Both the position numbers and the translations under genes were made by a program. Below the pieces are notes generated by a model, which had not been told where the DNA came from, made no database searches, and was given only the letters and a program-made list of their open reading frames with translations. DNA of 64,000 nucleotides from Candidatus Rifleibacteriota bacterium (GTDB taxonomy: Bacteria; Muiribacteriota; Ozemobacteria; Ozemobacterales; Ozemobacteraceae): the NCBI GenBank assembly GCA_012520995.1, contig JAAYNI010000033.1:128826-192825 (forward strand), written 5' to 3'. Numbering within the stretch: position 1 is the first letter of the stretch; each line of letters starts with the position of its first letter. Of this stretch, positions 1 through 64,000 are shown piece by piece.

Positions 1-1370
1 GGGTTCGCCCGTTTCAGGCTCTGTCATCTTTTCAGCGTTGCCGTGGTCAGCAGTAATTATGCAGTTGTAACCCAAGCCATAAGCTACTGGGATAACTTTG
101 GCTAACACGTTGTCTACTGTTTTGACGGCTTCAACGGCGGCATCAAATATACCTGTATGACCGACCATATCACAGTTTGCGAAGTTGACCATTATGAACG
201 GATATTTCTTGGATCTGAGTTTTTCGTTCAAAATATCGCCTACTTCAAAAGCTGACATTTCAGGTTTAAGGTCGTAGGTTTTTACTTTTGGCGAAGGTAT
301 CATGACACGATCTTCCATGGGGAATGGAGCTTCTTCGCCTCCATTTGTAAAATAGGTTACGTGGGCGTATTTTTCTGTTTCGGCTAAGCGGAACTGTGGG
401 ATGTTATTGTCTGCCAGAACTTTTCCAAGAACATTGTCTAATTTCTCTTGCTTAAAAAGCACGGGGAAAGTAAATTCGTCGGAATAGTTGGTAAAGCTTA
501 CATAAGAGACGGTCATCTCTTTGCGTTTGAATTCCTCAAAAGCAGGAGCAGTAAAGACTCTCGTGATTTGTCTCATACGATCTGCTCTGAAATTGAAGGC
601 CAGAATAGCATCGCCGTCTTCAATAGTTGCGACAGGGGTTCCGTCTTCTTTTTCTATGACTGCCGGCATTATGAACTCGTCTGTGACGTTTACTTTGTAT
701 GAGGCTTCTACAGCCAGTTCTGCTGACGGTGCTCGGTTGCCTACTCCCAAAACCATAGCTGCATAAGCTTTTTCGACTCTTTCCCAGCGGTTGTCTCTGT
801 CCATTGCATAGTATCGGCCTGAAACAGTAGCAATTTGTCCTGTGCCAATCTCTTTGATTTTTTCTTCGAGAGCTTTGATAAAGTGGATTCCTGAAGTCGG
901 TGAAGTGTCTCTGCCATCAGTGAAGCAATGTATAAAGACTTTTTCAAGACCGGCGTCTTTGGCTGCTTTCAAAATAGCGTATATGTGGTTTTGATGGCTG
1001 TGAACTCCGCCATCAGAAACCAATCCGTAAAGGTGGAGAGCTTTTTCAGAGGCTTTGAGCTTTGTGAAAAGGTCCTGCAATACCGGGTTTGTGAAGAAAG
1101 AACCTTCTTCAATGGCCATGTTTATTCGGGTAATGTCTTGGTAGACAATTCTCCCTGCGCCTATGTTCAGATGGCCAACTTCAGAGTTGCCCATTTGTCC
1201 TGCAGGCAAGCCGACTTCTCTGCCGGATGCGTTAATTTCTGTATAGGGTCTCTCGTTGAAAAGTTTCAGGAGAAACTCGGGTTTAGCTTCTGCAATGGCA
1301 TTGCCTTCAGTTTCTTTCGAAACTCCGAAGCCGTCAAGAATCACTAGTAGAACGTCTGTAGCTGGTTTCA
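1..1370 (-). CDS. gpmI: 2,3-bisphosphoglycerate-independent phosphoglycerate mutase; 3' end runs off the window start
   Basis: Reverse-strand translation from ATG (complement 1368-1370) gives MKPATDVLLVILDGFG...GQMGNSEVGHLNIGAGR...LVSDGGVHSH...FTDGRDT...ITADHGNAE. These are the canonical iPGM metal-binding and catalytic motifs. No stop codon before position 1. The supplied ORF track omits it because the ORF is open at the edge. Confidence 0.9.
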
Positions 1371-1488
1371 TAGTATACCTTAGTCCTTCTTTTAACGGTA
1401 AGATTATAAGCTCTTACTTCTTTGATGTCAACAATTTGCCACGAGACAGAATTGGAGATGTTTCAAAAGATTAAATTGAGAATTCATA

Positions 1489-1517
1489 TTGAAATATGCT
1501 TTTTATTAATTTATAAT
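1489..1517 (+). promoter_or_regulatory. sigma-70-like promoter for the cheC-cheD-fliA operon
   Basis: TTGAAA (1489-1494), 17-nt spacer, TATAAT (1512-1517). It lies about 30 nt upstream of the cheC ATG at 1548. A GGGCGG Shine-Dalgarno-like stretch sits 8 nt before the start. Confidence 0.4.
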
Positions 1518-1547
1518 AGTTCCAACTATCGCCAAGGGCGGTTATCT

Positions 1548-2168
1548 ATGTCGCATACAAAACAATTGACAAGTTTGCAGCTTGATGCCCTCAAAGAAGC
1601 GGCCAACATAGGAGCCGGCAATGCAGCCGGAGCTTTGGCACAGTTTTTAGGGCGACGCATTGATATGAGCGTGCCAAGAACTGCATTGATCAGTTGTGCT
1701 GATATTGCTAGCTATGCTGGTCTGGAAGAAGACTCGCAAAGCATTAGCATAGCTTTCCGTGTTATTGGTGATTTGCCAGGGCATTTTCTGATGCTGCTTT
1801 CAGAAAAAACAGGTCTTTCTCTTCTTAAAGGGCTTCTTCCGGAAACCAAACAAGTTGAGATTGATAATATGGGAGAACTTGAAGAATCATGTCTGAAAGA
1901 AGTAGGCAACATAATGACTGCTTCTTTTCTTATTGCTCTCTCGGTTTTTCTGAAGGTTAATTTGATGAACTCCTTGCCTGAAATGACTATTTGCGAGGGC
2001 GGTCTTTTCTCTGAGTTGCTTCTTGACGAGTTTAAATGCTCTGATGCCAAAGCGTTGATGTTGGAAACCCGCTTTCACGAAAGTGAAGAAAACTTGAATA
2101 TTTATCTTTTCTTTTTGCCTACCGAAACTTCCCTTAAGAAGCTTCTGAAAAAACTGGGGTTGCCATGA
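1548..2168 (+). CDS. cheC: chemotaxis protein CheC (CheY-P phosphatase family)
   Basis: From MSHTKQL, the protein contains LDALKEAANIGAGNAAGALAQFLGRRIDMSVP, the CheC/FliY signature. A second E..N-containing half follows. The ORF-track start at 1422 is upstream of the promoter and lacks an RBS, so the internal ATG at 1548 is preferred. Confidence 0.8.
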   Translation: MSHTKQLTSLQLDALKEAANIGAGNAAGALAQFLGRRIDMSVPRTALISCADIASYAGLEEDSQSISIAFRVIGDLPGHFLMLLSEKTGLSLLKGLLPETKQVEIDNMGELEESCLKEVGNIMTASFLIALSVFLKVNLMNSLPEMTICEGGLFSELLLDEFKCSDAKALMLETRFHESEENLNIYLFFLPTETSLKKLLKKLGLP

Positions 2169-2659
2169 TGGCTGATCTGCGAACAGTTCCTATGGGTAAG
2201 ATGGATATAGCTCAAGGCGGAGAGCTCTTGGCTGTTTACGGGATAGGTTCATGTGTCATAATGACGTTCTTCAATTTCGACAGCCAAATAGGCGCTCTGG
2301 CTCATGTGTTGCTTCCTGATTCGACTCAGGAGGAAGACTCGGAGGATTTTAATCTCTTTAAATTCGCTGATACCGCAGTTTTAGGAATGACAACCGCCCT
2401 TGCTGGCAGAGGTGTTCCGCGCCGCAGTCTTGTGGCAAAACTCGTCGGAGGAGCCGAGATGTTTGGAGAGGAAAACCCTGATGCCTTGTCTCGCGTGGGA
2501 GCGGAAAATGTAGCGGCTGCAAAAGAGGCTTTGAAAAAAGCTGGCATACCTTTGATAGCAGAGGATGTCGGCGGCTCTAAAGGCCGATCTGTTACATTCG
2601 ACTCTTCTTCTGGGATGTTGACTGTGTCAGTCTTAGGTGAAGAGGATAAGGAAATTTGA
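2165..2659 (+). CDS. cheD: chemoreceptor glutamine deamidase CheD
   Basis: MMADLRTV...LAVYGIGSCVIMTFF...ALAHVLLPDS matches the CheD catalytic Cys/His region. The start overlaps the cheC stop (ATGA). Confidence 0.85.
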   Translation: MMADLRTVPMGKMDIAQGGELLAVYGIGSCVIMTFFNFDSQIGALAHVLLPDSTQEEDSEDFNLFKFADTAVLGMTTALAGRGVPRRSLVAKLVGGAEMFGEENPDALSRVGAENVAAAKEALKKAGIPLIAEDVGGSKGRSVTFDSSSGMLTVSVLGEEDKEI

Positions 2660-3055
2660 ATGAGCAGACTCTCGATTGTCATGGGCATATTTCTTGCTTT
2701 AGTGGTAGCGGTAAGTGTGCTCTTGGCAGGAGTGATGTCATCGGTAGAACCTTTGACAGTTGTCTGCCGTTTTATTATAGTGTTCTTTATATTTGGCATT
2801 TTAGGAACCTTCATAGGCAGTTTTTTGGAGATTTTTTTAATGCCGGTTCTTGAAACAGAAGAAAATATAACTTTAAAAGCAGAAATGAAAGCTGATGACT
2901 CGGAGATTAAAGCTAAGCTTGGCGATCTTCTGGAAAGCAGAAAAAGCGGCACAGAAGAAAAATCTGGCAAAGACTTTGATTCAGACTCCGATGAGGAAGT
3001 TTTCGGAACTGAGTCGGCAGCAGTCGACAAGTCAGTGGATATAACGGAGGGCTGA
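2660..3055 (+). CDS. small membrane protein with acidic C-terminal tail (unknown function) between cheD and fliA
   Basis: 131 aa. Two predicted TM helices (IVMGIFLALVVAVSVLLAGV; FIIVFFIFGILGTFIGSFLEIFL). The tail (KSGKDFDSDSDEEVFGTE...) is rich in D and E. It is tightly packed between cheD and fliA (1-nt and 1-nt gaps). Confidence 0.5.
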   Translation: MSRLSIVMGIFLALVVAVSVLLAGVMSSVEPLTVVCRFIIVFFIFGILGTFIGSFLEIFLMPVLETEENITLKAEMKADDSEIKAKLGDLLESRKSGTEEKSGKDFDSDSDEEVFGTESAAVDKSVDITEG

Positions 3056-3056
3056 T

Positions 3057-3902
3057 GTGAACAAATCACTTCTGACAGAGCCTGAAGCTCAGGACAAAAT
3101 AATTAATCCGATGCTTACGGCAAGACTGGAAGACGAGGACGATCAGAAGCTGTGGGAGCGCTATAAACAAAGCGGCGACCAGAAAATCAAAGATGCTTTG
3201 ATTGTTAAATATGCTTCCTTTGTGAAGTTTGTCGCTGGCAGAATAGCTGTGAATTTGCCTAGCAACGTTGAGTTTGATGACCTTGTCAGCTATGGCATTT
3301 TAGGTTTAATAGATGCTATAGACAAATATGACCTTGATAAAAACGTTAAGTTTAAAACATATGCGAAAACCAGAATAAGAGGCGCTATTTTTGATGAATT
3401 GCGTGGGCTTGACTGGACTCCGCGTTCTATTAGGCAAAAAGCCAGAAAGTTGGAAAAAGCCTATGCAAAACTTGAAGGAAAGCTTGGGAGAGATGCTAAA
3501 GACAGTGAGATTGCGGAATATCTCAATATAGATGTTTCTGAGCTTCACAAGCTCTTTGATGAAACCAAGAAGTCTCTGCTCTTATCGCTTGATGAGATTT
3601 TTTATGATGATGATGAGGGATCTTCCCGCTTTGATTTCATAGAGGATGTTACCAGTGATAATCCTCAAAAAAATATAGAGGAAGTCGAAGCCAAAAAGAT
3701 CTTAGCTGACGCTATATCAAAACTTTCTGACAGAGAACGAATAGTTATCACTCTGTATTATTATGAGGATTTGACCTCTAAGGAGATAGGAAAGATACTC
3801 GGAGTTTCTGATTCCAGAGTTTCGCAGCTGCATACTAAAGCAATATTGCGCCTCAGAGGCCGATTGAGCCGTATTAAGTATGCTCTTATGACTGATAAAT
3901 AG
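3057..3902 (+). CDS. fliA: RNA polymerase sigma factor FliA/sigma-28 (flagellar/chemotaxis sigma, SigD/WhiG family)
   Basis: GTG start. Region 2 reads DLVSYGILGLIDAIDKYDLDKNVKFKTYAKTRIRGAIFDELR. Region 4 HTH reads LTSKEIGKILGVSDSRVSQLHTKAILRLR. It is about 280 aa and sits downstream of cheC/cheD, as in Bacillus-type fla/che operons. Confidence 0.85.
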   Translation: MNKSLLTEPEAQDKIINPMLTARLEDEDDQKLWERYKQSGDQKIKDALIVKYASFVKFVAGRIAVNLPSNVEFDDLVSYGILGLIDAIDKYDLDKNVKFKTYAKTRIRGAIFDELRGLDWTPRSIRQKARKLEKAYAKLEGKLGRDAKDSEIAEYLNIDVSELHKLFDETKKSLLLSLDEIFYDDDEGSSRFDFIEDVTSDNPQKNIEEVEAKKILADAISKLSDRERIVITLYYYEDLTSKEIGKILGVSDSRVSQLHTKAILRLRGRLSRIKYALMTDK

Positions 3903-3934
3903 CAAGTCTCAGCTAATTCAACCTCCGGAAAAGA

Positions 3935-3977
3935 AGAGCCTGCCCGCTTTTAAGAGTTGGCAGGCTTTCTTCTTTTA
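3935..3977 (+). terminator. rho-independent terminator after fliA
   Basis: Stem AGCCTGCC (3938-3945) pairs with GGCAGGCT (3959-3966). The following 10 nt, TTCTTCTTTT (3967-3976), are T-rich. Confidence 0.6.
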
Positions 3978-3979
3978 GC

Positions 3980-4023
3980 AAAAAAAATCCCTGCCTAAGA
4001 GACTTAAAAGCAGGGTTTTTTTA
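3980..4023. terminator. bidirectional rho-independent terminator (serves the convergent minus-strand HAMP gene)
   Basis: A7 run, stem CCCTGC (3989-3994) pairing with GCAGGG (4010-4015), then T7 (4016-4022). It is symmetric, so it is functional on either strand. Confidence 0.6.
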
Positions 4024-4045
4024 GTTATATGTAAAAGAAAAAAGT

Positions 4046-4669
4046 TTATTCTTCTTCAGCTTCTTCTTTTTCTTCAAGGCTGGAGGTATTTGTCGGTTCA
4101 TCGTCTTCCTCTTCTTCAAACTTGAATTGAGAAAGCAACTTGTCTAATTCTCTGGCGCTTTCCAAGAGGCCTGTAAACTTTTGGTCTTTATCTAAAATTT
4201 CAGCTTTGAGAGCCATATCGTCAGTTAAAGCCTTCGCGGTTGAAAGAGTGTTTCTCAATTTTTCGGAAAGCTTGTTCAGAGCAGAAGCCAATTCTTTCAG
4301 GTTGTCGTCTTTTCTGAGATTTATAGCAAAATTAAGATCGCCGTTTGTGATGCGTTGAATACATTTTTCTAGTTTATAGGCGGGACCCGCTGTTTTATGT
4401 GAATATATGACTGCCACTATGAATACTATAAAAATATTGACAATGAGTATTGTAAAGAGTCTGCCTGCATACTTGGAGGTAAACTCTGACAAGAAGCTCA
4501 CTACAGTGTATTGTTGAGTTAAGGTGGCATCCGTTTCTAGGAAAAAACTGGCCAGCAAATAAAGATTAAAAGCGGTTACCACGGCAACCAGCAAGACTAT
4601 AAGTATGCTCATTGCGGCATATTTACTTTGCATAGCCTTTGCTACAAAGTAGTTTTTACGTTGGGTCAT
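4046..4669 (-). CDS. HAMP-domain membrane protein with no recognisable output domain and a poly-acidic tail
   Basis: Start chosen at MTQRKNYF (AGGAGA Shine-Dalgarno 8 nt upstream); the ORF track extends to 4729. Two TM helices. HAMP-like segment AGPAYKLEKCIQRITNGDLNFAINLRKDDNLKELASALNKLSEKL. Coiled coil. C-terminus EEEDDEPTNTSSLEEKEEAEEE. Confidence 0.6.
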   Translation of the reverse strand: MTQRKNYFVAKAMQSKYAAMSILIVLLVAVVTAFNLYLLASFFLETDATLTQQYTVVSFLSEFTSKYAGRLFTILIVNIFIVFIVAVIYSHKTAGPAYKLEKCIQRITNGDLNFAINLRKDDNLKELASALNKLSEKLRNTLSTAKALTDDMALKAEILDKDQKFTGLLESARELDKLLSQFKFEEEEDDEPTNTSSLEEKEEAEEE

Positions 4670-4865
4670 CAAAAATGTCTCCTGAAATAATTGCAACTTT
4701 AGAATACAACAATGTTTTCTATTAGTCAATTCACGGAAAAAAAGAACCCGGATGTCTTAAAAAGCTTTTCCGGATTCCTTTTAACAAAGCATTTGCCAAA
4801 CGCAAGATCCCAGAGGGAATGAAAGGGGACTGTTGCAGTTGAGAAACAGTCCGCCTAATTGTGTT

Positions 4866-5630
4866 TTAGTAAGATGGGCTTTTGCCTATTACTTCCTGAT
4901 AGTTCTGGTAAGCATCGAGATATTCTTTATGAACTGTCTCAAGATCTTTGGCAGAAACATTGCTTCTAGTGGCATTTACATATGTTTTATAGGCTTTCTG
5001 ATAGCGTTCAGCCGCAAGTCTGGCTTTTGTATCGGCATCTACGATTTTTTCCTCTTCCAGAACGGGAGCCTGTACTGTAGTTGCACTGTAAACAGGCGGC
5101 AGAGATGTAGAGGCTGCGGGAACTTTCGCAGGTAATGCCTGAACAGAAGTTGTCTTGGTTGTCGCAGTGGATGAGCGCTCAGCGGGCGCGAAGAGTTTTC
5201 CGCCTGTAGCTGCCGCGTCAATGCGATAAATGAGGTTCATTGCCAACTTGCCAAGGAAACCGCCAAGCAGAGGGCCTATTATGTAGCCTATGGGACCCAT
5301 TGAAGCCATGGCACTCAGTCCGACCCCGGCTCCAGCTATGACAGCTATATTAGTGAGGCTTCCTGTCATGTATCTGCCAATTATTCCACCGACGCTGTAT
5401 CCAAGAATACCGCCGATAAGGGTGCCAAGGGGAGGATAGAATGCTGAGCATATAGATGCACCGGCCAAGGTTCCGCCGACTTTGCCTATTACATCGCCAT
5501 AAGGGCGTATAGCAGCAAGCATACTGCCAAGCAATCCTGCTTCTGCTGTATGCGGAGTAGCAAAGATCATTGCCAGCATGGTGACTGTTAGCACTATGCT
5601 TAAAGTTTTTCTTGTTTTAATCTTATACAT
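4866..5630 (-). CDS. secreted/membrane glycine-zipper protein (hypothetical)
   Basis: Signal peptide MYKIKTRKTLSIVLTVTMLAMIFATPHTAEA. A roughly 110-aa G-rich stretch has GxxxG periodicity (IGGILGYSVGGIIG...GAGVGLSAMASMGPIGYIIGPLLGGFLG). Then a Thr/Ala-rich linker and a C-terminal helical domain. GGAGG Shine-Dalgarno present. Confidence 0.55.
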   Translation of the reverse strand: MYKIKTRKTLSIVLTVTMLAMIFATPHTAEAGLLGSMLAAIRPYGDVIGKVGGTLAGASICSAFYPPLGTLIGGILGYSVGGIIGRYMTGSLTNIAVIAGAGVGLSAMASMGPIGYIIGPLLGGFLGKLAMNLIYRIDAAATGGKLFAPAERSSTATTKTTSVQALPAKVPAASTSLPPVYSATTVQAPVLEEEKIVDADTKARLAAERYQKAYKTYVNATRSNVSAKDLETVHKEYLDAYQNYQEVIGKSPSY

Positions 5631-5671
5631 ATTAACCTCCGAGTTATATGCTTGTTATGACACTTATAACA

Positions 5672-5700
5672 ATTATAGCCAAAAAAAAACAAACCCGCAA
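5672..5700 (-). promoter_or_regulatory. candidate sigma-70 promoter for the glycine-zipper gene
   Basis: On the minus strand: TTGCGG (complement 5695-5700), 17 nt, TATAAT (complement 5672-5677). It lies about 40 nt upstream of the ATG at 5630. Confidence 0.3.
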
Positions 5701-5961
5701 TGTACCGAACAGTTTTTTACTAAAACTTATCTAAAAGTTTCTTTCAGAATTTTTATTCGCAGATGAAAACAGACAAGATTTTAAGCATGGCTTAAAATCA
5801 GGGAGTAGGGGAGCTTGTCCGAAAACTAGTGAAAAACGTAAAATTTGAAAAAGTGCAGAAAAGAGCAAAACATTTATTTCTAAAATTTATACTTTATAAT
5901 TTCTAATTTCTAACTCAATTAAGCTCGCCACTGATCACTGGCTGTTTCTGCTCCCTAATCC

Positions 5962-7062
5962 CTAACTTCTGGAGTTCTCAAGTATGTCGGCAATTCTTAT
6001 GCTGGCTTTGCCGTCTCCGTATGGGTTGACGGCTTTTGCCATTTTTGTGTAGGACGATTTGTTTTCTAAGAGTTCTTTAAAATTTTCATATATGACATTT
6101 TCATTTGTGCCTACAAGACGGGCTGTTCCAGCTTTTATACCTTCGGGTCTTTCGGTGGTGTCTCGCATCACAAGAACAGGTTTTCCGTATGAGGGGCATT
6201 CTTCTTGGATGCCGCCTGAGTCTGTGAGACAGAGATGACATCTGGCTTCAAAATTATGACAGTCAAAAACATCTATAGGCTCAATTATATGGATCCTTTC
6301 GCAATCACCAAGCTCTTCATCGGCTATTTGTCTGACAGTAGGATTCATATGGATAGGATAAACAGCTTTGCAGTCCGGGTGTTCGCTTAAAACTCGCTTG
6401 ATGGCTCTGAACATGCTTCGCATAGGTTCGCCGATATTTTCTCTTCTGTGAGCCGTTATAAAAATAAGCTTGTCTTTACCGACCCAATCAAGTTCAGGAT
6501 GAGTGTAATCTTCTCTGACTGTGTGCTGCATAGCGTCAATTACAGTGTTTCCTGTTACATATATGCTTTTGGGGGCTTTCCCTTCTTTTATAAGATTTTC
6601 TTTGGCAAGTTCGGTAGGCGCAAAATTATATTTGGAAACAATGCTGATAGATTGTCTGTTAAATTCTTCGGGATAGGGTGAATAAATGTTGTAGGTGCGT
6701 AAGCCTGCTTCCACATGACCGACAGGAATTTGCATATAAAAAGCTGTCAGAGCTGATACGAAAGCGGTTGAGGTGTCGCCGTGAACCAGAACGCAATCCG
6801 GCTTAACTTCTTCTAAGACGTCTTTTAATCCCAACATTATAGAAGTTGTTATATCAAAAAGAGTCTGCTTTTCTTTCATAATTGAAAGATCAAAGTCGGG
6901 TTTTACTCCAAAGGTTTTGAGAACTTGATCTAACATTTGTCTGTGCTGTCCAGTGACACATACAAAAGTTTTTAGGCTTTTTCTTTTTTTTAACTCTAAC
7001 ACCAAAGGGCACATTTTAATGGCTTCAGGTCTTGTGCCAAAAACCAGTAATATCTTTTTCAT
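5962..7062 (-). CDS. wecB: UDP-N-acetylglucosamine 2-epimerase (non-hydrolysing), WecB/MnaA family
   Basis: MKKILLVFGTRPEAIKMCPL...VTGQHRQMLDQVL...VHGDTSTAFV...HVEAGLRT...TDSGGIQEE. These are the characteristic epimerase_2 motifs. GGAGA Shine-Dalgarno present. Confidence 0.9.
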   Translation of the reverse strand: MKKILLVFGTRPEAIKMCPLVLELKKRKSLKTFVCVTGQHRQMLDQVLKTFGVKPDFDLSIMKEKQTLFDITTSIMLGLKDVLEEVKPDCVLVHGDTSTAFVSALTAFYMQIPVGHVEAGLRTYNIYSPYPEEFNRQSISIVSKYNFAPTELAKENLIKEGKAPKSIYVTGNTVIDAMQHTVREDYTHPELDWVGKDKLIFITAHRRENIGEPMRSMFRAIKRVLSEHPDCKAVYPIHMNPTVRQIADEELGDCERIHIIEPIDVFDCHNFEARCHLCLTDSGGIQEECPSYGKPVLVMRDTTERPEGIKAGTARLVGTNENVIYENFKELLENKSSYTKMAKAVNPYGDGKASIRIADILENSRS

Positions 7063-7183
7063 TCAGTTTCTCCAAGATTTGGTCGCTTATAAAGCGAGTT
7101 TACCTGTAATTACAGTGCTTTGCAACAAACAGCTGGCTTAAAAAGATTTCTTGGATAATCAGCTTTATGCTATAATTTTACCT

Positions 7184-8524
7184 ATGAAAAGCAATAAAGA
7201 CATTAAAATGATTCTTAGGGAGTTGTCGACTCTCCGTTCTCAAGGTCTCTTGGACGAAGAGTCCTATTTGTCATGTGTTGAATATTATAAAAGCGCTAAT
7301 GGAACAGCTAAAAGTCCAGTCTTAAAGTATGCTTATACGGCTGTGATGATAATTGGCGGTTTAATGCTGGCTTTAGGTGTTATCACCTTTTTCAGCTATA
7401 ACTGGAACAGTTTAGGACGCTCTCTTCAGGTTGCGATTTCTTTTATTCCGCTGCTTTTGGCAGGAGCTTTCTCTGTATTCGTAATTAGGAATAAAGAGGG
7501 ACGAGCTCTTGATGAAATATCTGCTGTAACAACATTTGCAGGAATTATTGTGCTCATAACTATGTTGACGCACATTTATCAAATCTCTGGCAATATAGTA
7601 GATTTTTTTACTCTGCTAATTGTTTTGGGTGTGCCCTTGATGTATGTTTTTGACAGTTATTTGCTTTTTGCTTGTATCTCACTTATGTTGCTTGCCTTCG
7701 GTTATCCTGAACTGACCATAGGTTATGAGTTTATACGTAATTTGCTGTTCGCTGCTCTTATCTTCCCTTTTATGAGCGCAAAACTTAAAAAGAAGGGGTT
7801 TGCTAGAGCTATTATTCAATATTTTGCCATTCCTTATCTTTTATTTATAGCCTTTACTTTTTCCGGTTTCAAACAAATTCCTGCTGTTCTTTTTTCCATG
7901 ATAGGATTTATTTTAGTAATGTCCTTAAATGAAAACAGAGCGGGCGTTTCTATACTCACAAGCCCTTGGTATGCCTTAAGCTATCTGGCATTGTCAGGGA
8001 TTCTTGTTTTTGCATCGCTTTATCGGGTTCCAGGATTAGATATAGGCAGCAGATTTAAAGCAGCTCCTTTTGCAAATAGTATACCAGTAGTTTTCATGCT
8101 CCTTATGATTGCTGGCTCTTTTTATATGGCTTTCCGAAATAACAAAGCTGGAAAAAATGCCTCATTTATGACGGATTTCATGATTGCTTTGTATCAGGTT
8201 TTAGTTTTGCATATTCACCTTTCAGAGTCGGGGCAAACAAGATTGACTACTAATATTTTAACCTTGGCTATTGTCTATTGCTTTATAAAAGAAGGAATAA
8301 AGTTAAAGCGTCTTCTTATAGTGAATTTAGGCATAATAATGTTTTTGGAATATCTTTTTGCTTATTTTGCCACAGCATCTTTTTCGCAGCTGGACAAATC
8401 ATTCCTTTTCATGACGGGCGGAGTTATCTTCTTGGTTTTCAATCATATTGCATATAAACGAATGAAAGATTCGCCTGATGAGTCCTCAGCAGAGGCTTTG
8501 ACTATGAAAGGAGCAGAATCATGA
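7184..8524 (+). CDS. polytopic membrane protein, DUF2157/DUF4401-like (partner of GDYXXLXY proteins)
   Basis: N-terminal soluble segment (MKSNKDIKMILRELSTLRSQGLLDEESYL), then at least 10 predicted TM helices. The family call rests on this architecture plus the two GDYXXLXY genes immediately downstream, not on a measured alignment. The start could also be the TTG at 7151. A TATAAT at 7171-7176 sits just upstream of ATG 7184. Confidence 0.5.
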   Translation: MKSNKDIKMILRELSTLRSQGLLDEESYLSCVEYYKSANGTAKSPVLKYAYTAVMIIGGLMLALGVITFFSYNWNSLGRSLQVAISFIPLLLAGAFSVFVIRNKEGRALDEISAVTTFAGIIVLITMLTHIYQISGNIVDFFTLLIVLGVPLMYVFDSYLLFACISLMLLAFGYPELTIGYEFIRNLLFAALIFPFMSAKLKKKGFARAIIQYFAIPYLLFIAFTFSGFKQIPAVLFSMIGFILVMSLNENRAGVSILTSPWYALSYLALSGILVFASLYRVPGLDIGSRFKAAPFANSIPVVFMLLMIAGSFYMAFRNNKAGKNASFMTDFMIALYQVLVLHIHLSESGQTRLTTNILTLAIVYCFIKEGIKLKRLLIVNLGIIMFLEYLFAYFATASFSQLDKSFLFMTGGVIFLVFNHIAYKRMKDSPDESSAEALTMKGAES

Positions 8525-9288
8525 TTAAGAAAGAATACAGACTGCCAATATATCTGATAGTCTTTGCCTGCTCTTTGATTTATCCAATTTATCAAATAGT
8601 TAATTTGAATTATTTGATGGATTATGAAATATTTCCTTTTGAGGTCAGCCTCTATGATCCTCTTGATCTTTTTCGAGGGAGATATGTTGCTCTAAGTTAT
8701 GTTGAACTAGGCAAACCTGAAGTGCATGAAGCTGAATCAATTCCGCAAGCTGCAAATCGTTTGTCACAAAAGGTTTGGGCCACTCTTCAAAGAGATGGCG
8801 ATGTAACAAAACTGTCAAAAATTTATTTTGATAAAAAGCATCTGCCAAAAGGAGAGCCGTTTGTAAAAATTGATGGCGATAACTATTATATAAGCTGGCA
8901 ATACGAGGAGATTGCTGAGCCTGAAAGATTTGAAGACAATAAAGAGAATAGAAGACCTGCTGTTTCTGAAAAAAACTCTAAGCAGAAAAAAGAGAAGACC
9001 AAAAAAATTAAAACAGTAAGAGTAACCCGTTTGCCTATAAGCAAGTATTTTATGAACGAAAAACTGGCGCCTGAAGCGGAAAAATTGCTTGCTTCTACAA
9101 GAGGGCATGGCACTTACAGAGGCGAAAGGGTGAAGGCCATATTGCATTTGAGAGTTTATGAAAATGGTCATGTGGCTTCAGAAAAAATGACTGTGGGCGA
9201 TAAGACTATAGAAGAATTTGTCGAGCAATCTCTCAAAGAACAAGCTGCTGAAGCAGAGCGCAAAGAAGGAAGCAGAAGTTGGAAATAG
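8521..9288 (+). CDS. GDYXXLXY-domain protein, membrane-anchored (paralog 1)
   Basis: N-terminal TM anchor, then DPLDLFRGRYVALSY. This is the G-(D/R)-Y-x-x-L-x-Y signature. K-rich insert (KNSKQKKEKTKKIKT). C-terminal PEAEKLLASTRGHGTYRGERVKAILHLRVYENGHVASEKMTVGD is shared with paralog 2. ATGA overlap with the upstream gene. Confidence 0.65.
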   Translation: MIKKEYRLPIYLIVFACSLIYPIYQIVNLNYLMDYEIFPFEVSLYDPLDLFRGRYVALSYVELGKPEVHEAESIPQAANRLSQKVWATLQRDGDVTKLSKIYFDKKHLPKGEPFVKIDGDNYYISWQYEEIAEPERFEDNKENRRPAVSEKNSKQKKEKTKKIKTVRVTRLPISKYFMNEKLAPEAEKLLASTRGHGTYRGERVKAILHLRVYENGHVASEKMTVGDKTIEEFVEQSLKEQAAEAERKEGSRSWK

Positions 9289-9641
9289 TGCTTTATTGCA
9301 GCTAAATGTTCGTTATCCGGTATATTTATTTGAGAGTTTTGTTCTCTGTTTTTCAAATCTAAAAAAATCAGCTGTTTAACAGCATCTCAAAGCAGTTGTC
9401 AATTTCGGTAATTGAGTCTAAACAATTTCATAGTCTATTGACCACTGTCCATTGTAGTGCGATTGCAGCGCCAGAACAGCATGAATAGTTTGTTGTCTTT
9501 GTTGTCATTGAACAGAGAAGTTTTAGCTGAAACACGGCACTAGAGTATAGGAGGCGAGGCAGTGAGATCTGCTTCCAGCATTTTGAAAACAATAGGTCTT
9601 TTGCTGTTTGCTTTGGCTATAATAGCTGTTATCAGCTGTAA

Positions 9642-10214
9642 TTGGAAATATTTTACTCCATGCCTTATGAGGTTTTTTCTTTCGAAGTTGTTCCTTATGG
9701 CTTGCCAGATCTTCTTGAAGGACGTTATATAAAATTGAAATACAGCAACCTTGGACTTGCCGCAACCGATCTGAAAAAGGAAGAGTTGAAGTATGTGTTT
9801 CCGACTTTCAGTAAACAAGCAGCCTATATAACTCTTAAGCAGGAAGGCGAACTGACAAGACTTTCAAAGATATATTTTGATAAGAAAGACTTGCCTGACA
9901 ATGTTTCATTTATAACAACGAAAGAGCACTATATACACACAACGCCTGAAGAATTTACTGTCAGCAGAGGAAGTTTTTGGAATAAGCTGAAAGAACCTGT
10001 GTTTTTTGCTGTTGAGAATTTGCCTGTAACCAGATATTGTATGAAGAAAAGATTGTCTCCTGAGGCTGAAAAGCTATTGGCTTCTTCAGGGTTCAAATAT
10101 GAGGATAAAGAGATAAAAGCTGTTTTGTATTTGAGAGTTTATAAAAATGGACAGGTAGCTGCGGACAAGCTGACAGTTGGCGACAACTCTACTAAGCTGT
10201 CCACTTTGCATTAG
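9642..10214 (+). CDS. GDYXXLXY-domain protein (paralog 2), N-terminally truncated in this frame; possibly frameshifted
   Basis: LPDLLEGRYIKLKY and the C-terminal PEAEKLLASSGFKYEDKEIKAVLYLRVYKNGQVAADKLTVGD align with paralog 1. A TM anchor homologous to paralog 1 is encoded in a different frame (GTG 9562 with AGGAGG Shine-Dalgarno; ...ILKTIGLLLFALAIIAVISC...). The in-frame starts are TTG 9642 or ATG 9660. Confidence 0.5.
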   Translation: MEIFYSMPYEVFSFEVVPYGLPDLLEGRYIKLKYSNLGLAATDLKKEELKYVFPTFSKQAAYITLKQEGELTRLSKIYFDKKDLPDNVSFITTKEHYIHTTPEEFTVSRGSFWNKLKEPVFFAVENLPVTRYCMKKRLSPEAEKLLASSGFKYEDKEIKAVLYLRVYKNGQVAADKLTVGDNSTKLSTLH

Positions 10215-11503
10215 TTAGCGAAGACTACTTTCTCTACACAGCATTCTATTTTTACAGACTCAGCTATGCTTACATTATCTGGCACATTAATGAGAAGTGC
10301 TTTTTCCTGATTGTTCATAATTCGGCCTTCTCGTAGAACCTGAGCTGAAAACTCATGTTTTGTGCCAGTTTCTGAAGTGACTGTAAAATTTAAGGTCATT
10401 TCTATTATTTCTTTGTCAGTAAGATTTGTGCAGTAGACATTTAAAGCTTTACTTGCCATTTTTGGATCAGTTTCAATCTTTATATGTTTTTCTGTTATGG
10501 TTTTATATAGAGCATTCCATTCGCTTATATAATTTGATTCTTGAGGGAATGAATTGGAGAATCTATTTTGATTCTTGATAAATTCTGAAATAAAACCTCT
10601 GGAAGCCATAACTTGAAGTATCGGCAAAATCCATTCTGGATTGCCTGTTTCATAAAATTCAGATAGAGCAATTGAAAGGGCTTTGGTTTCAGTGTTTTGA
10701 TTTTTGGCATATTCAAGCACTTTATCAAAATCGTCTGTTGCATGGGCTGTTGCAAAAATGGTATCAATGCCGGCAGCCAAGGTGTTCCATTCTTGCAGGG
10801 TTACAGGTTTTACGCTGTCAGAGAATTCATATAAAAAAGCTCCTTGTCCTTCGGGGGTGAAGACTCTGGCTTTATAACCTTTGTTTCCTGAAAGTGGTAA
10901 AATATAGCCTTTAAAACCGCCTGGCCACTCATTTTTGTAAACTGTATTTGTTATTCCTTCGTCTACATATAATTTTCCTTTTGCTATGAGCCTTATTGGA
11001 TGCCAAGTTTCATTTAGGACTGCCTCGAAAAACTGCTGTGGAAGTAAAGGAATGGATGATTTAACTAAATAGTTATAAGTTTGGTGTGGCGGAAGCTCAT
11101 CTATGGATGTATCCAAAATGCGTATTTTTCGGCTTCTGGAACGACCGGCTCTTTTAAAAACAGCTGAATCCGTATATATTTCGGTCGGCGTGAAGTCGTT
11201 GGGTACAGGAAAGTTAAAATTGCCCATTTTGAAATAGTAAGAATCAGGGTTTTTTAAAAAACTATTTATTGAGAGTTCTACAGGTTGTGACAAAAACACT
11301 TCTTTTGGAATCTTTAAGCGTTTTGCATAATAGTCACGAAATAAAAAAGGGGCACTTATAACCAGAAGGGTAAAGAGCAGAAAAAGCAAAAGTGTAAGTA
11401 AGATTTTTTGAGTTCTATTCAGATAAAAAAGATTGGTTTTCTGCTTGGTTTTCTCGATGATTTCTTGAATTTTGAGTTGTGCGGTAGAACCCTGTTTGCT
11501 CAT
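10211..11503 (-). CDS. hypothetical bitopic envelope protein (N-in, one TM, large extracytoplasmic domain)
   Basis: 430 aa. N-terminal MSKQGSTAQLKIQEIIEKTKQK, then the TM helix ILLTLLLFLLFTLLVISAPFLF. No recognisable catalytic motifs. The stop overlaps the convergent gene by 4 nt. Confidence 0.5.
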   Translation of the reverse strand: MSKQGSTAQLKIQEIIEKTKQKTNLFYLNRTQKILLTLLLFLLFTLLVISAPFLFRDYYAKRLKIPKEVFLSQPVELSINSFLKNPDSYYFKMGNFNFPVPNDFTPTEIYTDSAVFKRAGRSRSRKIRILDTSIDELPPHQTYNYLVKSSIPLLPQQFFEAVLNETWHPIRLIAKGKLYVDEGITNTVYKNEWPGGFKGYILPLSGNKGYKARVFTPEGQGAFLYEFSDSVKPVTLQEWNTLAAGIDTIFATAHATDDFDKVLEYAKNQNTETKALSIALSEFYETGNPEWILPILQVMASRGFISEFIKNQNRFSNSFPQESNYISEWNALYKTITEKHIKIETDPKMASKALNVYCTNLTDKEIIEMTLNFTVTSETGTKHEFSAQVLREGRIMNNQEKALLINVPDNVSIAESVKIECCVEKVVFAN

Positions 11504-12654
11504 AGCGAGTCAGAGGATGTTTTAATTATTTGCAACTCTTCAATCAGATTTTGAACATTATCAAAAAGAGCAGTTTCAGGATATTCTGCTATTAATTGCT
11601 GGCAAAGCTGCAAAGCTTCTTCGATTTTGCCTGAAGAAATAAGAAAATCACATTTTTGCATCAGCAGCCTGTCATAAAGCTTATTGCCCTTAAGGCTTGT
11701 CAGAGCTTCGTCTAAAGCGAGCTTAGCTGAATCTGTTTTTCCTGTTTTGTTAGATCGGGCTATTTCATAGTATGTTTTGAGGGCATTTAAGTTGTCCATG
11801 TTAGCATTCAGGAACTCAAGTTCACTTTGAGCCTTTTCCACGCAATCTTCTTCCGGCAATTCTAAAACGATTTTTTCGTATAATTCCATGGCTCTTTGGA
11901 AATTGAAAGAGAAAGCGGAGGCTTCCGCTTGCTGTATCAACATCTCTGCGAATATTTCGGGAGTGATTTCTCCAGAAGAGGCTGCTATCGCTTGCTCATA
12001 TAGCTGGGCTGAGAGAGCTGGATCCCCGCTTAGCATAGCATAAGCGGCTTTGTTCATTATTATATTAAAATGATTGCCTGAGGAAAGTCTTGAATCTTTC
12101 AAAACTATTTTGCCGTTTTCATAGGCCAGAATTTTGGATGCAATCAGAAGCGGGGGGCCGTAGTCATGGTAAATCAGCTTTTGTTGAGCATGTATTGCCG
12201 GTTTGCCTTGATAGTTAGCTATATAAAGTTCTTTGCACCAATTGTTTTCAGGATCCGCTTCATTTAAAATAAACGGGATTTTTTCGGGAGTTCCGCTTTT
12301 TAATGTGTAAAAGAGCGGCAAGAGCTCGTCATATGAAGAGAAGGAAATGAGAACTATAAGTTCGTCATGTCCGTCTAAATCCAAGTCGTGTCTGACCAAG
12401 CCTTTGGGTATATAGCCGTCATAGGCATCAAAAAGTATTTTTTCGCCATTTTCTTTTTCTAAGCATAGCTCGGCTCTGATTATATTTTCATCGCTCCGAG
12501 CTGCTAAGGAAAATAGTCCAAGTCCTTTAACAAGAGTTTCGTATGCAAAGGATTCAATTGGGAATAGGATGAGCAAAGACAGTGCTATAAGAGCAAGAAC
12601 TGCTCGGGTTTGCTTCTTTAAAGAATTTTTAAGCGGCATAAAAAACTCCATCAA
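11500..12654 (-). CDS. hypothetical secreted protein with C-terminal TPR-like helical repeats
   Basis: 384 aa. Signal peptide (AVLALIALSLLILFPIESFA). The C-terminal half has repeated A/L/E/Y helical-hairpin pattern (YEIARSNKTGKTDSAKLALDEALTSLKGNKLYDRLLMQKCDFLISSGKIEEALQLCQQLIAEYP). The ATGA overlap with the downstream gene suggests translational coupling. Confidence 0.5.
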   Translation of the reverse strand: MMEFFMPLKNSLKKQTRAVLALIALSLLILFPIESFAYETLVKGLGLFSLAARSDENIIRAELCLEKENGEKILFDAYDGYIPKGLVRHDLDLDGHDELIVLISFSSYDELLPLFYTLKSGTPEKIPFILNEADPENNWCKELYIANYQGKPAIHAQQKLIYHDYGPPLLIASKILAYENGKIVLKDSRLSSGNHFNIIMNKAAYAMLSGDPALSAQLYEQAIAASSGEITPEIFAEMLIQQAEASAFSFNFQRAMELYEKIVLELPEEDCVEKAQSELEFLNANMDNLNALKTYYEIARSNKTGKTDSAKLALDEALTSLKGNKLYDRLLMQKCDFLISSGKIEEALQLCQQLIAEYPETALFDNVQNLIEELQIIKTSSDSL

Positions 12655-13658
12655 ATGCCAAAGCGTTCTCTGTATGCTTGTTTTGATAATTCAAGGGCTC
12701 TTGAGGCCACTTCATCTATGTTTGCTTCAAGGCTGCATCCAGAGGCAGCCAAATGTCCGCCTCCTCCAAAGGCTACGGCTACGTCTCTGACGTTTATTCC
12801 GCCTCTGGAACGAAATTCGCAGGCAGTCATACCATCTTCTCGTTCAAAAACGGTGATTGCAAGCATCACGCTTCTTATGGTGAGCGGCATATTAAAGATG
12901 CCGCTTCCATAAATGTTGGAGACTGTTGCATTCAAGGCTTTGAGATCTTTTTGTTTTATGACTGACAAAGAAATTTTATCATCTTCATGGGTTTCAAGAT
13001 TGCTCAAAGCTAATGAAAGGACTTGGAGATCAGTAAAGCTGCGGCTGGAATTCAGTCTTTCCAAAATCGGCATTTGATCCAATCCAGTGGAAAGTAATAT
13101 TGAAGCAGCTTTGTGAGTGTCAGCAGAGACATTGTCTACCTGAAAAAATCTTGAGTCTGTAAACATGCCCAAGATCAAACTTTCAGCTGCATCTTTATCT
13201 AATGGAAATCCAAATTTGTCAAAGAAGAGTGTTAGTATCTGGGTGGTAGCCGCAGATGAAGTGTCGACAAGGTTTATATTGCCGAACATGGTGTTGCTGG
13301 CGTGGTGATCTATATTTACCAGAGGAGTTTTATTGGAATCTCTGATGACTTTGCAGCCAGTTCTTTCTTCTTCTCCACAATCGAGGACTACATACACATC
13401 GTGGTCGGAAACAAATTCTGTTTCTCTGATTTGATTTATATTGTCGGGAAATAGATATGCGAAGGAGCCTGGAATATTATCAGGCATCAGCAAATCCACC
13501 TTTTTGCCAAGTGCGTTGAGTACCTTGAAAAGACCCGATAAAGAGCCGCAAGCATCTCCATCAGGTCTAAGATGAGCTGAAACAAGGAAGGATTCAGAGT
13601 CGCGGAACAATTCCGCGGCTCGTTTTGCTTCATCATAAAGTTTATTATTCAAGGGCAT
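12651..13658 (-). CDS. nrnA: DHH-DHHA1 phosphoesterase, NrnA-type (oligoribonuclease / pAp phosphatase)
   Basis: HLRPDGDACGSLSGL (DHH motif I), VVLDCG, NIDHHASN (DHH motif), and the C-terminal DHHA1 GGGGHLAASG. It is about 335 aa, typical of NrnA. Confidence 0.8.
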   Translation of the reverse strand: MPLNNKLYDEAKRAAELFRDSESFLVSAHLRPDGDACGSLSGLFKVLNALGKKVDLLMPDNIPGSFAYLFPDNINQIRETEFVSDHDVYVVLDCGEEERTGCKVIRDSNKTPLVNIDHHASNTMFGNINLVDTSSAATTQILTLFFDKFGFPLDKDAAESLILGMFTDSRFFQVDNVSADTHKAASILLSTGLDQMPILERLNSSRSFTDLQVLSLALSNLETHEDDKISLSVIKQKDLKALNATVSNIYGSGIFNMPLTIRSVMLAITVFEREDGMTACEFRSRGGINVRDVAVAFGGGGHLAASGCSLEANIDEVASRALELSKQAYRERFGI

Positions 13659-15111
13659 CGTCTGTGTCCGTTACATATTTCAGTATTGCGTCTACGTCTT
13701 TTTTCATAAGGTCGCAATAGTTGGTTTTAGCATCAGGCAATTCGCCTTCTGGGCCTATTTCAGCCAGGTCTATTGTAGCTTTTTCTAGAACGTCCGCAAG
13801 CATATCGCGAATCTCAAACCAAGCAGTCAGGCGAGGTTCAAAGGAAGCAAACTCAAGGCTTTCGTAACCAGCGTTAAGGCGCGAGTCATTGCGTCTTGCT
13901 TCCATCATTTCAGGAGAAGTGACAGAAGATATGCGGACAGGCAGATAGGTTGTGTTGCGGCTCCAGTATGAGCCGTTTTCAGTTGAGGTGAACCATTTTA
14001 CGAAGTCCCAAGCGCCTGCGATTTTTTCAGGATCGCCGTTATTGAATATGTTTATGTTGGTTCCTGAAAGAATAAGACCCATGTTCAGGTATGGTTCTCC
14101 GTCTTTTTCCATTTCATAGCCTGGCATGGGTGCCATTCCCCAATCAAATCGGATGGAATTTTGCATATACACCTTACTGACTATACTTGCTTCTATCATA
14201 GCTACTTTGCCTGAAGTGAAGTCGTTTTGATGGTCAAAGCCTTGTCCTTCTTTGGCATATCTGAAGGTTACCGTTCTTTCTTTGCCATCTTTGTCCAAGG
14301 CAGTTTTTTTGCGGTAGCGCATGAGTTCCTGGAGGATTTTCAAAGCTTTTACAGCAGGTTCTTCATCAAAGTGGGAGTAGAGAATGCCGTCTGAGCCTTG
14401 GCTAACAATTTTGCCGCCGCAAGCTCTGACTTTGCAGAGGTAGGTCCAAACGTTAGCCGCTGAACTCGCAAAGCCGCAATAATCATATTTGCCAGGTTGT
14501 TTGCCGTAATAATCGGTAATTTTTTTGCAATACTCGATCATCTGTTGATAGGATTTCGGGGGCTTTTCCGGATCCAGACCTACTTCCCGGAACATATCCT
14601 TATTGTAGTAAAGTATAGGAACGCTTTTGTTGAAAGGGAAGGAGTAAAGAATACCATCGTAAGTGTTGTTTCTGAGAAGCACAGGTATGATATCTTTTCT
14701 GATATCTTCGCCGCCAGCTGCTATATCTTTTTCTATAAGTTCATCCAGAGAGACAATTTTTTTGTGAGTAATGAACTTTTTAGTGAGGGTTTCATAGTTT
14801 TGAGCTATATCGGGAGCTTCTTTTGCGATAAGCGAGGCCAAAAGCTTCTTGGATAGGGTATCGTAACTGCCCATTGAAACCGCTTTTAAGTGGTATTTGT
14901 CACTTTGTGCATTGTAATTGGCGATCATTTCATTCATGACATCGCCAAGAACCCCGCCCATTGCATGCCAGAATACCACTTCGGTTCTGCCGCCTCCAGC
15001 ACTTTCAACCTCAACTCTGGCTTTTCTGGCTCTAGAGTTGGGGCCAAAAAGCATATATACGGTTACCAGCCATATAATGAATACTATTATTAAGAAATGT
15101 TTTGGTTTCAT
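13645..15111 (-). CDS. ABC transporter extracellular solute-binding protein (family 1, carbohydrate-type)
   Basis: 488 aa. N-terminal signal anchor. EVVFWHAMGGVLGDVMNEMIANYNA is the typical SBP_bac_1 start. It lies adjacent to two MalF/MalG-type permeases. Confidence 0.7.
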   Translation of the reverse strand: MKPKHFLIIVFIIWLVTVYMLFGPNSRARKARVEVESAGGGRTEVVFWHAMGGVLGDVMNEMIANYNAQSDKYHLKAVSMGSYDTLSKKLLASLIAKEAPDIAQNYETLTKKFITHKKIVSLDELIEKDIAAGGEDIRKDIIPVLLRNNTYDGILYSFPFNKSVPILYYNKDMFREVGLDPEKPPKSYQQMIEYCKKITDYYGKQPGKYDYCGFASSAANVWTYLCKVRACGGKIVSQGSDGILYSHFDEEPAVKALKILQELMRYRKKTALDKDGKERTVTFRYAKEGQGFDHQNDFTSGKVAMIEASIVSKVYMQNSIRFDWGMAPMPGYEMEKDGEPYLNMGLILSGTNINIFNNGDPEKIAGAWDFVKWFTSTENGSYWSRNTTYLPVRISSVTSPEMMEARRNDSRLNAGYESLEFASFEPRLTAWFEIRDMLADVLEKATIDLAEIGPEGELPDAKTNYCDLMKKDVDAILKYVTDTDDALE

Positions 15112-15115
15112 TATA

Positions 15116-16144
15116 TCACTCCTTCATTCCGCTGCTCATCTGCGACTCAACAAACTGCTTTTGAGCGAAGAAGTACATAATCATCAGCGGTAAAACAGTC
15201 ATGGTCGAGGCTGCCATCAAGGGGCCCCAATCATTGCCCGCGTCAGACTGGAAGTAGCTCAAACCTACTTGCAAAACTCTCAGGTTTTCATCGTTTGTAA
15301 CTATTAAGGGCCAAATAAAGGCGTTCCAGTTTGAGAGGAAAGTGAAGATTCCCAATGTGACCAGCGGGGATTTGCAGAGAGGCAGAGCTACCATCCAGTA
15401 AAACTGGAAGCGAGTGCATCCGTCGATGGTCGCAGCTTCAAAGAGGTCTTTGGGCAGCTGCATAAAGAACTGTCTCAAGAAGAATACCGCATAGGCAGAG
15501 GCAAACCAAGGAACTGTTAAAGCCAGATAGGTATTGACCCATCCGATTTTTGACAAAACTATGTAGTTGGGAATCAGCAAAGCTTGCTGAGGCAACATCA
15601 TTGTGCCAAGCAGAAGCATAAATAGAGCATTTTGATAGGGAAATTTGAAGAATGCGAAGGAAAAGGCTGCTAAGGAAGCAAAGAATAGCGAAACGGCAGT
15701 AACAGTGATACTCACAAATATCGTATTGAGAAAATACTGTCCAAAAGGCTGTTGCTTTAAGGCTTCTTTATAGTTGTCCCATAATTCGAAGGGTTTTCGC
15801 AACTTTCTGTCTTTTTCCTGAGCTTCTTTCATCAGGCTGTCTATGGATACATTTTTGCCTGCTTTGACTAATTCAGCCTGTTTTTTTTCAGCAGCAGCTT
15901 TGGCTTCATTCCATGCCTTCTCATCATTTGCTTGTTGCTCTAAACGGGCTTTTGCATCATCATCGTTGAAAATTTCCGGTCTCATGCTGTCTGGCAAGAC
16001 ATTGATTGTATCGCTTGGCGCAGTCAGCTCAGCTTTGCTCTTGAAGGATGAGAAGAACATCCAGACAAATGGGAAAAGCATGAAAAAAGAGCCAATAATA
16101 AGCAGGAGGTGAACCGTAAAATGTTTTAGTTGTTGTGTTGTCAT
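15116..16144 (-). CDS. carbohydrate ABC transporter permease (MalG/UgpE-type) with a long charged periplasmic-loop insertion
   Basis: N-terminal HLLLIIGSFFMLFPFVWMFFSSFKS. EAA-loop region (ATIDGCTRFQFYWMVALPL). A roughly 95-aa K/A/E-rich coiled-coil insertion lies between TM1 and TM2 (DDDAKARLEQQANDEKAWNEAKAAAEKKQAELVKAGK...). Confidence 0.75.
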   Translation of the reverse strand: MTTQQLKHFTVHLLLIIGSFFMLFPFVWMFFSSFKSKAELTAPSDTINVLPDSMRPEIFNDDDAKARLEQQANDEKAWNEAKAAAEKKQAELVKAGKNVSIDSLMKEAQEKDRKLRKPFELWDNYKEALKQQPFGQYFLNTIFVSITVTAVSLFFASLAAFSFAFFKFPYQNALFMLLLGTMMLPQQALLIPNYIVLSKIGWVNTYLALTVPWFASAYAVFFLRQFFMQLPKDLFEAATIDGCTRFQFYWMVALPLCKSPLVTLGIFTFLSNWNAFIWPLIVTNDENLRVLQVGLSYFQSDAGNDWGPLMAASTMTVLPLMIMYFFAQKQFVESQMSSGMKE

Positions 16145-16159
16145 TGTTCAGCCTCTCTT

Positions 16160-17038
16160 TCAGTTGTAGTGAACACGCTTTTCGACTACAAGTTTGTTGA
16201 AGAGAGTCAAAGCGAGAATTATAAGGAAGAGTACAAAGGCCATAGCCAAAGCATAGCCGAACTCGAATTGTTCAAAGGCTTTTCTGTAAAGGTAATAAAC
16301 CACAACCATCGTGGATTTGAGAGGACCTCCTCGCGGAGTCATCATATAGACCTGCGAAAAGACTTGGAACGAGCCTATGACCGACATGACTGTAATAAAG
16401 AATGTTGTCGGAGTTAAAAGTGGCCAAGTTATGTGGCGGAATTGCTGAAAAACATTTGCTCCGTCCAAGGTGGCTGCTTCATAAAGCTGCTTGGGAATGT
16501 TTTGAAGGCCTGCAAGGAAGATAATTATATTGCTTCCCAAGCCTTTCCATACGCTCATTACTACTATGGCCATCATGGCTGTTTTCGGGTTTTGAAGCCA
16601 TCGGACAGGCTCTAACCCAAAGCCCGCAAGAACCTTGTTTAAAAGTCCGAACTCGGGGTTATATATAAAGTTCCATACTAGTGCTACGGCGTTGATGGAA
16701 GTAATAACAGGTAAAAAATAGATGGTTCTGTAAACGCCTATGCCTTTGATTGGATTGTTCAGCAAAATTGCTATGAACATTGAGAGAAAAATTATCAACG
16801 GTATGCTTGTAAGAGCATATATTGCTGTATTGATTAAAGATTTTTTGAATAATGGATCGCTGAATAGTCTTGCGTAGTTATGAAAGCCGATGAGTTTCGG
16901 CGAGCCGATCAAATCCCACTCAAAGAAGCTTACGACTAAGGCCATAACCATAGGCAGGACGTGAAAAGCGATTATTATTATTAGAACTGGCAGCAAATAA
17001 GCGTATGCTCCCCAGTCTATTTTTTTTGTTTTATTCAT
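16160..17038 (-). CDS. carbohydrate ABC transporter permease (MalF/UgpA-type)
   Basis: Six TM helices. EAA motif LYEAATLDGANVFQQFRHITWPLL. Start chosen at MNKTKK; the ORF track starts 13 codons earlier at 17077, inside a hairpin. Confidence 0.75.
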   Translation of the reverse strand: MNKTKKIDWGAYAYLLPVLIIIIAFHVLPMVMALVVSFFEWDLIGSPKLIGFHNYARLFSDPLFKKSLINTAIYALTSIPLIIFLSMFIAILLNNPIKGIGVYRTIYFLPVITSINAVALVWNFIYNPEFGLLNKVLAGFGLEPVRWLQNPKTAMMAIVVMSVWKGLGSNIIIFLAGLQNIPKQLYEAATLDGANVFQQFRHITWPLLTPTTFFITVMSVIGSFQVFSQVYMMTPRGGPLKSTMVVVYYLYRKAFEQFEFGYALAMAFVLFLIILALTLFNKLVVEKRVHYN

Positions 17039-17064
17039 TGTCTTTTCCTGTTTGAGATCGAGAG

Positions 17065-17097
17065 CCAAGGTCTCCATACTGCCTGCGGAGACCTTGG
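17065..17097 (-). promoter_or_regulatory. perfect 11-bp stem / 11-nt loop intercistronic hairpin (no U-tract)
   Basis: CCAAGGTCTCC (17065-17075) pairs with GGAGACCTTGG (17087-17097). It lies 13 nt after the stop of the upstream gene and overlaps or precedes the permease start. No T-run follows, so it is not a canonical intrinsic terminator. It is a candidate mRNA stability or processing element. Confidence 0.4.
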
Positions 17098-17110
17098 ATT
17101 TTAGATTGTT

Positions 17111-18736
17111 TTAGCGTTTTTTGCTGGTGGCAAGAAACTTCATGAGATTGTCATAAAGCTGGGGTGTTTCATGTATGAAAGGATTGGGGCCAGGCTGAGC
17201 CATGTTGATGTCGCTGTCGGGATATTGATAATCAGTGAAGTTGCAGCAACCGCTCAGAACTAAGGTTCCGTTGACTATTTTTTCCATAGCCATCATGGGG
17301 ATTCCTGAGCCTTTTTCATACATAACAGCAGGTATTTTAGGGAATCCGTCTTTATTAAAGGTATCTTTTCCGCCTTTAACCAAAATTTCAACTCCATCGC
17401 TTTCTTTTAGAGGCTGATTTTTACGATTGATCAGAGAACAGCTGCCCCAGAAGATGGCTTTTTTGAGTCCATTGGTTACAGGGTGGTTTTCCTTGAAGTT
17501 GAAGGCTATTACGCCCCAAGGTTTATTGGTTTTATTCTTGGGGTCATGAATCTGGTCATCGTTAAAGCGCATTACGGCACCGATCTTTGTTAGAAGATTG
17601 TTCAAGGTTTGAGTGCCTCTGAGCCTGTCAGAGTCCCAAGCGCATGCCAAAAAGAGGTTGCCGCCGCTCATAAACCAATCGGATATAGCTGCGACTTCGC
17701 TGTCGAGAATTTTAAGACTGGGATCTGGAATAATCAGGGTGTTGAAGTTTTTAAGTGTTTCAGGCTTGATTAGATTCAAGCTGTAATAAACCTTCAATCC
17801 CATTTTGTTCATGTGTCTTTCAAAGGTAGCCATTTTGTCGGAAGATGCGTTTCCATGGGCTGCATCTACGAGAATGTTTATCTTTTTTTCGGAGGCCTTG
17901 GCTTCATTGAAAAAACTGACTTTTCTGGAAGGAATTCTTTTGGAAGGGTTTTCACCTGTAATCCAAGTAACAGCGTTATAAGCTATTTGCGGGTGCGAAT
18001 ACATGAAAGAGTCATAGCTGTCATGCAATTTGCCTTTGGTGCCGTCGCCTGTGCCATCATCGAAAGGTGAACTATCGCCGATGGCGAAAACTCTGCCTTT
18101 GTGATACTCAGAGACTAGCATGTAAGGAGCTTTGGCTATTCTGCTGTCTACTAATCCTGTTACCTTGGTATTGGGAGCTGAGAGTATTTCCATTGTTGCG
18201 CCTGCCCATATGCCTACAGCTCTGAAGCCATACATGGCAGGGTGAGATGTGTTTATCTTTCCTGTTACGGGCGCTTCATAGACAGTATTTTGCATAAATT
18301 TGAAACCAAACTCAGGAACGAACTCGTTGAAAATTCTTACTGCGTCCCAGCCGTTTCCGTTTCGGTCTGCATTGTGGTGATCGGAAATAATAAAAAGGCC
18401 GCCGCCGTTTTTGACGTAGTTTACCAATGCTTCAATTTCAGATTTTGAGTAGGGATCATTCGGCTCTGGCAAGACTATGGCATCATAAGTTTTAACAAGT
18501 TCATGTGTAAAAACTTTGCCTGGACTTACAGCACTAAGATTGTCCAATTTGTACCCGTTTTCTTTCAGCATGTCGCCCATGTCAGAATAACCGCCTTCGA
18601 TTATCCAGCTTGCGTTGCCTGCTGTTTGGGCATGAGTGTTGTCAAAAAGAACCCTTTTTGGAGCAGCATTTAGAGAACTTGGGAAAATTATAGCTAAAAG
18701 GAACAAGGACATTATAAAGGTTGTGAGCTTTTTCAT
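17111..18736 (-). CDS. secreted protein with two tandem DUF4350-like (class-I glutamine amidotransferase-like fold) domains
   Basis: Signal peptide. Repeat 1: RVLFDNTHAQ...YDAIVLPEPNDPYSKSEIEALVNYVKNGGGLFIISDHH. Repeat 2: INILVDAAHGN...FNTLIIPDPSLKILDSEVAAISDWFMSGGNLFLACAW. It is first in the ABC importer operon. The family resemblance is by eye. Confidence 0.5.
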   Translation of the reverse strand: MKKLTTFIMSLFLLAIIFPSSLNAAPKRVLFDNTHAQTAGNASWIIEGGYSDMGDMLKENGYKLDNLSAVSPGKVFTHELVKTYDAIVLPEPNDPYSKSEIEALVNYVKNGGGLFIISDHHNADRNGNGWDAVRIFNEFVPEFGFKFMQNTVYEAPVTGKINTSHPAMYGFRAVGIWAGATMEILSAPNTKVTGLVDSRIAKAPYMLVSEYHKGRVFAIGDSSPFDDGTGDGTKGKLHDSYDSFMYSHPQIAYNAVTWITGENPSKRIPSRKVSFFNEAKASEKKINILVDAAHGNASSDKMATFERHMNKMGLKVYYSLNLIKPETLKNFNTLIIPDPSLKILDSEVAAISDWFMSGGNLFLACAWDSDRLRGTQTLNNLLTKIGAVMRFNDDQIHDPKNKTNKPWGVIAFNFKENHPVTNGLKKAIFWGSCSLINRKNQPLKESDGVEILVKGGKDTFNKDGFPKIPAVMYEKGSGIPMMAMEKIVNGTLVLSGCCNFTDYQYPDSDINMAQPGPNPFIHETPQLYDNLMKFLATSKKR

Positions 18737-18843
18737 TTATTCCCTCCTTATTTTACAAATGTACAAACAGAGTATAGGAAAAAAAAAAATCTATGGCAAC
18801 TTGAAAAGCAAATTAGGATTTAATTCTTGTTTAGTTTTATGAA

Positions 18844-20745
18844 TTAGAAGAGTTTTCCCCCAGTTATTTTTTTTATTTCTCCAGTCCAAAGTGAGAGTTG
18901 CCCGTTAAAATCAGCAAGCATGTTCAATGATTGACAATCATTGGTAATATCGAATTTTTTTATTTTATAAAAATTTAAAAAATTCAAAAAAGCGGCGGCA
19001 CTTTCCTTAGGCTCTCCTGAAAAATATACCTGATTTGCTCCTTGATATGGATAGGGAAAGAATCTAGTGCTAAAAGTTCTAGTGGCTTGTTTAATAGTTT
19101 CTGGCAAATCCAAACCCAATATCCAGAGATTTTGGTATTTATCCTGATAAAGTTGGTTTTTTCCGTTTAGACCTGCATCATAGATATTCGCATCTTGGCG
19201 AAGCAGATTTTTGAAAACATAGAGATATTTTAAATCCAATTTTTGTGACTCAATTTCGGATATTGAAGCACTGCTAGTTACTTGTGATGAAATAGGATGG
19301 GGTGAAAGGTATGCCGAGAAAAAGGTTGTAAGATCAGTTATATTAGCGGCATAACTGAAAATCGACAAATGCCCGTCTAAATATAAAAACCTGTTTTCAT
19401 GATTGAAAGCAATGAGTCGCAAAGTATTTCTTGACTGAATTGTCTGTGCACGATCTTCAACTACGGAAAAGGTTGCGGGATCAAGTCTGTATGCTCGAAT
19501 TACAGAGCCTCTGAAGTCAAAGTCGTCAAAAAGATGTCTGTCACGGGATTGTCCTTCCACTTCAACGAAGGCGAATGAGGTTTCATCTTCTGACCAAATG
19601 AACTCAACTATTGTATTTCTTACAGAGATCAGAAAAGGCAGTACGCGCATTTTTTTCAAGTCAATCAAATGGACGGCATTGGCTGAAGTAAATGCTGCAT
19701 AGGAACCTTGAGGTGATATAAGAGGCCATGCGTAAAGAGCTGCTTCTGGAAGTTTGGCAAAGTTTGCGTCAGAGAGTTTTTGAGTTTCAGCGTTGTAGAC
19801 AAAGACACTTCGGGCTTCTGTTTTCGTATCCAAAGTCATACCGATTAGAAGAGGTTCTGTTGGTGACCATGCGTATTGCAAGAGTATTTTGTTTGATTTT
19901 GAGGCAAAGATATCTTGCGGAACGTATTTTTCCAGGTCGTAAACTTTTGGTTTAAGAGCATCTGTGAAGGCCAGATATCTTTTGTTGGCTGAGAGTTGGA
20001 GGTTTGCGTAGTCTGAGTCGGCATTTCCCAGAAGAATTTCGCCTGAGGTTATGTCGGAAGTCTTAGATAAAAGAAAAATTTTATCTGTAAGCTTATCCGG
20101 GCGAACAGTTATAAAGTTGTTCTCGGCAATATGACAAAAGTCTTTTTCAGGCTCAAGAGAAGTTCTGCATAGTGAGAGGTTTTTAAGTTCCATGCGGGCA
20201 AGACTTTCAGCGAGTTTTTTCGGCGGTGAGACATCTTGAATGAGTGATAGAGCATCAACTGTTTCTATCAAAGCTGATAAGTCTACTTTTTCATGCTTTT
20301 GCAGGTGCCTGTTCACTGCTTGCAGCAAGCCGTTTAAACCGAGATCATAAATTTTGACATGATCAAGAGCCATGTCTTCTTGGCTAGGAGTTAATTCTGG
20401 AGCATAGACGATTTTAAGTGGTCTTTTAAGCTCAAGCTTGTTGAGTTTTATCAGATAATTTAAATAATTGTTTATCAGGTTGACCATTAGGTTTATGCGT
20501 GGCACTTCTTTGCGAAGTGGGTGTAAAGAGGCATATCCGCTTCTCATAGGCGCATAAAAATGAAACTCTGTTGTTTCGGCTATGAATTTTATTGCAGTAT
20601 CTTGAGTTTTTTGAGCCAAAACAGGGGATGGCAGGAATAACAATAAGAAAAGGAAAGAAAAAATAACAGAAAAGGTGAGGTTCTTAAGGTAAGTGAAACT
20701 TCTTTTTAAATTGAGATATTCTGTTATGGGTTTTAAGAGATTCAA
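18844..20745 (-). CDS. hypothetical secreted beta-propeller-like protein
   Basis: 633 aa. N-terminal signal or anchor. Repeated beta-strand-rich segments (WSPTEPLLIGMT...YAWPLISPQGSYAAFTS...EFIWSEDETSFAFVEV) resemble TolB/WD40-like blades. The stop overlaps the ispG start. Confidence 0.45.
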   Translation of the reverse strand: MNLLKPITEYLNLKRSFTYLKNLTFSVIFSFLFLLLFLPSPVLAQKTQDTAIKFIAETTEFHFYAPMRSGYASLHPLRKEVPRINLMVNLINNYLNYLIKLNKLELKRPLKIVYAPELTPSQEDMALDHVKIYDLGLNGLLQAVNRHLQKHEKVDLSALIETVDALSLIQDVSPPKKLAESLARMELKNLSLCRTSLEPEKDFCHIAENNFITVRPDKLTDKIFLLSKTSDITSGEILLGNADSDYANLQLSANKRYLAFTDALKPKVYDLEKYVPQDIFASKSNKILLQYAWSPTEPLLIGMTLDTKTEARSVFVYNAETQKLSDANFAKLPEAALYAWPLISPQGSYAAFTSANAVHLIDLKKMRVLPFLISVRNTIVEFIWSEDETSFAFVEVEGQSRDRHLFDDFDFRGSVIRAYRLDPATFSVVEDRAQTIQSRNTLRLIAFNHENRFLYLDGHLSIFSYAANITDLTTFFSAYLSPHPISSQVTSSASISEIESQKLDLKYLYVFKNLLRQDANIYDAGLNGKNQLYQDKYQNLWILGLDLPETIKQATRTFSTRFFPYPYQGANQVYFSGEPKESAAAFLNFLNFYKIKKFDITNDCQSLNMLADFNGQLSLWTGEIKKITGGKLF

Positions 20746-21800
20746 AAGGTATGTTCCTTGCGTATTTCTTCTACCAGAGCTTCTACAAGCTCAGAGCTTT
20801 TCAGAGTTTTTAATATTTTTCCTTTTTTGAAAATCAGTCCGGAGTCTTTTGCTCCTGCTATTCCATAGTCTGCTTGGGCAGCCTCGCCCGGACCATTTAC
20901 CGCACAGCCCATTACTGCTACTCTGATGTTTGCCGTAAGGCCTTTGAGAGCCTTTTTGACTTCATTTGCCATTTCTATAAGAGGAACTTGAGTTCTTCCG
21001 CATGTTGGGCACGACACTATTACAGGGCCTGATTCTCTGAGGCCTGTCGCTTTAAGAATATTTATGCCGGTTTCTATTTCTGCCGCGGAATCTCCTGTTA
21101 GAGAGACTCTTATGGTATCTCCTATTCCGTCAAGCAACAGAGATCCTATCCCTATGGAGGATCTTATGATGCCTTCTTCGGGAAGTCCTGATTCGGTAAC
21201 TCCTAAATGCATCGGATAAGGAGTTCTTTCAGCCACTATTTTGGCGGCTTGTCTCATAATATCTATATCAAAGGCTTTTACAGCTATTTTAATCATGGAG
21301 AAGTTACAGGCTTCTAAAAAGGCGGTTTCACGCAAAGCTGACTCTGCCAAAGCTTCAGGGGTTACTCCGCCGTGTTTTGCTGCTATCTCGGGATCGAGTG
21401 ATCCTGCGTTTACACCTACTCTTATAGGTATGCCTTTGTCTTTGCAAGCAGCGGCTACTTCTCGTATTTTGTCTTGGCTTCTGATGTTGCCGGGATTGAG
21501 CCGGAGTGCATCCGCACCCATTTCAACCGCAGCTAAAGCTAAAAGATGGTCGAAATGTATGTCAGCTATTACAGGGATAGGGGAATCTTCGGTAATTGCT
21601 TTTAATGCGTGAGCTGCATCCATATCGGGAACCGCGAGTCTTATTATGTCGCAGCCGCATAAAGCGAGACGTTTTATTTCGGCAATTGTGGCTTTGCTGT
21701 CGGATGTTCTTGTTTTAGTCATGGTTTGAACAGTCACGGGTGCTAAACCGCCAACAGGAGTAGTGCCTACGAAAATCTGTTTGCTGTTTCTTCTTATCAC
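20742..21800 (-). CDS. ispG: 4-hydroxy-3-methylbut-2-en-1-yl diphosphate synthase (flavodoxin), IspG/GcpE
   Basis: GCDIIRLAVPD, IPVIADIHFD, LRLNPGNI, and the C-terminal CPTCGRT...VMGCAVNGPGEA Fe-S cysteines. Confidence 0.9.
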   Translation of the reverse strand: MIRRNSKQIFVGTTPVGGLAPVTVQTMTKTRTSDSKATIAEIKRLALCGCDIIRLAVPDMDAAHALKAITEDSPIPVIADIHFDHLLALAAVEMGADALRLNPGNIRSQDKIREVAAACKDKGIPIRVGVNAGSLDPEIAAKHGGVTPEALAESALRETAFLEACNFSMIKIAVKAFDIDIMRQAAKIVAERTPYPMHLGVTESGLPEEGIIRSSIGIGSLLLDGIGDTIRVSLTGDSAAEIETGINILKATGLRESGPVIVSCPTCGRTQVPLIEMANEVKKALKGLTANIRVAVMGCAVNGPGEAAQADYGIAGAKDSGLIFKKGKILKTLKSSELVEALVEEIRKEHTF

Positions 21801-22420
21801 GATCTGAACTTCCAGTTTGGCTGACGTGTGCGGGATTCTGCGGGTCTAGGTATCACAGAAGTCTCAAGTTCGGCTGTTTCGCCTTTTACCGTGACTTTCA
21901 GTTTTACTTTTACCAAGGATATAAATTCCCGTTGCCATGAGTCGTTTTGTTCACTTCTGAATGGATAGAGATACCATCCTGAATCTGTTTCTTCTGTTGA
22001 GCCTTTCCAGTAAGCTCTGAAAGCGTTTTCTTCAATGTCATCGCATGTTATAAGGGGTTCCGGTTTACCCTTGTCTTCTGTTCGCCATAGAATAGCTCTT
22101 TTTCTGTCTGAGTCTTTTTCTATGTCATAAGTGACTGTAACAAGAGAGCTGTCTCCCAATTCGAAGGGAGGGCGATTCTTGTAAGTTGAAAGCTTGAGCT
22201 GTTCAGGAGTTAGAGAGAGTATTGCTTTTGAGTTGCGGATATCTTCAGTTATAATTTCCATCTTATTGCGCAGGTCAGAGGAAATAAAAAGACTTGAGGC
22301 TCCTTTGTTTACCTGCATTGAGCCAGAGGCATGGAACAAATAGACGATTCCGCCGACTAAAACTGTCAAAGCCATGGCTACTAAGATTTCTATTAGAGTG
22401 AAGGCTGTTTGTTTTCTCAT
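21797..22420 (-). CDS. prepilin-type N-terminal cleavage/methylation domain protein (type IV pilin/T2SS pseudopilin-like)
   Basis: MRKQTAFTLIEILVAMALTVLVGG is the class III signal peptide with G/F-T-L-I-E. Confidence 0.7.
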   Translation of the reverse strand: MRKQTAFTLIEILVAMALTVLVGGIVYLFHASGSMQVNKGASSLFISSDLRNKMEIITEDIRNSKAILSLTPEQLKLSTYKNRPPFELGDSSLVTVTYDIEKDSDRKRAILWRTEDKGKPEPLITCDDIEENAFRAYWKGSTEETDSGWYLYPFRSEQNDSWQREFISLVKVKLKVTVKGETAELETSVIPRPAESRTRQPNWKFRS

Positions 22421-23019
22421 TATTTGTCCGTTCCTATGTATGTTGCAAGTTCAGCCTGAAGTTTATTGTCCTTGTCATACACGAATACATGGACTTTTTT
22501 TAATCTGTTGGCAGTGGCGGTAAACTGCGATGTGGTTACAGGCGTAACTTTCATTACTCTTCGTATGCCTGCGTATTGGCTGGGATAAAGCTCCAGCTTA
22601 GCAAAGGCTCGTTCTTTGTATTTGGGGCTCAAACGACTGTATATGCCGTTTAGCTCGGAACTCTTTTTCAGGTCATCTTCCGTGAAGACATCAGTGAAAT
22701 ACTGCAGAAAGACTTCTTCGCTGTAAAAAGCTTCTTCATGATCTCCGACAGCTTCCTTGTAAATGTCTCTGTAATTTTCATAGTCAGATTTGAGCAGGTG
22801 GTAAGGAGTTATTGCAGCCTGTTCCATTTTTTCTCTGGCTAAATTGTAAGCCAAAATTTGTTCTTTGTTTTCAATTGAACCTTTTACTCCGAAAGTAAAC
22901 ATGCGGATGAAAGGGGTGGCAATTAAAGCCATAATAAATAAGGAAACCAAGATTTCAACCAAAGTGAAGGCTCTCGATTTTCTTAAGTTAGTTTTTTTAT
23001 AGGTTTTTGTTGTTCGCAT
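22420..23019 (-). CDS. prepilin-type N-terminal cleavage/methylation domain protein (pseudopilin-like)
   Basis: KSRAFTLVEILVSLFIMALIATPFI is the prepilin signature after a basic leader. Confidence 0.7.
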   Translation of the reverse strand: MRTTKTYKKTNLRKSRAFTLVEILVSLFIMALIATPFIRMFTFGVKGSIENKEQILAYNLAREKMEQAAITPYHLLKSDYENYRDIYKEAVGDHEEAFYSEEVFLQYFTDVFTEDDLKKSSELNGIYSRLSPKYKERAFAKLELYPSQYAGIRRVMKVTPVTTSQFTATANRLKKVHVFVYDKDNKLQAELATYIGTDK

Positions 23020-23081
23020 GCAATAATCCGCTGAAATTAAGGTTAGTAGAATATATCATTTTATTAAATTACAAGTCTATG

Positions 23082-23645
23082 TTAAAGCTTGTATATAAGA
23101 GCTATTAGACCGATTACTACAAGAACAGCTGTTATGCTGGTTGTTATCGGATTCATGTTAAAGTTGTAGATTATGCGCTCTTTTACGGTTGGGACATAGG
23201 TTATCCAACGCTCAAGATTTTTTGAGTGCACATCATATTCCGGTATGGAGAGATATTTTGTGTTAATTTTTGCAAGCATTCTGTGTTCTCTATAACGGAA
23301 AGACAAGTTTTTGTCGCCCTCTAAAACTCCGTGAAGATTACAGCACCATTGCCAATCGCTTTTGTTGTTGGCAACATAGCTGTAGCCGCAGTTGGGGGTA
23401 ACTGGTTTGAAGTCATTGCCAAGAATTTCCATGAATTTCATATCTTCAGATATTTTTTCTAAGGGGCTCCACTGAAGAATAAACAGGGTTGAAAAAGGAT
23501 TTTGTTGCTGAAACTGCTCTGTGGAGGCGTTTAGTTTTTTTAAGTTTTCTCTACAAAGCCTTGTGAGCTCTTTGCCTGTGTCTTTAGCGCAAAGATCGGC
23601 AGGAAACATAAAGATGGAAGCTAACAGTATCCAGATGATTTTCAT
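23082..23645 (-). CDS. hypothetical secreted Cys-containing protein with C-terminal TM anchor
   Basis: 187 aa. Signal peptide MKIIWILLASIFMFPADLCA. Cysteines at CGYSY / WQWCCNLHG. C-terminal hydrophobic ITTSITAVLVVIGLIALIYKL. Confidence 0.45.
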   Translation of the reverse strand: MKIIWILLASIFMFPADLCAKDTGKELTRLCRENLKKLNASTEQFQQQNPFSTLFILQWSPLEKISEDMKFMEILGNDFKPVTPNCGYSYVANNKSDWQWCCNLHGVLEGDKNLSFRYREHRMLAKINTKYLSIPEYDVHSKNLERWITYVPTVKERIIYNFNMNPITTSITAVLVVIGLIALIYKL

Positions 23646-23721
23646 GTTTTCAGTCCTGATTGTACAGAAATTTTAGAGAAAATTCTTTGCATAGTCAAAT
23701 TAACACAAAAAGCTGGCTTTG

Positions 23722-25575
23722 TCATTTGTGCATAGGAGCAGGAAGAAGAATTTTTCCTGAGACATAAGTATTGTCTTCAGAGTCGCTTGTTTCAACAATA
23801 AGAAGGATTTTATCTTTGTTGGAGATTTCATTCAACTCTTCGGAAACGAAGGTTATAAGGCCGTCTTCTTCGCGTCCAGGAATTTCTTTTGTGTTTAGTA
23901 CCTCTATATTTTTTAGGGAAATAGCGTGAAGCTTTAAAGAGAGAAAGATATTGCTGGGATTATTTGTAACTATTTCAGCTTTTATTCTGCTTGGCTCTTG
24001 TTTTTGTTCAGGCTTTGATAGGGCATCATTTTTTGAGCTGGAATTAGAAGCTTTGGATTTTTCTGTCATATTAAAGTGGCTGAATCTGGAAGTTCTGCTT
24101 TTTTGTTGTATTTTCTTATTTTCTCTTTTTATTTTGCCTCGTTCAAAAACAGCTGTTAAAAGTGCGGGTTTATTTATGAAGGTTTGAATGTATGAGTTTG
24201 TGCCGAATGTTGCTGCGGTAATATTTTTTTGTCGGGCTAATTTGTCGGAAAAGTGAGAAGCTAAAAGCCAAGCAGCTCTGTCTTCTTGGAGTGGTGTGAG
24301 CTGTTTTGGTATGATTTCGTTAAGCATTGTTTTTTCAAAGGCCATTTGTGAAATTTCGTTGCATCTTATGCCGGATTCTAACATGTAGATCAAGCTCGAA
24401 ATTCTGTGTTTATGGGAGAGATGCCCTTTGCCCTCAAAGGATTTGAATATTTTATAAGCTTCTTTTATGTCGCCGTCAGCATACAGTTTGACTCCTTCAT
24501 AAAGCCGAGGTTCGCTGTTAGTCAGTCTTAAAAAAGACTCTGAAGCGGAGGCGTATTCTTTATCGGAATAGATACTGGGAATTTTTTTTAATATGCCGTT
24601 TGCGACTTTTGCTTCTGCAGAATATTCAGAGGCTTTCTTCGGGTCTTTGGTAATTTTGGAAAGTTGCGTATAGACTCCTTCTAAAAGCCATATTGCATCA
24701 GCAACATAGGGATAGTCGCTTTCGGGAATTATTTTGAATATTCCGAGCATTTCTGAAGCTTCTTCAAGATGTCCCATGAGAGCTGTAATCAGGGCTTTTT
24801 TGTGATGCCATTCAAAGTCTTCTTTGTGAGTTGAACCAGCTATAGGAGAAAGTGGTTTAAAGTCGTATTGGCTGATAATTTCAAAGGCTTCACCCTGTTC
24901 GCCCCCATAGGCAAGAGTTTCAGCGAGGCGAAGCAAGACTTTCCTTTTGTTTTGTTTTTCGCCGTAAAGCATAAAAGAGGCCTCAAAAGTTGGAGCCATA
25001 GCTATACATCTTCTAAAAGACATTATGGCGTCGTAAAGGCTGCTTTCGCGATCTGAGCCGCTTTGAGTGAGCATTTTAATTGAAGAGTATATGCCTGTGA
25101 TGTAGTTAAGGTCGCCCGTAAGGGATTTGGTTGCAAAGGTGGAGTTACATTTTCTCAGCCATTTTTTAGCCTCTCGCAGGCATTGTCTGGTTGGCTCCAA
25201 GTCAGGAGGGGGAGTGGAAAATGCTGTTTTCTTTGGTTTTAGGAGAGTGTTTTTATACTCTTTTTCAGCCTTTAAAGTATTCATCAAACACAAAAGCATA
25301 CGGGAGGCATCTATTGTGGCAGTTTTTTTTGCCTTTTTTTCGGCATTTTCAAGAACTCTGATTATTTCATTTATGTCTCTTACATCTGTTGTTGTGCCTT
25401 CTAAAACGGCGATTTGCTCCAAAGAGGAGTTCAGGTATTGCTCAGGGGTTATGGAGACGAGAGCGTCTCCGCCTGTGCACCCTATTGTCAAAAAGACTGA
25501 GAAGATTATAAGGGATAAGAAGGCAAAAAGGGGGTTAATGGAAAAGGAGCGGATTTTTGTAAGTAAGCTTTTCAT
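23722..25575 (-). CDS. hypothetical lipoprotein-like TPR/helical-repeat protein
   Basis: Start preferred at MKSLLTKIRSF... (signal peptide with LTIGC lipobox-like cysteine); the ORF track gives 25641. Long alpha-helical repeat body. Confidence 0.5.
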   Translation of the reverse strand: MKSLLTKIRSFSINPLFAFLSLIIFSVFLTIGCTGGDALVSITPEQYLNSSLEQIAVLEGTTTDVRDINEIIRVLENAEKKAKKTATIDASRMLLCLMNTLKAEKEYKNTLLKPKKTAFSTPPPDLEPTRQCLREAKKWLRKCNSTFATKSLTGDLNYITGIYSSIKMLTQSGSDRESSLYDAIMSFRRCIAMAPTFEASFMLYGEKQNKRKVLLRLAETLAYGGEQGEAFEIISQYDFKPLSPIAGSTHKEDFEWHHKKALITALMGHLEEASEMLGIFKIIPESDYPYVADAIWLLEGVYTQLSKITKDPKKASEYSAEAKVANGILKKIPSIYSDKEYASASESFLRLTNSEPRLYEGVKLYADGDIKEAYKIFKSFEGKGHLSHKHRISSLIYMLESGIRCNEISQMAFEKTMLNEIIPKQLTPLQEDRAAWLLASHFSDKLARQKNITAATFGTNSYIQTFINKPALLTAVFERGKIKRENKKIQQKSRTSRFSHFNMTEKSKASNSSSKNDALSKPEQKQEPSRIKAEIVTNNPSNIFLSLKLHAISLKNIEVLNTKEIPGREEDGLITFVSEELNEISNKDKILLIVETSDSEDNTYVSGKILLPAPMHK

Positions 25576-25600
25576 CAGATTCTTTCTTTTGTCAATGAAA

Positions 25601-27994
25601 TCAAATGTCTTTGAGCCTGATTTTGACTCTTCCTTTGTCATAGGTCGCGTTTTGCGGCTTATCGTAAAATGTGATGTAGTTTTGATTGATAAGGCTTTTG
25701 ATAAGATCTTCTACTTTGCCGAATCGGTATTTGTCATCAGCGAATTTTGGACCCATTTCTATGAACTTGTTGTCTTCAATAAAGAATAGATATTGTATGA
25801 CTGAATATATGCCTTCTGGGGCGTCTCTGTTTTTGTCCAGATATATATTGACTACGTCAACCTTGGGAATTCTAGTGGGGTCTTTGCCCATCTCTTCTGC
25901 TTTTTGCTGGAGCTGTGCAGTTAGTTCTTTTGTGTCTTCCCAGTCCTTAGCTTGAACCATGGCGCAGTCTAAGTCGTATTCAAGATCGCCTGAGCCTTTG
26001 GCATGGTAAAGCGAGGGGCGTTCTTTTGAGTCGTTGGAGTCTATTTGGCAACCTTCTTTAGACAGAGAGCTGATAGCCATTATAGGATTGTTTAGTTCGA
26101 TGCAAAGAGCTTTCAGCTCTGTTGAAATCTCTTCTATCTTGAACTTTTCGTCCATGTAGTTTCTTGAAAGAGGCATTTTTTGGATGTAGTCGACAAAGAT
26201 CATTATATCTTCAGTGCCAAAGTCCTCCATGGTGTTGTAAGCGTAAGACCTGATTTTGTCTACGGTGTCTTCCTTGGTGGCTTCAATTATATAGAAGTAG
26301 TCCATGTATTCTTGGATTTTGCTTAGTCCGCTTTGGAATTTGGCATCTACTACGTAATTGGAACGGATTTTTTTTCTTTGTAGAAATCCAGGGTTTAACC
26401 GGCTTTCTTTAGCCAAAATTCTGTAGGCAAGGTTCTTTTTGGTTTGTTCATAGGTGAAAAAGAGAACTGGAATTTTATTCAATGTCGCTACTCTTGTAGC
26501 CATTTCTAAGGTGAAAGTTGTTTTGCCTCGTCTCGGAGCGCCAGCTATTGCATACATGAATCCTTTTCTGAAGCCGGAGAGCGCTTTGTTGAGATAATCC
26601 ATGGGTGAAAAAGAATAGCCTAGAATTTCTATTTCTCCGCGTTCTTCTCTTTCGTTTACGTCATCAATTATTTCAAAGAGTTCTTCTCTTATGAGGTTGA
26701 TGCGTTTGCTTTCTTGAGCTTTTTGGACATCCCTGACACTCCTGAGGATTTCGCCTGCAAAAAGATTTATTGGTGTTTCAGAAGAGGCTTTCGGATCTTC
26801 AATGTAGTTGTCTATCCGATTGCTGATTTCTTTCAGCTTTCTTTTGAGAGCTTGTTTTTTTAGTATGTTTACATAGGCGCCTATTTCCGAGCTGGGTATA
26901 GGATCGGCATTGGTTATTTCTTCAATAAGCTCAATAGAGTCGTTGTTTAGCAGTTCTGCGCGTTTCAGAATGTTCTTGAGAACAACCTTGTCTAATGAAG
27001 AGGGTTGTTTTGTTTCTTTTCTCAGCATGACAATAGCTTTGAACATTGCTCTGAAAAGATGAGTGGAAAAAAAATCTTCTCCGAAGCCTTCAGAACGCAA
27101 TGTTCTGAGAAGATCAAAGTTTTGTCTTAGAGAAGCTAATACTGCTGTTTCAATTTCTTTGTCTCCTAAGCCGGTAACTTTGGAGCGGAAAGCATCTGAA
27201 GAAGAGCCAAGTATATTGCTTTGTTTTTGTTCTTTGGCTTCGTCTCTGAGTTTTAGAATACGTTCAGAAGTGCCTTCACGCAAAACGGAGGATGAAAATC
27301 CTGTTTGGGGTTTCATGTTTAAGGTGTCTTGTAATGAAAAGCCCTTTGGTGTTTGTTGCAGCTCAATTTCTTTGAGTTCATCTTCAAAGCTTTTTTGTTG
27401 CGGTATTGCTTGCTGAGAAAGAGGTTGAAGCTCTTGGAGATCGGATGTGTTGTCTGTTAAATTGTTTTCCGGCGGAGGACTGAATTGGGGGGGCTGTGTT
27501 GCTTGAGGCTGCTGAAAGCTGGTGTTTGCTTGATAGTCATTTTGCGGTTGTTGCCATTCTTCAGGTTGAGCGGATGATTGATGATTGCCGGCGAATGGTT
27601 GTTGATAAGCGTTTTGTGGGTAGGCGGAGGGATTCTCAGGGCTGGCAAATTCTTGCTGGGCATAGGAATCAGCAGTTGATTGAGATTGGAAAGAGTTGTT
27701 TGCGGGATATGCGGGATATGCGGGATGGTTTCGTCCGTTTATAGGCTGTTGAGTGGATTGAGCAGCTGTTTCGGGTTGAGAGAGACTGTTTTGTGCAGGT
27801 TGTTCGCCTGCGGGCTGGACTTCAGCCAGCTGCTCTGTTTGAGATTCGGATACAGGTTTATTTTTGTTTCCTAAGAAGGAGCTCAAAGAAAATGGCTTGG
27901 GTTTATTCTGTTTTTTTTCCAAGCATTCTTGGCAATAGGCACCGGCAGGTATTTCAATTTTGCACATGAGGCACTTTGACATGTTTTCCTCCAA
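25601..27994 (-). CDS. dnaB: replicative DNA helicase DnaB with N-terminal zinc-ribbon and Q/P-rich low-complexity extension
   Basis: C-terminal RecA-like domain: AIAGAPRRGKTTFTLEMA (Walker A, matching E. coli DnaB ...GKTTFA...), PVLFFTYEQT, DYIQKMP (cf. DYLQLM). DnaB-N-like helical domain: ETAVLASLRQNFDLL...FFSTHLFRAMFKAIVML...IGAYVNILKK. N-terminal CLMCKIEIPAGAYCQEC, then about 170 aa rich in Q, P, N, S and A. Confidence 0.75.
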   Translation of the reverse strand: MEENMSKCLMCKIEIPAGAYCQECLEKKQNKPKPFSLSSFLGNKNKPVSESQTEQLAEVQPAGEQPAQNSLSQPETAAQSTQQPINGRNHPAYPAYPANNSFQSQSTADSYAQQEFASPENPSAYPQNAYQQPFAGNHQSSAQPEEWQQPQNDYQANTSFQQPQATQPPQFSPPPENNLTDNTSDLQELQPLSQQAIPQQKSFEDELKEIELQQTPKGFSLQDTLNMKPQTGFSSSVLREGTSERILKLRDEAKEQKQSNILGSSSDAFRSKVTGLGDKEIETAVLASLRQNFDLLRTLRSEGFGEDFFSTHLFRAMFKAIVMLRKETKQPSSLDKVVLKNILKRAELLNNDSIELIEEITNADPIPSSEIGAYVNILKKQALKRKLKEISNRIDNYIEDPKASSETPINLFAGEILRSVRDVQKAQESKRINLIREELFEIIDDVNEREERGEIEILGYSFSPMDYLNKALSGFRKGFMYAIAGAPRRGKTTFTLEMATRVATLNKIPVLFFTYEQTKKNLAYRILAKESRLNPGFLQRKKIRSNYVVDAKFQSGLSKIQEYMDYFYIIEATKEDTVDKIRSYAYNTMEDFGTEDIMIFVDYIQKMPLSRNYMDEKFKIEEISTELKALCIELNNPIMAISSLSKEGCQIDSNDSKERPSLYHAKGSGDLEYDLDCAMVQAKDWEDTKELTAQLQQKAEEMGKDPTRIPKVDVVNIYLDKNRDAPEGIYSVIQYLFFIEDNKFIEMGPKFADDKYRFGKVEDLIKSLINQNYITFYDKPQNATYDKGRVKIRLKDI
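27703..27729. repeat. tandem 9-bp repeat (GCGGGATAT x3) inside dnaB low-complexity region
   Basis: The 9-bp unit GCGGGATAT occurs three times in tandem from 27703 to 27729. It encodes (H)PAYPAYPA on the minus strand. Confidence 0.7.
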
Positions 27995-28057
27995 GTTAGA
28001 CGCTTATTGCTATATCTTATTGGGATTGTTCTTCTAATGCAACTTACTTTTCTAAAT

Positions 28058-28086
28058 GTTGACAAGATTTTCTCTTGTAAGTATTA
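28058..28086 (+). promoter_or_regulatory. sigma-70 consensus promoter for the bamA-skp-lpx operon
   Basis: TTGACA (28058-28063), 17-nt spacer, TATTAT (28081-28086). It lies about 45 nt upstream of the bamA ATG (28134). Confidence 0.45.
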
Positions 28087-28133
28087 TGGGCACATCCAGA
28101 TAACTTAGTAGCGAGGAATGTGAATAAGCCCTT

Positions 28134-29843
28134 ATGAATAAGCTCACTGTTACCATATTAGCCGCCTTGGCTGTTTTGTTTTTTGTTAATCCGGCTGTTT
28201 ATGCATATTCCAGTAATATAGTCACAGAGTTTGTCGTTGAAGGAAATCGTATGATTGACGACAAGCTTATTCTAATGAATATTGCGACAAAAATTGGAGA
28301 TCGTTTTAATGCTGAAGCTGTGCAAAACGATATAGCCAAAATCGGTGAAATGGGCTACTTCTCCTATGTCGGAGCAGAAGCTGTTCCATATAAAAACGGT
28401 CAAAAAATAGTTTTCCATGTAGAAGAAAACGAAATCATTGGAGAAATCAGCATTAAAGGATGTACGACAGTTGAGGACAGAATCCTTAAAGATGCTATGG
28501 AGAGCAAAATAGGCACGGTTTTCAACTCAAAGCTTTTATCGCAGGATATAAGACACTTAAATGAAGCTTTGGCTAAGCAAGGCTTCTTGTTTTCAAAAGT
28601 AGTTGATGCCTATGTTCAAGACAAAGGCCGAAAAATAAATGTTAAAATAGTTGAAGGTTTTCTTACGGAAATAAGAATAGAGGGTTTGAAGCAAACTAAA
28701 GAGAAGGTTGTCAGAAGAGAACTCTCAGCCAAGCCAGGCGAAATTTATGACAACAAAAAGATTGTAAGAGACTTGCAGCGTATTTATAATTTAGGATTTT
28801 TCTCAGAAGTCAGAAGAGATCACTTGCCTGCTGATAATCCTGATGACGTTATCTTAGTGATTCATTTGGTTGAGCAGAAGACAGGCAGGGCTGGAGCGGG
28901 CGGAGGATATTCTTCTCTCAACGGTTTGGTTGGTTTTGTTACACTTTCTCAAGACAACCTTAACGGAACAGGCAGACGGGCCTATATTAGAACAGAATTC
29001 GGTGGTGTTGAAAACTATGAACTAGGGTATTTTGATCCTTGGTTCAGAGACAAACCGCAAAGTTTCGGCTTGGATTTATATAATACTGAATACACTAGAA
29101 ACCTTTATTTGTCAGGCAGCACTATAAACGAATATGATGAAAGAAGAAGAGGTGGAGCTCTGACTCTTGGAAGGCGTCTTACCCGCGATACGGATCTTTC
29201 TTTCAGATTCCGAGACGAAGATGTCGAATTGACACCTACAAGCAGTACAACGCCTATGCCGGCAGGAGCTGTTAATGGACGTTCTCAGACATTGTCCGTT
29301 ATATATGACACAGATACCAGAAATAACAGATTTAAGCCTTCAAAAGGGGTTCACGATACTTTTTGGGTTGAAACCACTGGCGGTTTTTTGAAGGGCGCGA
29401 ACCAATATACTAAATATATGCTTGCACTGAGAAGATACTATCCGATCGGATATTCTGATAAAACTGTATTTGCTGTTCAGGGCGTTTATGGAGATACTGA
29501 GGTGGGCAGCGGTTTTGTGCCTGTTTACGATATGTTTTCTGTGGGCGGCAGCAACAGTGTCAGAGGTTATGAAGAACGGGAGTTTCTTGGCACAAGAATT
29601 TTTTATGCAAACTTTGAGTTACGACATAATTTGTCTGATAATTTTGTTTTGGTGGCTTTCTATGATACGGGAAGCGCATGGGGTGATGACTACAATAAGA
29701 ATCCTATAGATTACGACAATAAGTCGGGCTATGGGATCGGCTTTAGAGTTCATACTCCTATAGGCCCAATTGCTGTTGACTATGGTAAAGCTGATGACCG
29801 AGACAGCGGAGAAACCTATATTAACTTTGGTTCGTCTTTCTGA
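28134..29843 (+). CDS. bamA: outer membrane protein assembly factor BamA (Omp85 family; short form with POTRA repeats)
   Basis: Signal peptide. POTRA-like repeats (VTEFVVEGNRMIDDKLI..., IGEISIKGCTTVEDRILKDAM..., LTEIRIEGLKQTKEKVVRRELS...). C-terminal beta-barrel with alternating-hydrophobic strands ending ...YINFGSSF (terminal Phe, OMP signature). Confidence 0.8.
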   Translation: MNKLTVTILAALAVLFFVNPAVYAYSSNIVTEFVVEGNRMIDDKLILMNIATKIGDRFNAEAVQNDIAKIGEMGYFSYVGAEAVPYKNGQKIVFHVEENEIIGEISIKGCTTVEDRILKDAMESKIGTVFNSKLLSQDIRHLNEALAKQGFLFSKVVDAYVQDKGRKINVKIVEGFLTEIRIEGLKQTKEKVVRRELSAKPGEIYDNKKIVRDLQRIYNLGFFSEVRRDHLPADNPDDVILVIHLVEQKTGRAGAGGGYSSLNGLVGFVTLSQDNLNGTGRRAYIRTEFGGVENYELGYFDPWFRDKPQSFGLDLYNTEYTRNLYLSGSTINEYDERRRGGALTLGRRLTRDTDLSFRFRDEDVELTPTSSTTPMPAGAVNGRSQTLSVIYDTDTRNNRFKPSKGVHDTFWVETTGGFLKGANQYTKYMLALRRYYPIGYSDKTVFAVQGVYGDTEVGSGFVPVYDMFSVGGSNSVRGYEEREFLGTRIFYANFELRHNLSDNFVLVAFYDTGSAWGDDYNKNPIDYDNKSGYGIGFRVHTPIGPIAVDYGKADDRDSGETYINFGSSF

Positions 29844-29896
29844 TTAAAACTGAAAACTTTATAATTTGAATTTCATATTTCACACAGGAGAAACTA

Positions 29897-30457
29897 ATGA
29901 AAAGAACAATGTTCACAGCGGCTGTTTTGGCTACGATTATATTTGCTCAGCCTGCTCTTTATGCATTTGATTTTGGCACTATAGATGCAGCTAAAGTTTT
30001 TTCGAATTACTCGGAAACGATAAAAACTAAAAACCATCTTGAAGGCGAGAAGGCCAAATTGCAAAAAGAGCTGGATGAAAAAACTCAGGCTTTAAAAAAG
30101 CTTGATGATCAATATCTTTCAGTAGCAAAAAGAATTCAAGATTTTAGACTTTCAAAAAAGGAAAAAGAAGCTCAGGCACTAGAAGGCACCCTTGCAAAGC
30201 TTAGAGAAGAAATTTCCAAGAAAAACAGCGAAACAAAAGAATTTTTTGAAACTTCACAAAAAGCCTTGTATGAGCTTGAAAATAACAAGATGAACGATCT
30301 GAGCAAAAAACTGGATACAAACGTTGAAAAGGTTGTTGCTCAGTTGGCTAGAAAATATAAGCTTAAAGCAGTTCTTGAAAAAAGAAACTTTTACTGGTCA
30401 GATAAAGATGCTGTAAAAGATCTTACAGACGAAGTTCTTGCAAATATTAACAAATAA
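29897..30457 (+). CDS. skp: periplasmic chaperone Skp/OmpH
   Basis: Signal peptide followed by a long K/E-rich coiled coil (LEGEKAKLQKELDEKTQALKKLDDQYL...). It holds the conserved position between bamA and lpxD. Confidence 0.75.
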   Translation: MKRTMFTAAVLATIIFAQPALYAFDFGTIDAAKVFSNYSETIKTKNHLEGEKAKLQKELDEKTQALKKLDDQYLSVAKRIQDFRLSKKEKEAQALEGTLAKLREEISKKNSETKEFFETSQKALYELENNKMNDLSKKLDTNVEKVVAQLARKYKLKAVLEKRNFYWSDKDAVKDLTDEVLANINK

Positions 30458-30458
30458 G

Positions 30459-31505
30459 ATGAGTCGGTCTGAAAAATATCTGACGATTGAAGCCGTAGCT
30501 GAGCTGGTAGGCGGAAAAATTCTGCAAAAAGGCGCTTCCGATCTGCTTATTAAAGGTATTGGTTCTATTTATGAAGCTAAAGAAGGCGAAATAACCTTTG
30601 CTGCAGAACTCAATCTAGCTAAAACTGTTCTGAAGCAGTCAGGTTCATTAAAAGCTTCAGCATTGATTGTTCCCGAAGGTCTTGATGAGGTTCCTTTCAT
30701 ACCTTCGGTTGAGGTTAAAAATCCGCATTTGGCTCTGGCAGCTTTGCTTAATCATTTCCATAAGGAAACCCTGCCTTCTGCACACATTGATCCTTCGGCT
30801 TCAGTTTCAGATAAGGCGACAGTTTCGCCTGATGCGGTTGTAGGACCGCTTTGTGTTATAGAAGAAGGAGCGGTTATAGAAGAGGGCGTTTGGTTGAAAG
30901 CTCAAGTCTATATTGGCAAAAATGCCAGGGTAGGCAAAGATTCTGTGCTATATCCTGGAGTAAGATTGCTTGATGCTTGTGCAGTAGGCGAGCGTTGTAT
31001 TCTTCATGCTAATGCTGTGATTGGCTCAGATGGTTTTGGTTTTGTTAAAGACGGTGAAAAACAGATCAAGGTGCTTCAGGTTGGAAACGTGCTTTTGGGC
31101 AATGACGTAGAAGTAGGTGCTTGCACCACGATTGACAGAGCCACAATGAATACAACTCACATCAAGGACGGAGTTAAACTGGATAACTTGGTTCATATAG
31201 CTCACAACTGTATTATAGGTGAAAATTCTATGATCATGGCGCTGGCGGCTTTGGCAGGAAGCACTATTTTTGAGGAAGGTGTAATTTTTGCTGGGCAATC
31301 AGGCACTAGCGGGCACATTACTTTAGGTAAAGGCTCAGTGATTGTTGGCAGAAGCGGAGTTACCAAAAATGTGCCTCCTGGTAGCTTTATGTCAGGTTTT
31401 CCGCTAAGGCCTCATGCAGAAGAAAGACGAATTAAAGCTTCTTTGACATATTTGCCCGATTTGGTAAAAAGAGTTGCAGCTTTAGAAAAAAAACAGAAAG
31501 AATGA
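30459..31505 (+). CDS. lpxD: UDP-3-O-(3-hydroxyacyl)glucosamine N-acyltransferase LpxD
   Basis: N-terminal LpxD domain (LTIEAVAELVGGKILQKG) followed by left-handed beta-helix hexapeptide repeats (IGKNARVGKDSVLYPGVRL..., IGSDGFGF). Start at MSRSEKY. Confidence 0.85.
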   Translation: MSRSEKYLTIEAVAELVGGKILQKGASDLLIKGIGSIYEAKEGEITFAAELNLAKTVLKQSGSLKASALIVPEGLDEVPFIPSVEVKNPHLALAALLNHFHKETLPSAHIDPSASVSDKATVSPDAVVGPLCVIEEGAVIEEGVWLKAQVYIGKNARVGKDSVLYPGVRLLDACAVGERCILHANAVIGSDGFGFVKDGEKQIKVLQVGNVLLGNDVEVGACTTIDRATMNTTHIKDGVKLDNLVHIAHNCIIGENSMIMALAALAGSTIFEEGVIFAGQSGTSGHITLGKGSVIVGRSGVTKNVPPGSFMSGFPLRPHAEERRIKASLTYLPDLVKRVAALEKKQKE

Positions 31506-31516
31506 ATTAGCTCTCT

Positions 31517-32152
31517 ATGAAAAGATATTTGGCAAACGTTCTTTTACTAACCATTGCTTTTGTTTTTTCTTTTTCGACGCTTTTTGCGGCTGATGCTCCT
31601 TTATCTGAAAGACTTAGATATTTAGGCTCGGGTTTAATATCTGCTCCAAACGCTTATGTTTCTTCTGTTATGTCTTATACATTTAATGAAGATGCTAAGT
31701 TTATTGCAATATCGGCTCCCGTAATTCCGGAAACTTTTGAAGTATCTGTATATAGGCCTACAAAGGGCGAGTATAAAAACGAGAGTGTTTACAACTTCAA
31801 ATTGGCCTTGATAAAAGAGCAGGGATTTATACCTACTTTGGTCTATGGTATGGCGGATGTTTCGGAAGAGCTTGGAGATCGAATACATTATGTGGCTCTT
31901 TCCAAAACTCTAGATGCTTTTGCTTTGTCCATGACAGCAGGAGCTTATGAAGATCCTGTTGATTCTAAAGGCAAGATGTTTTACTCGGTTGATAAAGTAA
32001 TTTTTCCGCTTTTAACTGTAATGGCGGAAAGAGTCGACGACGTAGATGCCTATGGTTTACGGTTAAGCCCTTATCCTGGAATAAATCTAGACTATGCCAG
32101 AAGAAATAAAAACGAGGATTTTTTCAGGATTTCTTTTCAACACACTTTTTAA
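31517..32152 (+). CDS. small predicted outer-membrane beta-barrel protein inserted in the lipid A operon (function unknown)
   Basis: Signal peptide MKRYLANVLLLTIAFVFSFSTLFA. Alternating hydrophobic beta-strand patterns. C-terminal ...FRISFQHTF ends in Phe, like BamA substrates. Confidence 0.5.
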   Translation: MKRYLANVLLLTIAFVFSFSTLFAADAPLSERLRYLGSGLISAPNAYVSSVMSYTFNEDAKFIAISAPVIPETFEVSVYRPTKGEYKNESVYNFKLALIKEQGFIPTLVYGMADVSEELGDRIHYVALSKTLDAFALSMTAGAYEDPVDSKGKMFYSVDKVIFPLLTVMAERVDDVDAYGLRLSPYPGINLDYARRNKNEDFFRISFQHTF

Positions 32153-33024
32153 TGACTGATTATCAAAACACCCTGGATGGAACTCGCACAGTCTCTGGAA
32201 TAGGACTGCATACGGGCGAACAGGTGAAAATGACTTTTTCTCCTGCTCCTCCTGACAGCGGTATTCAGTTTGTAATTAAAGGATCTTCACTCTCTTCCAA
32301 GCCTATAAAAGCTTATTATAAAAATGTAAGCGGTACCAATCGTGGAACAACGTTAACCGAGAATTCTTCCTCAGTACATACTGTCGAACATGTTTTGGCT
32401 GCTTTATATGCTAATAACATAGACAATGCCTTGGTGACTCTTTCTGCTTCAGAGCCGCCAATTTGTGACGGAAGCGCAATAGAATTTGTTTCTATGATCG
32501 CTTCTGTAGGTATTAAAAAGCAGGAAGTCAAAGCTAAAGTATTGACTTTGGATAAACCGTTCATTTTTGAGGAAAAGGGCAAATCTCTAAAATATTTTCC
32601 ATCAGATAAATTTGAGGTTGTTTTTTCTCTGGCTTATGATGACAAGATTTTACCAGATCAAACCTTTTCGGCAATAATCACGCCGCAAAAATTCAATAGC
32701 TTAATTTCGCGGGCTCGCACTTTTGGCTTTGAACATGAGTTCGATATGCTTAAACAGCATAACTTGGCTCTTGGAGGCTCTTTGGAAAATGCAGTTATAA
32801 TCAATAGAGATGGAACTGTTCGAAATCCAGAAGGATTGCGCTTCCCGGAGGAGCTGGTTGTTCACAAGGTATTAGACCTTATAGGAGATTTTTCTTTGCT
32901 CGGTATGAGAATTTTGGGCAAAATAGAAGCATTTAAAAGCGGACATGCTTTTAATCAAGCGTTTGTTAAACAGCTTTTTGAAGAGTTTGCAAATACAAAT
33001 GAAAACAAAGGAGTTTTTCTATGA
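32152..33024 (+). CDS. lpxC: UDP-3-O-acyl-N-acetylglucosamine deacetylase LpxC
   Basis: [42 protein letters not shown], and [11 protein letters not shown] (zinc ligands and catalytic His of LpxC). Confidence 0.9.
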
Positions 33025-33443
33025 TGAATATAGAGGAAATTAAAGAGATATTACCCCATAGATTTCCTTTTTTATTGGTTGACCGTGTTTTGGAAGTTGA
33101 ACCTGGAAAATCGATAAAGGCCTTTAAAAATGTGACTGCCAACGAAATGCTATTTCTTGGGCATTTCCCTCATTATTCAGTCATGCCTGGCGTCTTGATT
33201 GTAGAAGCCATGGCTCAAGCATCAGCTGTGATGTTTTTAGCTCAAGAAGAACATAAAGGCAAGACTCCATTTTTTGCAGGAATTGACAAACTTAAATTCA
33301 GAAAACAAGTTGTGCCTGGAGACAGGTTGGATTTTGAAGCGGTGGTTCTCAGAACAAGAGGTGTTACTGCGAAAATAGCGGTAAAAGCTTATGTCGATGG
33401 AGTTCTTGCTTGCGATGGCGAAATGCTTTGCCAGTTGCTTTAA
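33021..33443 (+). CDS. fabZ: 3-hydroxyacyl-[ACP] dehydratase FabZ
   Basis: [57 protein letters not shown] is the hot-dog fold with catalytic His. Confidence 0.9.
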
Positions 33444-33457
33444 TCGGAGAAAAATAA

Positions 33458-34282
33458 ATGACAATTCATCCAACTGCCATTATTCATGAAGGTGCTGACT
33501 TAGCTCAAGGAGTAACTGTAGGTCCTTATTCAATAATAGGGGCTAATGTGAAAATAGGCGAGGGCACCATAATAGGCTCTTCAGCTCGTGTTGTCGGCAA
33601 TACAGAGATAGGCAAAAACAATATCATACATGATTATGTTTATATAGGCGGCTTGCCTCAAGATACAAAGTTTAGCGGTGAAAAGAGTTATATCAGAATA
33701 GGCGATGGCAACCAGATAAGAGAATTTACTACAATTCATCTTGCAAAAGGAGAAGGAGAATTAACTGTTCTGGGAAACAACAATTTTCTTATGTCTTATT
33801 CTCATGTCGCCCATAATTGCGTCTTGGGAAACAATATAATTATGTCCAACAATTCCACTTTGGCTGGACATGTTACTTTAGATGATAATGTTGTAATAGG
33901 CGGCCTTTCTGGTGTTCACCAGTTTTGCAGAATAGGAAAAATGGTTATGGTTGGTGGTATGACCAAGGTTACCAAGGACGTTGCCCCATTTCTTAAAATA
34001 GATGGCAACCCTCCTAGCTTGGCAGGATTAAACTCTGTCGGTCTCAGAAGAAATGGAGTTCCTGAAGCGTCTCTGAAAAACCTTAAGCATCTTTATAAAG
34101 TTGTATTTATGAATAAAGAGATGAATCTTTCGCAAATTTTAGAAAGATGGGAAGAATTAGTAGCTTATCAAGATCCTTATATTCAATATTTCAAAGAGTT
34201 TGCTAAAAATTCCAAGCGCGGTATTTATTGGAAAAGCGGTCTAGACGGTTCCTTAAAAGCAACAGATACAGACTCTCAGTGA
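33458..34282 (+). CDS. lpxA: acyl-[ACP]--UDP-N-acetylglucosamine O-acyltransferase LpxA
   Basis: MTIHPTAIIHEGADLAQGVTVGPYSIIGANVKIGEGTIIGS hexapeptide beta-helix, plus the C-terminal helical domain typical of LpxA. Confidence 0.9.
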   Translation: MTIHPTAIIHEGADLAQGVTVGPYSIIGANVKIGEGTIIGSSARVVGNTEIGKNNIIHDYVYIGGLPQDTKFSGEKSYIRIGDGNQIREFTTIHLAKGEGELTVLGNNNFLMSYSHVAHNCVLGNNIIMSNNSTLAGHVTLDDNVVIGGLSGVHQFCRIGKMVMVGGMTKVTKDVAPFLKIDGNPPSLAGLNSVGLRRNGVPEASLKNLKHLYKVVFMNKEMNLSQILERWEELVAYQDPYIQYFKEFAKNSKRGIYWKSGLDGSLKATDTDSQ

Positions 34283-34350
34283 GTGGTCAGTGACGAATCT
34301 GCTTCTTAGCTGCAGTTATAAATAAATAATTACAAACACTTAAAACATTA

Positions 34351-34404
34351 AAAAAAACAGCCCTGTAGACATATTTTTTATCTATTGGCAGGGCTGTTTT
34401 TTCT
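34351..34404. terminator. bidirectional rho-independent terminator shared by lpxA (+) and the convergent MCP gene (-)
   Basis: A8, stem CAGCCCTG (34359-34366) pairing with CAGGGCTG (34390-34397), then T6-7 (34398-34404). Confidence 0.6.
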
Positions 34405-34471
34405 TGTCTTTAATTAGAAGCTTAAAGCAGTTATTGGTGAATCTTTAATTTTTATATGTCGTGCTAGATTT

Positions 34472-36223
34472 TCAGTTCTTGTCGTTTCCTGAAATTGTAA
34501 ATCGGGAAACAAGCATGTGCATTTCATCAGCTAGAGCAGCCAAGTCTTCAGTTGCATTTGAAACTTGTGAAACAGTGGCTGTTTGTTGTTCTACCGAATT
34601 TGCTACTACGCTAAGTCTGTCAGAAGTTGTTTTTGTAATAGAAGAAATTTCTTCAATTGTTTTAGACATAACAAGCGAGTTTTCGGATTGTTCTTGAGCA
34701 ACAGCGTTGATCTCGGTAATTTTGTTTTTTACGTCGTCCACGTTGATTATTATGCTGTCGAGGTTATCAGCCACTTCTCTTACGACTTTTAAACCGTCGT
34801 CAACCCTTGCTCTGCCGACTGACATTGAATCTACGGCGTTTTGCGTTTTAATCAGTATGTCTTCAATTTTAATAGAAATAGCTTCGGCGGCATCAGCCGA
34901 TTCTTCTGCCAGTTTTCTTACTTCGCTCGCAACTACTTTAAAACCGCTGCCTTGATCTCCGGCTTTTGCCGCTTCGATAGCTGCATTAAGGGCAAGGAGG
35001 TTGGTTTGGCCTGAAATGCCGGAAATGGTATTAGCTATTTCGCTGATTTGCAAAGAAGCGGAGTTGAGTTCTTGAATGACTTGAGTTGCCAAGTCAACCG
35101 ATTCTTTTATTTTAACTATCATACTGACAGATCTTTTTACTGTTTTCCCGCCATTGTCAGCGACCTCTGTAGTATGTAAAACAGCCTTGACAGCCTCATC
35201 AGAAAGATTGGCGACTTTCTGTACTGATTCAGAAAAGTGGTCTAGGGAGAGAGAGGTTCTCTGGAGGTTATCAGCGATCTCCATAGAGGACTTGTTTACG
35301 TCGTTGACGTTTTTGGAAATATCTACCAAGGTTGCAGCAGATTGAACTGAAGCTGAGGAAAGCTCTTGAGAAGAGGTAGCCAAGTTGTCGCTTGTGCCAA
35401 GAACTTTGAAAATTGCGTTTCCTATAGCAGTCATCATGTTATTGAAACTGTCACCGAGAAGAGCAAACTCGTCTCTGGTGGCAAATTCAAGTCTTGTATC
35501 AAGGTAGCCGCGTTCTGCTTGCGCCATAGAGGCAGAAAGTTGTGATAGAGGCTTGGATATTCTGCTGGCGATAAAGAATCCGAAAGCTATTATAAAAACT
35601 GCAACAATTATTAAAAGAGCTATAGTGAGACCGTAGGAAAGTGAAAACATGCGTTTAATGTCAATTCCCAAAGTTCGATCCAGCTGTCCTTTCACGGCAG
35701 TAGTTATGCTTTGAGCTTGAGCAGTGGCTAGCAGCATATTGCTTTCAAGCTCAGACAGCAGAGCTTGTTCGGGCGGGGGGGGATTCTTTTGTTTTTTGTT
35801 GGTTTCTATGTAGTTGTTGATTGCGTTTGTGTAATTTTCCATGTAATTAAGCAAATTGTTTTTGTGAAGTTTTGCGTTGGCAACTTTTGCAATCAAAGGG
35901 TCTTCAATATGTTTAGAGAGAAGAGAGATTTGCTCGTTTAAGGAATACTCCAAATCGTCAAGGATATTCACTAAGTTATCTATTTTGATTGGGCGTCTTG
36001 TAACGGAAAACTCTTTCAGCAGCTCCTTGTGCTTTTCAGAGAAAATCGCAGGCAATTCGCTTGAGGAGGAAATTATCAAAGGAATATAGGAGACCTGCAT
36101 GGAGTTTGTTATGCCCTTGAGCTTCTGCATGTTGTAAATAGAAAAAGTGAGAGCTCCGAACATAAGAAGAGCTAAAGCTATCAAGCCTATGAAGAATTTT
36201 GTGCTGACTTTCAGGTTTTTCAT
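34472..36223 (-). CDS. methyl-accepting chemotaxis protein
   Basis: N-terminal TM, periplasmic sensor region, second TM, HAMP. Highly conserved signalling domain ([36 protein letters not shown]). Confidence 0.85.
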
Positions 36224-37314
36224 TTTGGCTTTCCGCTTTTATTGAATATTTTTGCAGTGACATCAAACTTTGGCATAAAGATTTCTTCAAAGGTTCTAAT
36301 GGCACAATCGTCAGTCATACTGGCTAAATGATCTATTAATAGCCTGTTGAAAGATGTTTTATCATCGGGAGCTTTGTTGATTTTTTTTAAGAGAACATCT
36401 TGGTTTTTTATATAATATTCAGCTATTTGTCTCAAGAGATTTTTAGCTTTTTGTGTCGGAACGTCAAGCACTGGGTTCATATAAACATTTTCAAACATGA
36501 ATTTCTTAAGCTTTTCGGTAGCTTCTTCCATAGGCTGGCTCATCTTAATTAATGGGGAGTCTTGGCTGTTATCAATTATATCCTTGATCATTTTGTGGAT
36601 GCGCACAGAATGTCTTGTGCCTAGAAAGTCTATTAAGTCTTTAGGAAGCTCTTCGTTGCATACCACTCCTGCTCTTAAAGCGTCATCCAAGTCGTGGTTA
36701 AGATAGGCAATCAAGTCTGCGATTCGGACAACCTGAGCTTCTACAGTCAATGGCTTGTTTGAATTTTCGTCATAAAAAGCTTTGCCTTTTTGGCCTTTGC
36801 TGTGTTTTAAAACTCCGTCGATAACTTCTTTTGTCAGGTTAAGCCCCTTGCCTTTTTTTTCAAGTTTTGTTAAAACCCTAACACCGTGAGTGGCGTGATG
36901 GAAGCCTGAATCGCTCAATTCGTTTAAAACAGCCTCGCCGCCATGCCCGAATGGCGTATGTCCTATGTCATGGGCAAAGGCTATGGCTTCAGTCAGGTCT
37001 GAGTTGAGTGAGAGACATCTGGCTATAGAACGGGCTGTGCAGAATACTTCCAGGGTATGTGTAAGCCTGGTTCTGAAGTGATCATTGTTTGGAGAGAGAA
37101 AAGCCTGCGTCTTATGCTTGAGCAGTCTAAAAGAGTTGCTGTGGATAATTCTGTCAACGTCTCTTTGAAAATCTGTTCTGATAAAGCAGGCTTTTTCCGG
37201 ATGTTCTCTGCCAAGGCTGGCAGAGGCGAGACAGGCGTGCTTGGATAGAGAGGCGGCTTCTATTTTTTCGAAGCCGACTCTGATAGAGTCATTGTCTGTC
37301 ACGCGTTGTATCAT
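36220..37314 (-). CDS. dGTPase-like HD-domain triphosphohydrolase
   Basis: [11 protein letters not shown]..., [15 protein letters not shown] and [14 protein letters not shown] are the HD motifs of the Dgt family. Confidence 0.8.
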
Positions 37315-37327
37315 AGGTTAGAGGAAA

Positions 37328-38632
37328 TCAGGAAATTATATCCAGTACCAGTTTAGGTTTTTCTACTTTCTCTGGAGTTATTTCTACGGCAGATTTGAGT
37401 TTTTCCAAGGCACCTGCAGCATTTTGTCCAGGATTTACAAAGAGAGTGGCTATCACATCGCCTTTAGTTACTTTGTCGCCTACGTGTTTGACGAGTTTTA
37501 AGCCTACACCCATATCAATAACGGAATCTTTGGTTTCTCTGCCTGCGCCAAGCATCATTCCGGCTATGCCTACAGCTTCGCACTGGATTTTTTTGATATA
37601 TCCGTCTTTTTCAGCTTTAAATTCAGCTCTTGCAGTGGCTAAGGGCATTTTGGAGTAGTCTTCTACCATTGAAACGTCGCCGCCTTGGAATTTTACCATT
37701 TCAAGGAACTTGTTGTAGGCGGAGCCGTCGGACAAGACGCGCTTAACTTCGTTAATTGCGTTTTCTTCAGTTATAGAAGGGTCTTTTTGCTTCAGAGCTT
37801 CTGCGCACAGAACTTCAACTAGTTCTGTGAATACCTTGGGACCTTTGTTTTGCAAAGTATCTATAGCTTCCATGACTTCGCAAGAGTTGCCTACCATCTC
37901 TCCGAGAGGTTCGTCCATGTTGGTGAGAACCGCAGTTACTTTTCTGCCGGCTATTTTGCCTATTCCTACCATGGCTTTTGCCAATGTTCTGGCGCTTGCC
38001 AAGTCTTTCATAAAGGCACCGCTTCCGACTTTTACGTCCAAAACGAGGCCATCGTTTTCAACTGCGAGCTTCTTAGACATTATGGAAGAGGCGATAAGCG
38101 GTACTGAGTCTACGGTGGCGGTTACGTCTCTCAATGCGTAGATTTTTTTGTCAGCAGGAACCAAGTTTCCTGTTTGACCTACTATTACTACGCCGAATTT
38201 GTTTACGGCTTCTATTAATTGCTCGGGAGAGAGTTCAGTGGAAAAACCTTTGATAGCTTCAAGCTTATCTATGGTTCCGCCAGTGTGACCTAAACCTCTG
38301 CCAGACATTTTGGCTACTTTCATTCCCAATGCTGCGAGAACAGGACCCAATACTAAACTGGTTTTGTCACCGACTCCGCCTGTTGAGTGTTTGTCCACGG
38401 TGAAACCCTTTATCTTGTCTAGCTTGATTATGTCACCGCTGGTTCTCATACATTCTGTCAGCTGATAGGTTTCTTCATCATCCATGCCGTTGAAAAATAC
38501 GGACATAAGAAACGCTGACATTTGATAATCCGGAACAGTTCCGTCTACAAAACCTTTCACCATGAAAGATATTTCTTTTTGAGAAAGTTTTTCTTTGTCT
38601 CTTTTTTTCTTTATGATGTCATAAGCTCTCAT
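37328..38632 (-). CDS. pyrimidine-nucleoside (thymidine) phosphorylase
   Basis: DKHSTGGVGDKTSLVLGPVLAALG and the glycosyltransferase family 3 fold motifs. It is about 434 aa, typical of Pdp/DeoA. Confidence 0.85.
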   Translation of the reverse strand: MRAYDIIKKKRDKEKLSQKEISFMVKGFVDGTVPDYQMSAFLMSVFFNGMDDEETYQLTECMRTSGDIIKLDKIKGFTVDKHSTGGVGDKTSLVLGPVLAALGMKVAKMSGRGLGHTGGTIDKLEAIKGFSTELSPEQLIEAVNKFGVVIVGQTGNLVPADKKIYALRDVTATVDSVPLIASSIMSKKLAVENDGLVLDVKVGSGAFMKDLASARTLAKAMVGIGKIAGRKVTAVLTNMDEPLGEMVGNSCEVMEAIDTLQNKGPKVFTELVEVLCAEALKQKDPSITEENAINEVKRVLSDGSAYNKFLEMVKFQGGDVSMVEDYSKMPLATARAEFKAEKDGYIKKIQCEAVGIAGMMLGAGRETKDSVIDMGVGLKLVKHVGDKVTKGDVIATLFVNPGQNAAGALEKLKSAVEITPEKVEKPKLVLDIIS

Positions 38633-38666
38633 AATAGTGCGTCATCACCTTTCCTGTGTTGTTTTG

Positions 38667-38945
38667 TTATTTTTTGATTCTCATCAATCTGATAAGGTTG
38701 CAACTGAAGCATTTGTCAAAATACTCACATCCGCCGCATTTTTCTTGCCACTCGGGTCTGTCAATACGCATGCCTTCATAGGTCATACCGATGGTGTTCC
38801 ATTTGCCGAAATAGTCAGTGCCAAAGCATTTTGGAAGTTCGCCTGGCTCGGATTCTTTCATTCTCCTGATTCTAGGAGCTTCGGCAGATAGAGAGTGCTC
38901 TGATTTGGCTGGGCCGCCTATAGTTGTAGGGATTGTTAAACTCAT
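38667..38945 (-). CDS. small Cys-rich protein (C-x2-C-x6-C-x2-C cluster), unknown function
   Basis: 92 aa. ...EKCGGCEYFDKCFSC... is a putative metal-binding ribbon. Confidence 0.4.
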   Translation of the reverse strand: MSLTIPTTIGGPAKSEHSLSAEAPRIRRMKESEPGELPKCFGTDYFGKWNTIGMTYEGMRIDRPEWQEKCGGCEYFDKCFSCNLIRLMRIKK

Positions 38946-39028
38946 GTGTATTTACTCCTGGCAATTGAATTGGCAAGAACAATGATAACATATATCAGCT
39001 TTATTGTGTAATTTAATGGGTTTTCTGA

Positions 39029-39904
39029 TTAGTTTGAAGGTGAGGGAAGAGCTTCTCTGATGCGTGAAAAAATGTTGCGGTAAATAAATTTTTTGTTCCC
39101 TGCTTCAATTAAGTCTCCGTCTTCTAGGATTCTAAATCTCAGGTTTTTTTTGTTAACGCATAATTGTGTTTCGCCGAGTGATTCCAGTTGATGAACGCCG
39201 TTGTCAAAGACTATGCGGAAAAGCTCCTTAGTATCATTTTCGCTTTGTTTTGGAAGACTCAATTCACATTCATTTGAATATCCGGCTGTAAAGAATTTGC
39301 TGTCTAAGTAATAGCGGGCAGGAAATTTTTTATCATCGTCTTCATCGAGCCAAGCCGACTTTAAAAGCTCTTGGGCTAGTGCCGCGGCTATTCCTGCGAA
39401 AAGTCCAGTAAGGATAAAAACAGCGGCATAATGGCTGTTTTTGAGAAGAAATTTTTCAGCAATTGTGGACGAACAAAATAAGGCGGGCAGGAGACCCAAA
39501 AATAACTTCACAGCGTAAACAAGACTGCCTCGCAAAGAACCTAAAGCAACTGCTATAGCTGATGCAATAGCTATTTGAAGAAGAAGCTTTTCCAAGATGG
39601 GAGGCAGGAAAACCGTTGTCATTGCGTATATGGTTTCGAAAAATATTGTTAGAGAGAGACCTGCGACTGTGCCATATAGGAAAAGAGACAAGGCTTTTCT
39701 GTATCTTCCCTCGTAAAGAAAAGCTTGAAGAGCCAATGAAGCTCCGCAAAAGAAACCAGCGAAAAGTCCTGTGGCTACAATTGATACATAGAGGCTGCCG
39801 GAGAGATCCCAAGTGTTGCCGACACTGGCAGGAATAAGAAGCCATGCTCCCCATCCTGCCATAGTGCCTGCTATGGCATGTTGAAATATGTAAAAAAAGT
39901 TCAA
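39029..39904 (-). CDS. polytopic membrane protein with C-terminal FHA-like domain
   Basis: About 6 TM helices. The C-terminus NGVHQLESLGETQLCVNKKNLR-FRILEDGDLIEAGNKKFIYR matches the FHA pattern (..H.L.DLGStNGt.VN...i...L.dGD.I.lG...f.f). Confidence 0.5.
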   Translation of the reverse strand: MNFFYIFQHAIAGTMAGWGAWLLIPASVGNTWDLSGSLYVSIVATGLFAGFFCGASLALQAFLYEGRYRKALSLFLYGTVAGLSLTIFFETIYAMTTVFLPPILEKLLLQIAIASAIAVALGSLRGSLVYAVKLFLGLLPALFCSSTIAEKFLLKNSHYAAVFILTGLFAGIAAALAQELLKSAWLDEDDDKKFPARYYLDSKFFTAGYSNECELSLPKQSENDTKELFRIVFDNGVHQLESLGETQLCVNKKNLRFRILEDGDLIEAGNKKFIYRNIFSRIREALPSPSN

Positions 39905-40184
39905 AATATACTAGTAGTCTGTTGCGCCTAAAACTTTATTATCGGATACAATTTTTTCTGTCCACAGATGGACACAGATTCACACAGATGAGGGCAAAAT
40001 TGGGCAAAAATTGCATTCTGCTGCCGCATAATCACAATTTTTGCTCTAGCCTCTAATTGAGGACAGATGGTGATGATCGATGCAAGAGTGTGGCTAAATA
40101 ATTCAATCCGCCACCCGCCACGGTGCTTTTCTGTCCACTGAGCACTGTTCACTGTTTTTATGCAAGTAAAACTTGCGTAAAAGC

Positions 40185-41477
40185 TTAGACGAGAGGCTGA
40201 TCTACAAGAGTTAAATCTGAAACAAAGTAAATGTCGAAAGCTTCCTGTATTTCTTCTTGTGTGACAGCAAGATTTTCATCTTCCAGGTATTTCTTTCGGT
40301 CTCTGACGATGTTCAGCAAGTCGCGGGGATGAACAGCTCTTAAGCCCCTATTGGATTTTTTGTATAGTCCGAACAGGTACTCCAAAGTTTGCTCACTGCA
40401 ATTCATGCCCAGTTTATAGCATTCGGCATTCCAGATCTGAGTGAATTCATCAGGTTTAGGATTTCTGACGTTGATCTTGTAAGGCAATCTTCTTAAAAAG
40501 GCATCGTCAGCAATTTTGGTCGGATCTAAGTTGGTGCTGAACAAAATGATTTCATCCGTGAAAACTTCCATTCGCTGCCCGCCCATTACCAAAAAGTCTA
40601 TTTTGTTTTCCAAAGGAACAATAAAGCGGTTGAATATGTCTTCCGGAGAGCATCTTTGTCTGCCCAAGTCGTCTATCAGAAGCACTCCGCCTGTGGCCTT
40701 GACCTGTGGAGGAGCGTCAAAACACTCATATCTCTTGTTGAACTTGACTTCGAGATCCTCAAGAGTTAGTTCGCCGGCAGCTGTGATGAAAGGCGGATGG
40801 ATTATAGCCCATCTTTCGTCAAGCCCTTCCATATCGGCTTCTTCATAAATTTTATGGCAGCTGGGGTCAAAGATTCTGACTAATTGTCCGCCTACTTCAA
40901 CCGCATAGGGAATAGCCATTACGGGTAAAAGTTTTACAACTGAGCTGCAAAGAAATGTTTTACCGTTTCCTGGAAAACCGTAAACAAAAGCAGGTTTTCT
41001 TGCGCAAACTGCTTGTCCAAGTTGGAAGAGGACATCTTGATAACCGAGATGGTTAGCAAATTTTGCTTCCATAAGTTCGGCATTTATAGCTGAAGCATTT
41101 TTAACAAGTTCCAATACTTCTTTGGTGATATTGGTATAGTCCTCAAAGCTTACAGGCAAAACCCCATAATAGCCGTCTCTCTCAAGAAGGTCTCTTGCTC
41201 TTTCGGCACCTTTCGGATAAAGGGAATATTGATAATCAGAGCCGAAACCGGTGCCGCCGACCATAGCAACAAGTTCTTGCTTTTTGAGGTCATTTACTAC
41301 TTGTTGAACCAAGTCTTCGCTGATTTTCAATCTTTTTGCGATTTGGCGGGGAGTATCTTTGGTTCTGGCATATAGTTCTTTTATTACCTGATTTTTGATG
41401 ATATCCACATCTATGTTAAGTTCGTAAAGGTTGGTTGCCTGACGTGGAAGAATTTTTTGCAATCTCTTTATCAGCAT
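40185..41477 (-). CDS. AAA+ family ATPase with N-terminal winged-helix-like domain (function unknown)
   Basis: N-terminal TPRQIAKRLKISEDLVQQVVNDLKKQELV (wHTH-like). Walker A FVYGFPGNGKTFL. Walker B VLLIDDLGRQ. Sensor-1 FSTNLD. Arg finger/sensor-2 FLRRLPYKI. Confidence 0.65.
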   Translation of the reverse strand: MLIKRLQKILPRQATNLYELNIDVDIIKNQVIKELYARTKDTPRQIAKRLKISEDLVQQVVNDLKKQELVAMVGGTGFGSDYQYSLYPKGAERARDLLERDGYYGVLPVSFEDYTNITKEVLELVKNASAINAELMEAKFANHLGYQDVLFQLGQAVCARKPAFVYGFPGNGKTFLCSSVVKLLPVMAIPYAVEVGGQLVRIFDPSCHKIYEEADMEGLDERWAIIHPPFITAAGELTLEDLEVKFNKRYECFDAPPQVKATGGVLLIDDLGRQRCSPEDIFNRFIVPLENKIDFLVMGGQRMEVFTDEIILFSTNLDPTKIADDAFLRRLPYKINVRNPKPDEFTQIWNAECYKLGMNCSEQTLEYLFGLYKKSNRGLRAVHPRDLLNIVRDRKKYLEDENLAVTQEEIQEAFDIYFVSDLTLVDQPLV

Positions 41478-41609
41478 ATATCTCTCCTGCTATTAACTTA
41501 ATGTTTAGTATATATCAGTTTTTGCTTTCATGAGCAATAAGAGCTATACTTGTTAATTTTTTCTCGGCGTATTAGAATAACGCAAGCTTAATCTAGGAGA
41601 TTTGCACCC

Positions 41610-42341
41610 GTGATTGAAGAAATCGAAGTGGCAGGAACCTCACTTAACGTCAAGTGTTTGACGTTTTCTACGGACTCGCCCCAAGATACACTAAAAGAAC
41701 TTTATGAGCATTGCCCGGCATTTGATCCTGCAAGAGAAATTGCTGGCTTCCATGATTGTGATTTTAATGATCGAATTGTCAGAGGCGCATATTCGGTCGT
41801 AATACCCTTCGAAGTAGAGCATCTGGTTGATACCATTACTACCAAGACTCTCTTTAAGCGCATAGAGACTTGCGAGTTTGTAATTACGCCTGTATTTACA
41901 GCCGTTTACGGAAAAAATTCTGCTGCTCGCCTTTTTATACAAGCTGTAACCTCCATGGCAGGTGTAAACGCTGGTCTCAGAGAGTTTCAGTTTGAAGATC
42001 TTGACCGCTTACAGGAAAGAATGACAATTATAAAGACAGTTGTTCTTGTTAATCCCAAAGATAAAGAAATCAGCAGAGCAAGGCTTTCCGGCCATATGGA
42101 AAGCTATACGGAATACAATATTATAGATCCTCAAAATCATGATATTGACAGCATTTCAGGAGTTATAGAAACTCCGCTGGGAACAATGGGAATAGCTGTT
42201 GGCAAAAAAGGCAACTTCAGACTTTCAGTCAAAAAGGATTTTATTATGACTGCAGAATGTCTGGAGTGGATTTATGCTTTAATTACTGAGGAGCGTCTTC
42301 CTGAAATAAAAAGTATTAGGGATGCAGAATTTCATGTTTAA
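41610..42341 (+). CDS. hypothetical cytoplasmic protein (243 aa), divergent from the AAA+ ATPase gene
   Basis: GTG start. No recognisable motifs. The stop overlaps the start of the next gene (ATGTTTAA). Confidence 0.45.
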   Translation: MIEEIEVAGTSLNVKCLTFSTDSPQDTLKELYEHCPAFDPAREIAGFHDCDFNDRIVRGAYSVVIPFEVEHLVDTITTKTLFKRIETCEFVITPVFTAVYGKNSAARLFIQAVTSMAGVNAGLREFQFEDLDRLQERMTIIKTVVLVNPKDKEISRARLSGHMESYTEYNIIDPQNHDIDSISGVIETPLGTMGIAVGKKGNFRLSVKKDFIMTAECLEWIYALITEERLPEIKSIRDAEFHV

Positions 42342-42825
42342 TAACCTAAAACTTTACAAGAGCAAGAGACAAGATTCTAAATTCGCTTTTTGTATAACAG
42401 AGGAAATAAATTTAACTGTTTTCCATGCAGCATGCTTTATTCTCACAGTGCTTCTATTTCTTCTTCCTGCAAGTCTATTTGCTTCTCCCTCACCAGGCTC
42501 GCCTTCAGACCCCTTGGTTGCCAAAAGCTATTTGGATCATCTTACTTTGTTCAGGCTGGAAACTTTTTCTGCGGGCTCCTCTCTGACAGCACCGCGTGGC
42601 GGTTCGGTAATAGCTGTTTCAGGAGAAATAAGGATTTCATTTGGCGACAGCAATGGGGTAGCGGTAGATGTTACAGCAGGCAAAAGAATTGCGGAGGGGG
42701 GAATTCTTCCGCAAAATCATCTTGTAATTATTTCTTCAGCATCGTCTTGTGTTTTGACTGTGCGAGCAAACTCTTCAATTATGTTGAAAGGCATATTCGA
42801 TATAAATAATTCTTCTGGCAGATGA
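42334..42825 (+). CDS. hypothetical bitopic membrane protein with beta-rich extracytoplasmic domain
   Basis: MFNNLKLYK..., TM helix ACFILTVLLFLLPASLFA, then an S/G/V-rich domain. ATGA overlap with the downstream CsaB-fusion gene. Confidence 0.4.
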   Translation: MFNNLKLYKSKRQDSKFAFCITEEINLTVFHAACFILTVLLFLLPASLFASPSPGSPSDPLVAKSYLDHLTLFRLETFSAGSSLTAPRGGSVIAVSGEIRISFGDSNGVAVDVTAGKRIAEGGILPQNHLVIISSASSCVLTVRANSSIMLKGIFDINNSSGR

Positions 42826-45800
42826 AACAAGAACAACAGCACTCTCTTGAACAAAGAACAGTAAATTTGCAACAACTGAAGATTTTTTTCCAAAAGGGCG
42901 GCAGATATCTTTTGGCATTTGTTTTGTTGTTTGGCTTTTTGCTGGCTTTTTGGCGTTCCCATTTACGCATAGTTTCTGAATCTGCTAATAAATATTTCGA
43001 AACAGTGGCCGATTATACTCCGCTTTTACAAGCTGCTCAGAAAGAAGGCTATTCAGAGGCGACTTTAATAGCAGCCTTGAAAAATGCTGGTGTTACCTCT
43101 GTTTTACTGCGTGAAGATACCATAGCTTCTCTTGAAAACATGGGAAAACTTCGGCTTTTTAAAGTTGCCGACCTGAAAGCTCTTCCTTACATAGGTTCGC
43201 GAAAAGAAATCAATTTGCCAAGCGGTTGGAATTCCGGAATTTGTATATACTCAAAAGATCATGCTTTGCTCAGACGTATAGAAAAGCGTCTTTTGATTTT
43301 AAAAGATCGCTTTGCTCTGAAAACAGCTCGAACTGATACAGACACTCTTTTTGTAAACAGGTTTGACAAACTTTTTATGGAAGATATTGGCTTGGGTTTT
43401 TCAGCCAGGCTTTTTAAAGAGTTGGAAAACGCAGGTTTGGGAGTTTATTTAGAACTCTTTGGTTATAATGAAATGACCAAAGAAGAAGTTGCCGCTTCTT
43501 TAGAAGCCATTCCAGACTCTGTGCAAATTAGAGGTTTTTTTGCACAAGAAAAAGAGATCTTTGCTCATGACGGGGCTTTAGATGAACTGAAAGAACGCAT
43601 TGCGAAAAACAGATGGATTATTTGTACTCTGGAGTTTCAAACTTATAGAGGTATGCAAAGATACTATAAAGAGTTAGGAGCTTCGGCTTACTTTCGAAAA
43701 GCTCACTCTATAAAACCGGCTGAAATGAGGCTGGTGTATACTCCGAAAAGAGCTCTTGAGCGAATGGTGAGGGCTGCCAAGGAGCGTTCTTTGAGAATAT
43801 TGCTTCTAAGAAGCTTCGAAACTGAGAATGTTTTCAACGCTAAGGATATGACAGCTGTGAATCTTGATTGGTTCAAATCAGTTTCTGATGCTTGCAGAGC
43901 GTGGGGACTAGAGCCTTTGCCTTATGGCGAACCTCTTGAAGCCTATTCTCGCTTGAGTATTAAGACTATATCCGAACCTTCGGGTTGGCAACTTTACTTT
44001 ATAGCATTGGCATTATTCTCTTCTTGTTTTGTGGTTGCTTTTATGCTTTTTGGAGCTTTGCCGGATCTGTGGGTTATGATTGCTTTTCTGCTCTTTGTAG
44101 CTTTATTGCAAGCTTTTATGCCGCCTGCTTTTTTGATTTCTTCAGCTTCTCTTACAGGTGCTATACTTTATGCGGTGGCAGCCTTTCTCTCTATATTCAA
44201 AGTTTTCGGAATTAATCGCCTTTCTAACGGTTTGCTTAAAGCGGCTGCAGCTTCTGTTGTTATGGCTGGTATAGCTCTTTTTGGCGGAATTCTTATCGCA
44301 GGCATTTCTTCTTCAGCTTTCTATCTTAACGGTTTTATCCAGTTTAGAGGGGTTAAGGCGGCCTTGCTTTTTCCAGTCTTTTTTGCTTTTTTATATAGTC
44401 TCATAAAATACGGCAAGGGATTTGGAAGATTTGTAAGAGGGCCTGTGACCTTTCAAACTCTTTTTCTTGTCTTCATAATGCTTCTGTTTTTAGTTGTTTA
44501 TGTTGGACGTTCCGGCAATTTTAACTTTTTGAATTCCTCTGCGTTGGAAGATTCTTTCCGAGTTTTCCTAGAAGATACGCTTGTTGCTAGACCTCGCACC
44601 AAAGAGTTTCTTATAGGGTATCCTGCTGTTTTCCTATTTCTTTTTTTTGCTCTTAGGAAAATAGATATCCTGCTTCCATTATTAGCGGTTCTGATGCAAA
44701 TGGCTGCAGTTTCGCTTGTAAATACCATGTGCCATTTTCACTCTCCTTTGCTTTTGAGTTTTTTAAGAGTTTTTAATGGCTTGTGGACAGGTATTTCTGT
44801 AGGAATTCTTGTTTTTATTTCCGCCTGTATTCTTAGCTTTTTGGCCGGATTAGTGGGCAAAAAGGAAAAAGCTGTGTTTTTGTTGGGCTACTTTGGCTTT
44901 GGCAACTATGGCGATGAGCTTTTAAGGACAACTTTTATCAAAAAGTTTCAGAGTCGCATGCCTGATTATACAATATATGTTTTGACAGCATCTAAAGAAG
45001 AATCTAATGAGCCTGGAGTAATTTTTCTTAGACGACGATCATTTGTTCTTCCAAAGTTGGTTTCTTGTCAGGCCTTAATAGTGCCTGGCGGCGGTGTTTT
45101 CCAGTCATCCACTTCTTTAAGAAGTCTGGCTTATTACCTTTTTTTCCTAAGCATGGCCAGAATTGCTGGCGTTAAGGTGTTTTTGCCGGCTCAAGGCCTT
45201 GGTCCTTTTAAGAACGGTATAGCGGGTGCTCTTCTCAAATCTGCTTTGGAAGCTGAGCTCGTTGATGCCGAATATCTTTCCTTGAGAGACTTGGCTTCCA
45301 AAAAACAGCTCCCGGAAATCTTGGCAAACAGAAATTTGGAAGTTGTTACAGATCTTTTCTTTTGGGGTGCGGATGTTTCTGAGACTCAAATTAAACCTCC
45401 TGGCAATCTGCTGAAAACCTATGTTGTTTTGCGAGCCTCTGTTCCTGGTGTTTTAAAGATGGCGAAAGAGATTTTGGCTTTGGGCGAAACTTTTGAGAAT
45501 ATAAAGATAATTCCTCTTGTTTTCAGTGATCCTGAGGATACTAAACTTTGGAAAGAAGCAGGTTTTAAAGGTGAACTGATAAGCATTTATGACAGTCCTC
45601 TTATGTTTGAGGAGGCAGATATAATCATAAGTATGAGATTGCATGGAGCTATTATGGCTACTGCTGCCTGCATACCTTGGATTGGCATAAACTATGATCC
45701 AAAGGTTAAGGGATTCGCTGACTCAGTTTCATGGAGTGAATTTGTAAAGACTCCTGAAGAGTTTGATTCCCGCTGGCTTGTTGAGCAACTTAATTTGTTG

Positions 45801-45947
45801 GCCATTGATAGAACTTATTATTCTGCTAAACTCTATGAGGAATCCATGCGGCTTAAAAAAATAGCAGAGCGCGATTTTGAAGCTTTTATAGGCAGTTTTG
45901 AACGCTTGTGTGAAAACGCAACTCAGAAGGAGTTGGAAAATGCTTAA
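42822..45947 (+). CDS. multidomain membrane protein with C-terminal polysaccharide pyruvyl transferase (CsaB-like) domain
   Basis: The N-terminal soluble domain is about 330 aa. At least 10 TM helices follow (aa about 380-700). The C-terminal domain reads VFLLGYFGFGNYGDELLRTTFIKKF...ALIVPGGGVFQSSTSLRSLAYYLFFLSMARIAGVKVFLPAQGLGPF...ISMRLHGAIMA (PS_pyruv_trans/CsaB motifs). Confidence 0.7.
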   Translation: MKQEQQHSLEQRTVNLQQLKIFFQKGGRYLLAFVLLFGFLLAFWRSHLRIVSESANKYFETVADYTPLLQAAQKEGYSEATLIAALKNAGVTSVLLREDTIASLENMGKLRLFKVADLKALPYIGSRKEINLPSGWNSGICIYSKDHALLRRIEKRLLILKDRFALKTARTDTDTLFVNRFDKLFMEDIGLGFSARLFKELENAGLGVYLELFGYNEMTKEEVAASLEAIPDSVQIRGFFAQEKEIFAHDGALDELKERIAKNRWIICTLEFQTYRGMQRYYKELGASAYFRKAHSIKPAEMRLVYTPKRALERMVRAAKERSLRILLLRSFETENVFNAKDMTAVNLDWFKSVSDACRAWGLEPLPYGEPLEAYSRLSIKTISEPSGWQLYFIALALFSSCFVVAFMLFGALPDLWVMIAFLLFVALLQAFMPPAFLISSASLTGAILYAVAAFLSIFKVFGINRLSNGLLKAAAASVVMAGIALFGGILIAGISSSAFYLNGFIQFRGVKAALLFPVFFAFLYSLIKYGKGFGRFVRGPVTFQTLFLVFIMLLFLVVYVGRSGNFNFLNSSALEDSFRVFLEDTLVARPRTKEFLIGYPAVFLFLFFALRKIDILLPLLAVLMQMAAVSLVNTMCHFHSPLLLSFLRVFNGLWTGISVGILVFISACILSFLAGLVGKKEKAVFLLGYFGFGNYGDELLRTTFIKKFQSRMPDYTIYVLTASKEESNEPGVIFLRRRSFVLPKLVSCQALIVPGGGVFQSSTSLRSLAYYLFFLSMARIAGVKVFLPAQGLGPFKNGIAGALLKSALEAELVDAEYLSLRDLASKKQLPEILANRNLEVVTDLFFWGADVSETQIKPPGNLLKTYVVLRASVPGVLKMAKEILALGETFENIKIIPLVFSDPEDTKLWKEAGFKGELISIYDSPLMFEEADIIISMRLHGAIMATAACIPWIGINYDPKVKGFADSVSWSEFVKTPEEFDSRWLVEQLNLLAIDRTYYSAKLYEESMRLKKIAERDFEAFIGSFERLCENATQKELENA

Positions 45948-46959
45948 AACTGGAAGTCTTGGAATAGTAGGAGCTACGGGAGCTGCCGGCTCAAAAATTT
46001 TGGAGATTCTTCAGGAAGAAAATATCAAACCCAGTGATTTGCGTCTTTTTGCCTCTGAAAAGAGTGCTGGCAAGCAAATAACTTTCGCAGACAAGATCTA
46101 TGAAGTTGAAAATCTTCAAACAGCAGACTTTAAAGGTTTGAATACAATTTTTTTTGCTGCAGGTTCAAGTATAAGCAAAGACTATGCTCTTAAAGCTGTT
46201 TCCTGTGGCGCTGCTGTTATAGACAATTCCAGTGCTTATCGTGCTGACCCGAAAGTTCCTCTCGTGGTTCCCGAGATTAACTTCAATGAGGTTAATGCTT
46301 CTACAAGACTCATAGCTAACCCAAACTGTTCGACTATACAATTGGTGATGGCAATAGCGCCTCTTCACAGAATAAATCCTGTAAAGCGCTTGGTTGTCAC
46401 TACCATGCAGTCAGTTTCAGGCACAGGTTTCAAAGGTGTGGAAGAGCTGAAAAAACAAGTATCTCAGACACTCAAAGGTGTTTATCCTGAGCCTGAGATA
46501 TATCCTCATGTTATAGCTTTCAATCTGATACCGGAAATAGATGCTTTTAACCCTGAAACAGACATGTTTAAAGAGGAAGAAAAAATAATCTTTGAAACTA
46601 ATAAAATCCTTGCTTCTGATATAAAAATATCCGCGACAGCAGTAAGAGTTCCTGTTTATTCATCTCATAGCGAAAGTGTAAATTTGCAATTTGAGAAACC
46701 TTTTTCAGCAGATGAAGCAAGATATGTTTTATCAAATGCGGAGGGGATAAGTGTTATAGATGCTCCCCGCAACTCTCTTTATCCGACTCCTTTAGACTGT
46801 GCTGGCTCAAATAAGGTGTTTGTGGGCAGAATAAGAGATGATTTGAGTGCTCCTAATTCTCTCAATATGTGGGTTGTATCAGACAACTTGAGGAAGGGAG
46901 CTGCTTGGAATGCAGTTCAAATCTATATGAGGCTTATTTCAAGCGGCTATACTTCGTAA
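45940..46959 (+). CDS. asd: aspartate-semialdehyde dehydrogenase
   Basis: MLKTGSLGIVGATGAAG (NAD-binding), IANPNCSTIQLVMAI (active-site Cys) and MQSVSGTG. It overlaps the upstream stop (ATGCTTAA). Confidence 0.85.
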   Translation: MLKTGSLGIVGATGAAGSKILEILQEENIKPSDLRLFASEKSAGKQITFADKIYEVENLQTADFKGLNTIFFAAGSSISKDYALKAVSCGAAVIDNSSAYRADPKVPLVVPEINFNEVNASTRLIANPNCSTIQLVMAIAPLHRINPVKRLVVTTMQSVSGTGFKGVEELKKQVSQTLKGVYPEPEIYPHVIAFNLIPEIDAFNPETDMFKEEEKIIFETNKILASDIKISATAVRVPVYSSHSESVNLQFEKPFSADEARYVLSNAEGISVIDAPRNSLYPTPLDCAGSNKVFVGRIRDDLSAPNSLNMWVVSDNLRKGAAWNAVQIYMRLISSGYTS

Positions 46960-46978
46960 AATAAATGGAGACGAACCT

Positions 46979-48148
46979 ATGACTTATAAAATAAGCGTGC
47001 AAAGATGCTTCTCTTACGAACAGGAAGAGGTTAGAGAGGCTTTAATTAAAATGCTTGAGCCCCTGGGAGGCATGGAATCCTACGTTAAAAAAGGAGCCAA
47101 AGTTCTGGTCAAGCCGAATATGCTTTCCCGTAAAGACCCGAGCAGAGCTGCTACGACTCACCCTTCGATTATAGCCGAGGTCGTGAAACTCTGTTATGCC
47201 GCTGGGGCATCTCATGTGAAAGTGGGCGATAGTCCCCCCGAAATTTTCGGATTGGCAGAGGACTTTTGGAAAATTACCGGATTTAAGAAGGCTTGTGAAG
47301 ATTCGGGAGCAGAACTTATTGAGTTTGAAAAAGATGAAAAAGTTCCAGTGACCTTTAGAACCGGCGGAAAAGAAGTGACGGCTTATGTCGTTAAAAGTCT
47401 TTTTGAAGCTGATTGTGTCATAAATCTTCCTAAGATGAAAACCCACAATCTTACTCGAATAACAGGAGCCACTAAAAATTTGTTCGGTTTGATTCCGGGG
47501 TTTGCAAAAGGAATGTGGCACAAGGCTATTCCTCGTGCAGAACAGTTTGCGGAGTTTATAGCGGATTACGCAAGAGAGTTGCCCATCACTCTTAGCATAA
47601 TGGATGCGATAGAAGCTATGGATTCCCAAGGACCAGCTAGCGGCAGAGTTGTCAGGCCAGGCCTTTTATACGGCGGAGCTCCTGTTACAGCAGTAGACTA
47701 CGCTTTTTGCAAAATAGCCGGTTTGAATCCAGCCAAGGTGCACATGTTGGACTATACGGCCAAGATCGGTTTTGGTCCTTCAAGCATGGATGATATAGAA
47801 TTTGTGGGCATTCCTATAGAGGAAGCTGTTATGGAAGAATACAAAGTGCCTATGGCGTCGCCTATGCACCTGATTCCGGAATGGGTTCTGAATATTGCCA
47901 AAAAACTTTTGTGGACAGGCCCTGTTTTGAAAGAGGGCAAATGTGTGAAATGCGGCAGATGTAAAAAAATATGCCCAGTGCATGCTATTGAAATAACTCA
48001 AGCTGACGGTGCTCTTTTCGACAGAGAAAAGTGCATTTCCTGTTTCTGTTGTATGGAAGTTTGCCCAGCAGAGGCTATAGAGGCTCAACCTAGTCCTGCT
48101 GTTACAGTTTTTGTTAAACTTGTTAAAAGGCTCTTGAGATATAAATGA
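46979..48148 (+). CDS. DUF362-domain protein fused to 2x[4Fe-4S] ferredoxin domain
   Basis: N-terminal GAKVLVKPNMLSR... (typical DUF362). C-terminal CVKCGRCKKICPVHAIE ... CISCFCCMEVCPAEAIE. Confidence 0.65.
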   Translation: MTYKISVQRCFSYEQEEVREALIKMLEPLGGMESYVKKGAKVLVKPNMLSRKDPSRAATTHPSIIAEVVKLCYAAGASHVKVGDSPPEIFGLAEDFWKITGFKKACEDSGAELIEFEKDEKVPVTFRTGGKEVTAYVVKSLFEADCVINLPKMKTHNLTRITGATKNLFGLIPGFAKGMWHKAIPRAEQFAEFIADYARELPITLSIMDAIEAMDSQGPASGRVVRPGLLYGGAPVTAVDYAFCKIAGLNPAKVHMLDYTAKIGFGPSSMDDIEFVGIPIEEAVMEEYKVPMASPMHLIPEWVLNIAKKLLWTGPVLKEGKCVKCGRCKKICPVHAIEITQADGALFDREKCISCFCCMEVCPAEAIEAQPSPAVTVFVKLVKRLLRYK

Positions 48149-49116
48149 ATAAAATAACTCATTTTTTTCGAGATATAGCACAGAAGCTGTTTGTGGAAAT
48201 CCTGAAGGTTATTGCTGCTTTTTTGCCAAAAACTTCTTATAAGAAGAAACGCAAGGCAGCTATTCTCTTTATCAGATTTCTGAAGCCTTTCAAATTTGCC
48301 AGATTCGATTATGTAAAAAAAGAAATAACTTTTTCCTTGCAACTCTCCGAAGAAAAGGCTTTGCAAATGACTGAAAAGGTCTATGTGCAACAGCTTTTGA
48401 ATGCTATGGAGATGATGCAGCTAGCTACTCTTTCTTTGGATGAACTGGCAAACAAAATTAAACCTGTTAACTTTCACTATCTTGAAGAGGCTTATAAGAA
48501 ATATGGTTCAGTGATACTGGTTTCTCTCCACTATGGCCTTTGGGAATATATTCCCCCTTGGATGGCTTACAAAGGCTATACAGTTAATTCATTTGCCAAA
48601 AGGATCGCCAATCCCTATATTAATAAATGGATTACTGAGTTGCGCACTAAGCATGGCAGCAAGATTATTGTTTCAAAGTATGCAATGAAAGAGGGCTACA
48701 GAGCCTTAAAAAAAGGCGAAATCTTGGGACTTGTTTCAGATCAAAGGGTCAGAGGTTCCACAGGAGTTTTCGTGAAATTCTTTGAGCGCTGGTGCCCAGC
48801 ACCTCTAGGTCCAGCTGCTATTTCTTTGAAAAGTAACATTCCTATAATTTTAGGGCTGACGCATCCTGAGCACGAAACAGGGCAGCATATTGTGGAATTT
48901 TATGAGCCAATATTGCCTGAAAACTATACAAAAGATACAATTGGGCAGTATGCAATTACACAGAAATACTGCGATTTTTTTGAAAAAGTAATACGTGAGC
49001 GCCCGGAAAACTGGTTTTGGTTCCATAAACGCTGGAAAATAAAACCGGAAGATTTTCCGGATAACGTTTGGGTAAAAGAACTGGGACTTTTAAACGTGGA
49101 GAAAAAAGATGGCTGA
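48145..49116 (+). CDS. lipid A biosynthesis late acyltransferase (LpxL/HtrB family, LPLAT superfamily)
   Basis: LVSLHYGLWEY (H-x4-E acyltransferase motif). The overall size and adjacency to waaA support the call. Confidence 0.7.
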   Translation: MNKITHFFRDIAQKLFVEILKVIAAFLPKTSYKKKRKAAILFIRFLKPFKFARFDYVKKEITFSLQLSEEKALQMTEKVYVQQLLNAMEMMQLATLSLDELANKIKPVNFHYLEEAYKKYGSVILVSLHYGLWEYIPPWMAYKGYTVNSFAKRIANPYINKWITELRTKHGSKIIVSKYAMKEGYRALKKGEILGLVSDQRVRGSTGVFVKFFERWCPAPLGPAAISLKSNIPIILGLTHPEHETGQHIVEFYEPILPENYTKDTIGQYAITQKYCDFFEKVIRERPENWFWFHKRWKIKPEDFPDNVWVKELGLLNVEKKDG

Positions 49117-50377
49117 AAACTTGGCATTTAAGATTTATAAAACCATCCTTAGAGTAATTTTGGAAGTTTTTTCCTTTTTCCCTGAGCGAATTTCCGAACA
49201 TGAAGAAGTAATATTGCGAAAAGGTTTAGTTCCGGATGGTTTTCTCCCCCATCCGAAAGGTATGATATGGCTTCATGGAGCATCAGTAGGTGAAGTTCAG
49301 ACTTTGATGCCTTTTATAAGATTACTGAATGATAAGTATGGACGCGAAAGGCTTGTGACTACAGCTACAACAATAGATGGTCTTAAGTTGTTGCAAAAGT
49401 CCGAAACCTCGGCTTTTTCAAGTCTTTTACCATTCGATTTGCCTGAATATTACAATTTCTTTATAGAAAAAATAAAGCCGTCTCTTCTTCTTATCTCTGA
49501 AACAGAAATTTGGCCTATGTTGCTGCATTATGCCGCTAAAAAAAATATTCCAGCAGGCTTAATAAATGCGAGAATTAACACTAAATCAGTCAGGATGATG
49601 AGCATGTTTAAAGGTCTTTTTAGACCTGTTCTCAAGGAACTCTCATTTGTATTTCCGCAAAATAATAACTACTATAGACGTTTCAAGATACTTGGCGTGC
49701 CAGAAGAAAAAATGAAAATAATGGGGAGCTTCAAATATGATGCTATTTCGGATGATGCTTGTCCGGAAGCTTTTCGTGAGAAATATGCGATACCGCAAGA
49801 ACGTCCTATAATCTGTTTTGGCAGTACCCATCCTGGGGAAGAAGAAATTATAGCGGCAGCCCTTAAGGAAATTTTAAAATATCATCCAGAGTTGATTGCT
49901 ATTGTAGCTGTAAGACATTTACGAAGAATTCACGAAGCAGAAAAAACTTTTAGTGATTATCAAATACCTTATCAGAAAGCTTCAGAACGTAAAGAAATAA
50001 CAGAGCCTTTATTTCTCTTGGACACTATAGGTGAGCTTAAATCAGCTTATGCTACATCTTCTCTGGCTTTTGTCGGAGGAAGCTTGATAGAGCGAGGCGG
50101 GCATAATATTATGGAACCTGCTCTTTTTGCGAAACCTGTGGTTACTGGCCCTTCTCTGTTTAACTTTGCTTCGGAGAGGCGCACTTTGAGCAAAGATAAA
50201 GCTCTTTTTATAGTTCATGACGAACTGGAGTTGGCAGCATTAATTAAGGACTCTCTACAAAATCCTCAAGTCTACAAAGAAGCGGGAAAAAGAGGAGCGG
50301 CTGCATTGAAAAAAATGAGGGGAGCGTCCCTTGCTACTTTTGAAGAACTTGAAAATTGCGGGTATTTAGAGCTTTGA
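49109..50377 (+). CDS. waaA: 3-deoxy-D-manno-octulosonic acid (Kdo) transferase WaaA/KdtA
   Basis: MIWLHGASVGEVQTLMPFI is the KdtA N-terminal signature. The GT-B C-terminal half reads (FVGGSLIERGGHNIMEPALFAKPVVTGP). Confidence 0.8.
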   Translation: MAENLAFKIYKTILRVILEVFSFFPERISEHEEVILRKGLVPDGFLPHPKGMIWLHGASVGEVQTLMPFIRLLNDKYGRERLVTTATTIDGLKLLQKSETSAFSSLLPFDLPEYYNFFIEKIKPSLLLISETEIWPMLLHYAAKKNIPAGLINARINTKSVRMMSMFKGLFRPVLKELSFVFPQNNNYYRRFKILGVPEEKMKIMGSFKYDAISDDACPEAFREKYAIPQERPIICFGSTHPGEEEIIAAALKEILKYHPELIAIVAVRHLRRIHEAEKTFSDYQIPYQKASERKEITEPLFLLDTIGELKSAYATSSLAFVGGSLIERGGHNIMEPALFAKPVVTGPSLFNFASERRTLSKDKALFIVHDELELAALIKDSLQNPQVYKEAGKRGAAALKKMRGASLATFEELENCGYLEL

Positions 50378-51351
50378 GCGGCGAACATATAGTAATTAGG
50401 TTCAGCGCCATGGGAGATATACTTTTGACTCTCCCTGCTTTATTGGGTTTGCAGCAAAAACACGGGCAAAAACCCATATTAGTGACAGGCTCAAAATGGC
50501 AGGCTTTAAAACCATTTTTGCCTGCTAATGTTAAGATCTTGCAAAAGAAAACAGATCTGCTTTTTATGGCCAAAGAGCTAAAGCGAAATAAACCAAAATC
50601 TGTTTTCGAGTTGCAGGGCAAAATTATTTCATTAGCTCTTGCCTCTATGATAGCAGCGCCTCAGACTGAAATATATAAAAAGAGGAACTTAAAAGAGCAG
50701 TTTCAGGCTATTTCGAAGCGTTTTCCTATAAAGCTTTCAGACCCTCGGCCAGTCTGGAAAAAATATGCCGAGGTTTGCGGAGTAGAACCGCTGTGTCCTG
50801 AGAAGCTCTTGGTTTTTCCTGAAGATTACGAAGAGCAAACATATAAACTTCTTGAAAAGTGCCACTTAGAGCCTAATAAATATATCTTGATACATCCATT
50901 TGCTTCCAAGCCTGGCAAGGTTTTGCCAGATTCTTTGGTTGAAAGCTTAATCGAAAGATCTCCTCTTCCAGTAGTTATTATGGGAGTATCTGATTTAGAG
51001 CCGAAGATAAAAGCCGATTATTTAGATTTCAGAAACAGCTTTTCACTTAATGAGCTGCCAGGTATTATGATGAATGCGGCTGCTGTTATAAGCAGCGATT
51101 CTGGCCCTATGCACCTTGCAAGAGCAGTAGGTGTGCCTCTGGCTGCTGTCTTTTTGCAGACAGATCCGGCTTTGGGGTTTTCACCTGTTGAAAGTCCTAA
51201 TAATCTTGTGCTCTCTGAGCCTCTTCCTTGTAAACCCTGTTCTTTGCATGGCGGCAACAGTCTTTGTCCCCTTGGGCACTTTGATTGCAGAAAAGTCGAT
51301 GAAAAAGCCTATGCCGACAAAATATTTGAATTTCTGGATAAATTTCTGTGA
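50356..51351 (+). CDS. glycosyltransferase family 9 (ADP-heptose:LPS heptosyltransferase-like) #1
   Basis: IVIRFSAMGDILLTLPALLGL is the GT9 N-terminus. C-terminal DSGPMHLARAVGVPLAAVF. TTG start 50356 overlaps the waaA end; the exact start is uncertain. Confidence 0.7.
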   Translation: MRVFRALSGEHIVIRFSAMGDILLTLPALLGLQQKHGQKPILVTGSKWQALKPFLPANVKILQKKTDLLFMAKELKRNKPKSVFELQGKIISLALASMIAAPQTEIYKKRNLKEQFQAISKRFPIKLSDPRPVWKKYAEVCGVEPLCPEKLLVFPEDYEEQTYKLLEKCHLEPNKYILIHPFASKPGKVLPDSLVESLIERSPLPVVIMGVSDLEPKIKADYLDFRNSFSLNELPGIMMNAAAVISSDSGPMHLARAVGVPLAAVFLQTDPALGFSPVESPNNLVLSEPLPCKPCSLHGGNSLCPLGHFDCRKVDEKAYADKIFEFLDKFL

Positions 51352-52358
51352 AAAAAATAGCTGTAATTGGTGTTAATTGGCTAGGTGACGTTGTTATGAC
51401 ATTGCCGGCATTGGAGATTTTGTGTTCCTGCTTTGATGTTGATGTGATAACTCGTCCGAACCTTGCGGAAGTCTATCGTTTGTCAGGTTTGCCTGTTAAT
51501 ATTAAACCTTTTGACAACAAGGGTGATCTTGAAAAAATTCTTTCTGGCATAAAAAGACTGCGAAAGACCTCGTATGAAGCTTGTGTTATTTTTCCGGATT
51601 CTTTGAGAGCAGGCGTAACGGGCAAGTTTCTTAAAAGCAAAAAAAATATAGCTTTTAATGTGCAGGGCAGGGGACTTTTTGACAAAAAACTTTTAAACAA
51701 ACCAGCGGATTTTAAAAAAATACATGAGTCTGAGTTATACAAAATGCTGGCAGCCGAGGCATGTGAAAATATGTCTTATATTAGGCTTCCTGAAAGAGAA
51801 CGGGCTTTTTCACCTGAATTTGAAGAATTTACAATAAAAAAATATTCTCTTGAAAGAAAACAATATGCGGTTTTAGCACCAGGAGCAGCTTTTGGAGCGG
51901 CAAAAAGATGGCCTGCCGAGTATTTTGCAGAGCTGGCTGGAAAAATTCTGGAAAATACCTCCTGTCTTCCTGTAATTACAGCAGGAAAAAGCGAGATTGA
52001 AATAGCAAGATCAGTTGTTTCCTGCTATGAAGACAAAGTTCTTAACTTAGCTGGAAAAACGAATCTTAAAGAGTTGGCGTGCATACTTAAAAATGCGGCA
52101 GTTCTCGTGGCTAATGATTCGGGCACAATGCACCTGGCTTCACTCTTTTCTGTGCCCACGATAGTGCCAGTCGGTCCTACGGATATGACTAGAACCTCGG
52201 CTTTGAATAGGAACTTTAAAGCTATAATAGCAGATAACTGTGAGTTGATTCCATGCAGAAAGCCTGTGTGCCCTAAAAACACAAATGCATGTATGAAATC
52301 TATTAGCCCTGCAGAGGTTTATGAAGTATTTTTGTCATTTTTGGCAAAAAATAAATAA
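51348..52358 (+). CDS. glycosyltransferase family 9 heptosyltransferase-like #2
   Basis: KIAVIGVNWLGDVVMTLPALEIL and NDSGTMHLASLFSVPTIV. GTG start overlapping the upstream stop (GTGA). Confidence 0.75.
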   Translation: MKKIAVIGVNWLGDVVMTLPALEILCSCFDVDVITRPNLAEVYRLSGLPVNIKPFDNKGDLEKILSGIKRLRKTSYEACVIFPDSLRAGVTGKFLKSKKNIAFNVQGRGLFDKKLLNKPADFKKIHESELYKMLAAEACENMSYIRLPERERAFSPEFEEFTIKKYSLERKQYAVLAPGAAFGAAKRWPAEYFAELAGKILENTSCLPVITAGKSEIEIARSVVSCYEDKVLNLAGKTNLKELACILKNAAVLVANDSGTMHLASLFSVPTIVPVGPTDMTRTSALNRNFKAIIADNCELIPCRKPVCPKNTNACMKSISPAEVYEVFLSFLAKNK

Positions 52359-52440
52359 ATGATGTAGATATTGTAGAAAAAAATGTATATTATGATTTGT
52401 GCACCGAATAGGGGCATCTAATTATTATCCGGATATAAAA

Positions 52441-53463
52441 ATGGTTCAAAAACGCTTCTTGATAGCGCGCACTGACAGGCTGGGCGACGCTCTTTTAACT
52501 TTGCCAGTGGCAAGAGAGTTGAAACGTGCTTTTCCAGACTCTTCTGTAACGGTTCTTTTGCGCCGTTATACTCAGCCATTGGCACAACTTTGCGAGTGTA
52601 TTGATGAAGTTTTGTGCGATGATGATTTTAAGCCCGGCTTTTTAAGCAAAAAGCTTACCGATGAGCTACGTAGAGGTTCTTATGATTGTGCTTTTATAGC
52701 TCATCCTGCACCTAGGGTTTTGCTAAGCTCTTATTTCGCTGGTATACCTAAGAGAGTAGGACGTGCGTCAAATGTGTTTCAATTTCTTCTTTCCGACAAG
52801 AGACATCAGAAGCGTTCTCAAAACAAACAACACGAATATATGTATAACCTTGATTTGCTAGAAGGCACGGTAGAGCAAATAGACAGAACTCCCATGAGGT
52901 TGAAGCTTACGCCTTCTTTGGAAGAATATGCTTTGAAAATGAGGAAAAGTCTTGGTTTTAACCCGGCAAATACAATTATTATTCATCCAGGGCACGGCGG
53001 ATCAGCTTTAAACCTGTCTCCAAGAGCTTATGCTGAGATAGCATCAGCTCTTAGCCCTGATATGACTGTGCTTGTCTCTGTTGGACCAGGCGAAACTTCT
53101 GTTAAAAGCAGTTTTGAGCCTAATAAAAATTTAATTTTTGCCGAAAATATACCTGATGCCGCACATTTGGCTGCGGTATTTTCTGATTGTTTGGCTTTTG
53201 TTGGAGGTTCTACAGGACCTATGCACTTGGCTGCGGCTCTTGGTATACCCTGTCATGTGTTTTTTCCTCCAGTGAAAGCTATGACACCTGTCCGATGGGG
53301 ACCGCAAAGTGAAAAAAGCAGAGTTTACATGCCAGAACTTGAAGCCTGCGATGGACTTTGTGATAAATGTCCTGATAATGGATGTATGGATACAATAGAT
53401 CTGAATAAAATAATACCGATTATTAAAGAGGAAGCAGGGAAGAGAGCTTCATCTTTAAGCTGA
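52441..53463 (+). CDS. glycosyltransferase family 9 heptosyltransferase-like #3
   Basis: MVQKRFLIARTDRLGDALLTLPVAREL and GGSTGPMHLAAALGIPCHVFF. Start chosen at MVQKRF; the ORF track starts 14 codons earlier at 52399. Confidence 0.75.
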   Translation: MVQKRFLIARTDRLGDALLTLPVARELKRAFPDSSVTVLLRRYTQPLAQLCECIDEVLCDDDFKPGFLSKKLTDELRRGSYDCAFIAHPAPRVLLSSYFAGIPKRVGRASNVFQFLLSDKRHQKRSQNKQHEYMYNLDLLEGTVEQIDRTPMRLKLTPSLEEYALKMRKSLGFNPANTIIIHPGHGGSALNLSPRAYAEIASALSPDMTVLVSVGPGETSVKSSFEPNKNLIFAENIPDAAHLAAVFSDCLAFVGGSTGPMHLAAALGIPCHVFFPPVKAMTPVRWGPQSEKSRVYMPELEACDGLCDKCPDNGCMDTIDLNKIIPIIKEEAGKRASSLS

Positions 53464-53496
53464 CTTGAAAGCGGGATATTGTAACGGGAGACGAAA

Positions 53497-56400
53497 ATGA
53501 GGAACGACAAACGAATTGCTGGAATAGGAATAAACTTCGGAAAGGCATTGCTATGCTTGCTGACGTTATTTTTAATAGTTTCAGTGTCAGCTGATGCGGC
53601 CATTTCAAGGCCGCAAGTAATTCTTTCTGCTGACCAAAACGGAGACGGGATTGCAGGGGTGGGGGACACAATTACCTTTACCTGCACTTCTGATGCAGAT
53701 CCAGTAGACGATGTGTATGTGACAGTAGCTGATGCTATAGGTTTTTCCAGACTGACTATGCAGGAAATGGGAAACAACCTGTATAGCGTAAACTATACTA
53801 TACGTCCCGGTAACATTAACAAACACGTTCTTTTTGCGTTTGTCGATCATTCCTCTTCCGTAAACGTTACTACCAGCTTTCTTGTTAACAGCATAATTCC
53901 CGCGTCTACCTATCAACCTGCCGTTTCGGGGTATACCGGTCCAGGCCGGACTTTCCGCTATGGCGATACCCTGACCGTTACTCACAATCTCACAACAGGT
54001 TATGACAGTTCAACTATAATGGAACTTGACCTGTCCCCCATCAATTTGGGGGTGGTTAGGATGGGAAAAAGCGGTTCATCTTTTACGACTGAGATACGCA
54101 TTCCGTCAGGTTTGAAGCTTTCTGATACCAGCTTGAGAGCTGTTGCGACAAATGCTAATGGCAACTCTCAAGAATGGTATTCACAGCCATTTGCGGTTGA
54201 TACTCAGCCGCCGGTTATTCTTAATGCCCGTGTTCAGAATACCACTCAAAATGGTAATACAGGCTGGGCTATAATCAATGATACTTTGCGTATTACTGCT
54301 TCTGTAGAGCGTTATGAGAATGACATTCTTCTGGTTGATTGTCCTCATTTGTTTTCAGGCGGACCTCGGCACATGGACTATGTGGGCTCTGATGCAGATA
54401 TTGGCAACTTTTCATTAGAGGTTGTTCTTGATGATGTTGCCTTGCAAGGCCGGACTCTTGCTTTTAATATTATGGCAAGAGATGAGGCAACCAACCGTGG
54501 TTATGCCTCTACAAATACAATAAGAGTGGATACTCTGCCTCCCAGCTTTTCTTCTTTGTCAGTAATCATAAGAAAACCTGACGGTTCTACAGGCAATACG
54601 GCTATTGTCGGAGATATAATTCGCATAGAAGGCTCTATGGCTACTGTTATGCCTGATATAACTCTTACTGTCGATTTTACAGAGCTGGGCGGTTCTTCGG
54701 CTCATATAATTCCTTTTACGGATGGAAGTGTTGCTCCAAATGTATCGGTAAGAACCTTCAGAACAGATTTTATGGTGACAAGAGGCGAACTTGAGAACAC
54801 AACGCCTCTTTCCTTCAACGTTACAGCTACAGATGTGGCGGGCAATACTATCCAGAGAGTAGCTATGCCCGCTGTATATGTAGACAACAAACCTCCAGTT
54901 ATTAGTTCTGCTACTTTTGCAAATATTACTAACCCCGGAGAGCCTGTAAAATTTGGCGATCAAATATCTGTATCAGCTACGGTTGCAGATATAGATGATG
55001 GAGAAGTTTACATAGATCTTAGATTTTTGGGCGGAGCTCAAAAGGCTCTTTTAAATAAGGTTGGTTCCAATCAGTTTATGCTCAACCATAGAGTGGGCAA
55101 ATCTATTGATCCTTTGGAGCCCAATTTTATTGACAGACCTTTAGCTTTTAATGTTATTGCAGTAGACGATGCGGGCAATAAACATGAAATGCAGACAAAC
55201 AGTTTACAAGTTGACTCAGAAGCTCCTGATATTCTTTCAGTTGAGTATGTGGTTCAACCTCCTTTGTCTGAAACCAGGAGATATATAAAGGCTGGCGATT
55301 ATCTTACTTTAAAAGTGAAATTGGCCAAATCCGAATCTTCTGTTTATGACGGTCAAACTGTCATTATGGATCTTACAGATCTGGGTGGTGAAGCAAATCA
55401 GGCTCTGAACTATATGGGCGGCTACTATACATTTTCTATGGTGGTGCGCCAAGGGCAGATAGACTTTGGTTCTACCTTCAGAGCAACTGCGACTGACAAT
55501 GACGGCAACACTGACAGCGGTTATATTCATCTTCCCTTGGATAACAAAGGACCTCTGACAGGTCCCTTGAGTGTCAGGTTTCTTGCAGACAGAACTACTC
55601 AAGGCGTTATAAATATAGGCGATGAAATAGAAATCACTATTCCAGTAGATGATGGCCATGACGAAGGTTATGCAACTATAGATCTTTCGCTTGTAGGGGG
55701 CGCAAGCGACCATGTTATTAATTATATGGATTATAATGATCCTAAGAAGAGCTACATTATCAGAATGGTTTGCTCTGAAGCAGCTACAGCTGACCCTGCG
55801 TATGTCTTCAGCGCTGTAGTTTATGATAAAGCAGGCAACAAGATGTCCAGCTTGTCTCAGCCCATAAAAGTGGATTGTCGAAAGCCCGTTGTGGACACCT
55901 TTGAAGCTATTCACATCAAGAGAGCGGGAAATCCTGGCGTGGTGAACGTAGGCGATGACTTGAAGTTTACCGCTGAAGTTGATGATAGCGCTGAAGAAGG
56001 TCTTATACCTACATTGAACCTTTTGAAGGTGGGCGGAAGTGCCAGACAAGAAATGGAAGATGCCGGAGACGGCACCTTCACTTATACTCACAGAGTTGTC
56101 GCGGGTGAAACAGATGGCGAAGATGTAAAGTTCAAGCTTACATTCAAAAATTCGGCCGGCAATATCGCTGACACGCCTAATATTTATTCCCGTTCTTTCT
56201 TTGTAGACAACTGTCCTATAAACATAACTGAAATTTCCTATGTGTTGCTGGAAGATACCAATGGCAATAACATAGTTGACTTGGACGGAAGCTACACAGA
56301 TGTTCCTGTTTCAGCTCCTGACAAAGTAAGCCTCTCAATGCGGCTTTCTGCCAGCGGGCAGCTTACAGCAGATTTGAGCAAATTCGGCTATGGCACTACA

Positions 56401-59400
56401 GCAACTCCTTTGAACATTATTGATGATGTCAGCGGAGAAACTTCAGAGCTTGTTTTTGAAGTTAAACAGGGCACAGTAAATGGCGAAGATGTGAAAATCA
56501 AATTGAGAGCCGTTGATGAAAACGGCAACGTTTCAGTATTTGAAACTCCCAACACGCTTCGTTTGGATAACCGTCCGCCTGAAGTCGGTGTACCTGAAAT
56601 AATAATTGAAACCGACAATGGAGTTATAGGGGAAGCTAATGCCGGAGATGTTTTGAAAATCCGCGCAGTTGTTAAAAATAATGATGGCCTTCCCCCGCTC
56701 TTGATATTCAATAAACTGGTTCAAGCGCATCCTCCCGGAGTTCAGCTGCCTTCTGATATCATTATGGCGGAAGTTCCCGCCAAACCGGATCTTTATGAGG
56801 CGGAATGGGTTGTTCCTACAGGTTTGAGTGCCAAAGCCCCTCTGACTGTATTGTCTACTGACAAATCAGGCAATACTGTTTATAGAGATTCTTTGCCCAT
56901 GAGGTTTCTCTCTAAGGATATTACTCCTCTAGGCGGAACTGTCTCTTTGTTCTATGACGCAAACGCCAACGGAATAATAAACCCTGGCGATCAGGTAAGA
57001 ATAACCTATTCATTGGAAGATGTTTATTCTATGCCCAACAATTCTCCCATAACCAATGTTTATGTTGACGTTTCTCCTTTGACAAGTCTTATGGGCGGAC
57101 CTGTTCCTGATCCGGAAAACCCTGATGCCTATTGGGCAAAGCTTAGATATGACTACAACAACACTGGTTCTCCTTATGTCTATGAAGAAATCTTTACGGC
57201 TTCGGAAACAATAACTCTGGACAGAGGTGCTGATACCGATTCTTGGATCTTTAAAGTCAGAATTATGCACCCTGATGGAACAAACAAAACTACCAAGAGA
57301 GATACAATCGAGTGTACTTTCCCGATAGATACGAAAGTTCCGAATATTATTCCTAACAGTTTGCAGATCAGAATTGTTGAGGACAATGATGATAATCCTG
57401 ATATAACTACTGCAAATATTAACGACATAATAGAAGTTCAGGCTGAAATCAAAAACTATCCTGACTCTGATACTACCGTGGCTACTTTGTTCATGGGCAC
57501 TGCCAATGAAGTAATGCATCGTATTCCTCTGACACAGATAACGGGCACCGAAATCTGGCAGGGGCAAACTACTATAGCTACTGGCACCAGGCTTATGGGG
57601 CAGCCTCTCTATGACGGCGATTGGCGCATCGCAAATGGCGACATAGCCAGAATGATTGTGCACGCAACAGACGATGCAGGCAACACTAAAGCTTCTCATG
57701 CAACTCCCTATAAACCTGAAAACGCAATCAAAATAGACAATAAGCCGCCTGTTTTCTCAAAAGTTCAGATTTTTTCTGGCGAAAACAACGATGAACCTTG
57801 GGTTGTCAATGTAGGCAACGGTTTGGCCACTGATACTTTGCAATTCGGCGTTACATTGGGTGAAATTGTCTATGCTGACCTTTATAACAATAGGGGCAAG
57901 GCTTGGGTTGATTTGGCGCAAATAGGCATAGATGAGCCCTATTATCTGAAGCCTGGAACATCGACAGGCATCGGAAACACTATTGTTTTCGGAACAGATC
58001 CTAATACTTATTTCCCCGCTGACTTTGCTCCATTTGTCATAAAAACTGAAATAGACTTGGCTACCTATACCTTCCCCATTTGGGTTCAAGATGAGGCAGG
58101 CAACAAAGACAAGAGGATTGACCACTCTCAGCGCATTGCTATAGACACTTCCTCGCCTAAGCTTGTCAGAGCTGAATATGATGGCATGATGTTGACTTTG
58201 AAGTTTAGCGAAATAGTCAGACAAGACACTTTCAATATTAACAATATAAGAATTGGTAAGCAGTATAATGTGACTGATTATTATATTAATAATGGGCAGG
58301 CAATCAAACTGAGCGATGACAGTTCTGATCCGGCTGTTTGCGATATAATCATGCCTCTCTCAGATTCAGACACATACAATATTCTGATTTGTCCTGTAAA
58401 CAGAGGCAAAATAGCTGATTGGGGTAATACATCTCTTTATGTTTCAATAGCTTCTCAAGACACTGATCCCGGACACAACCGCTATGATGTAAATGGATAT
58501 CTTGGCAAAGATGAGGCTGGCAACTGGCTGCAGCCTGTTATGAGAAATGAACCTGCAGACGTTGTTGTAACTGAGGAATATATCGTAAGACCTAATCTTG
58601 TAAATGCCTATTATAATGCTGCAGGAACGATTGAAGACCAATCATATCTTTATCTTGAATTTGACAGAGAAATGGATCTCACCAGTATTACTCCTGCTTC
58701 AATTAACAGGTTGGCTATTTGGAGAGACCCTGCATTTACTGCAGAAAACTGGAATATACGTTACCGAATGCGTTCAGGTTTTGATACCTTTGATATGAGT
58801 GACGCTTATAACTCAACCAATGGTTTAAAACGCCTTAGAATCAGACTTTCTCAAGAAGCTCAAGACTGGCTGGCGCTTGTTTATGGCAAAAATTCAGAGA
58901 AGTTGCATGTTCAGATAGACGGCTATCTCTTTGAACCTCAGCCGTATCCAGCTTCACAGCCTCCGTTGGCTCGAGATATTTACGGTAACAGAGTTAATCC
59001 TATACGTCCTAAAGATGCTCTCGAAGGCAGGATATATCCTCTTACGACAAAGTTCGCTGTCAGTGCAGGTATTACACTTGACTTGACAGGCGACAAGCCT
59101 ATGCTGGTAATACCTTTTGAAAACAGGCGTGTAAAGCTTTTCCAAGATACTTATACGGCAAGTTCGCTGAATATTCCAAAGAATACTCCTGTTGACTTGT
59201 CGAAGGTTTACATCTGGTCTTCATCAGGAACTTCTTCGGCTCAATATATAGGTCTTGGAGCCAAAGGCACTTCGCCTGCTATGGTAGATTGGGATTCCTT
59301 GACTTACGGTTTCAGCAATATAAACTCTTTCGCATCTCCGGTTGTGAATATTGCTTTGACAGAAGAAGCTTTGAACACAATGCTTAGCTGGGGAACTTCC

Positions 59401-62400
59401 GAGTTTTATATACGTTGTGAAACAGAAGCTTTCAGAGATCTGTGGGGCAATAGTAACGAACCTTACCCGAATGCCGGAGGCATTGCGGCTATGATTAATA
59501 CAGTCAAGCCTTCTTCTGTTACTCAGCCTCCTTCGGTTAGAACCTTAGCAGTCAAACCTGTTTCAAACGAATATGCTCTTTTCAAGGGACAGCCCGAGGG
59601 GCAGTTCTTCTATGAAGTAGCTTTTGATACGCCAAGCTTGACTCAAGGCGTGACAGTTCCTATAGCTCGCAATTTAGTTCCGACTCTTGAACTTTTTGTC
59701 GATGATGGAACCTTCAAAGTGGTAGACAGACCCAAATTCCTGGGATGGACAGAGCATGATCAGAATGGCACTGTGAGAACAGTTGCTCAGTTTAGCAACA
59801 CCAGTCTCTCAACTATGGGTTCTGAACAACGTGTGCCTGTCATTGCCAGGATTTCAAACTATACCGACATATTCAATCTTGCCAATCCTGTAAACAATAC
59901 CTTGGTAAGCAAGGCTTATAACTTGGATAAGAAGATTGAAGGCAATATAGGCTCTTATGATGGATTCAAGGTAGCAAGCTGGAGCATGGAGTTTGACAAC
60001 TGTCCTCCTAGCCCGATTCAGGCAGCTGCCAGAATTAACAATGAACCTATAGTGAATAATATAGTTCCCAATATACCTGAAGGTCATCTCAAAGTAAAAA
60101 TCAAGTTCAACGAAGCGATGAACAATAGCAACAGCACTACTTTGAGACCCAGATTGCTCTTGGTTACACCAAGCGGTGACAGAGTTATGCAGTTCAATTG
60201 GGTAAGATGGGAAAGTCCAGATACAGCAGAATTCATGAATCAGTCTCCATTTGATGGCAATATAATTCAAGGCAAGGCTTATTTCAGTGTTTCGGGCGGC
60301 TATGACGAAGCCGGCAATCCTTGTCCGGAAGGTCATGTCATGGATGATATCTATTTTGTGGATATAAGATCTCAGGGACCTGTAGTTGAAAAATTTATGG
60401 TTCAGACTTTGCAGACGACCACGGCAAACTCTGAGTTTGATTACTCGATTGATATGCCTTACAGCCCCAAGATAAGTTCGGATTACAATAATCCATACAA
60501 CTTGCCTGGTATAGCTACTATCAAGATATATTTCCAGAAACCTCCGGTTGATAACACTGGCACTCTGCAAATATGCAATTTGTCTGGCGGCAGCATAATA
60601 AAAGAATTGCCCGCTGTGCCTTCTGATACTGGCAACGAATGGATTGTTAAATGGGATGGAACTAAGGCTGATGGCACTGAAATCCAGTCCAACTATCCGG
60701 TTCTTTATGATCTTAAATTCGTAGATTCAGCTGGAAATATTGCTAATAGAGTAGGGCGAATTGTTTATGATAACAATCCTCCGCCTGTCACATCATGGGA
60801 ATTCCCTGAATTGCAATACAGAGACAATGTTGTGTATTACAGCCCTGATGTTCATTCTACGACTAAGTTCAATGTGATTACCGGGCAGCTTGGCGAGCCT
60901 ATGCGTCTTTTGTTGCAGAAAGAAGGCGAAGAACGCAAATATGTCTATGACATGTCCGCCTATGCGTCTATGGGCTATACTCTCAACTTCTCTGGCCAGG
61001 TTCCAGGTTCTGCGGCTTATCTCACAGGCGAATATAAGGCAAGCTTGGTTGATGCGGCTGGCAATCTGGGTGTTCCCGCTTTCTCCGGCGGACAAGCAGG
61101 CTTTACTCTGATGATAGACAGGAATCCTCCTGTTCTGACTCAGGTAAAAACTGAAAAAATAGCTAAATCAACCGGCTCTTTAGTGAGTCCTTACCCATTA
61201 GGCGAAGTTGATAGATTCAACGCTAATAAAAATGATCTTATGATCACTGTTGTTGAAGCTGTTGTGCCTGGCGAAAAACCCTTAGATGAAGGCACAGGCC
61301 TAATAAAGATAATGTCCGGCTCTACGGTTATGAGAGAACTTCCCTTGTTGAAGTCCTCAAGTAATGACATATACGCTATATGGGATGGCAAGAACTCTGA
61401 CGGAATCTTGGTTCCTGACGGCCGATATGTAATTAAAGTTGCAGACTTGGCTGGCAATGAAGCGGCTATGATGAAAGAAATCTATGTTGTGGCTACTTTG
61501 TTCAGCTTTGAAAGAGTTGAACAGGATGGCATTAACAAGATAAAGATGTTCTTTACCCACGAAGTGCATCCTTCTGGAGCCAATCCTTCAAAGTTTGCTA
61601 TAACTGGCGGTTTGTCTTTCGCAACTGTAGTAAAAGATGAAACTGACAAGACTTTGCTGACGGGCACTTTGGCTTCTCCCATGACCCTTGAACATCACGG
61701 TACGGAAGTGGTTGTTAAGGCTATAAATCTTATAAGCATTGATGAAGCGGAATTGAGCGCTGTAAATTCGGCAAGCTTTATACCTGACACTAAGGGGCCT
61801 GAAATAAAGAATGTAAACTTTGAAGGTCTGACTGTTCCTAATGCATTCAATATTGTCTTTGATGAAAGGGTTGATCCGACAAGTGTAGTCGACAAGACTA
61901 AATACACTCTTACAGTTCAGAATAGCGGCGGTATTACTCTTCCGATAAAATCGGTAGGACTACAGCATGAAAACAAATCTGTAATAGTGATGACGGAACA
62001 GAAACTTGATGTCGGCAGTTTTTATGTGGTTTCAATTACTGGAGCAAAAGACTTGAAGGGCAATGTGAGCAATCCAGTTTCCCAGCCTTTCGAAGGAATA
62101 GACGTTACGCCTCCTGAATTTATTATATCGGCTTTCAGCAACCCTGCTAACGAGTTTGATATTATAGTTACGGTTAAAGCCAATGAAGAGCTTAAGAGTG
62201 ATCCTCCGGTTAAAGCCTATATAAGGCAGATTGGCGGAAAACTGATTACAGCTTCTATGAATACGACCAACTATCCAAATATGTATATGATAGGCGTGCA
62301 TCTTGATCCTAACCACTCAGGTATAGTTAACATCAAAGTTACGGGTGAAGATCTTAGCGGTAACGAAGGCAGTGCGGAATATGTCTTCACCACTGCGTAT

Positions 62401-63483
62401 ATTAATGCTTCCATGAGAGCATCTGTAATCTCCGATGACGAGATCCTTACTGCTTTCTTTGAACCTGGCACTCTCAGGGAAAACTCAAAAGTCATGCTTT
62501 TCAGGGACTCTGTTTCTGTTACTTTGCCAGAAAGCGGTGAAGTCAGATCTTCTATAAGACTTTCAGTTGCTGAAGGACTCAAAGATCTCTCAGGTTTGCC
62601 TAATAGTGTTGCCAAATCTGTAACCCCATCACTTCAGGGAGACGAGTTGAAACCTGTAGCAGATTCTTACAGTTTCTCGGTCCCTGAGGGCAGATTGCAG
62701 ACAGCCGTGCCATTTACTATGAAACTTGCTTCCAGCACTTTGGAGAGTTCGGTAAATCTCTACAGAAATGTGGCTGACAAGTGGGAATTGGTGGAAACAG
62801 AACAGATAGATGGCAATCAGCTCAAATTCTATTCTGAAACCTCAGCAAGATTTGCCTTAATGAGAGATACTATGGCTCCGAGAGTTTCTATCAGAAACAG
62901 CTTTGCTCAGCCGATTAAAGAAGAGCGCCCCACGTTTATCTTCGCAGTAGAAGAATTTGGTTCGGGTCTTGACAGAGAGAGCGTAAGAATTACACTTGAT
63001 AATAGGAGTTATACTCCTGTTGTTAGCGATGATGCTACTCGCTTGCTCTTTAAGCCCTTTGACGGTCTTGTCGGCGGCACTCACACTGTGGGTATAAGAG
63101 CCTCTGACCGTGCAGGAAATCAGGTTGTCTTCCAGGAAGTAAGGTTCCAGCTTGCTCCTCCTTTGCGCATTAAGCAAGTAGTTCAGTATCCTAACCCTGC
63201 AAGCTCCTATGTCAAGATTCGTGTGGATACTAACAGTTCACTTATTGATGATGTGACTGTAAAGATCTATGACACTTCAGGGCAACTGGTTACTGATTAC
63301 GTGAAAGATGACGGAACACCAGATCTGAAAGCCCAAGGTGTGCACGAATATCGCTGGGATTTGAGAAATAAATCAGGCAGACGTGTAGCCAACGGCGTTT
63401 ACATTGCAAAAATCGAAGTTAGAGATCCATACGATTGGAATAAAAAATATAAATACACTCAAAAAATCGCAGTTCTCAGATAA
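53497..63483 (+). CDS. giant (3,328 aa) secreted multi-Ig-domain surface protein with C-terminal T9SS type-A sorting domain
   Basis: Signal peptide (ALLCLLTLFLIVSVSADA). At least 10 repeats begin with (V/I/L)D(N/T/S)xxP(x)(I/V) and are about 100-aa beta-rich units of Big_3-like Ig type. Internal FlgD-Ig-like modules read TIKIYFQKPPVDNTGTLQICNLSGG...WDGTKADG... and GLIKIMSGSTVMREL...WDGKNSDGILVPDGRYVIKV. The final about 90 aa read VVQYPNPASSYVKIRVDTNSSLIDDVTVKIYDTSGQLV...GVHEYRWDLRNKSGRRVANGVYIAKIEV...QKIAVLR. These match the T9SS CTD pattern. GGGAG Shine-Dalgarno. The gene lies 33 nt after the upstream GT9 gene. Confidence 0.8.
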   Translation: MRNDKRIAGIGINFGKALLCLLTLFLIVSVSADAAISRPQVILSADQNGDGIAGVGDTITFTCTSDADPVDDVYVTVADAIGFSRLTMQEMGNNLYSVNYTIRPGNINKHVLFAFVDHSSSVNVTTSFLVNSIIPASTYQPAVSGYTGPGRTFRYGDTLTVTHNLTTGYDSSTIMELDLSPINLGVVRMGKSGSSFTTEIRIPSGLKLSDTSLRAVATNANGNSQEWYSQPFAVDTQPPVILNARVQNTTQNGNTGWAIINDTLRITASVERYENDILLVDCPHLFSGGPRHMDYVGSDADIGNFSLEVVLDDVALQGRTLAFNIMARDEATNRGYASTNTIRVDTLPPSFSSLSVIIRKPDGSTGNTAIVGDIIRIEGSMATVMPDITLTVDFTELGGSSAHIIPFTDGSVAPNVSVRTFRTDFMVTRGELENTTPLSFNVTATDVAGNTIQRVAMPAVYVDNKPPVISSATFANITNPGEPVKFGDQISVSATVADIDDGEVYIDLRFLGGAQKALLNKVGSNQFMLNHRVGKSIDPLEPNFIDRPLAFNVIAVDDAGNKHEMQTNSLQVDSEAPDILSVEYVVQPPLSETRRYIKAGDYLTLKVKLAKSESSVYDGQTVIMDLTDLGGEANQALNYMGGYYTFSMVVRQGQIDFGSTFRATATDNDGNTDSGYIHLPLDNKGPLTGPLSVRFLADRTTQGVINIGDEIEITIPVDDGHDEGYATIDLSLVGGASDHVINYMDYNDPKKSYIIRMVCSEAATADPAYVFSAVVYDKAGNKMSSLSQPIKVDCRKPVVDTFEAIHIKRAGNPGVVNVGDDLKFTAEVDDSAEEGLIPTLNLLKVGGSARQEMEDAGDGTFTYTHRVVAGETDGEDVKFKLTFKNSAGNIADTPNIYSRSFFVDNCPINITEISYVLLEDTNGNNIVDLDGSYTDVPVSAPDKVSLSMRLSASGQLTADLSKFGYGTTATPLNIIDDVSGETSELVFEVKQGTVNGEDVKIKLRAVDENGNVSVFETPNTLRLDNRPPEVGVPEIIIETDNGVIGEANAGDVLKIRAVVKNNDGLPPLLIFNKLVQAHPPGVQLPSDIIMAEVPAKPDLYEAEWVVPTGLSAKAPLTVLSTDKSGNTVYRDSLPMRFLSKDITPLGGTVSLFYDANANGIINPGDQVRITYSLEDVYSMPNNSPITNVYVDVSPLTSLMGGPVPDPENPDAYWAKLRYDYNNTGSPYVYEEIFTASETITLDRGADTDSWIFKVRIMHPDGTNKTTKRDTIECTFPIDTKVPNIIPNSLQIRIVEDNDDNPDITTANINDIIEVQAEIKNYPDSDTTVATLFMGTANEVMHRIPLTQITGTEIWQGQTTIATGTRLMGQPLYDGDWRIANGDIARMIVHATDDAGNTKASHATPYKPENAIKIDNKPPVFSKVQIFSGENNDEPWVVNVGNGLATDTLQFGVTLGEIVYADLYNNRGKAWVDLAQIGIDEPYYLKPGTSTGIGNTIVFGTDPNTYFPADFAPFVIKTEIDLATYTFPIWVQDEAGNKDKRIDHSQRIAIDTSSPKLVRAEYDGMMLTLKFSEIVRQDTFNINNIRIGKQYNVTDYYINNGQAIKLSDDSSDPAVCDIIMPLSDSDTYNILICPVNRGKIADWGNTSLYVSIASQDTDPGHNRYDVNGYLGKDEAGNWLQPVMRNEPADVVVTEEYIVRPNLVNAYYNAAGTIEDQSYLYLEFDREMDLTSITPASINRLAIWRDPAFTAENWNIRYRMRSGFDTFDMSDAYNSTNGLKRLRIRLSQEAQDWLALVYGKNSEKLHVQIDGYLFEPQPYPASQPPLARDIYGNRVNPIRPKDALEGRIYPLTTKFAVSAGITLDLTGDKPMLVIPFENRRVKLFQDTYTASSLNIPKNTPVDLSKVYIWSSSGTSSAQYIGLGAKGTSPAMVDWDSLTYGFSNINSFASPVVNIALTEEALNTMLSWGTSEFYIRCETEAFRDLWGNSNEPYPNAGGIAAMINTVKPSSVTQPPSVRTLAVKPVSNEYALFKGQPEGQFFYEVAFDTPSLTQGVTVPIARNLVPTLELFVDDGTFKVVDRPKFLGWTEHDQNGTVRTVAQFSNTSLSTMGSEQRVPVIARISNYTDIFNLANPVNNTLVSKAYNLDKKIEGNIGSYDGFKVASWSMEFDNCPPSPIQAAARINNEPIVNNIVPNIPEGHLKVKIKFNEAMNNSNSTTLRPRLLLVTPSGDRVMQFNWVRWESPDTAEFMNQSPFDGNIIQGKAYFSVSGGYDEAGNPCPEGHVMDDIYFVDIRSQGPVVEKFMVQTLQTTTANSEFDYSIDMPYSPKISSDYNNPYNLPGIATIKIYFQKPPVDNTGTLQICNLSGGSIIKELPAVPSDTGNEWIVKWDGTKADGTEIQSNYPVLYDLKFVDSAGNIANRVGRIVYDNNPPPVTSWEFPELQYRDNVVYYSPDVHSTTKFNVITGQLGEPMRLLLQKEGEERKYVYDMSAYASMGYTLNFSGQVPGSAAYLTGEYKASLVDAAGNLGVPAFSGGQAGFTLMIDRNPPVLTQVKTEKIAKSTGSLVSPYPLGEVDRFNANKNDLMITVVEAVVPGEKPLDEGTGLIKIMSGSTVMRELPLLKSSSNDIYAIWDGKNSDGILVPDGRYVIKVADLAGNEAAMMKEIYVVATLFSFERVEQDGINKIKMFFTHEVHPSGANPSKFAITGGLSFATVVKDETDKTLLTGTLASPMTLEHHGTEVVVKAINLISIDEAELSAVNSASFIPDTKGPEIKNVNFEGLTVPNAFNIVFDERVDPTSVVDKTKYTLTVQNSGGITLPIKSVGLQHENKSVIVMTEQKLDVGSFYVVSITGAKDLKGNVSNPVSQPFEGIDVTPPEFIISAFSNPANEFDIIVTVKANEELKSDPPVKAYIRQIGGKLITASMNTTNYPNMYMIGVHLDPNHSGIVNIKVTGEDLSGNEGSAEYVFTTAYINASMRASVISDDEILTAFFEPGTLRENSKVMLFRDSVSVTLPESGEVRSSIRLSVAEGLKDLSGLPNSVAKSVTPSLQGDELKPVADSYSFSVPEGRLQTAVPFTMKLASSTLESSVNLYRNVADKWELVETEQIDGNQLKFYSETSARFALMRDTMAPRVSIRNSFAQPIKEERPTFIFAVEEFGSGLDRESVRITLDNRSYTPVVSDDATRLLFKPFDGLVGGTHTVGIRASDRAGNQVVFQEVRFQLAPPLRIKQVVQYPNPASSYVKIRVDTNSSLIDDVTVKIYDTSGQLVTDYVKDDGTPDLKAQGVHEYRWDLRNKSGRRVANGVYIAKIEVRDPYDWNKKYKYTQKIAVLR

Positions 63484-63500
63484 AAACTTCGGTTAAAGTT

Positions 63501-63566
63501 AAAAAACAAGCTCCTGTGTCCGATATTTCTCAGGAATACAAAAGAAGACAGCACAGGAGCTTTTTT
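63501..63566 (+). terminator. rho-independent terminator after the giant gene
   Basis: CAAGCTCCTGTG (63507-63518) pairs with CACAGGAGCTT (63553-63563), followed by T6 (63561-63566). There is extended imperfect pairing inside the loop. Confidence 0.55.
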
Positions 63567-63567
63567 A

Positions 63568-64000
63568 ATGAAAAAAATAGCAATTTTTATTTCCGTTCTG
63601 CTGGTAACAACTTTTGCTTTGAACGGATGCGGGGGCGGCGGCAGCGGTCGCTATACAGTTCCCCCTGACATAGGCGGTATAGGCCCTGGTGGAAGTTTGA
63701 CTCCTGGCGGTTCGGGCGGAGTTTTGCCGGGACAGCCTGGCGGTGCTGAAACGAATCCGGAAGCGATGCTTTATGCTGCTTGGGAAGATTTCAATCTTGG
63801 CTCCTACAATACAGCTATTTATAAGTTCAATGCTGTTATAAGTTCTACTGCAGCCTCTGACGCAGATAAATATGAGGCATATAATGGTCTTGGGTGGGCT
63901 ACGGCTAAGTCCGCTGATGGTGGCGGAATAATTTCTGCATTGGAAATATTCTCTCACGCCTATCCTTATAACGACGAGTCAAAAATAGGCTATGCGGCAG
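63568..64000 (+). CDS. lipoprotein with Gly-rich linker and TPR-like region (3' end runs off the window)
   Basis: MKKIAIFISVLLVTTFALNGC has an L-x-G-C lipobox. A G/P-rich linker (GGGGSGRYTVPPDIGGIGPGGSLTPGGSGGVLPGQPGG) is followed by a helical-repeat start (YNTAIYKFNAVI...YEAYNGLGWA). The ORF is open to the window end. The ORF track omits it because no stop falls in the window. Confidence 0.65.
   Translation, partial: MKKIAIFISVLLVTTFALNGCGGGGSGRYTVPPDIGGIGPGGSLTPGGSGGVLPGQPGGAETNPEAMLYAAWEDFNLGSYNTAIYKFNAVISSTAASDADKYEAYNGLGWATAKSADGGGIISALEIFSHAYPYNDESKIGYAA

Follow-up and report, generated by a model that had tools for sequence, protein, structure and literature searches.

The window that we analysed (the whole stretch of DNA, 64,000 nucleotides) carries a giant gene with an ATG start (53497..63483, +), encoding a protein of 3,328 amino acids (aa). 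The protein is deposited as a 'hypothetical protein' (NLM16995.1) from a Candidatus Riflebacteria MAG, and the host phylum (Rifleibacteriota/Candidatus Riflebacteria) lies outside the FCB group. A full-length orthologue, P0026, shares 41% identity with it. An earlier note on this DNA had described a giant Ig-repeat gene in the 10-kb stretch, and this overall observation is confirmed. Read from the sequence, the N-terminus (MRNDKRIAGIGINFGKALLCLLTLFLIVSVSADAA) is Sec-signal-like; the probable signal peptide (aa 1-34; 53497..53598, +) comprises a basic n-region, a hydrophobic core (ALLCLLTLFLIVSV) and an ADA-A site. The sequence supports a probable Sec-exported Ig-repeat surface protein. The label 'adhesin' is a guess from architecture, and no binding domain was identified in the protein.

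The signal peptide is followed by 13 contiguous Ig-like beta-sandwich modules in tandem (aa 34-1547; 53596..58137, +), where the earlier note had counted at least 10. They were detected by a profile built from five modules, with 8 of the 13 outside the training set. All belong to one diverged family in which a (V/I)DxxxPx(I/V) linker closes or opens each module, so the VDxxxPxI-type boundaries reported before are indeed present. Self-BLAST of the giant returned no internal repeats, and the modules must therefore be highly diverged; no curated Pfam family scored above cutoff within aa 34-1547. Structure prediction with AF2 from a 13-sequence alignment modelled aa 236-800 as five beta-sandwiches (mean pLDDT 88), and Foldseek matched this model to tandem Ig-like chains. 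The central region (aa 1548-2324; 58138..60468, +) is lineage-restricted: Pfam and NCBIfam gave no match above cutoff, and among 5.8 billion clusters we found just two homologues, both incomplete and both from bin ACD_39 of the Rifle aquifer.

Two internal modules of FlgD-Ig/CTD type follow, at aa 2325-2432 (60469..60792, +) and aa 2560-2668 (61174..61500, +). By hhalign they match the giant's C-terminal domain (CTD) at 91.8% (E 7e-7) and 96.6% (E 5e-10), respectively, and each other at 97.9%, against at most 6.4% for control modules. In Pfam the first has no match and the second reaches 22.5 bits with FlgD_ig, under the cutoff. This profile-profile comparison supports both modules as homologues of the C-terminal domain fold, in keeping with the proposal that they are copies of the secretion-tag fold. 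Beyond them are a Big_5 bacterial Ig-like domain (PF13205, 31-34.6 bits, cutoff 23.6; aa 2778-2862; 61828..62082, +) and, before the tail, a Big_13 Ig-like domain (PF19077, 40.3 bits, cutoff 27; aa 3142-3210; 62920..63126, +). In total, a chain of about 25-30 beta-sandwich modules best explains the protein.

The extreme C-terminal domain (aa 3224-3328; 63166..63480, +), ending ...KIAVLR at the stop codon, belongs to the superfamily of T9SS type-A CTDs and FlgD-Ig domains. Scored within the whole protein, FlgD_ig is the best Pfam family (49 bits, cutoff 27), and both T9SS tail models stay under their cutoffs (Por_Secre_tail, PF18962, 24.5 versus 27 bits; TIGR04183, 20.8 versus 23). Taken by itself, the tail clears the PF18962 cutoff (31.7-33.7 bits) and gives 34-35 bits with FlgD_ig. 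Judged by these profiles, it sits on the border between the two Pfam families. The best PDB matches are the CTD of PorU (6ZA2, E 8e-11) and then that of PorZ (5M11), whereas FlgD itself matches only in part (E ~0.1). In NCBIfam, aa 3169-3326 (Big_13 plus tail) match the C-terminal ~155 residues of NF033707, the PorU model (67 bits), and PorZ matches the tail with 39 bits. Thirty-eight related tails of the family show the same mixture, with Por_Secre_tail in 31, FlgD_ig in 28 and the type-B CHU_C in 12. A profile of the tail matched 38,682 representative proteins. Among the best 150 of these, 87 matches extend to the profile end and all but one of them (86) are exactly C-terminal, single-copy matches were terminal in 54 of 55, and internal copies lacked the terminal strand. 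A terminal sorting or anchoring domain would best explain this behaviour. Of the earlier assignment as a T9SS type-A tail, superfamily membership thus holds, with the PorU and PorZ CTDs closest, but status as T9SS cargo is putative.

The giant has a conserved partner, which the earlier note overlooked. The next gene (63568..64000, +, cut by the window end; full gene L001:20072-20788) encodes a 238-aa TPR lipoprotein with a lipobox (ALNGC), a GRxxxP motif, a Gly-rich linker, the sequence EAYNGLGW and weak BamD similarity. Seven small proteins encoded downstream of giants are homologous, and the family is present in 15 reference genomes. In each of the 14 testable reference loci, the partner comes directly after a giant whose C-terminus is a full-length CTD; as an exception, the 1,699-aa protein ahead of one partner-family lipoprotein (L010:5471-6244) has no detectable CTD. 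Giant and TPR lipoprotein (~240 aa) together form the conserved unit, and a second such cassette on the host contig pairs P0177 (4,311 aa) with a 264-aa lipoprotein.

Between the two genes lies an intercistronic hairpin (63508..63566, +), in which 63508-63519 pair with 63551-63562 as a 12-bp stem (dG -21 kcal/mol, z = -3.1) followed by T6. Its loop is ~31 nt long, which is why a terminator consensus scan missed it. The 3' arm contains the partner's AGGAG Shine-Dalgarno (SD) sequence (63555-63559). The same spacer carries a hairpin in seven related loci, with compensatory changes in 7 of 11 pairs; 88.6% of the alignment cells pair, compared with 78.5% in shuffles (0/500) and 33-49% in slid controls. 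The T6 run (63561-63566) is found in the host species only, and the hairpins of relatives lack a T-tract. A strong terminator had been placed after the giant gene. The hairpin itself is real; however, it closes no transcription unit and separates the giant from its conserved partner. It is a covarying anti-SD:SD element that would sequester the partner's ribosome-binding site and so limit translation of the partner relative to that of the giant.

A third component is an outer-membrane barrel. In Ozemobacteraceae-type loci it directly follows the giant and the lipoprotein, and the order giant, TPR lipoprotein, PorV-family barrel recurs in about 30 metagenome loci. These barrels score 123-134 bits with NF033709, the PorV/PorQ family (cutoff 90); weak BamG matches also occur. 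We found an exact 320-aa PorV-family protein (124 bits) on ERZ773356 NODE_3, the contig that carries the window, with its gene ~145 kb from the giant. This protein falls under the equivalog cutoffs (PorV 36 versus 250, PorQ 58 versus 220). The host barrel gene is flanked by STAS, aroE and T2SSE, which in L009, an Ozemobacteraceae locus, come after the cassette. The barrel gene has probably been split from the cassette in a low-GC clade that includes the host, while staying on the same contig; we infer the giant-barrel linkage in the host from sister lineages. In an independent case, on a probable Margulisbacteria contig, a giant with the same tail type overlaps a PorV-family gene. Bacteria without a T9SS, such as treponemes, may also have PorV/PorQ-family (UPF0164/FadL-like) barrels, and family membership alone is therefore no proof of a CTD-handling role.

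Upstream, the giant adjoins LPS-type genes on the same strand, as described before: by Pfam and gene calls, these are an LpxL-like acyltransferase (48145-49116, +), KdtA (49109-50377, +) and three GT9 genes (50374-51351, 51348-52358 and 52441-53463, +). An 82-nt AT-rich gap with promoter-like hexamers lies 5' of the third GT9 gene. From the stop of that gene (53463) to the giant's ATG (53497) there are exactly 33 nt (53464..53496, +); a GGGAG Shine-Dalgarno occupies 53486-53490, the spacer forms no stable structure (z = -0.95), and the scan shows no terminator-like site in it, again as claimed. Because only 33 nt separate the genes, co-transcription with GT9 or a promoter inside the third GT9 gene is plausible in the host species. 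The proposed coupling of LPS-core assembly to the giant, however, is not conserved. P0026 has its own 268-nt upstream region and is placed after another cassette, five related species have the cassette on the far side of the gene block, and paralogues of the giant stand in unrelated gene contexts. The GT9-to-giant junction is absent from orthologous loci and specific to the host species; the arrangement is derived, and the LPS genes are not conserved partners of the giant. Its position behind the LPS-core operon may be a by-product of local rearrangement in the host species, giving read-through transcription without conserved functional coupling.

We propose that the giant opens a phylum-wide cassette, followed by the ~240-aa TPR lipoprotein and then by a PorV/PorQ-family FadL-like outer-membrane barrel. 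The protein would be exported by Sec and serve its diderm riflebacterial host as a surface fibril or adhesin, its chain beginning with the 13 Ig-like modules of a single family and continuing with lineage-specific, Big_5, Big_13 and two FlgD-Ig modules, with the T9SS-type CTD as a cap. After Sec export, the PorV/PorQ-like barrel may recognise the CTD, which would stay docked and keep the Ig chain attached to the cell surface, with the TPR lipoprotein dedicated to assembling or holding the giant in the periplasm or at the outer membrane. This would parallel PorU and PorZ, whose CTDs stay uncleaved and are held by PorV and PorQ. We rate docking of the tail onto the barrel for surface display, within this cassette, as slightly better than an even chance. 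Against it, the outer-membrane crossing of a 350-kDa protein would be unexplained unless a translocon exists.

Such a translocon would be at hand if the giant were canonical cargo of a complete T9SS, passing through SprA/Sov by its type-A tail and cleaved by PorU, with an anionic-LPS anchor substituted and LPS-core co-transcription coupling anchor synthesis to cargo. The likeness of the tail to T9SS CTDs, the PF18962 score of the isolated tail and the same-genome barrel all fit this account, as do the terminator-free 33 nt to a same-strand GT9 gene and a giant without the separate upstream region seen in its orthologue. We nevertheless judge it rather unlikely. TIGR04183, and PF18962 in the whole protein, are sub-cutoff, the barrel fails the equivalog cutoffs, and the LPS adjacency is missing in orthologues and paralogues. 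The closest CTDs, those of PorU and PorZ, are retained after secretion. The PorV/PorQ-family barrel is the only T9SS-related component found: SprA, PorU and PorKLMN were not seen in ~125 kb of the host contig or among large ORFs close to the cassettes of other loci, both small samples. Published descriptions confine the T9SS to the FCB superphylum (PMC12421860, PMC12398890), to which the host does not belong, and we found no paper linking Riflebacteria to a T9SS.

The lack of any other T9SS gene in the neighbourhoods examined would fit a self-contained, two-partner-like system, in which barrel and TPR lipoprotein move and hold the giant without a T9SS translocon or motor. The tight and recurrent three-gene order and the weak BamD and BamG likenesses of lipoprotein and barrel point the same way. 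Yet no FadL-like barrel is known to us that exports a polypeptide longer than 3,000 aa, a T9SS core may be encoded elsewhere in these genomes, and the host barrel is unlinked from both cassettes; we consider such a system distinctly unlikely. That the tail is a structural FlgD-Ig beta-sandwich only, like the tandem FlgD-Ig arrays of Firmicutes, on a protein that stays periplasmic or is exported or retained by another route such as the nearby type IV pilus/T2SS-like genes, is very unlikely: FlgD_ig is its top Pfam family, the fold occurs twice inside the giant and in arrays of 5-15 copies elsewhere, and T2SSE, PilM and pilin genes (type IV pilus/T2SS-like) lie downstream of the cassette in the host and in L009, but the full-length form is almost always C-terminal and internal copies truncated, the tail is nearer to PorU and PorZ CTDs than to FlgD, and CTD-bearing giants recur beside PorV-family barrels in two phyla.

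Among known systems, Bacteroidota T9SS type-A CTD cargo (TIGR04183/PF18962) shares with the giant a Sec signal, a large modular passenger and a ~100-aa terminal beta-sandwich, here with the pattern YPNP...IYD..G..V...WD..N..G..VA.GVY...K.AVLR. Besides host phylum, TIGR04183 score and a T9SS core that is putative at best, the giant differs in its constant pairing with a dedicated TPR lipoprotein, to our knowledge no T9SS feature. Of the extended structural matches to the Ig modules, the best is a fragment (9flw_A, TMq 0.37) of the Aureispira grappling-hook protein GhpA, a giant Ig-chain T9SS cargo. The docking that we favour most resembles Porphyromonas gingivalis, in which PorV and PorQ hold PorU and PorZ at the surface (2017, PMC5562754). 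Tail and barrel family (NF033709) agree with these pairs, but the giant's passenger is an Ig chain instead of a C25 sortase or a beta-propeller LPS carrier, and its barrel, below both equivalog cutoffs, would only presumptively bind a CTD. In Flavobacterium, SprB is type-B CTD cargo whose cognate PorP/SprF-like outer-membrane protein, SprF, is encoded just downstream. Here too a giant repetitive surface protein is directly followed by the gene for a dedicated small envelope partner, but that partner is a TPR lipoprotein rather than a PorP/SprF barrel, and the tail is type-A/FlgD-Ig-like. Tandem FlgD Ig-like (PF13860) proteins, such as WP_010245240.1 of Acetivibrio cellulolyticus, belong to the same fold family. 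Their 5-15 copies, compared with two in the giant, are internal, lack the terminal strand and occur also in monoderms (no outer membrane), whereas the giant's full-length form is strictly C-terminal. Pfam and NCBIfam searches found neither RTX repeats nor a T1SS C-terminal signal in the giant, and its terminal domain and partner genes differ from those of giant Ca2+-stabilised RTX adhesins (MpIBP/LapA type). The two nevertheless share a length above 3,000 aa and a long chain of Ig-like extender modules, and 4p99, of the RTX adhesin type, is among the Foldseek matches of the Ig-module model.

The giant protein encoded in the window belongs to a conserved and previously undescribed cassette, in which a giant with a C-terminal T9SS-like domain (CTD) is tightly linked to a TPR lipoprotein and a PorV/PorQ-family barrel. 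This cassette occurs in an uncultured phylum that lies outside the FCB superphylum and thus outside the known T9SS range. T9SS and its sorting domains at the C terminus are regarded as characteristic of Bacteroidota and the FCB superphylum. NCBI taxonomy places Candidatus Rifleibacteriota under 'Bacteria candidate phyla', and by this placement the host is not a member of either group. The window encodes BamA, and the organism is therefore a diderm. The giant gene is an open reading frame at 53497-63483 (forward strand) encoding 3,328 amino acids, with a TAA stop codon at 63481-63483. An identical protein is deposited in GenBank as NLM16995.1, a 'hypothetical protein' from a Candidatus Riflebacteria MAG, and the exact protein is present on 13 metagenome contigs, biogas fermenters among them. 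Taken alone, the giant is of a common kind, a large surface protein with Ig repeats.

The tail of the giant (aa 3224-3328) ends at the stop codon. As expected of a type-A T9SS substrate, a domain at the extreme C terminus is combined with what reads in the sequence as an N-terminal Sec signal. FlgD_ig (PF13860) scores 49 bits in the whole protein and 34-35 bits in the tail alone, above its gathering cutoff of 27. Por_Secre_tail (PF18962; cutoff 27) scores 24.5 bits in the whole protein and 31.7-33.7 bits in the tail alone, and TIGR04183 reaches 20.8 and 19.8 bits, respectively, against a cutoff of 23. The earlier note had described a type-A T9SS sorting domain; the isolated tail does pass PF18962, but it does so only when separated from the whole protein, and it falls short of the NCBI type-A model. 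Among NCBIfam models, aa 3169-3326 align with the last ~155 positions of PorU at 67 bits, and the tail aligns with the end of PorZ. A profile of five tail sequences, compared with PDB sequences, matched the full-length CTDs of Porphyromonas gingivalis PorU (6ZA2, residues 1056-1153 of 1156; E 8e-11) and PorZ (5M11, residues 671-757 of 758); FlgD gave a partial match at E about 0.1.

A word-indexed search using the tail alone returned four fragments only, and an exhaustive HMMER search with the tail profile returned 38,682 representative proteins. Among the best 150 of these 38,682, 87 matches extend to the last profile positions, and 86 of them lie at the exact C terminus; of 55 single-copy matches, 54 are terminal, and 36 terminal-class proteins have at least 3,000 aa. 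A second class, exemplified by an Acetivibrio cellulolyticus protein, holds 5-15 internal copies that match the profile core only. Por_Secre_tail was detected in 31 of 38 terminal tails, FlgD_ig in 28 and the type-B CHU_C model in 12. Together, the family scores, PDB matches and terminal-position counts identify the tail, at the level of sequence comparison, as a strictly C-terminal member of the T9SS-CTD/FlgD-Ig superfamily that is closer to T9SS CTDs than to FlgD. All named terminal-class giants come from Riflebacteria or Ozemobacteraceae MAGs, with one cluster (P0045) also including an Erysipelotrichia-labelled record.

Self-BLAST revealed no internal repeats in the giant, which indicates that its modules are old and diverged, and profile methods were chosen for this reason. 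AF2 modelling of aa 236-800, from an alignment of 13 orthologous and paralogous sequences, predicted five consecutive beta-sandwiches (mean pLDDT 88). Foldseek placed this model among tandem Ig-like chains, with a fragment of GhpA, the Aureispira grappling-hook protein, as the best extended match, ahead of the Ig domains of PrgB and the MpIBP extender. A profile built from the five modelled modules recovered 13 contiguous modules between aa 34 and 1547, 8 of them outside the training set. Against curated Pfam, these 13 modules show only sub-threshold Big_3_2/Big_13 scores, their Ig-like fold being seen in AF2 and Foldseek. Nearer the C terminus, Big_5 (aa 2778-2862) and Big_13 (aa 3142-3210) exceed their gathering cutoffs. 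For the central 895 aa, a database of 5.8 billion clusters holds only two homologues, both from the Rifle bin ACD_39, and a single-sequence AF2 model of aa 2311-3328 was unusable (pLDDT 32). Profile-profile comparison shows the two internal CTD-like modules to be homologues of one another (97.9%) and of the C-terminal domain (91.8% and 96.6%), with control modules at 6.4% or less. The earlier note's picture of a giant Ig-repeat protein with internal CTD-like modules is thus confirmed by AF2, Foldseek, the module profile and profile-profile comparison, and the (V/I)D-type module boundaries that it had noted are present as (V/I)DxxxPx(I/V) linkers.

Directly 3' of the giant, each riflebacterial context has a gene encoding 230-264 aa; in the window, this partner gene begins at 63568 and runs past the window's right end. 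These seven downstream proteins are homologous. They share a lipobox whose last residues are GC, the motifs GRxxxP and EAYNGLGW, a linker rich in Gly and Thr, and TPR repeats, and their family has a weak likeness to BamD. We rejected a PorP/SprF or PorV barrel as the identity of the gene after the giant in the window, which encodes a TPR lipoprotein. A pattern scan of one genome per species located the partner family in 15 loci, mostly labelled Riflebacteria or Ozemobacteraceae (four carry the label 'uncultured bacterium', one 'bacterium ADurb.Bin157' and two 'Avigastranaerophilus'). A giant ORF with a full-length CTD lies immediately upstream of the partner in 14 of 14 testable loci, at distances of -1 to 84 nt. 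The sole exception seen is a partner-family lipoprotein at L010:5471-6244 (gene to 6247), which follows a 1,699-aa protein (L010:158-5257) that has neither family hits nor a detectable CTD and does not resemble the giant P0177. P0177 (4,311 aa; NLM16939.1, GX221_04410) has the same tail type and is encoded on the same 483-kb contig as the window giant, its gene being followed, with a 1-nt overlap, by that of a 264-aa partner-family lipoprotein. This second cassette of the same genome lies at L008:10001-23730, ~7-20 kb to the left of window position 1 on the opposite strand. The two loci labelled Candidatus Avigastranaerophilus sp. (L017, JAZRWI010000111.1; L021, JAZUDR010000056.1) both carry the riflebacterial cassette, and L017 is also syntenic with the window; mis-binning or mislabelling is the likely source of these labels.

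The third component is a PorV/PorQ-family barrel. In six riflebacterial loci, a barrel profile search found homologues immediately behind the TPR lipoprotein, and NF033709 confirms four of the six at 123-134 bits (cutoff 90). When metagenomes were scanned with the riflebacterial barrels, about 30 loci were ordered giant-with-CTD, TPR lipoprotein, barrel; the same scan returned a lower-GC group with a stand-alone barrel, one locus of which has the GC content of the window. The 320-aa protein of this locus is, in identical form, the barrel of the window organism (L106:10001-10963): it is encoded on ERZ773356 NODE_3_length_483109, the contig carrying the window, ~145 kb from the giant. With 124 bits against the NF033709 cutoff of 90, it places the PorV/PorQ family in the same genome, and it stays below both equivalog cutoffs (PorV, NF033710, 36 versus 250; PorQ, NF033711, 58 versus 220). 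Its block comprises genes for a FecR-like protein, the barrel, a STAS protein, shikimate dehydrogenase, an MshE-type T2SSE, a second T2SSE, a ComGC-like pilin and unknown proteins of 572 and 579 aa. The FecR-like, STAS, shikimate dehydrogenase, T2SSE ATPase and pilin genes match those that come after the cassette in an Ozemobacteraceae locus (L009). This match suggests that the three-gene order is ancestral, with the cassettes of the low-GC clade having probably moved away from the barrel. The barrel's association with type IV pilus or T2SS-like genes is a recurring one.

A parallel CTD-barrel pairing exists on a 1.77-Mb contig (L006) of probable Margulisbacteria. There, the stop codon of P0028, a 3,289-aa S8-protease giant with the same tail type, overlaps a PorV/PorQ-family gene whose product scores 109.9 bits against NF033709 (cutoff 90). 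P0028 also carries FlgD-Ig arrays and an internal type-B CTD-like segment. We rejected a riflebacterial origin of this contig because the named relatives of its barrel are Margulisbacteria/Saganbacteria. Genes for ParB, SSB and an integrase flank the island in which the pair (L006:10001-20868) sits.

Glew et al. (PMC5562754) showed that PorV and PorQ keep PorU and PorZ on the cell surface and that CTD-bearing substrates are bound by PorV. By analogy, the best explanation is that the tail of the giant docks onto the PorV/PorQ-family barrel, a reading that we favour with modest confidence because the tail most resembles the CTDs of PorU and PorZ and the cassette is genetically tied to such a barrel. 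The TPR lipoprotein would be a factor dedicated to assembly or holding. A complete T9SS that processes its substrates canonically is an unlikely source of the same pattern. The barrel is the one T9SS-related component that we found in ~125 kb of contig and the large ORFs near cassettes, where SprA/Sov, PorK/L/M/N (or GldK-N) and PorU were not seen, and none of the large ORFs in the riflebacterial loci examined is SprA- or PorU-like; they encode Mfd, cardiolipin-synthase-like, sulfatase-like and regulator proteins, and two have no family match. T9SS has been described as unique to the FCB superphylum (PMC12421860, PMC12398890), and we found no literature linking Riflebacteria or Margulisbacteria with T9SS or PorV. 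If these phyla do have a full T9SS, its known range is extended. More doubtful is a self-contained two-partner-like system. Least probable of all is a purely structural tail, for a domain that is so strictly terminal and so close to the CTDs of PorU and PorZ.

Building on the proposed docking of the tail onto the barrel, we tentatively raise the possibility that Riflebacteria, and probably Margulisbacteria, have a minimal CTD-docking module without the T9SS translocon or motor. Such a module would consist of a giant with a T9SS-like CTD and a PorV/PorQ-family barrel, with a dedicated TPR lipoprotein in Riflebacteria. Outside FCB, it could be an evolutionary precursor of the T9SS attachment complex, or a relative of that complex that stands on its own. 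If the CTD-barrel interaction is an independent surface-anchoring module, it would bear on the origin of that complex. The cassette also provides a function-level hypothesis for a protein family of 3,000-4,600 aa whose members, annotated as 'hypothetical proteins', occur in anaerobic digester and rumen metagenomes.

Within the cassette, the spacer between giant and partner gene contains a hairpin (63508-63519 pairing with 63551-63562, then T6; -21 kcal/mol, z = -3.1). The earlier note had seen a strong terminator after the giant; the hairpin and its T6 are real, but they lie inside the cassette and the relatives have no T-tract. The 3' arm holds the AGGAG of the partner gene at 63555-63559, whose ATG follows eight nt later. 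A hairpin is found at the same place in seven related loci, with a core, CUCCGA...UCGGAG, that pairs anti-SD to SD; none of the seven has a T-tract there, and the terminator-like tail is seen in this species only. Compensatory changes affect 7 of 11 pairs, and 88.6% of hairpin cells are paired, versus 78.5 ± 2.6% in shuffles (0 of 500) and 33-49% with a slid partner strand. This conservation makes control of partner translation or transcript processing the more likely function of the hairpin.

On its other side, the giant starts 33 nt after the stop of the third GT9 gene (GT9-3, 52441-53463), with a GGGAG ribosome-binding site six nt upstream of its ATG. The genes upstream share this strand, overlap or are separated by short gaps, and encode a DUF5693/pyruvyl-transferase fusion, asd, a DUF362 ferredoxin protein, an LpxL-like acyltransferase, KdtA and three GT9 glycosyltransferases. 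We found no stable structure in the 33-nt junction (53464-53496) and, as the earlier note had said, no terminator-like site; the LPS-core genes and the giant are arranged as in an operon with respect to strand, gap and the absence of an intervening terminator. Since only 33 nt separate the two genes, transcription of the giant must start within or upstream of GT9-3, and read-through from GT9-3 is plausible from the sequence. Two weak promoter-like sites (9 of 12 positions) in the last 150 nt of GT9-3, together with an 82-nt AT-rich gap before it (52359-52440) that holds a promoter-like TAGATA-17-TATTAT (52365-52393), leave other starts open, and the proposed 20-kb transcription unit may be subdivided.

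The coupling of LPS-core synthesis to the adhesin that the earlier note had drawn from this adjacency fails comparison with related genomes, in which the gene order is not conserved. P0026 is orthologous to the giant over the full length, with 41% identity across 3,386 columns; its gene follows another cassette-like pair in L010 and has its own AT-rich upstream region of 268 nt with a terminator and repeated GTGCAC palindromes. The gene of P0184 (L009), which we grade as a likely orthologue, also follows another cassette. Five loci (L011, L012, L013, L014 and L017) share the order giant, partner, and homologues of the window genes at 39029 (-) and 40185 (-, 67% identity), and in the two that reach far enough (L013 and L014), homologues of window 41592 (+), DUF5693 and asd come next. 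The window cassette, placed after the GT9 genes, is thus at the opposite end of the block, and paralogues of the giant adjoin unrelated genes. Judged by these differences among orthologues, related loci and paralogues, the GT9-to-giant junction is a species-specific local rearrangement. There is no support for a conserved connection in function between the giant and LPS-core synthesis, a caution that gene adjacency in a single genome need not mean functional coupling.

Several neighbouring features were also observed. In the region upstream of the P0026 gene, L010:6248-6514 contains a perfect hairpin with a T-run (CCGTGCACAA...TTGTGCACGG TTTTTTTT), with another two GTGCAC palindromes ahead of the start codon; these palindromes may be an operator-like repeat. 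Past the right end of the window (L001:20873-28964), the partner is directly followed by an S41 CtpB-like C-terminal processing protease with a PDZ domain, and then by N-methyl pilin-like genes, an MshE-type T2SSE ATPase and PilM. The S41 protease is absent from other cassette contexts, and we rejected it as a tail-processing enzyme for want of support. Rfam and tRNA scans across the window gave no matches. At 23722-27994 (-), a 797-aa DnaB-family helicase with a ~275-aa N-terminal extension scores below all equivalog cutoffs, including that of the phage DnaB model; the gene after it encodes a 639-aa protein that matches no family. Neither Pfam nor NCBIfam matches any of four conserved genes at 39029-42825 (39029-39904, -; 40185-41477, -, with 67% identity in relatives; 41610-42341, +; 42322-42825, +), and their homologues directly follow the cassette in related species. 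Next to them, at the head of the envelope-biogenesis gene run, lies a 1,041-aa DUF5693 and PS_pyruv_trans fusion (42822-45947, +), which is kept next to asd in related species.
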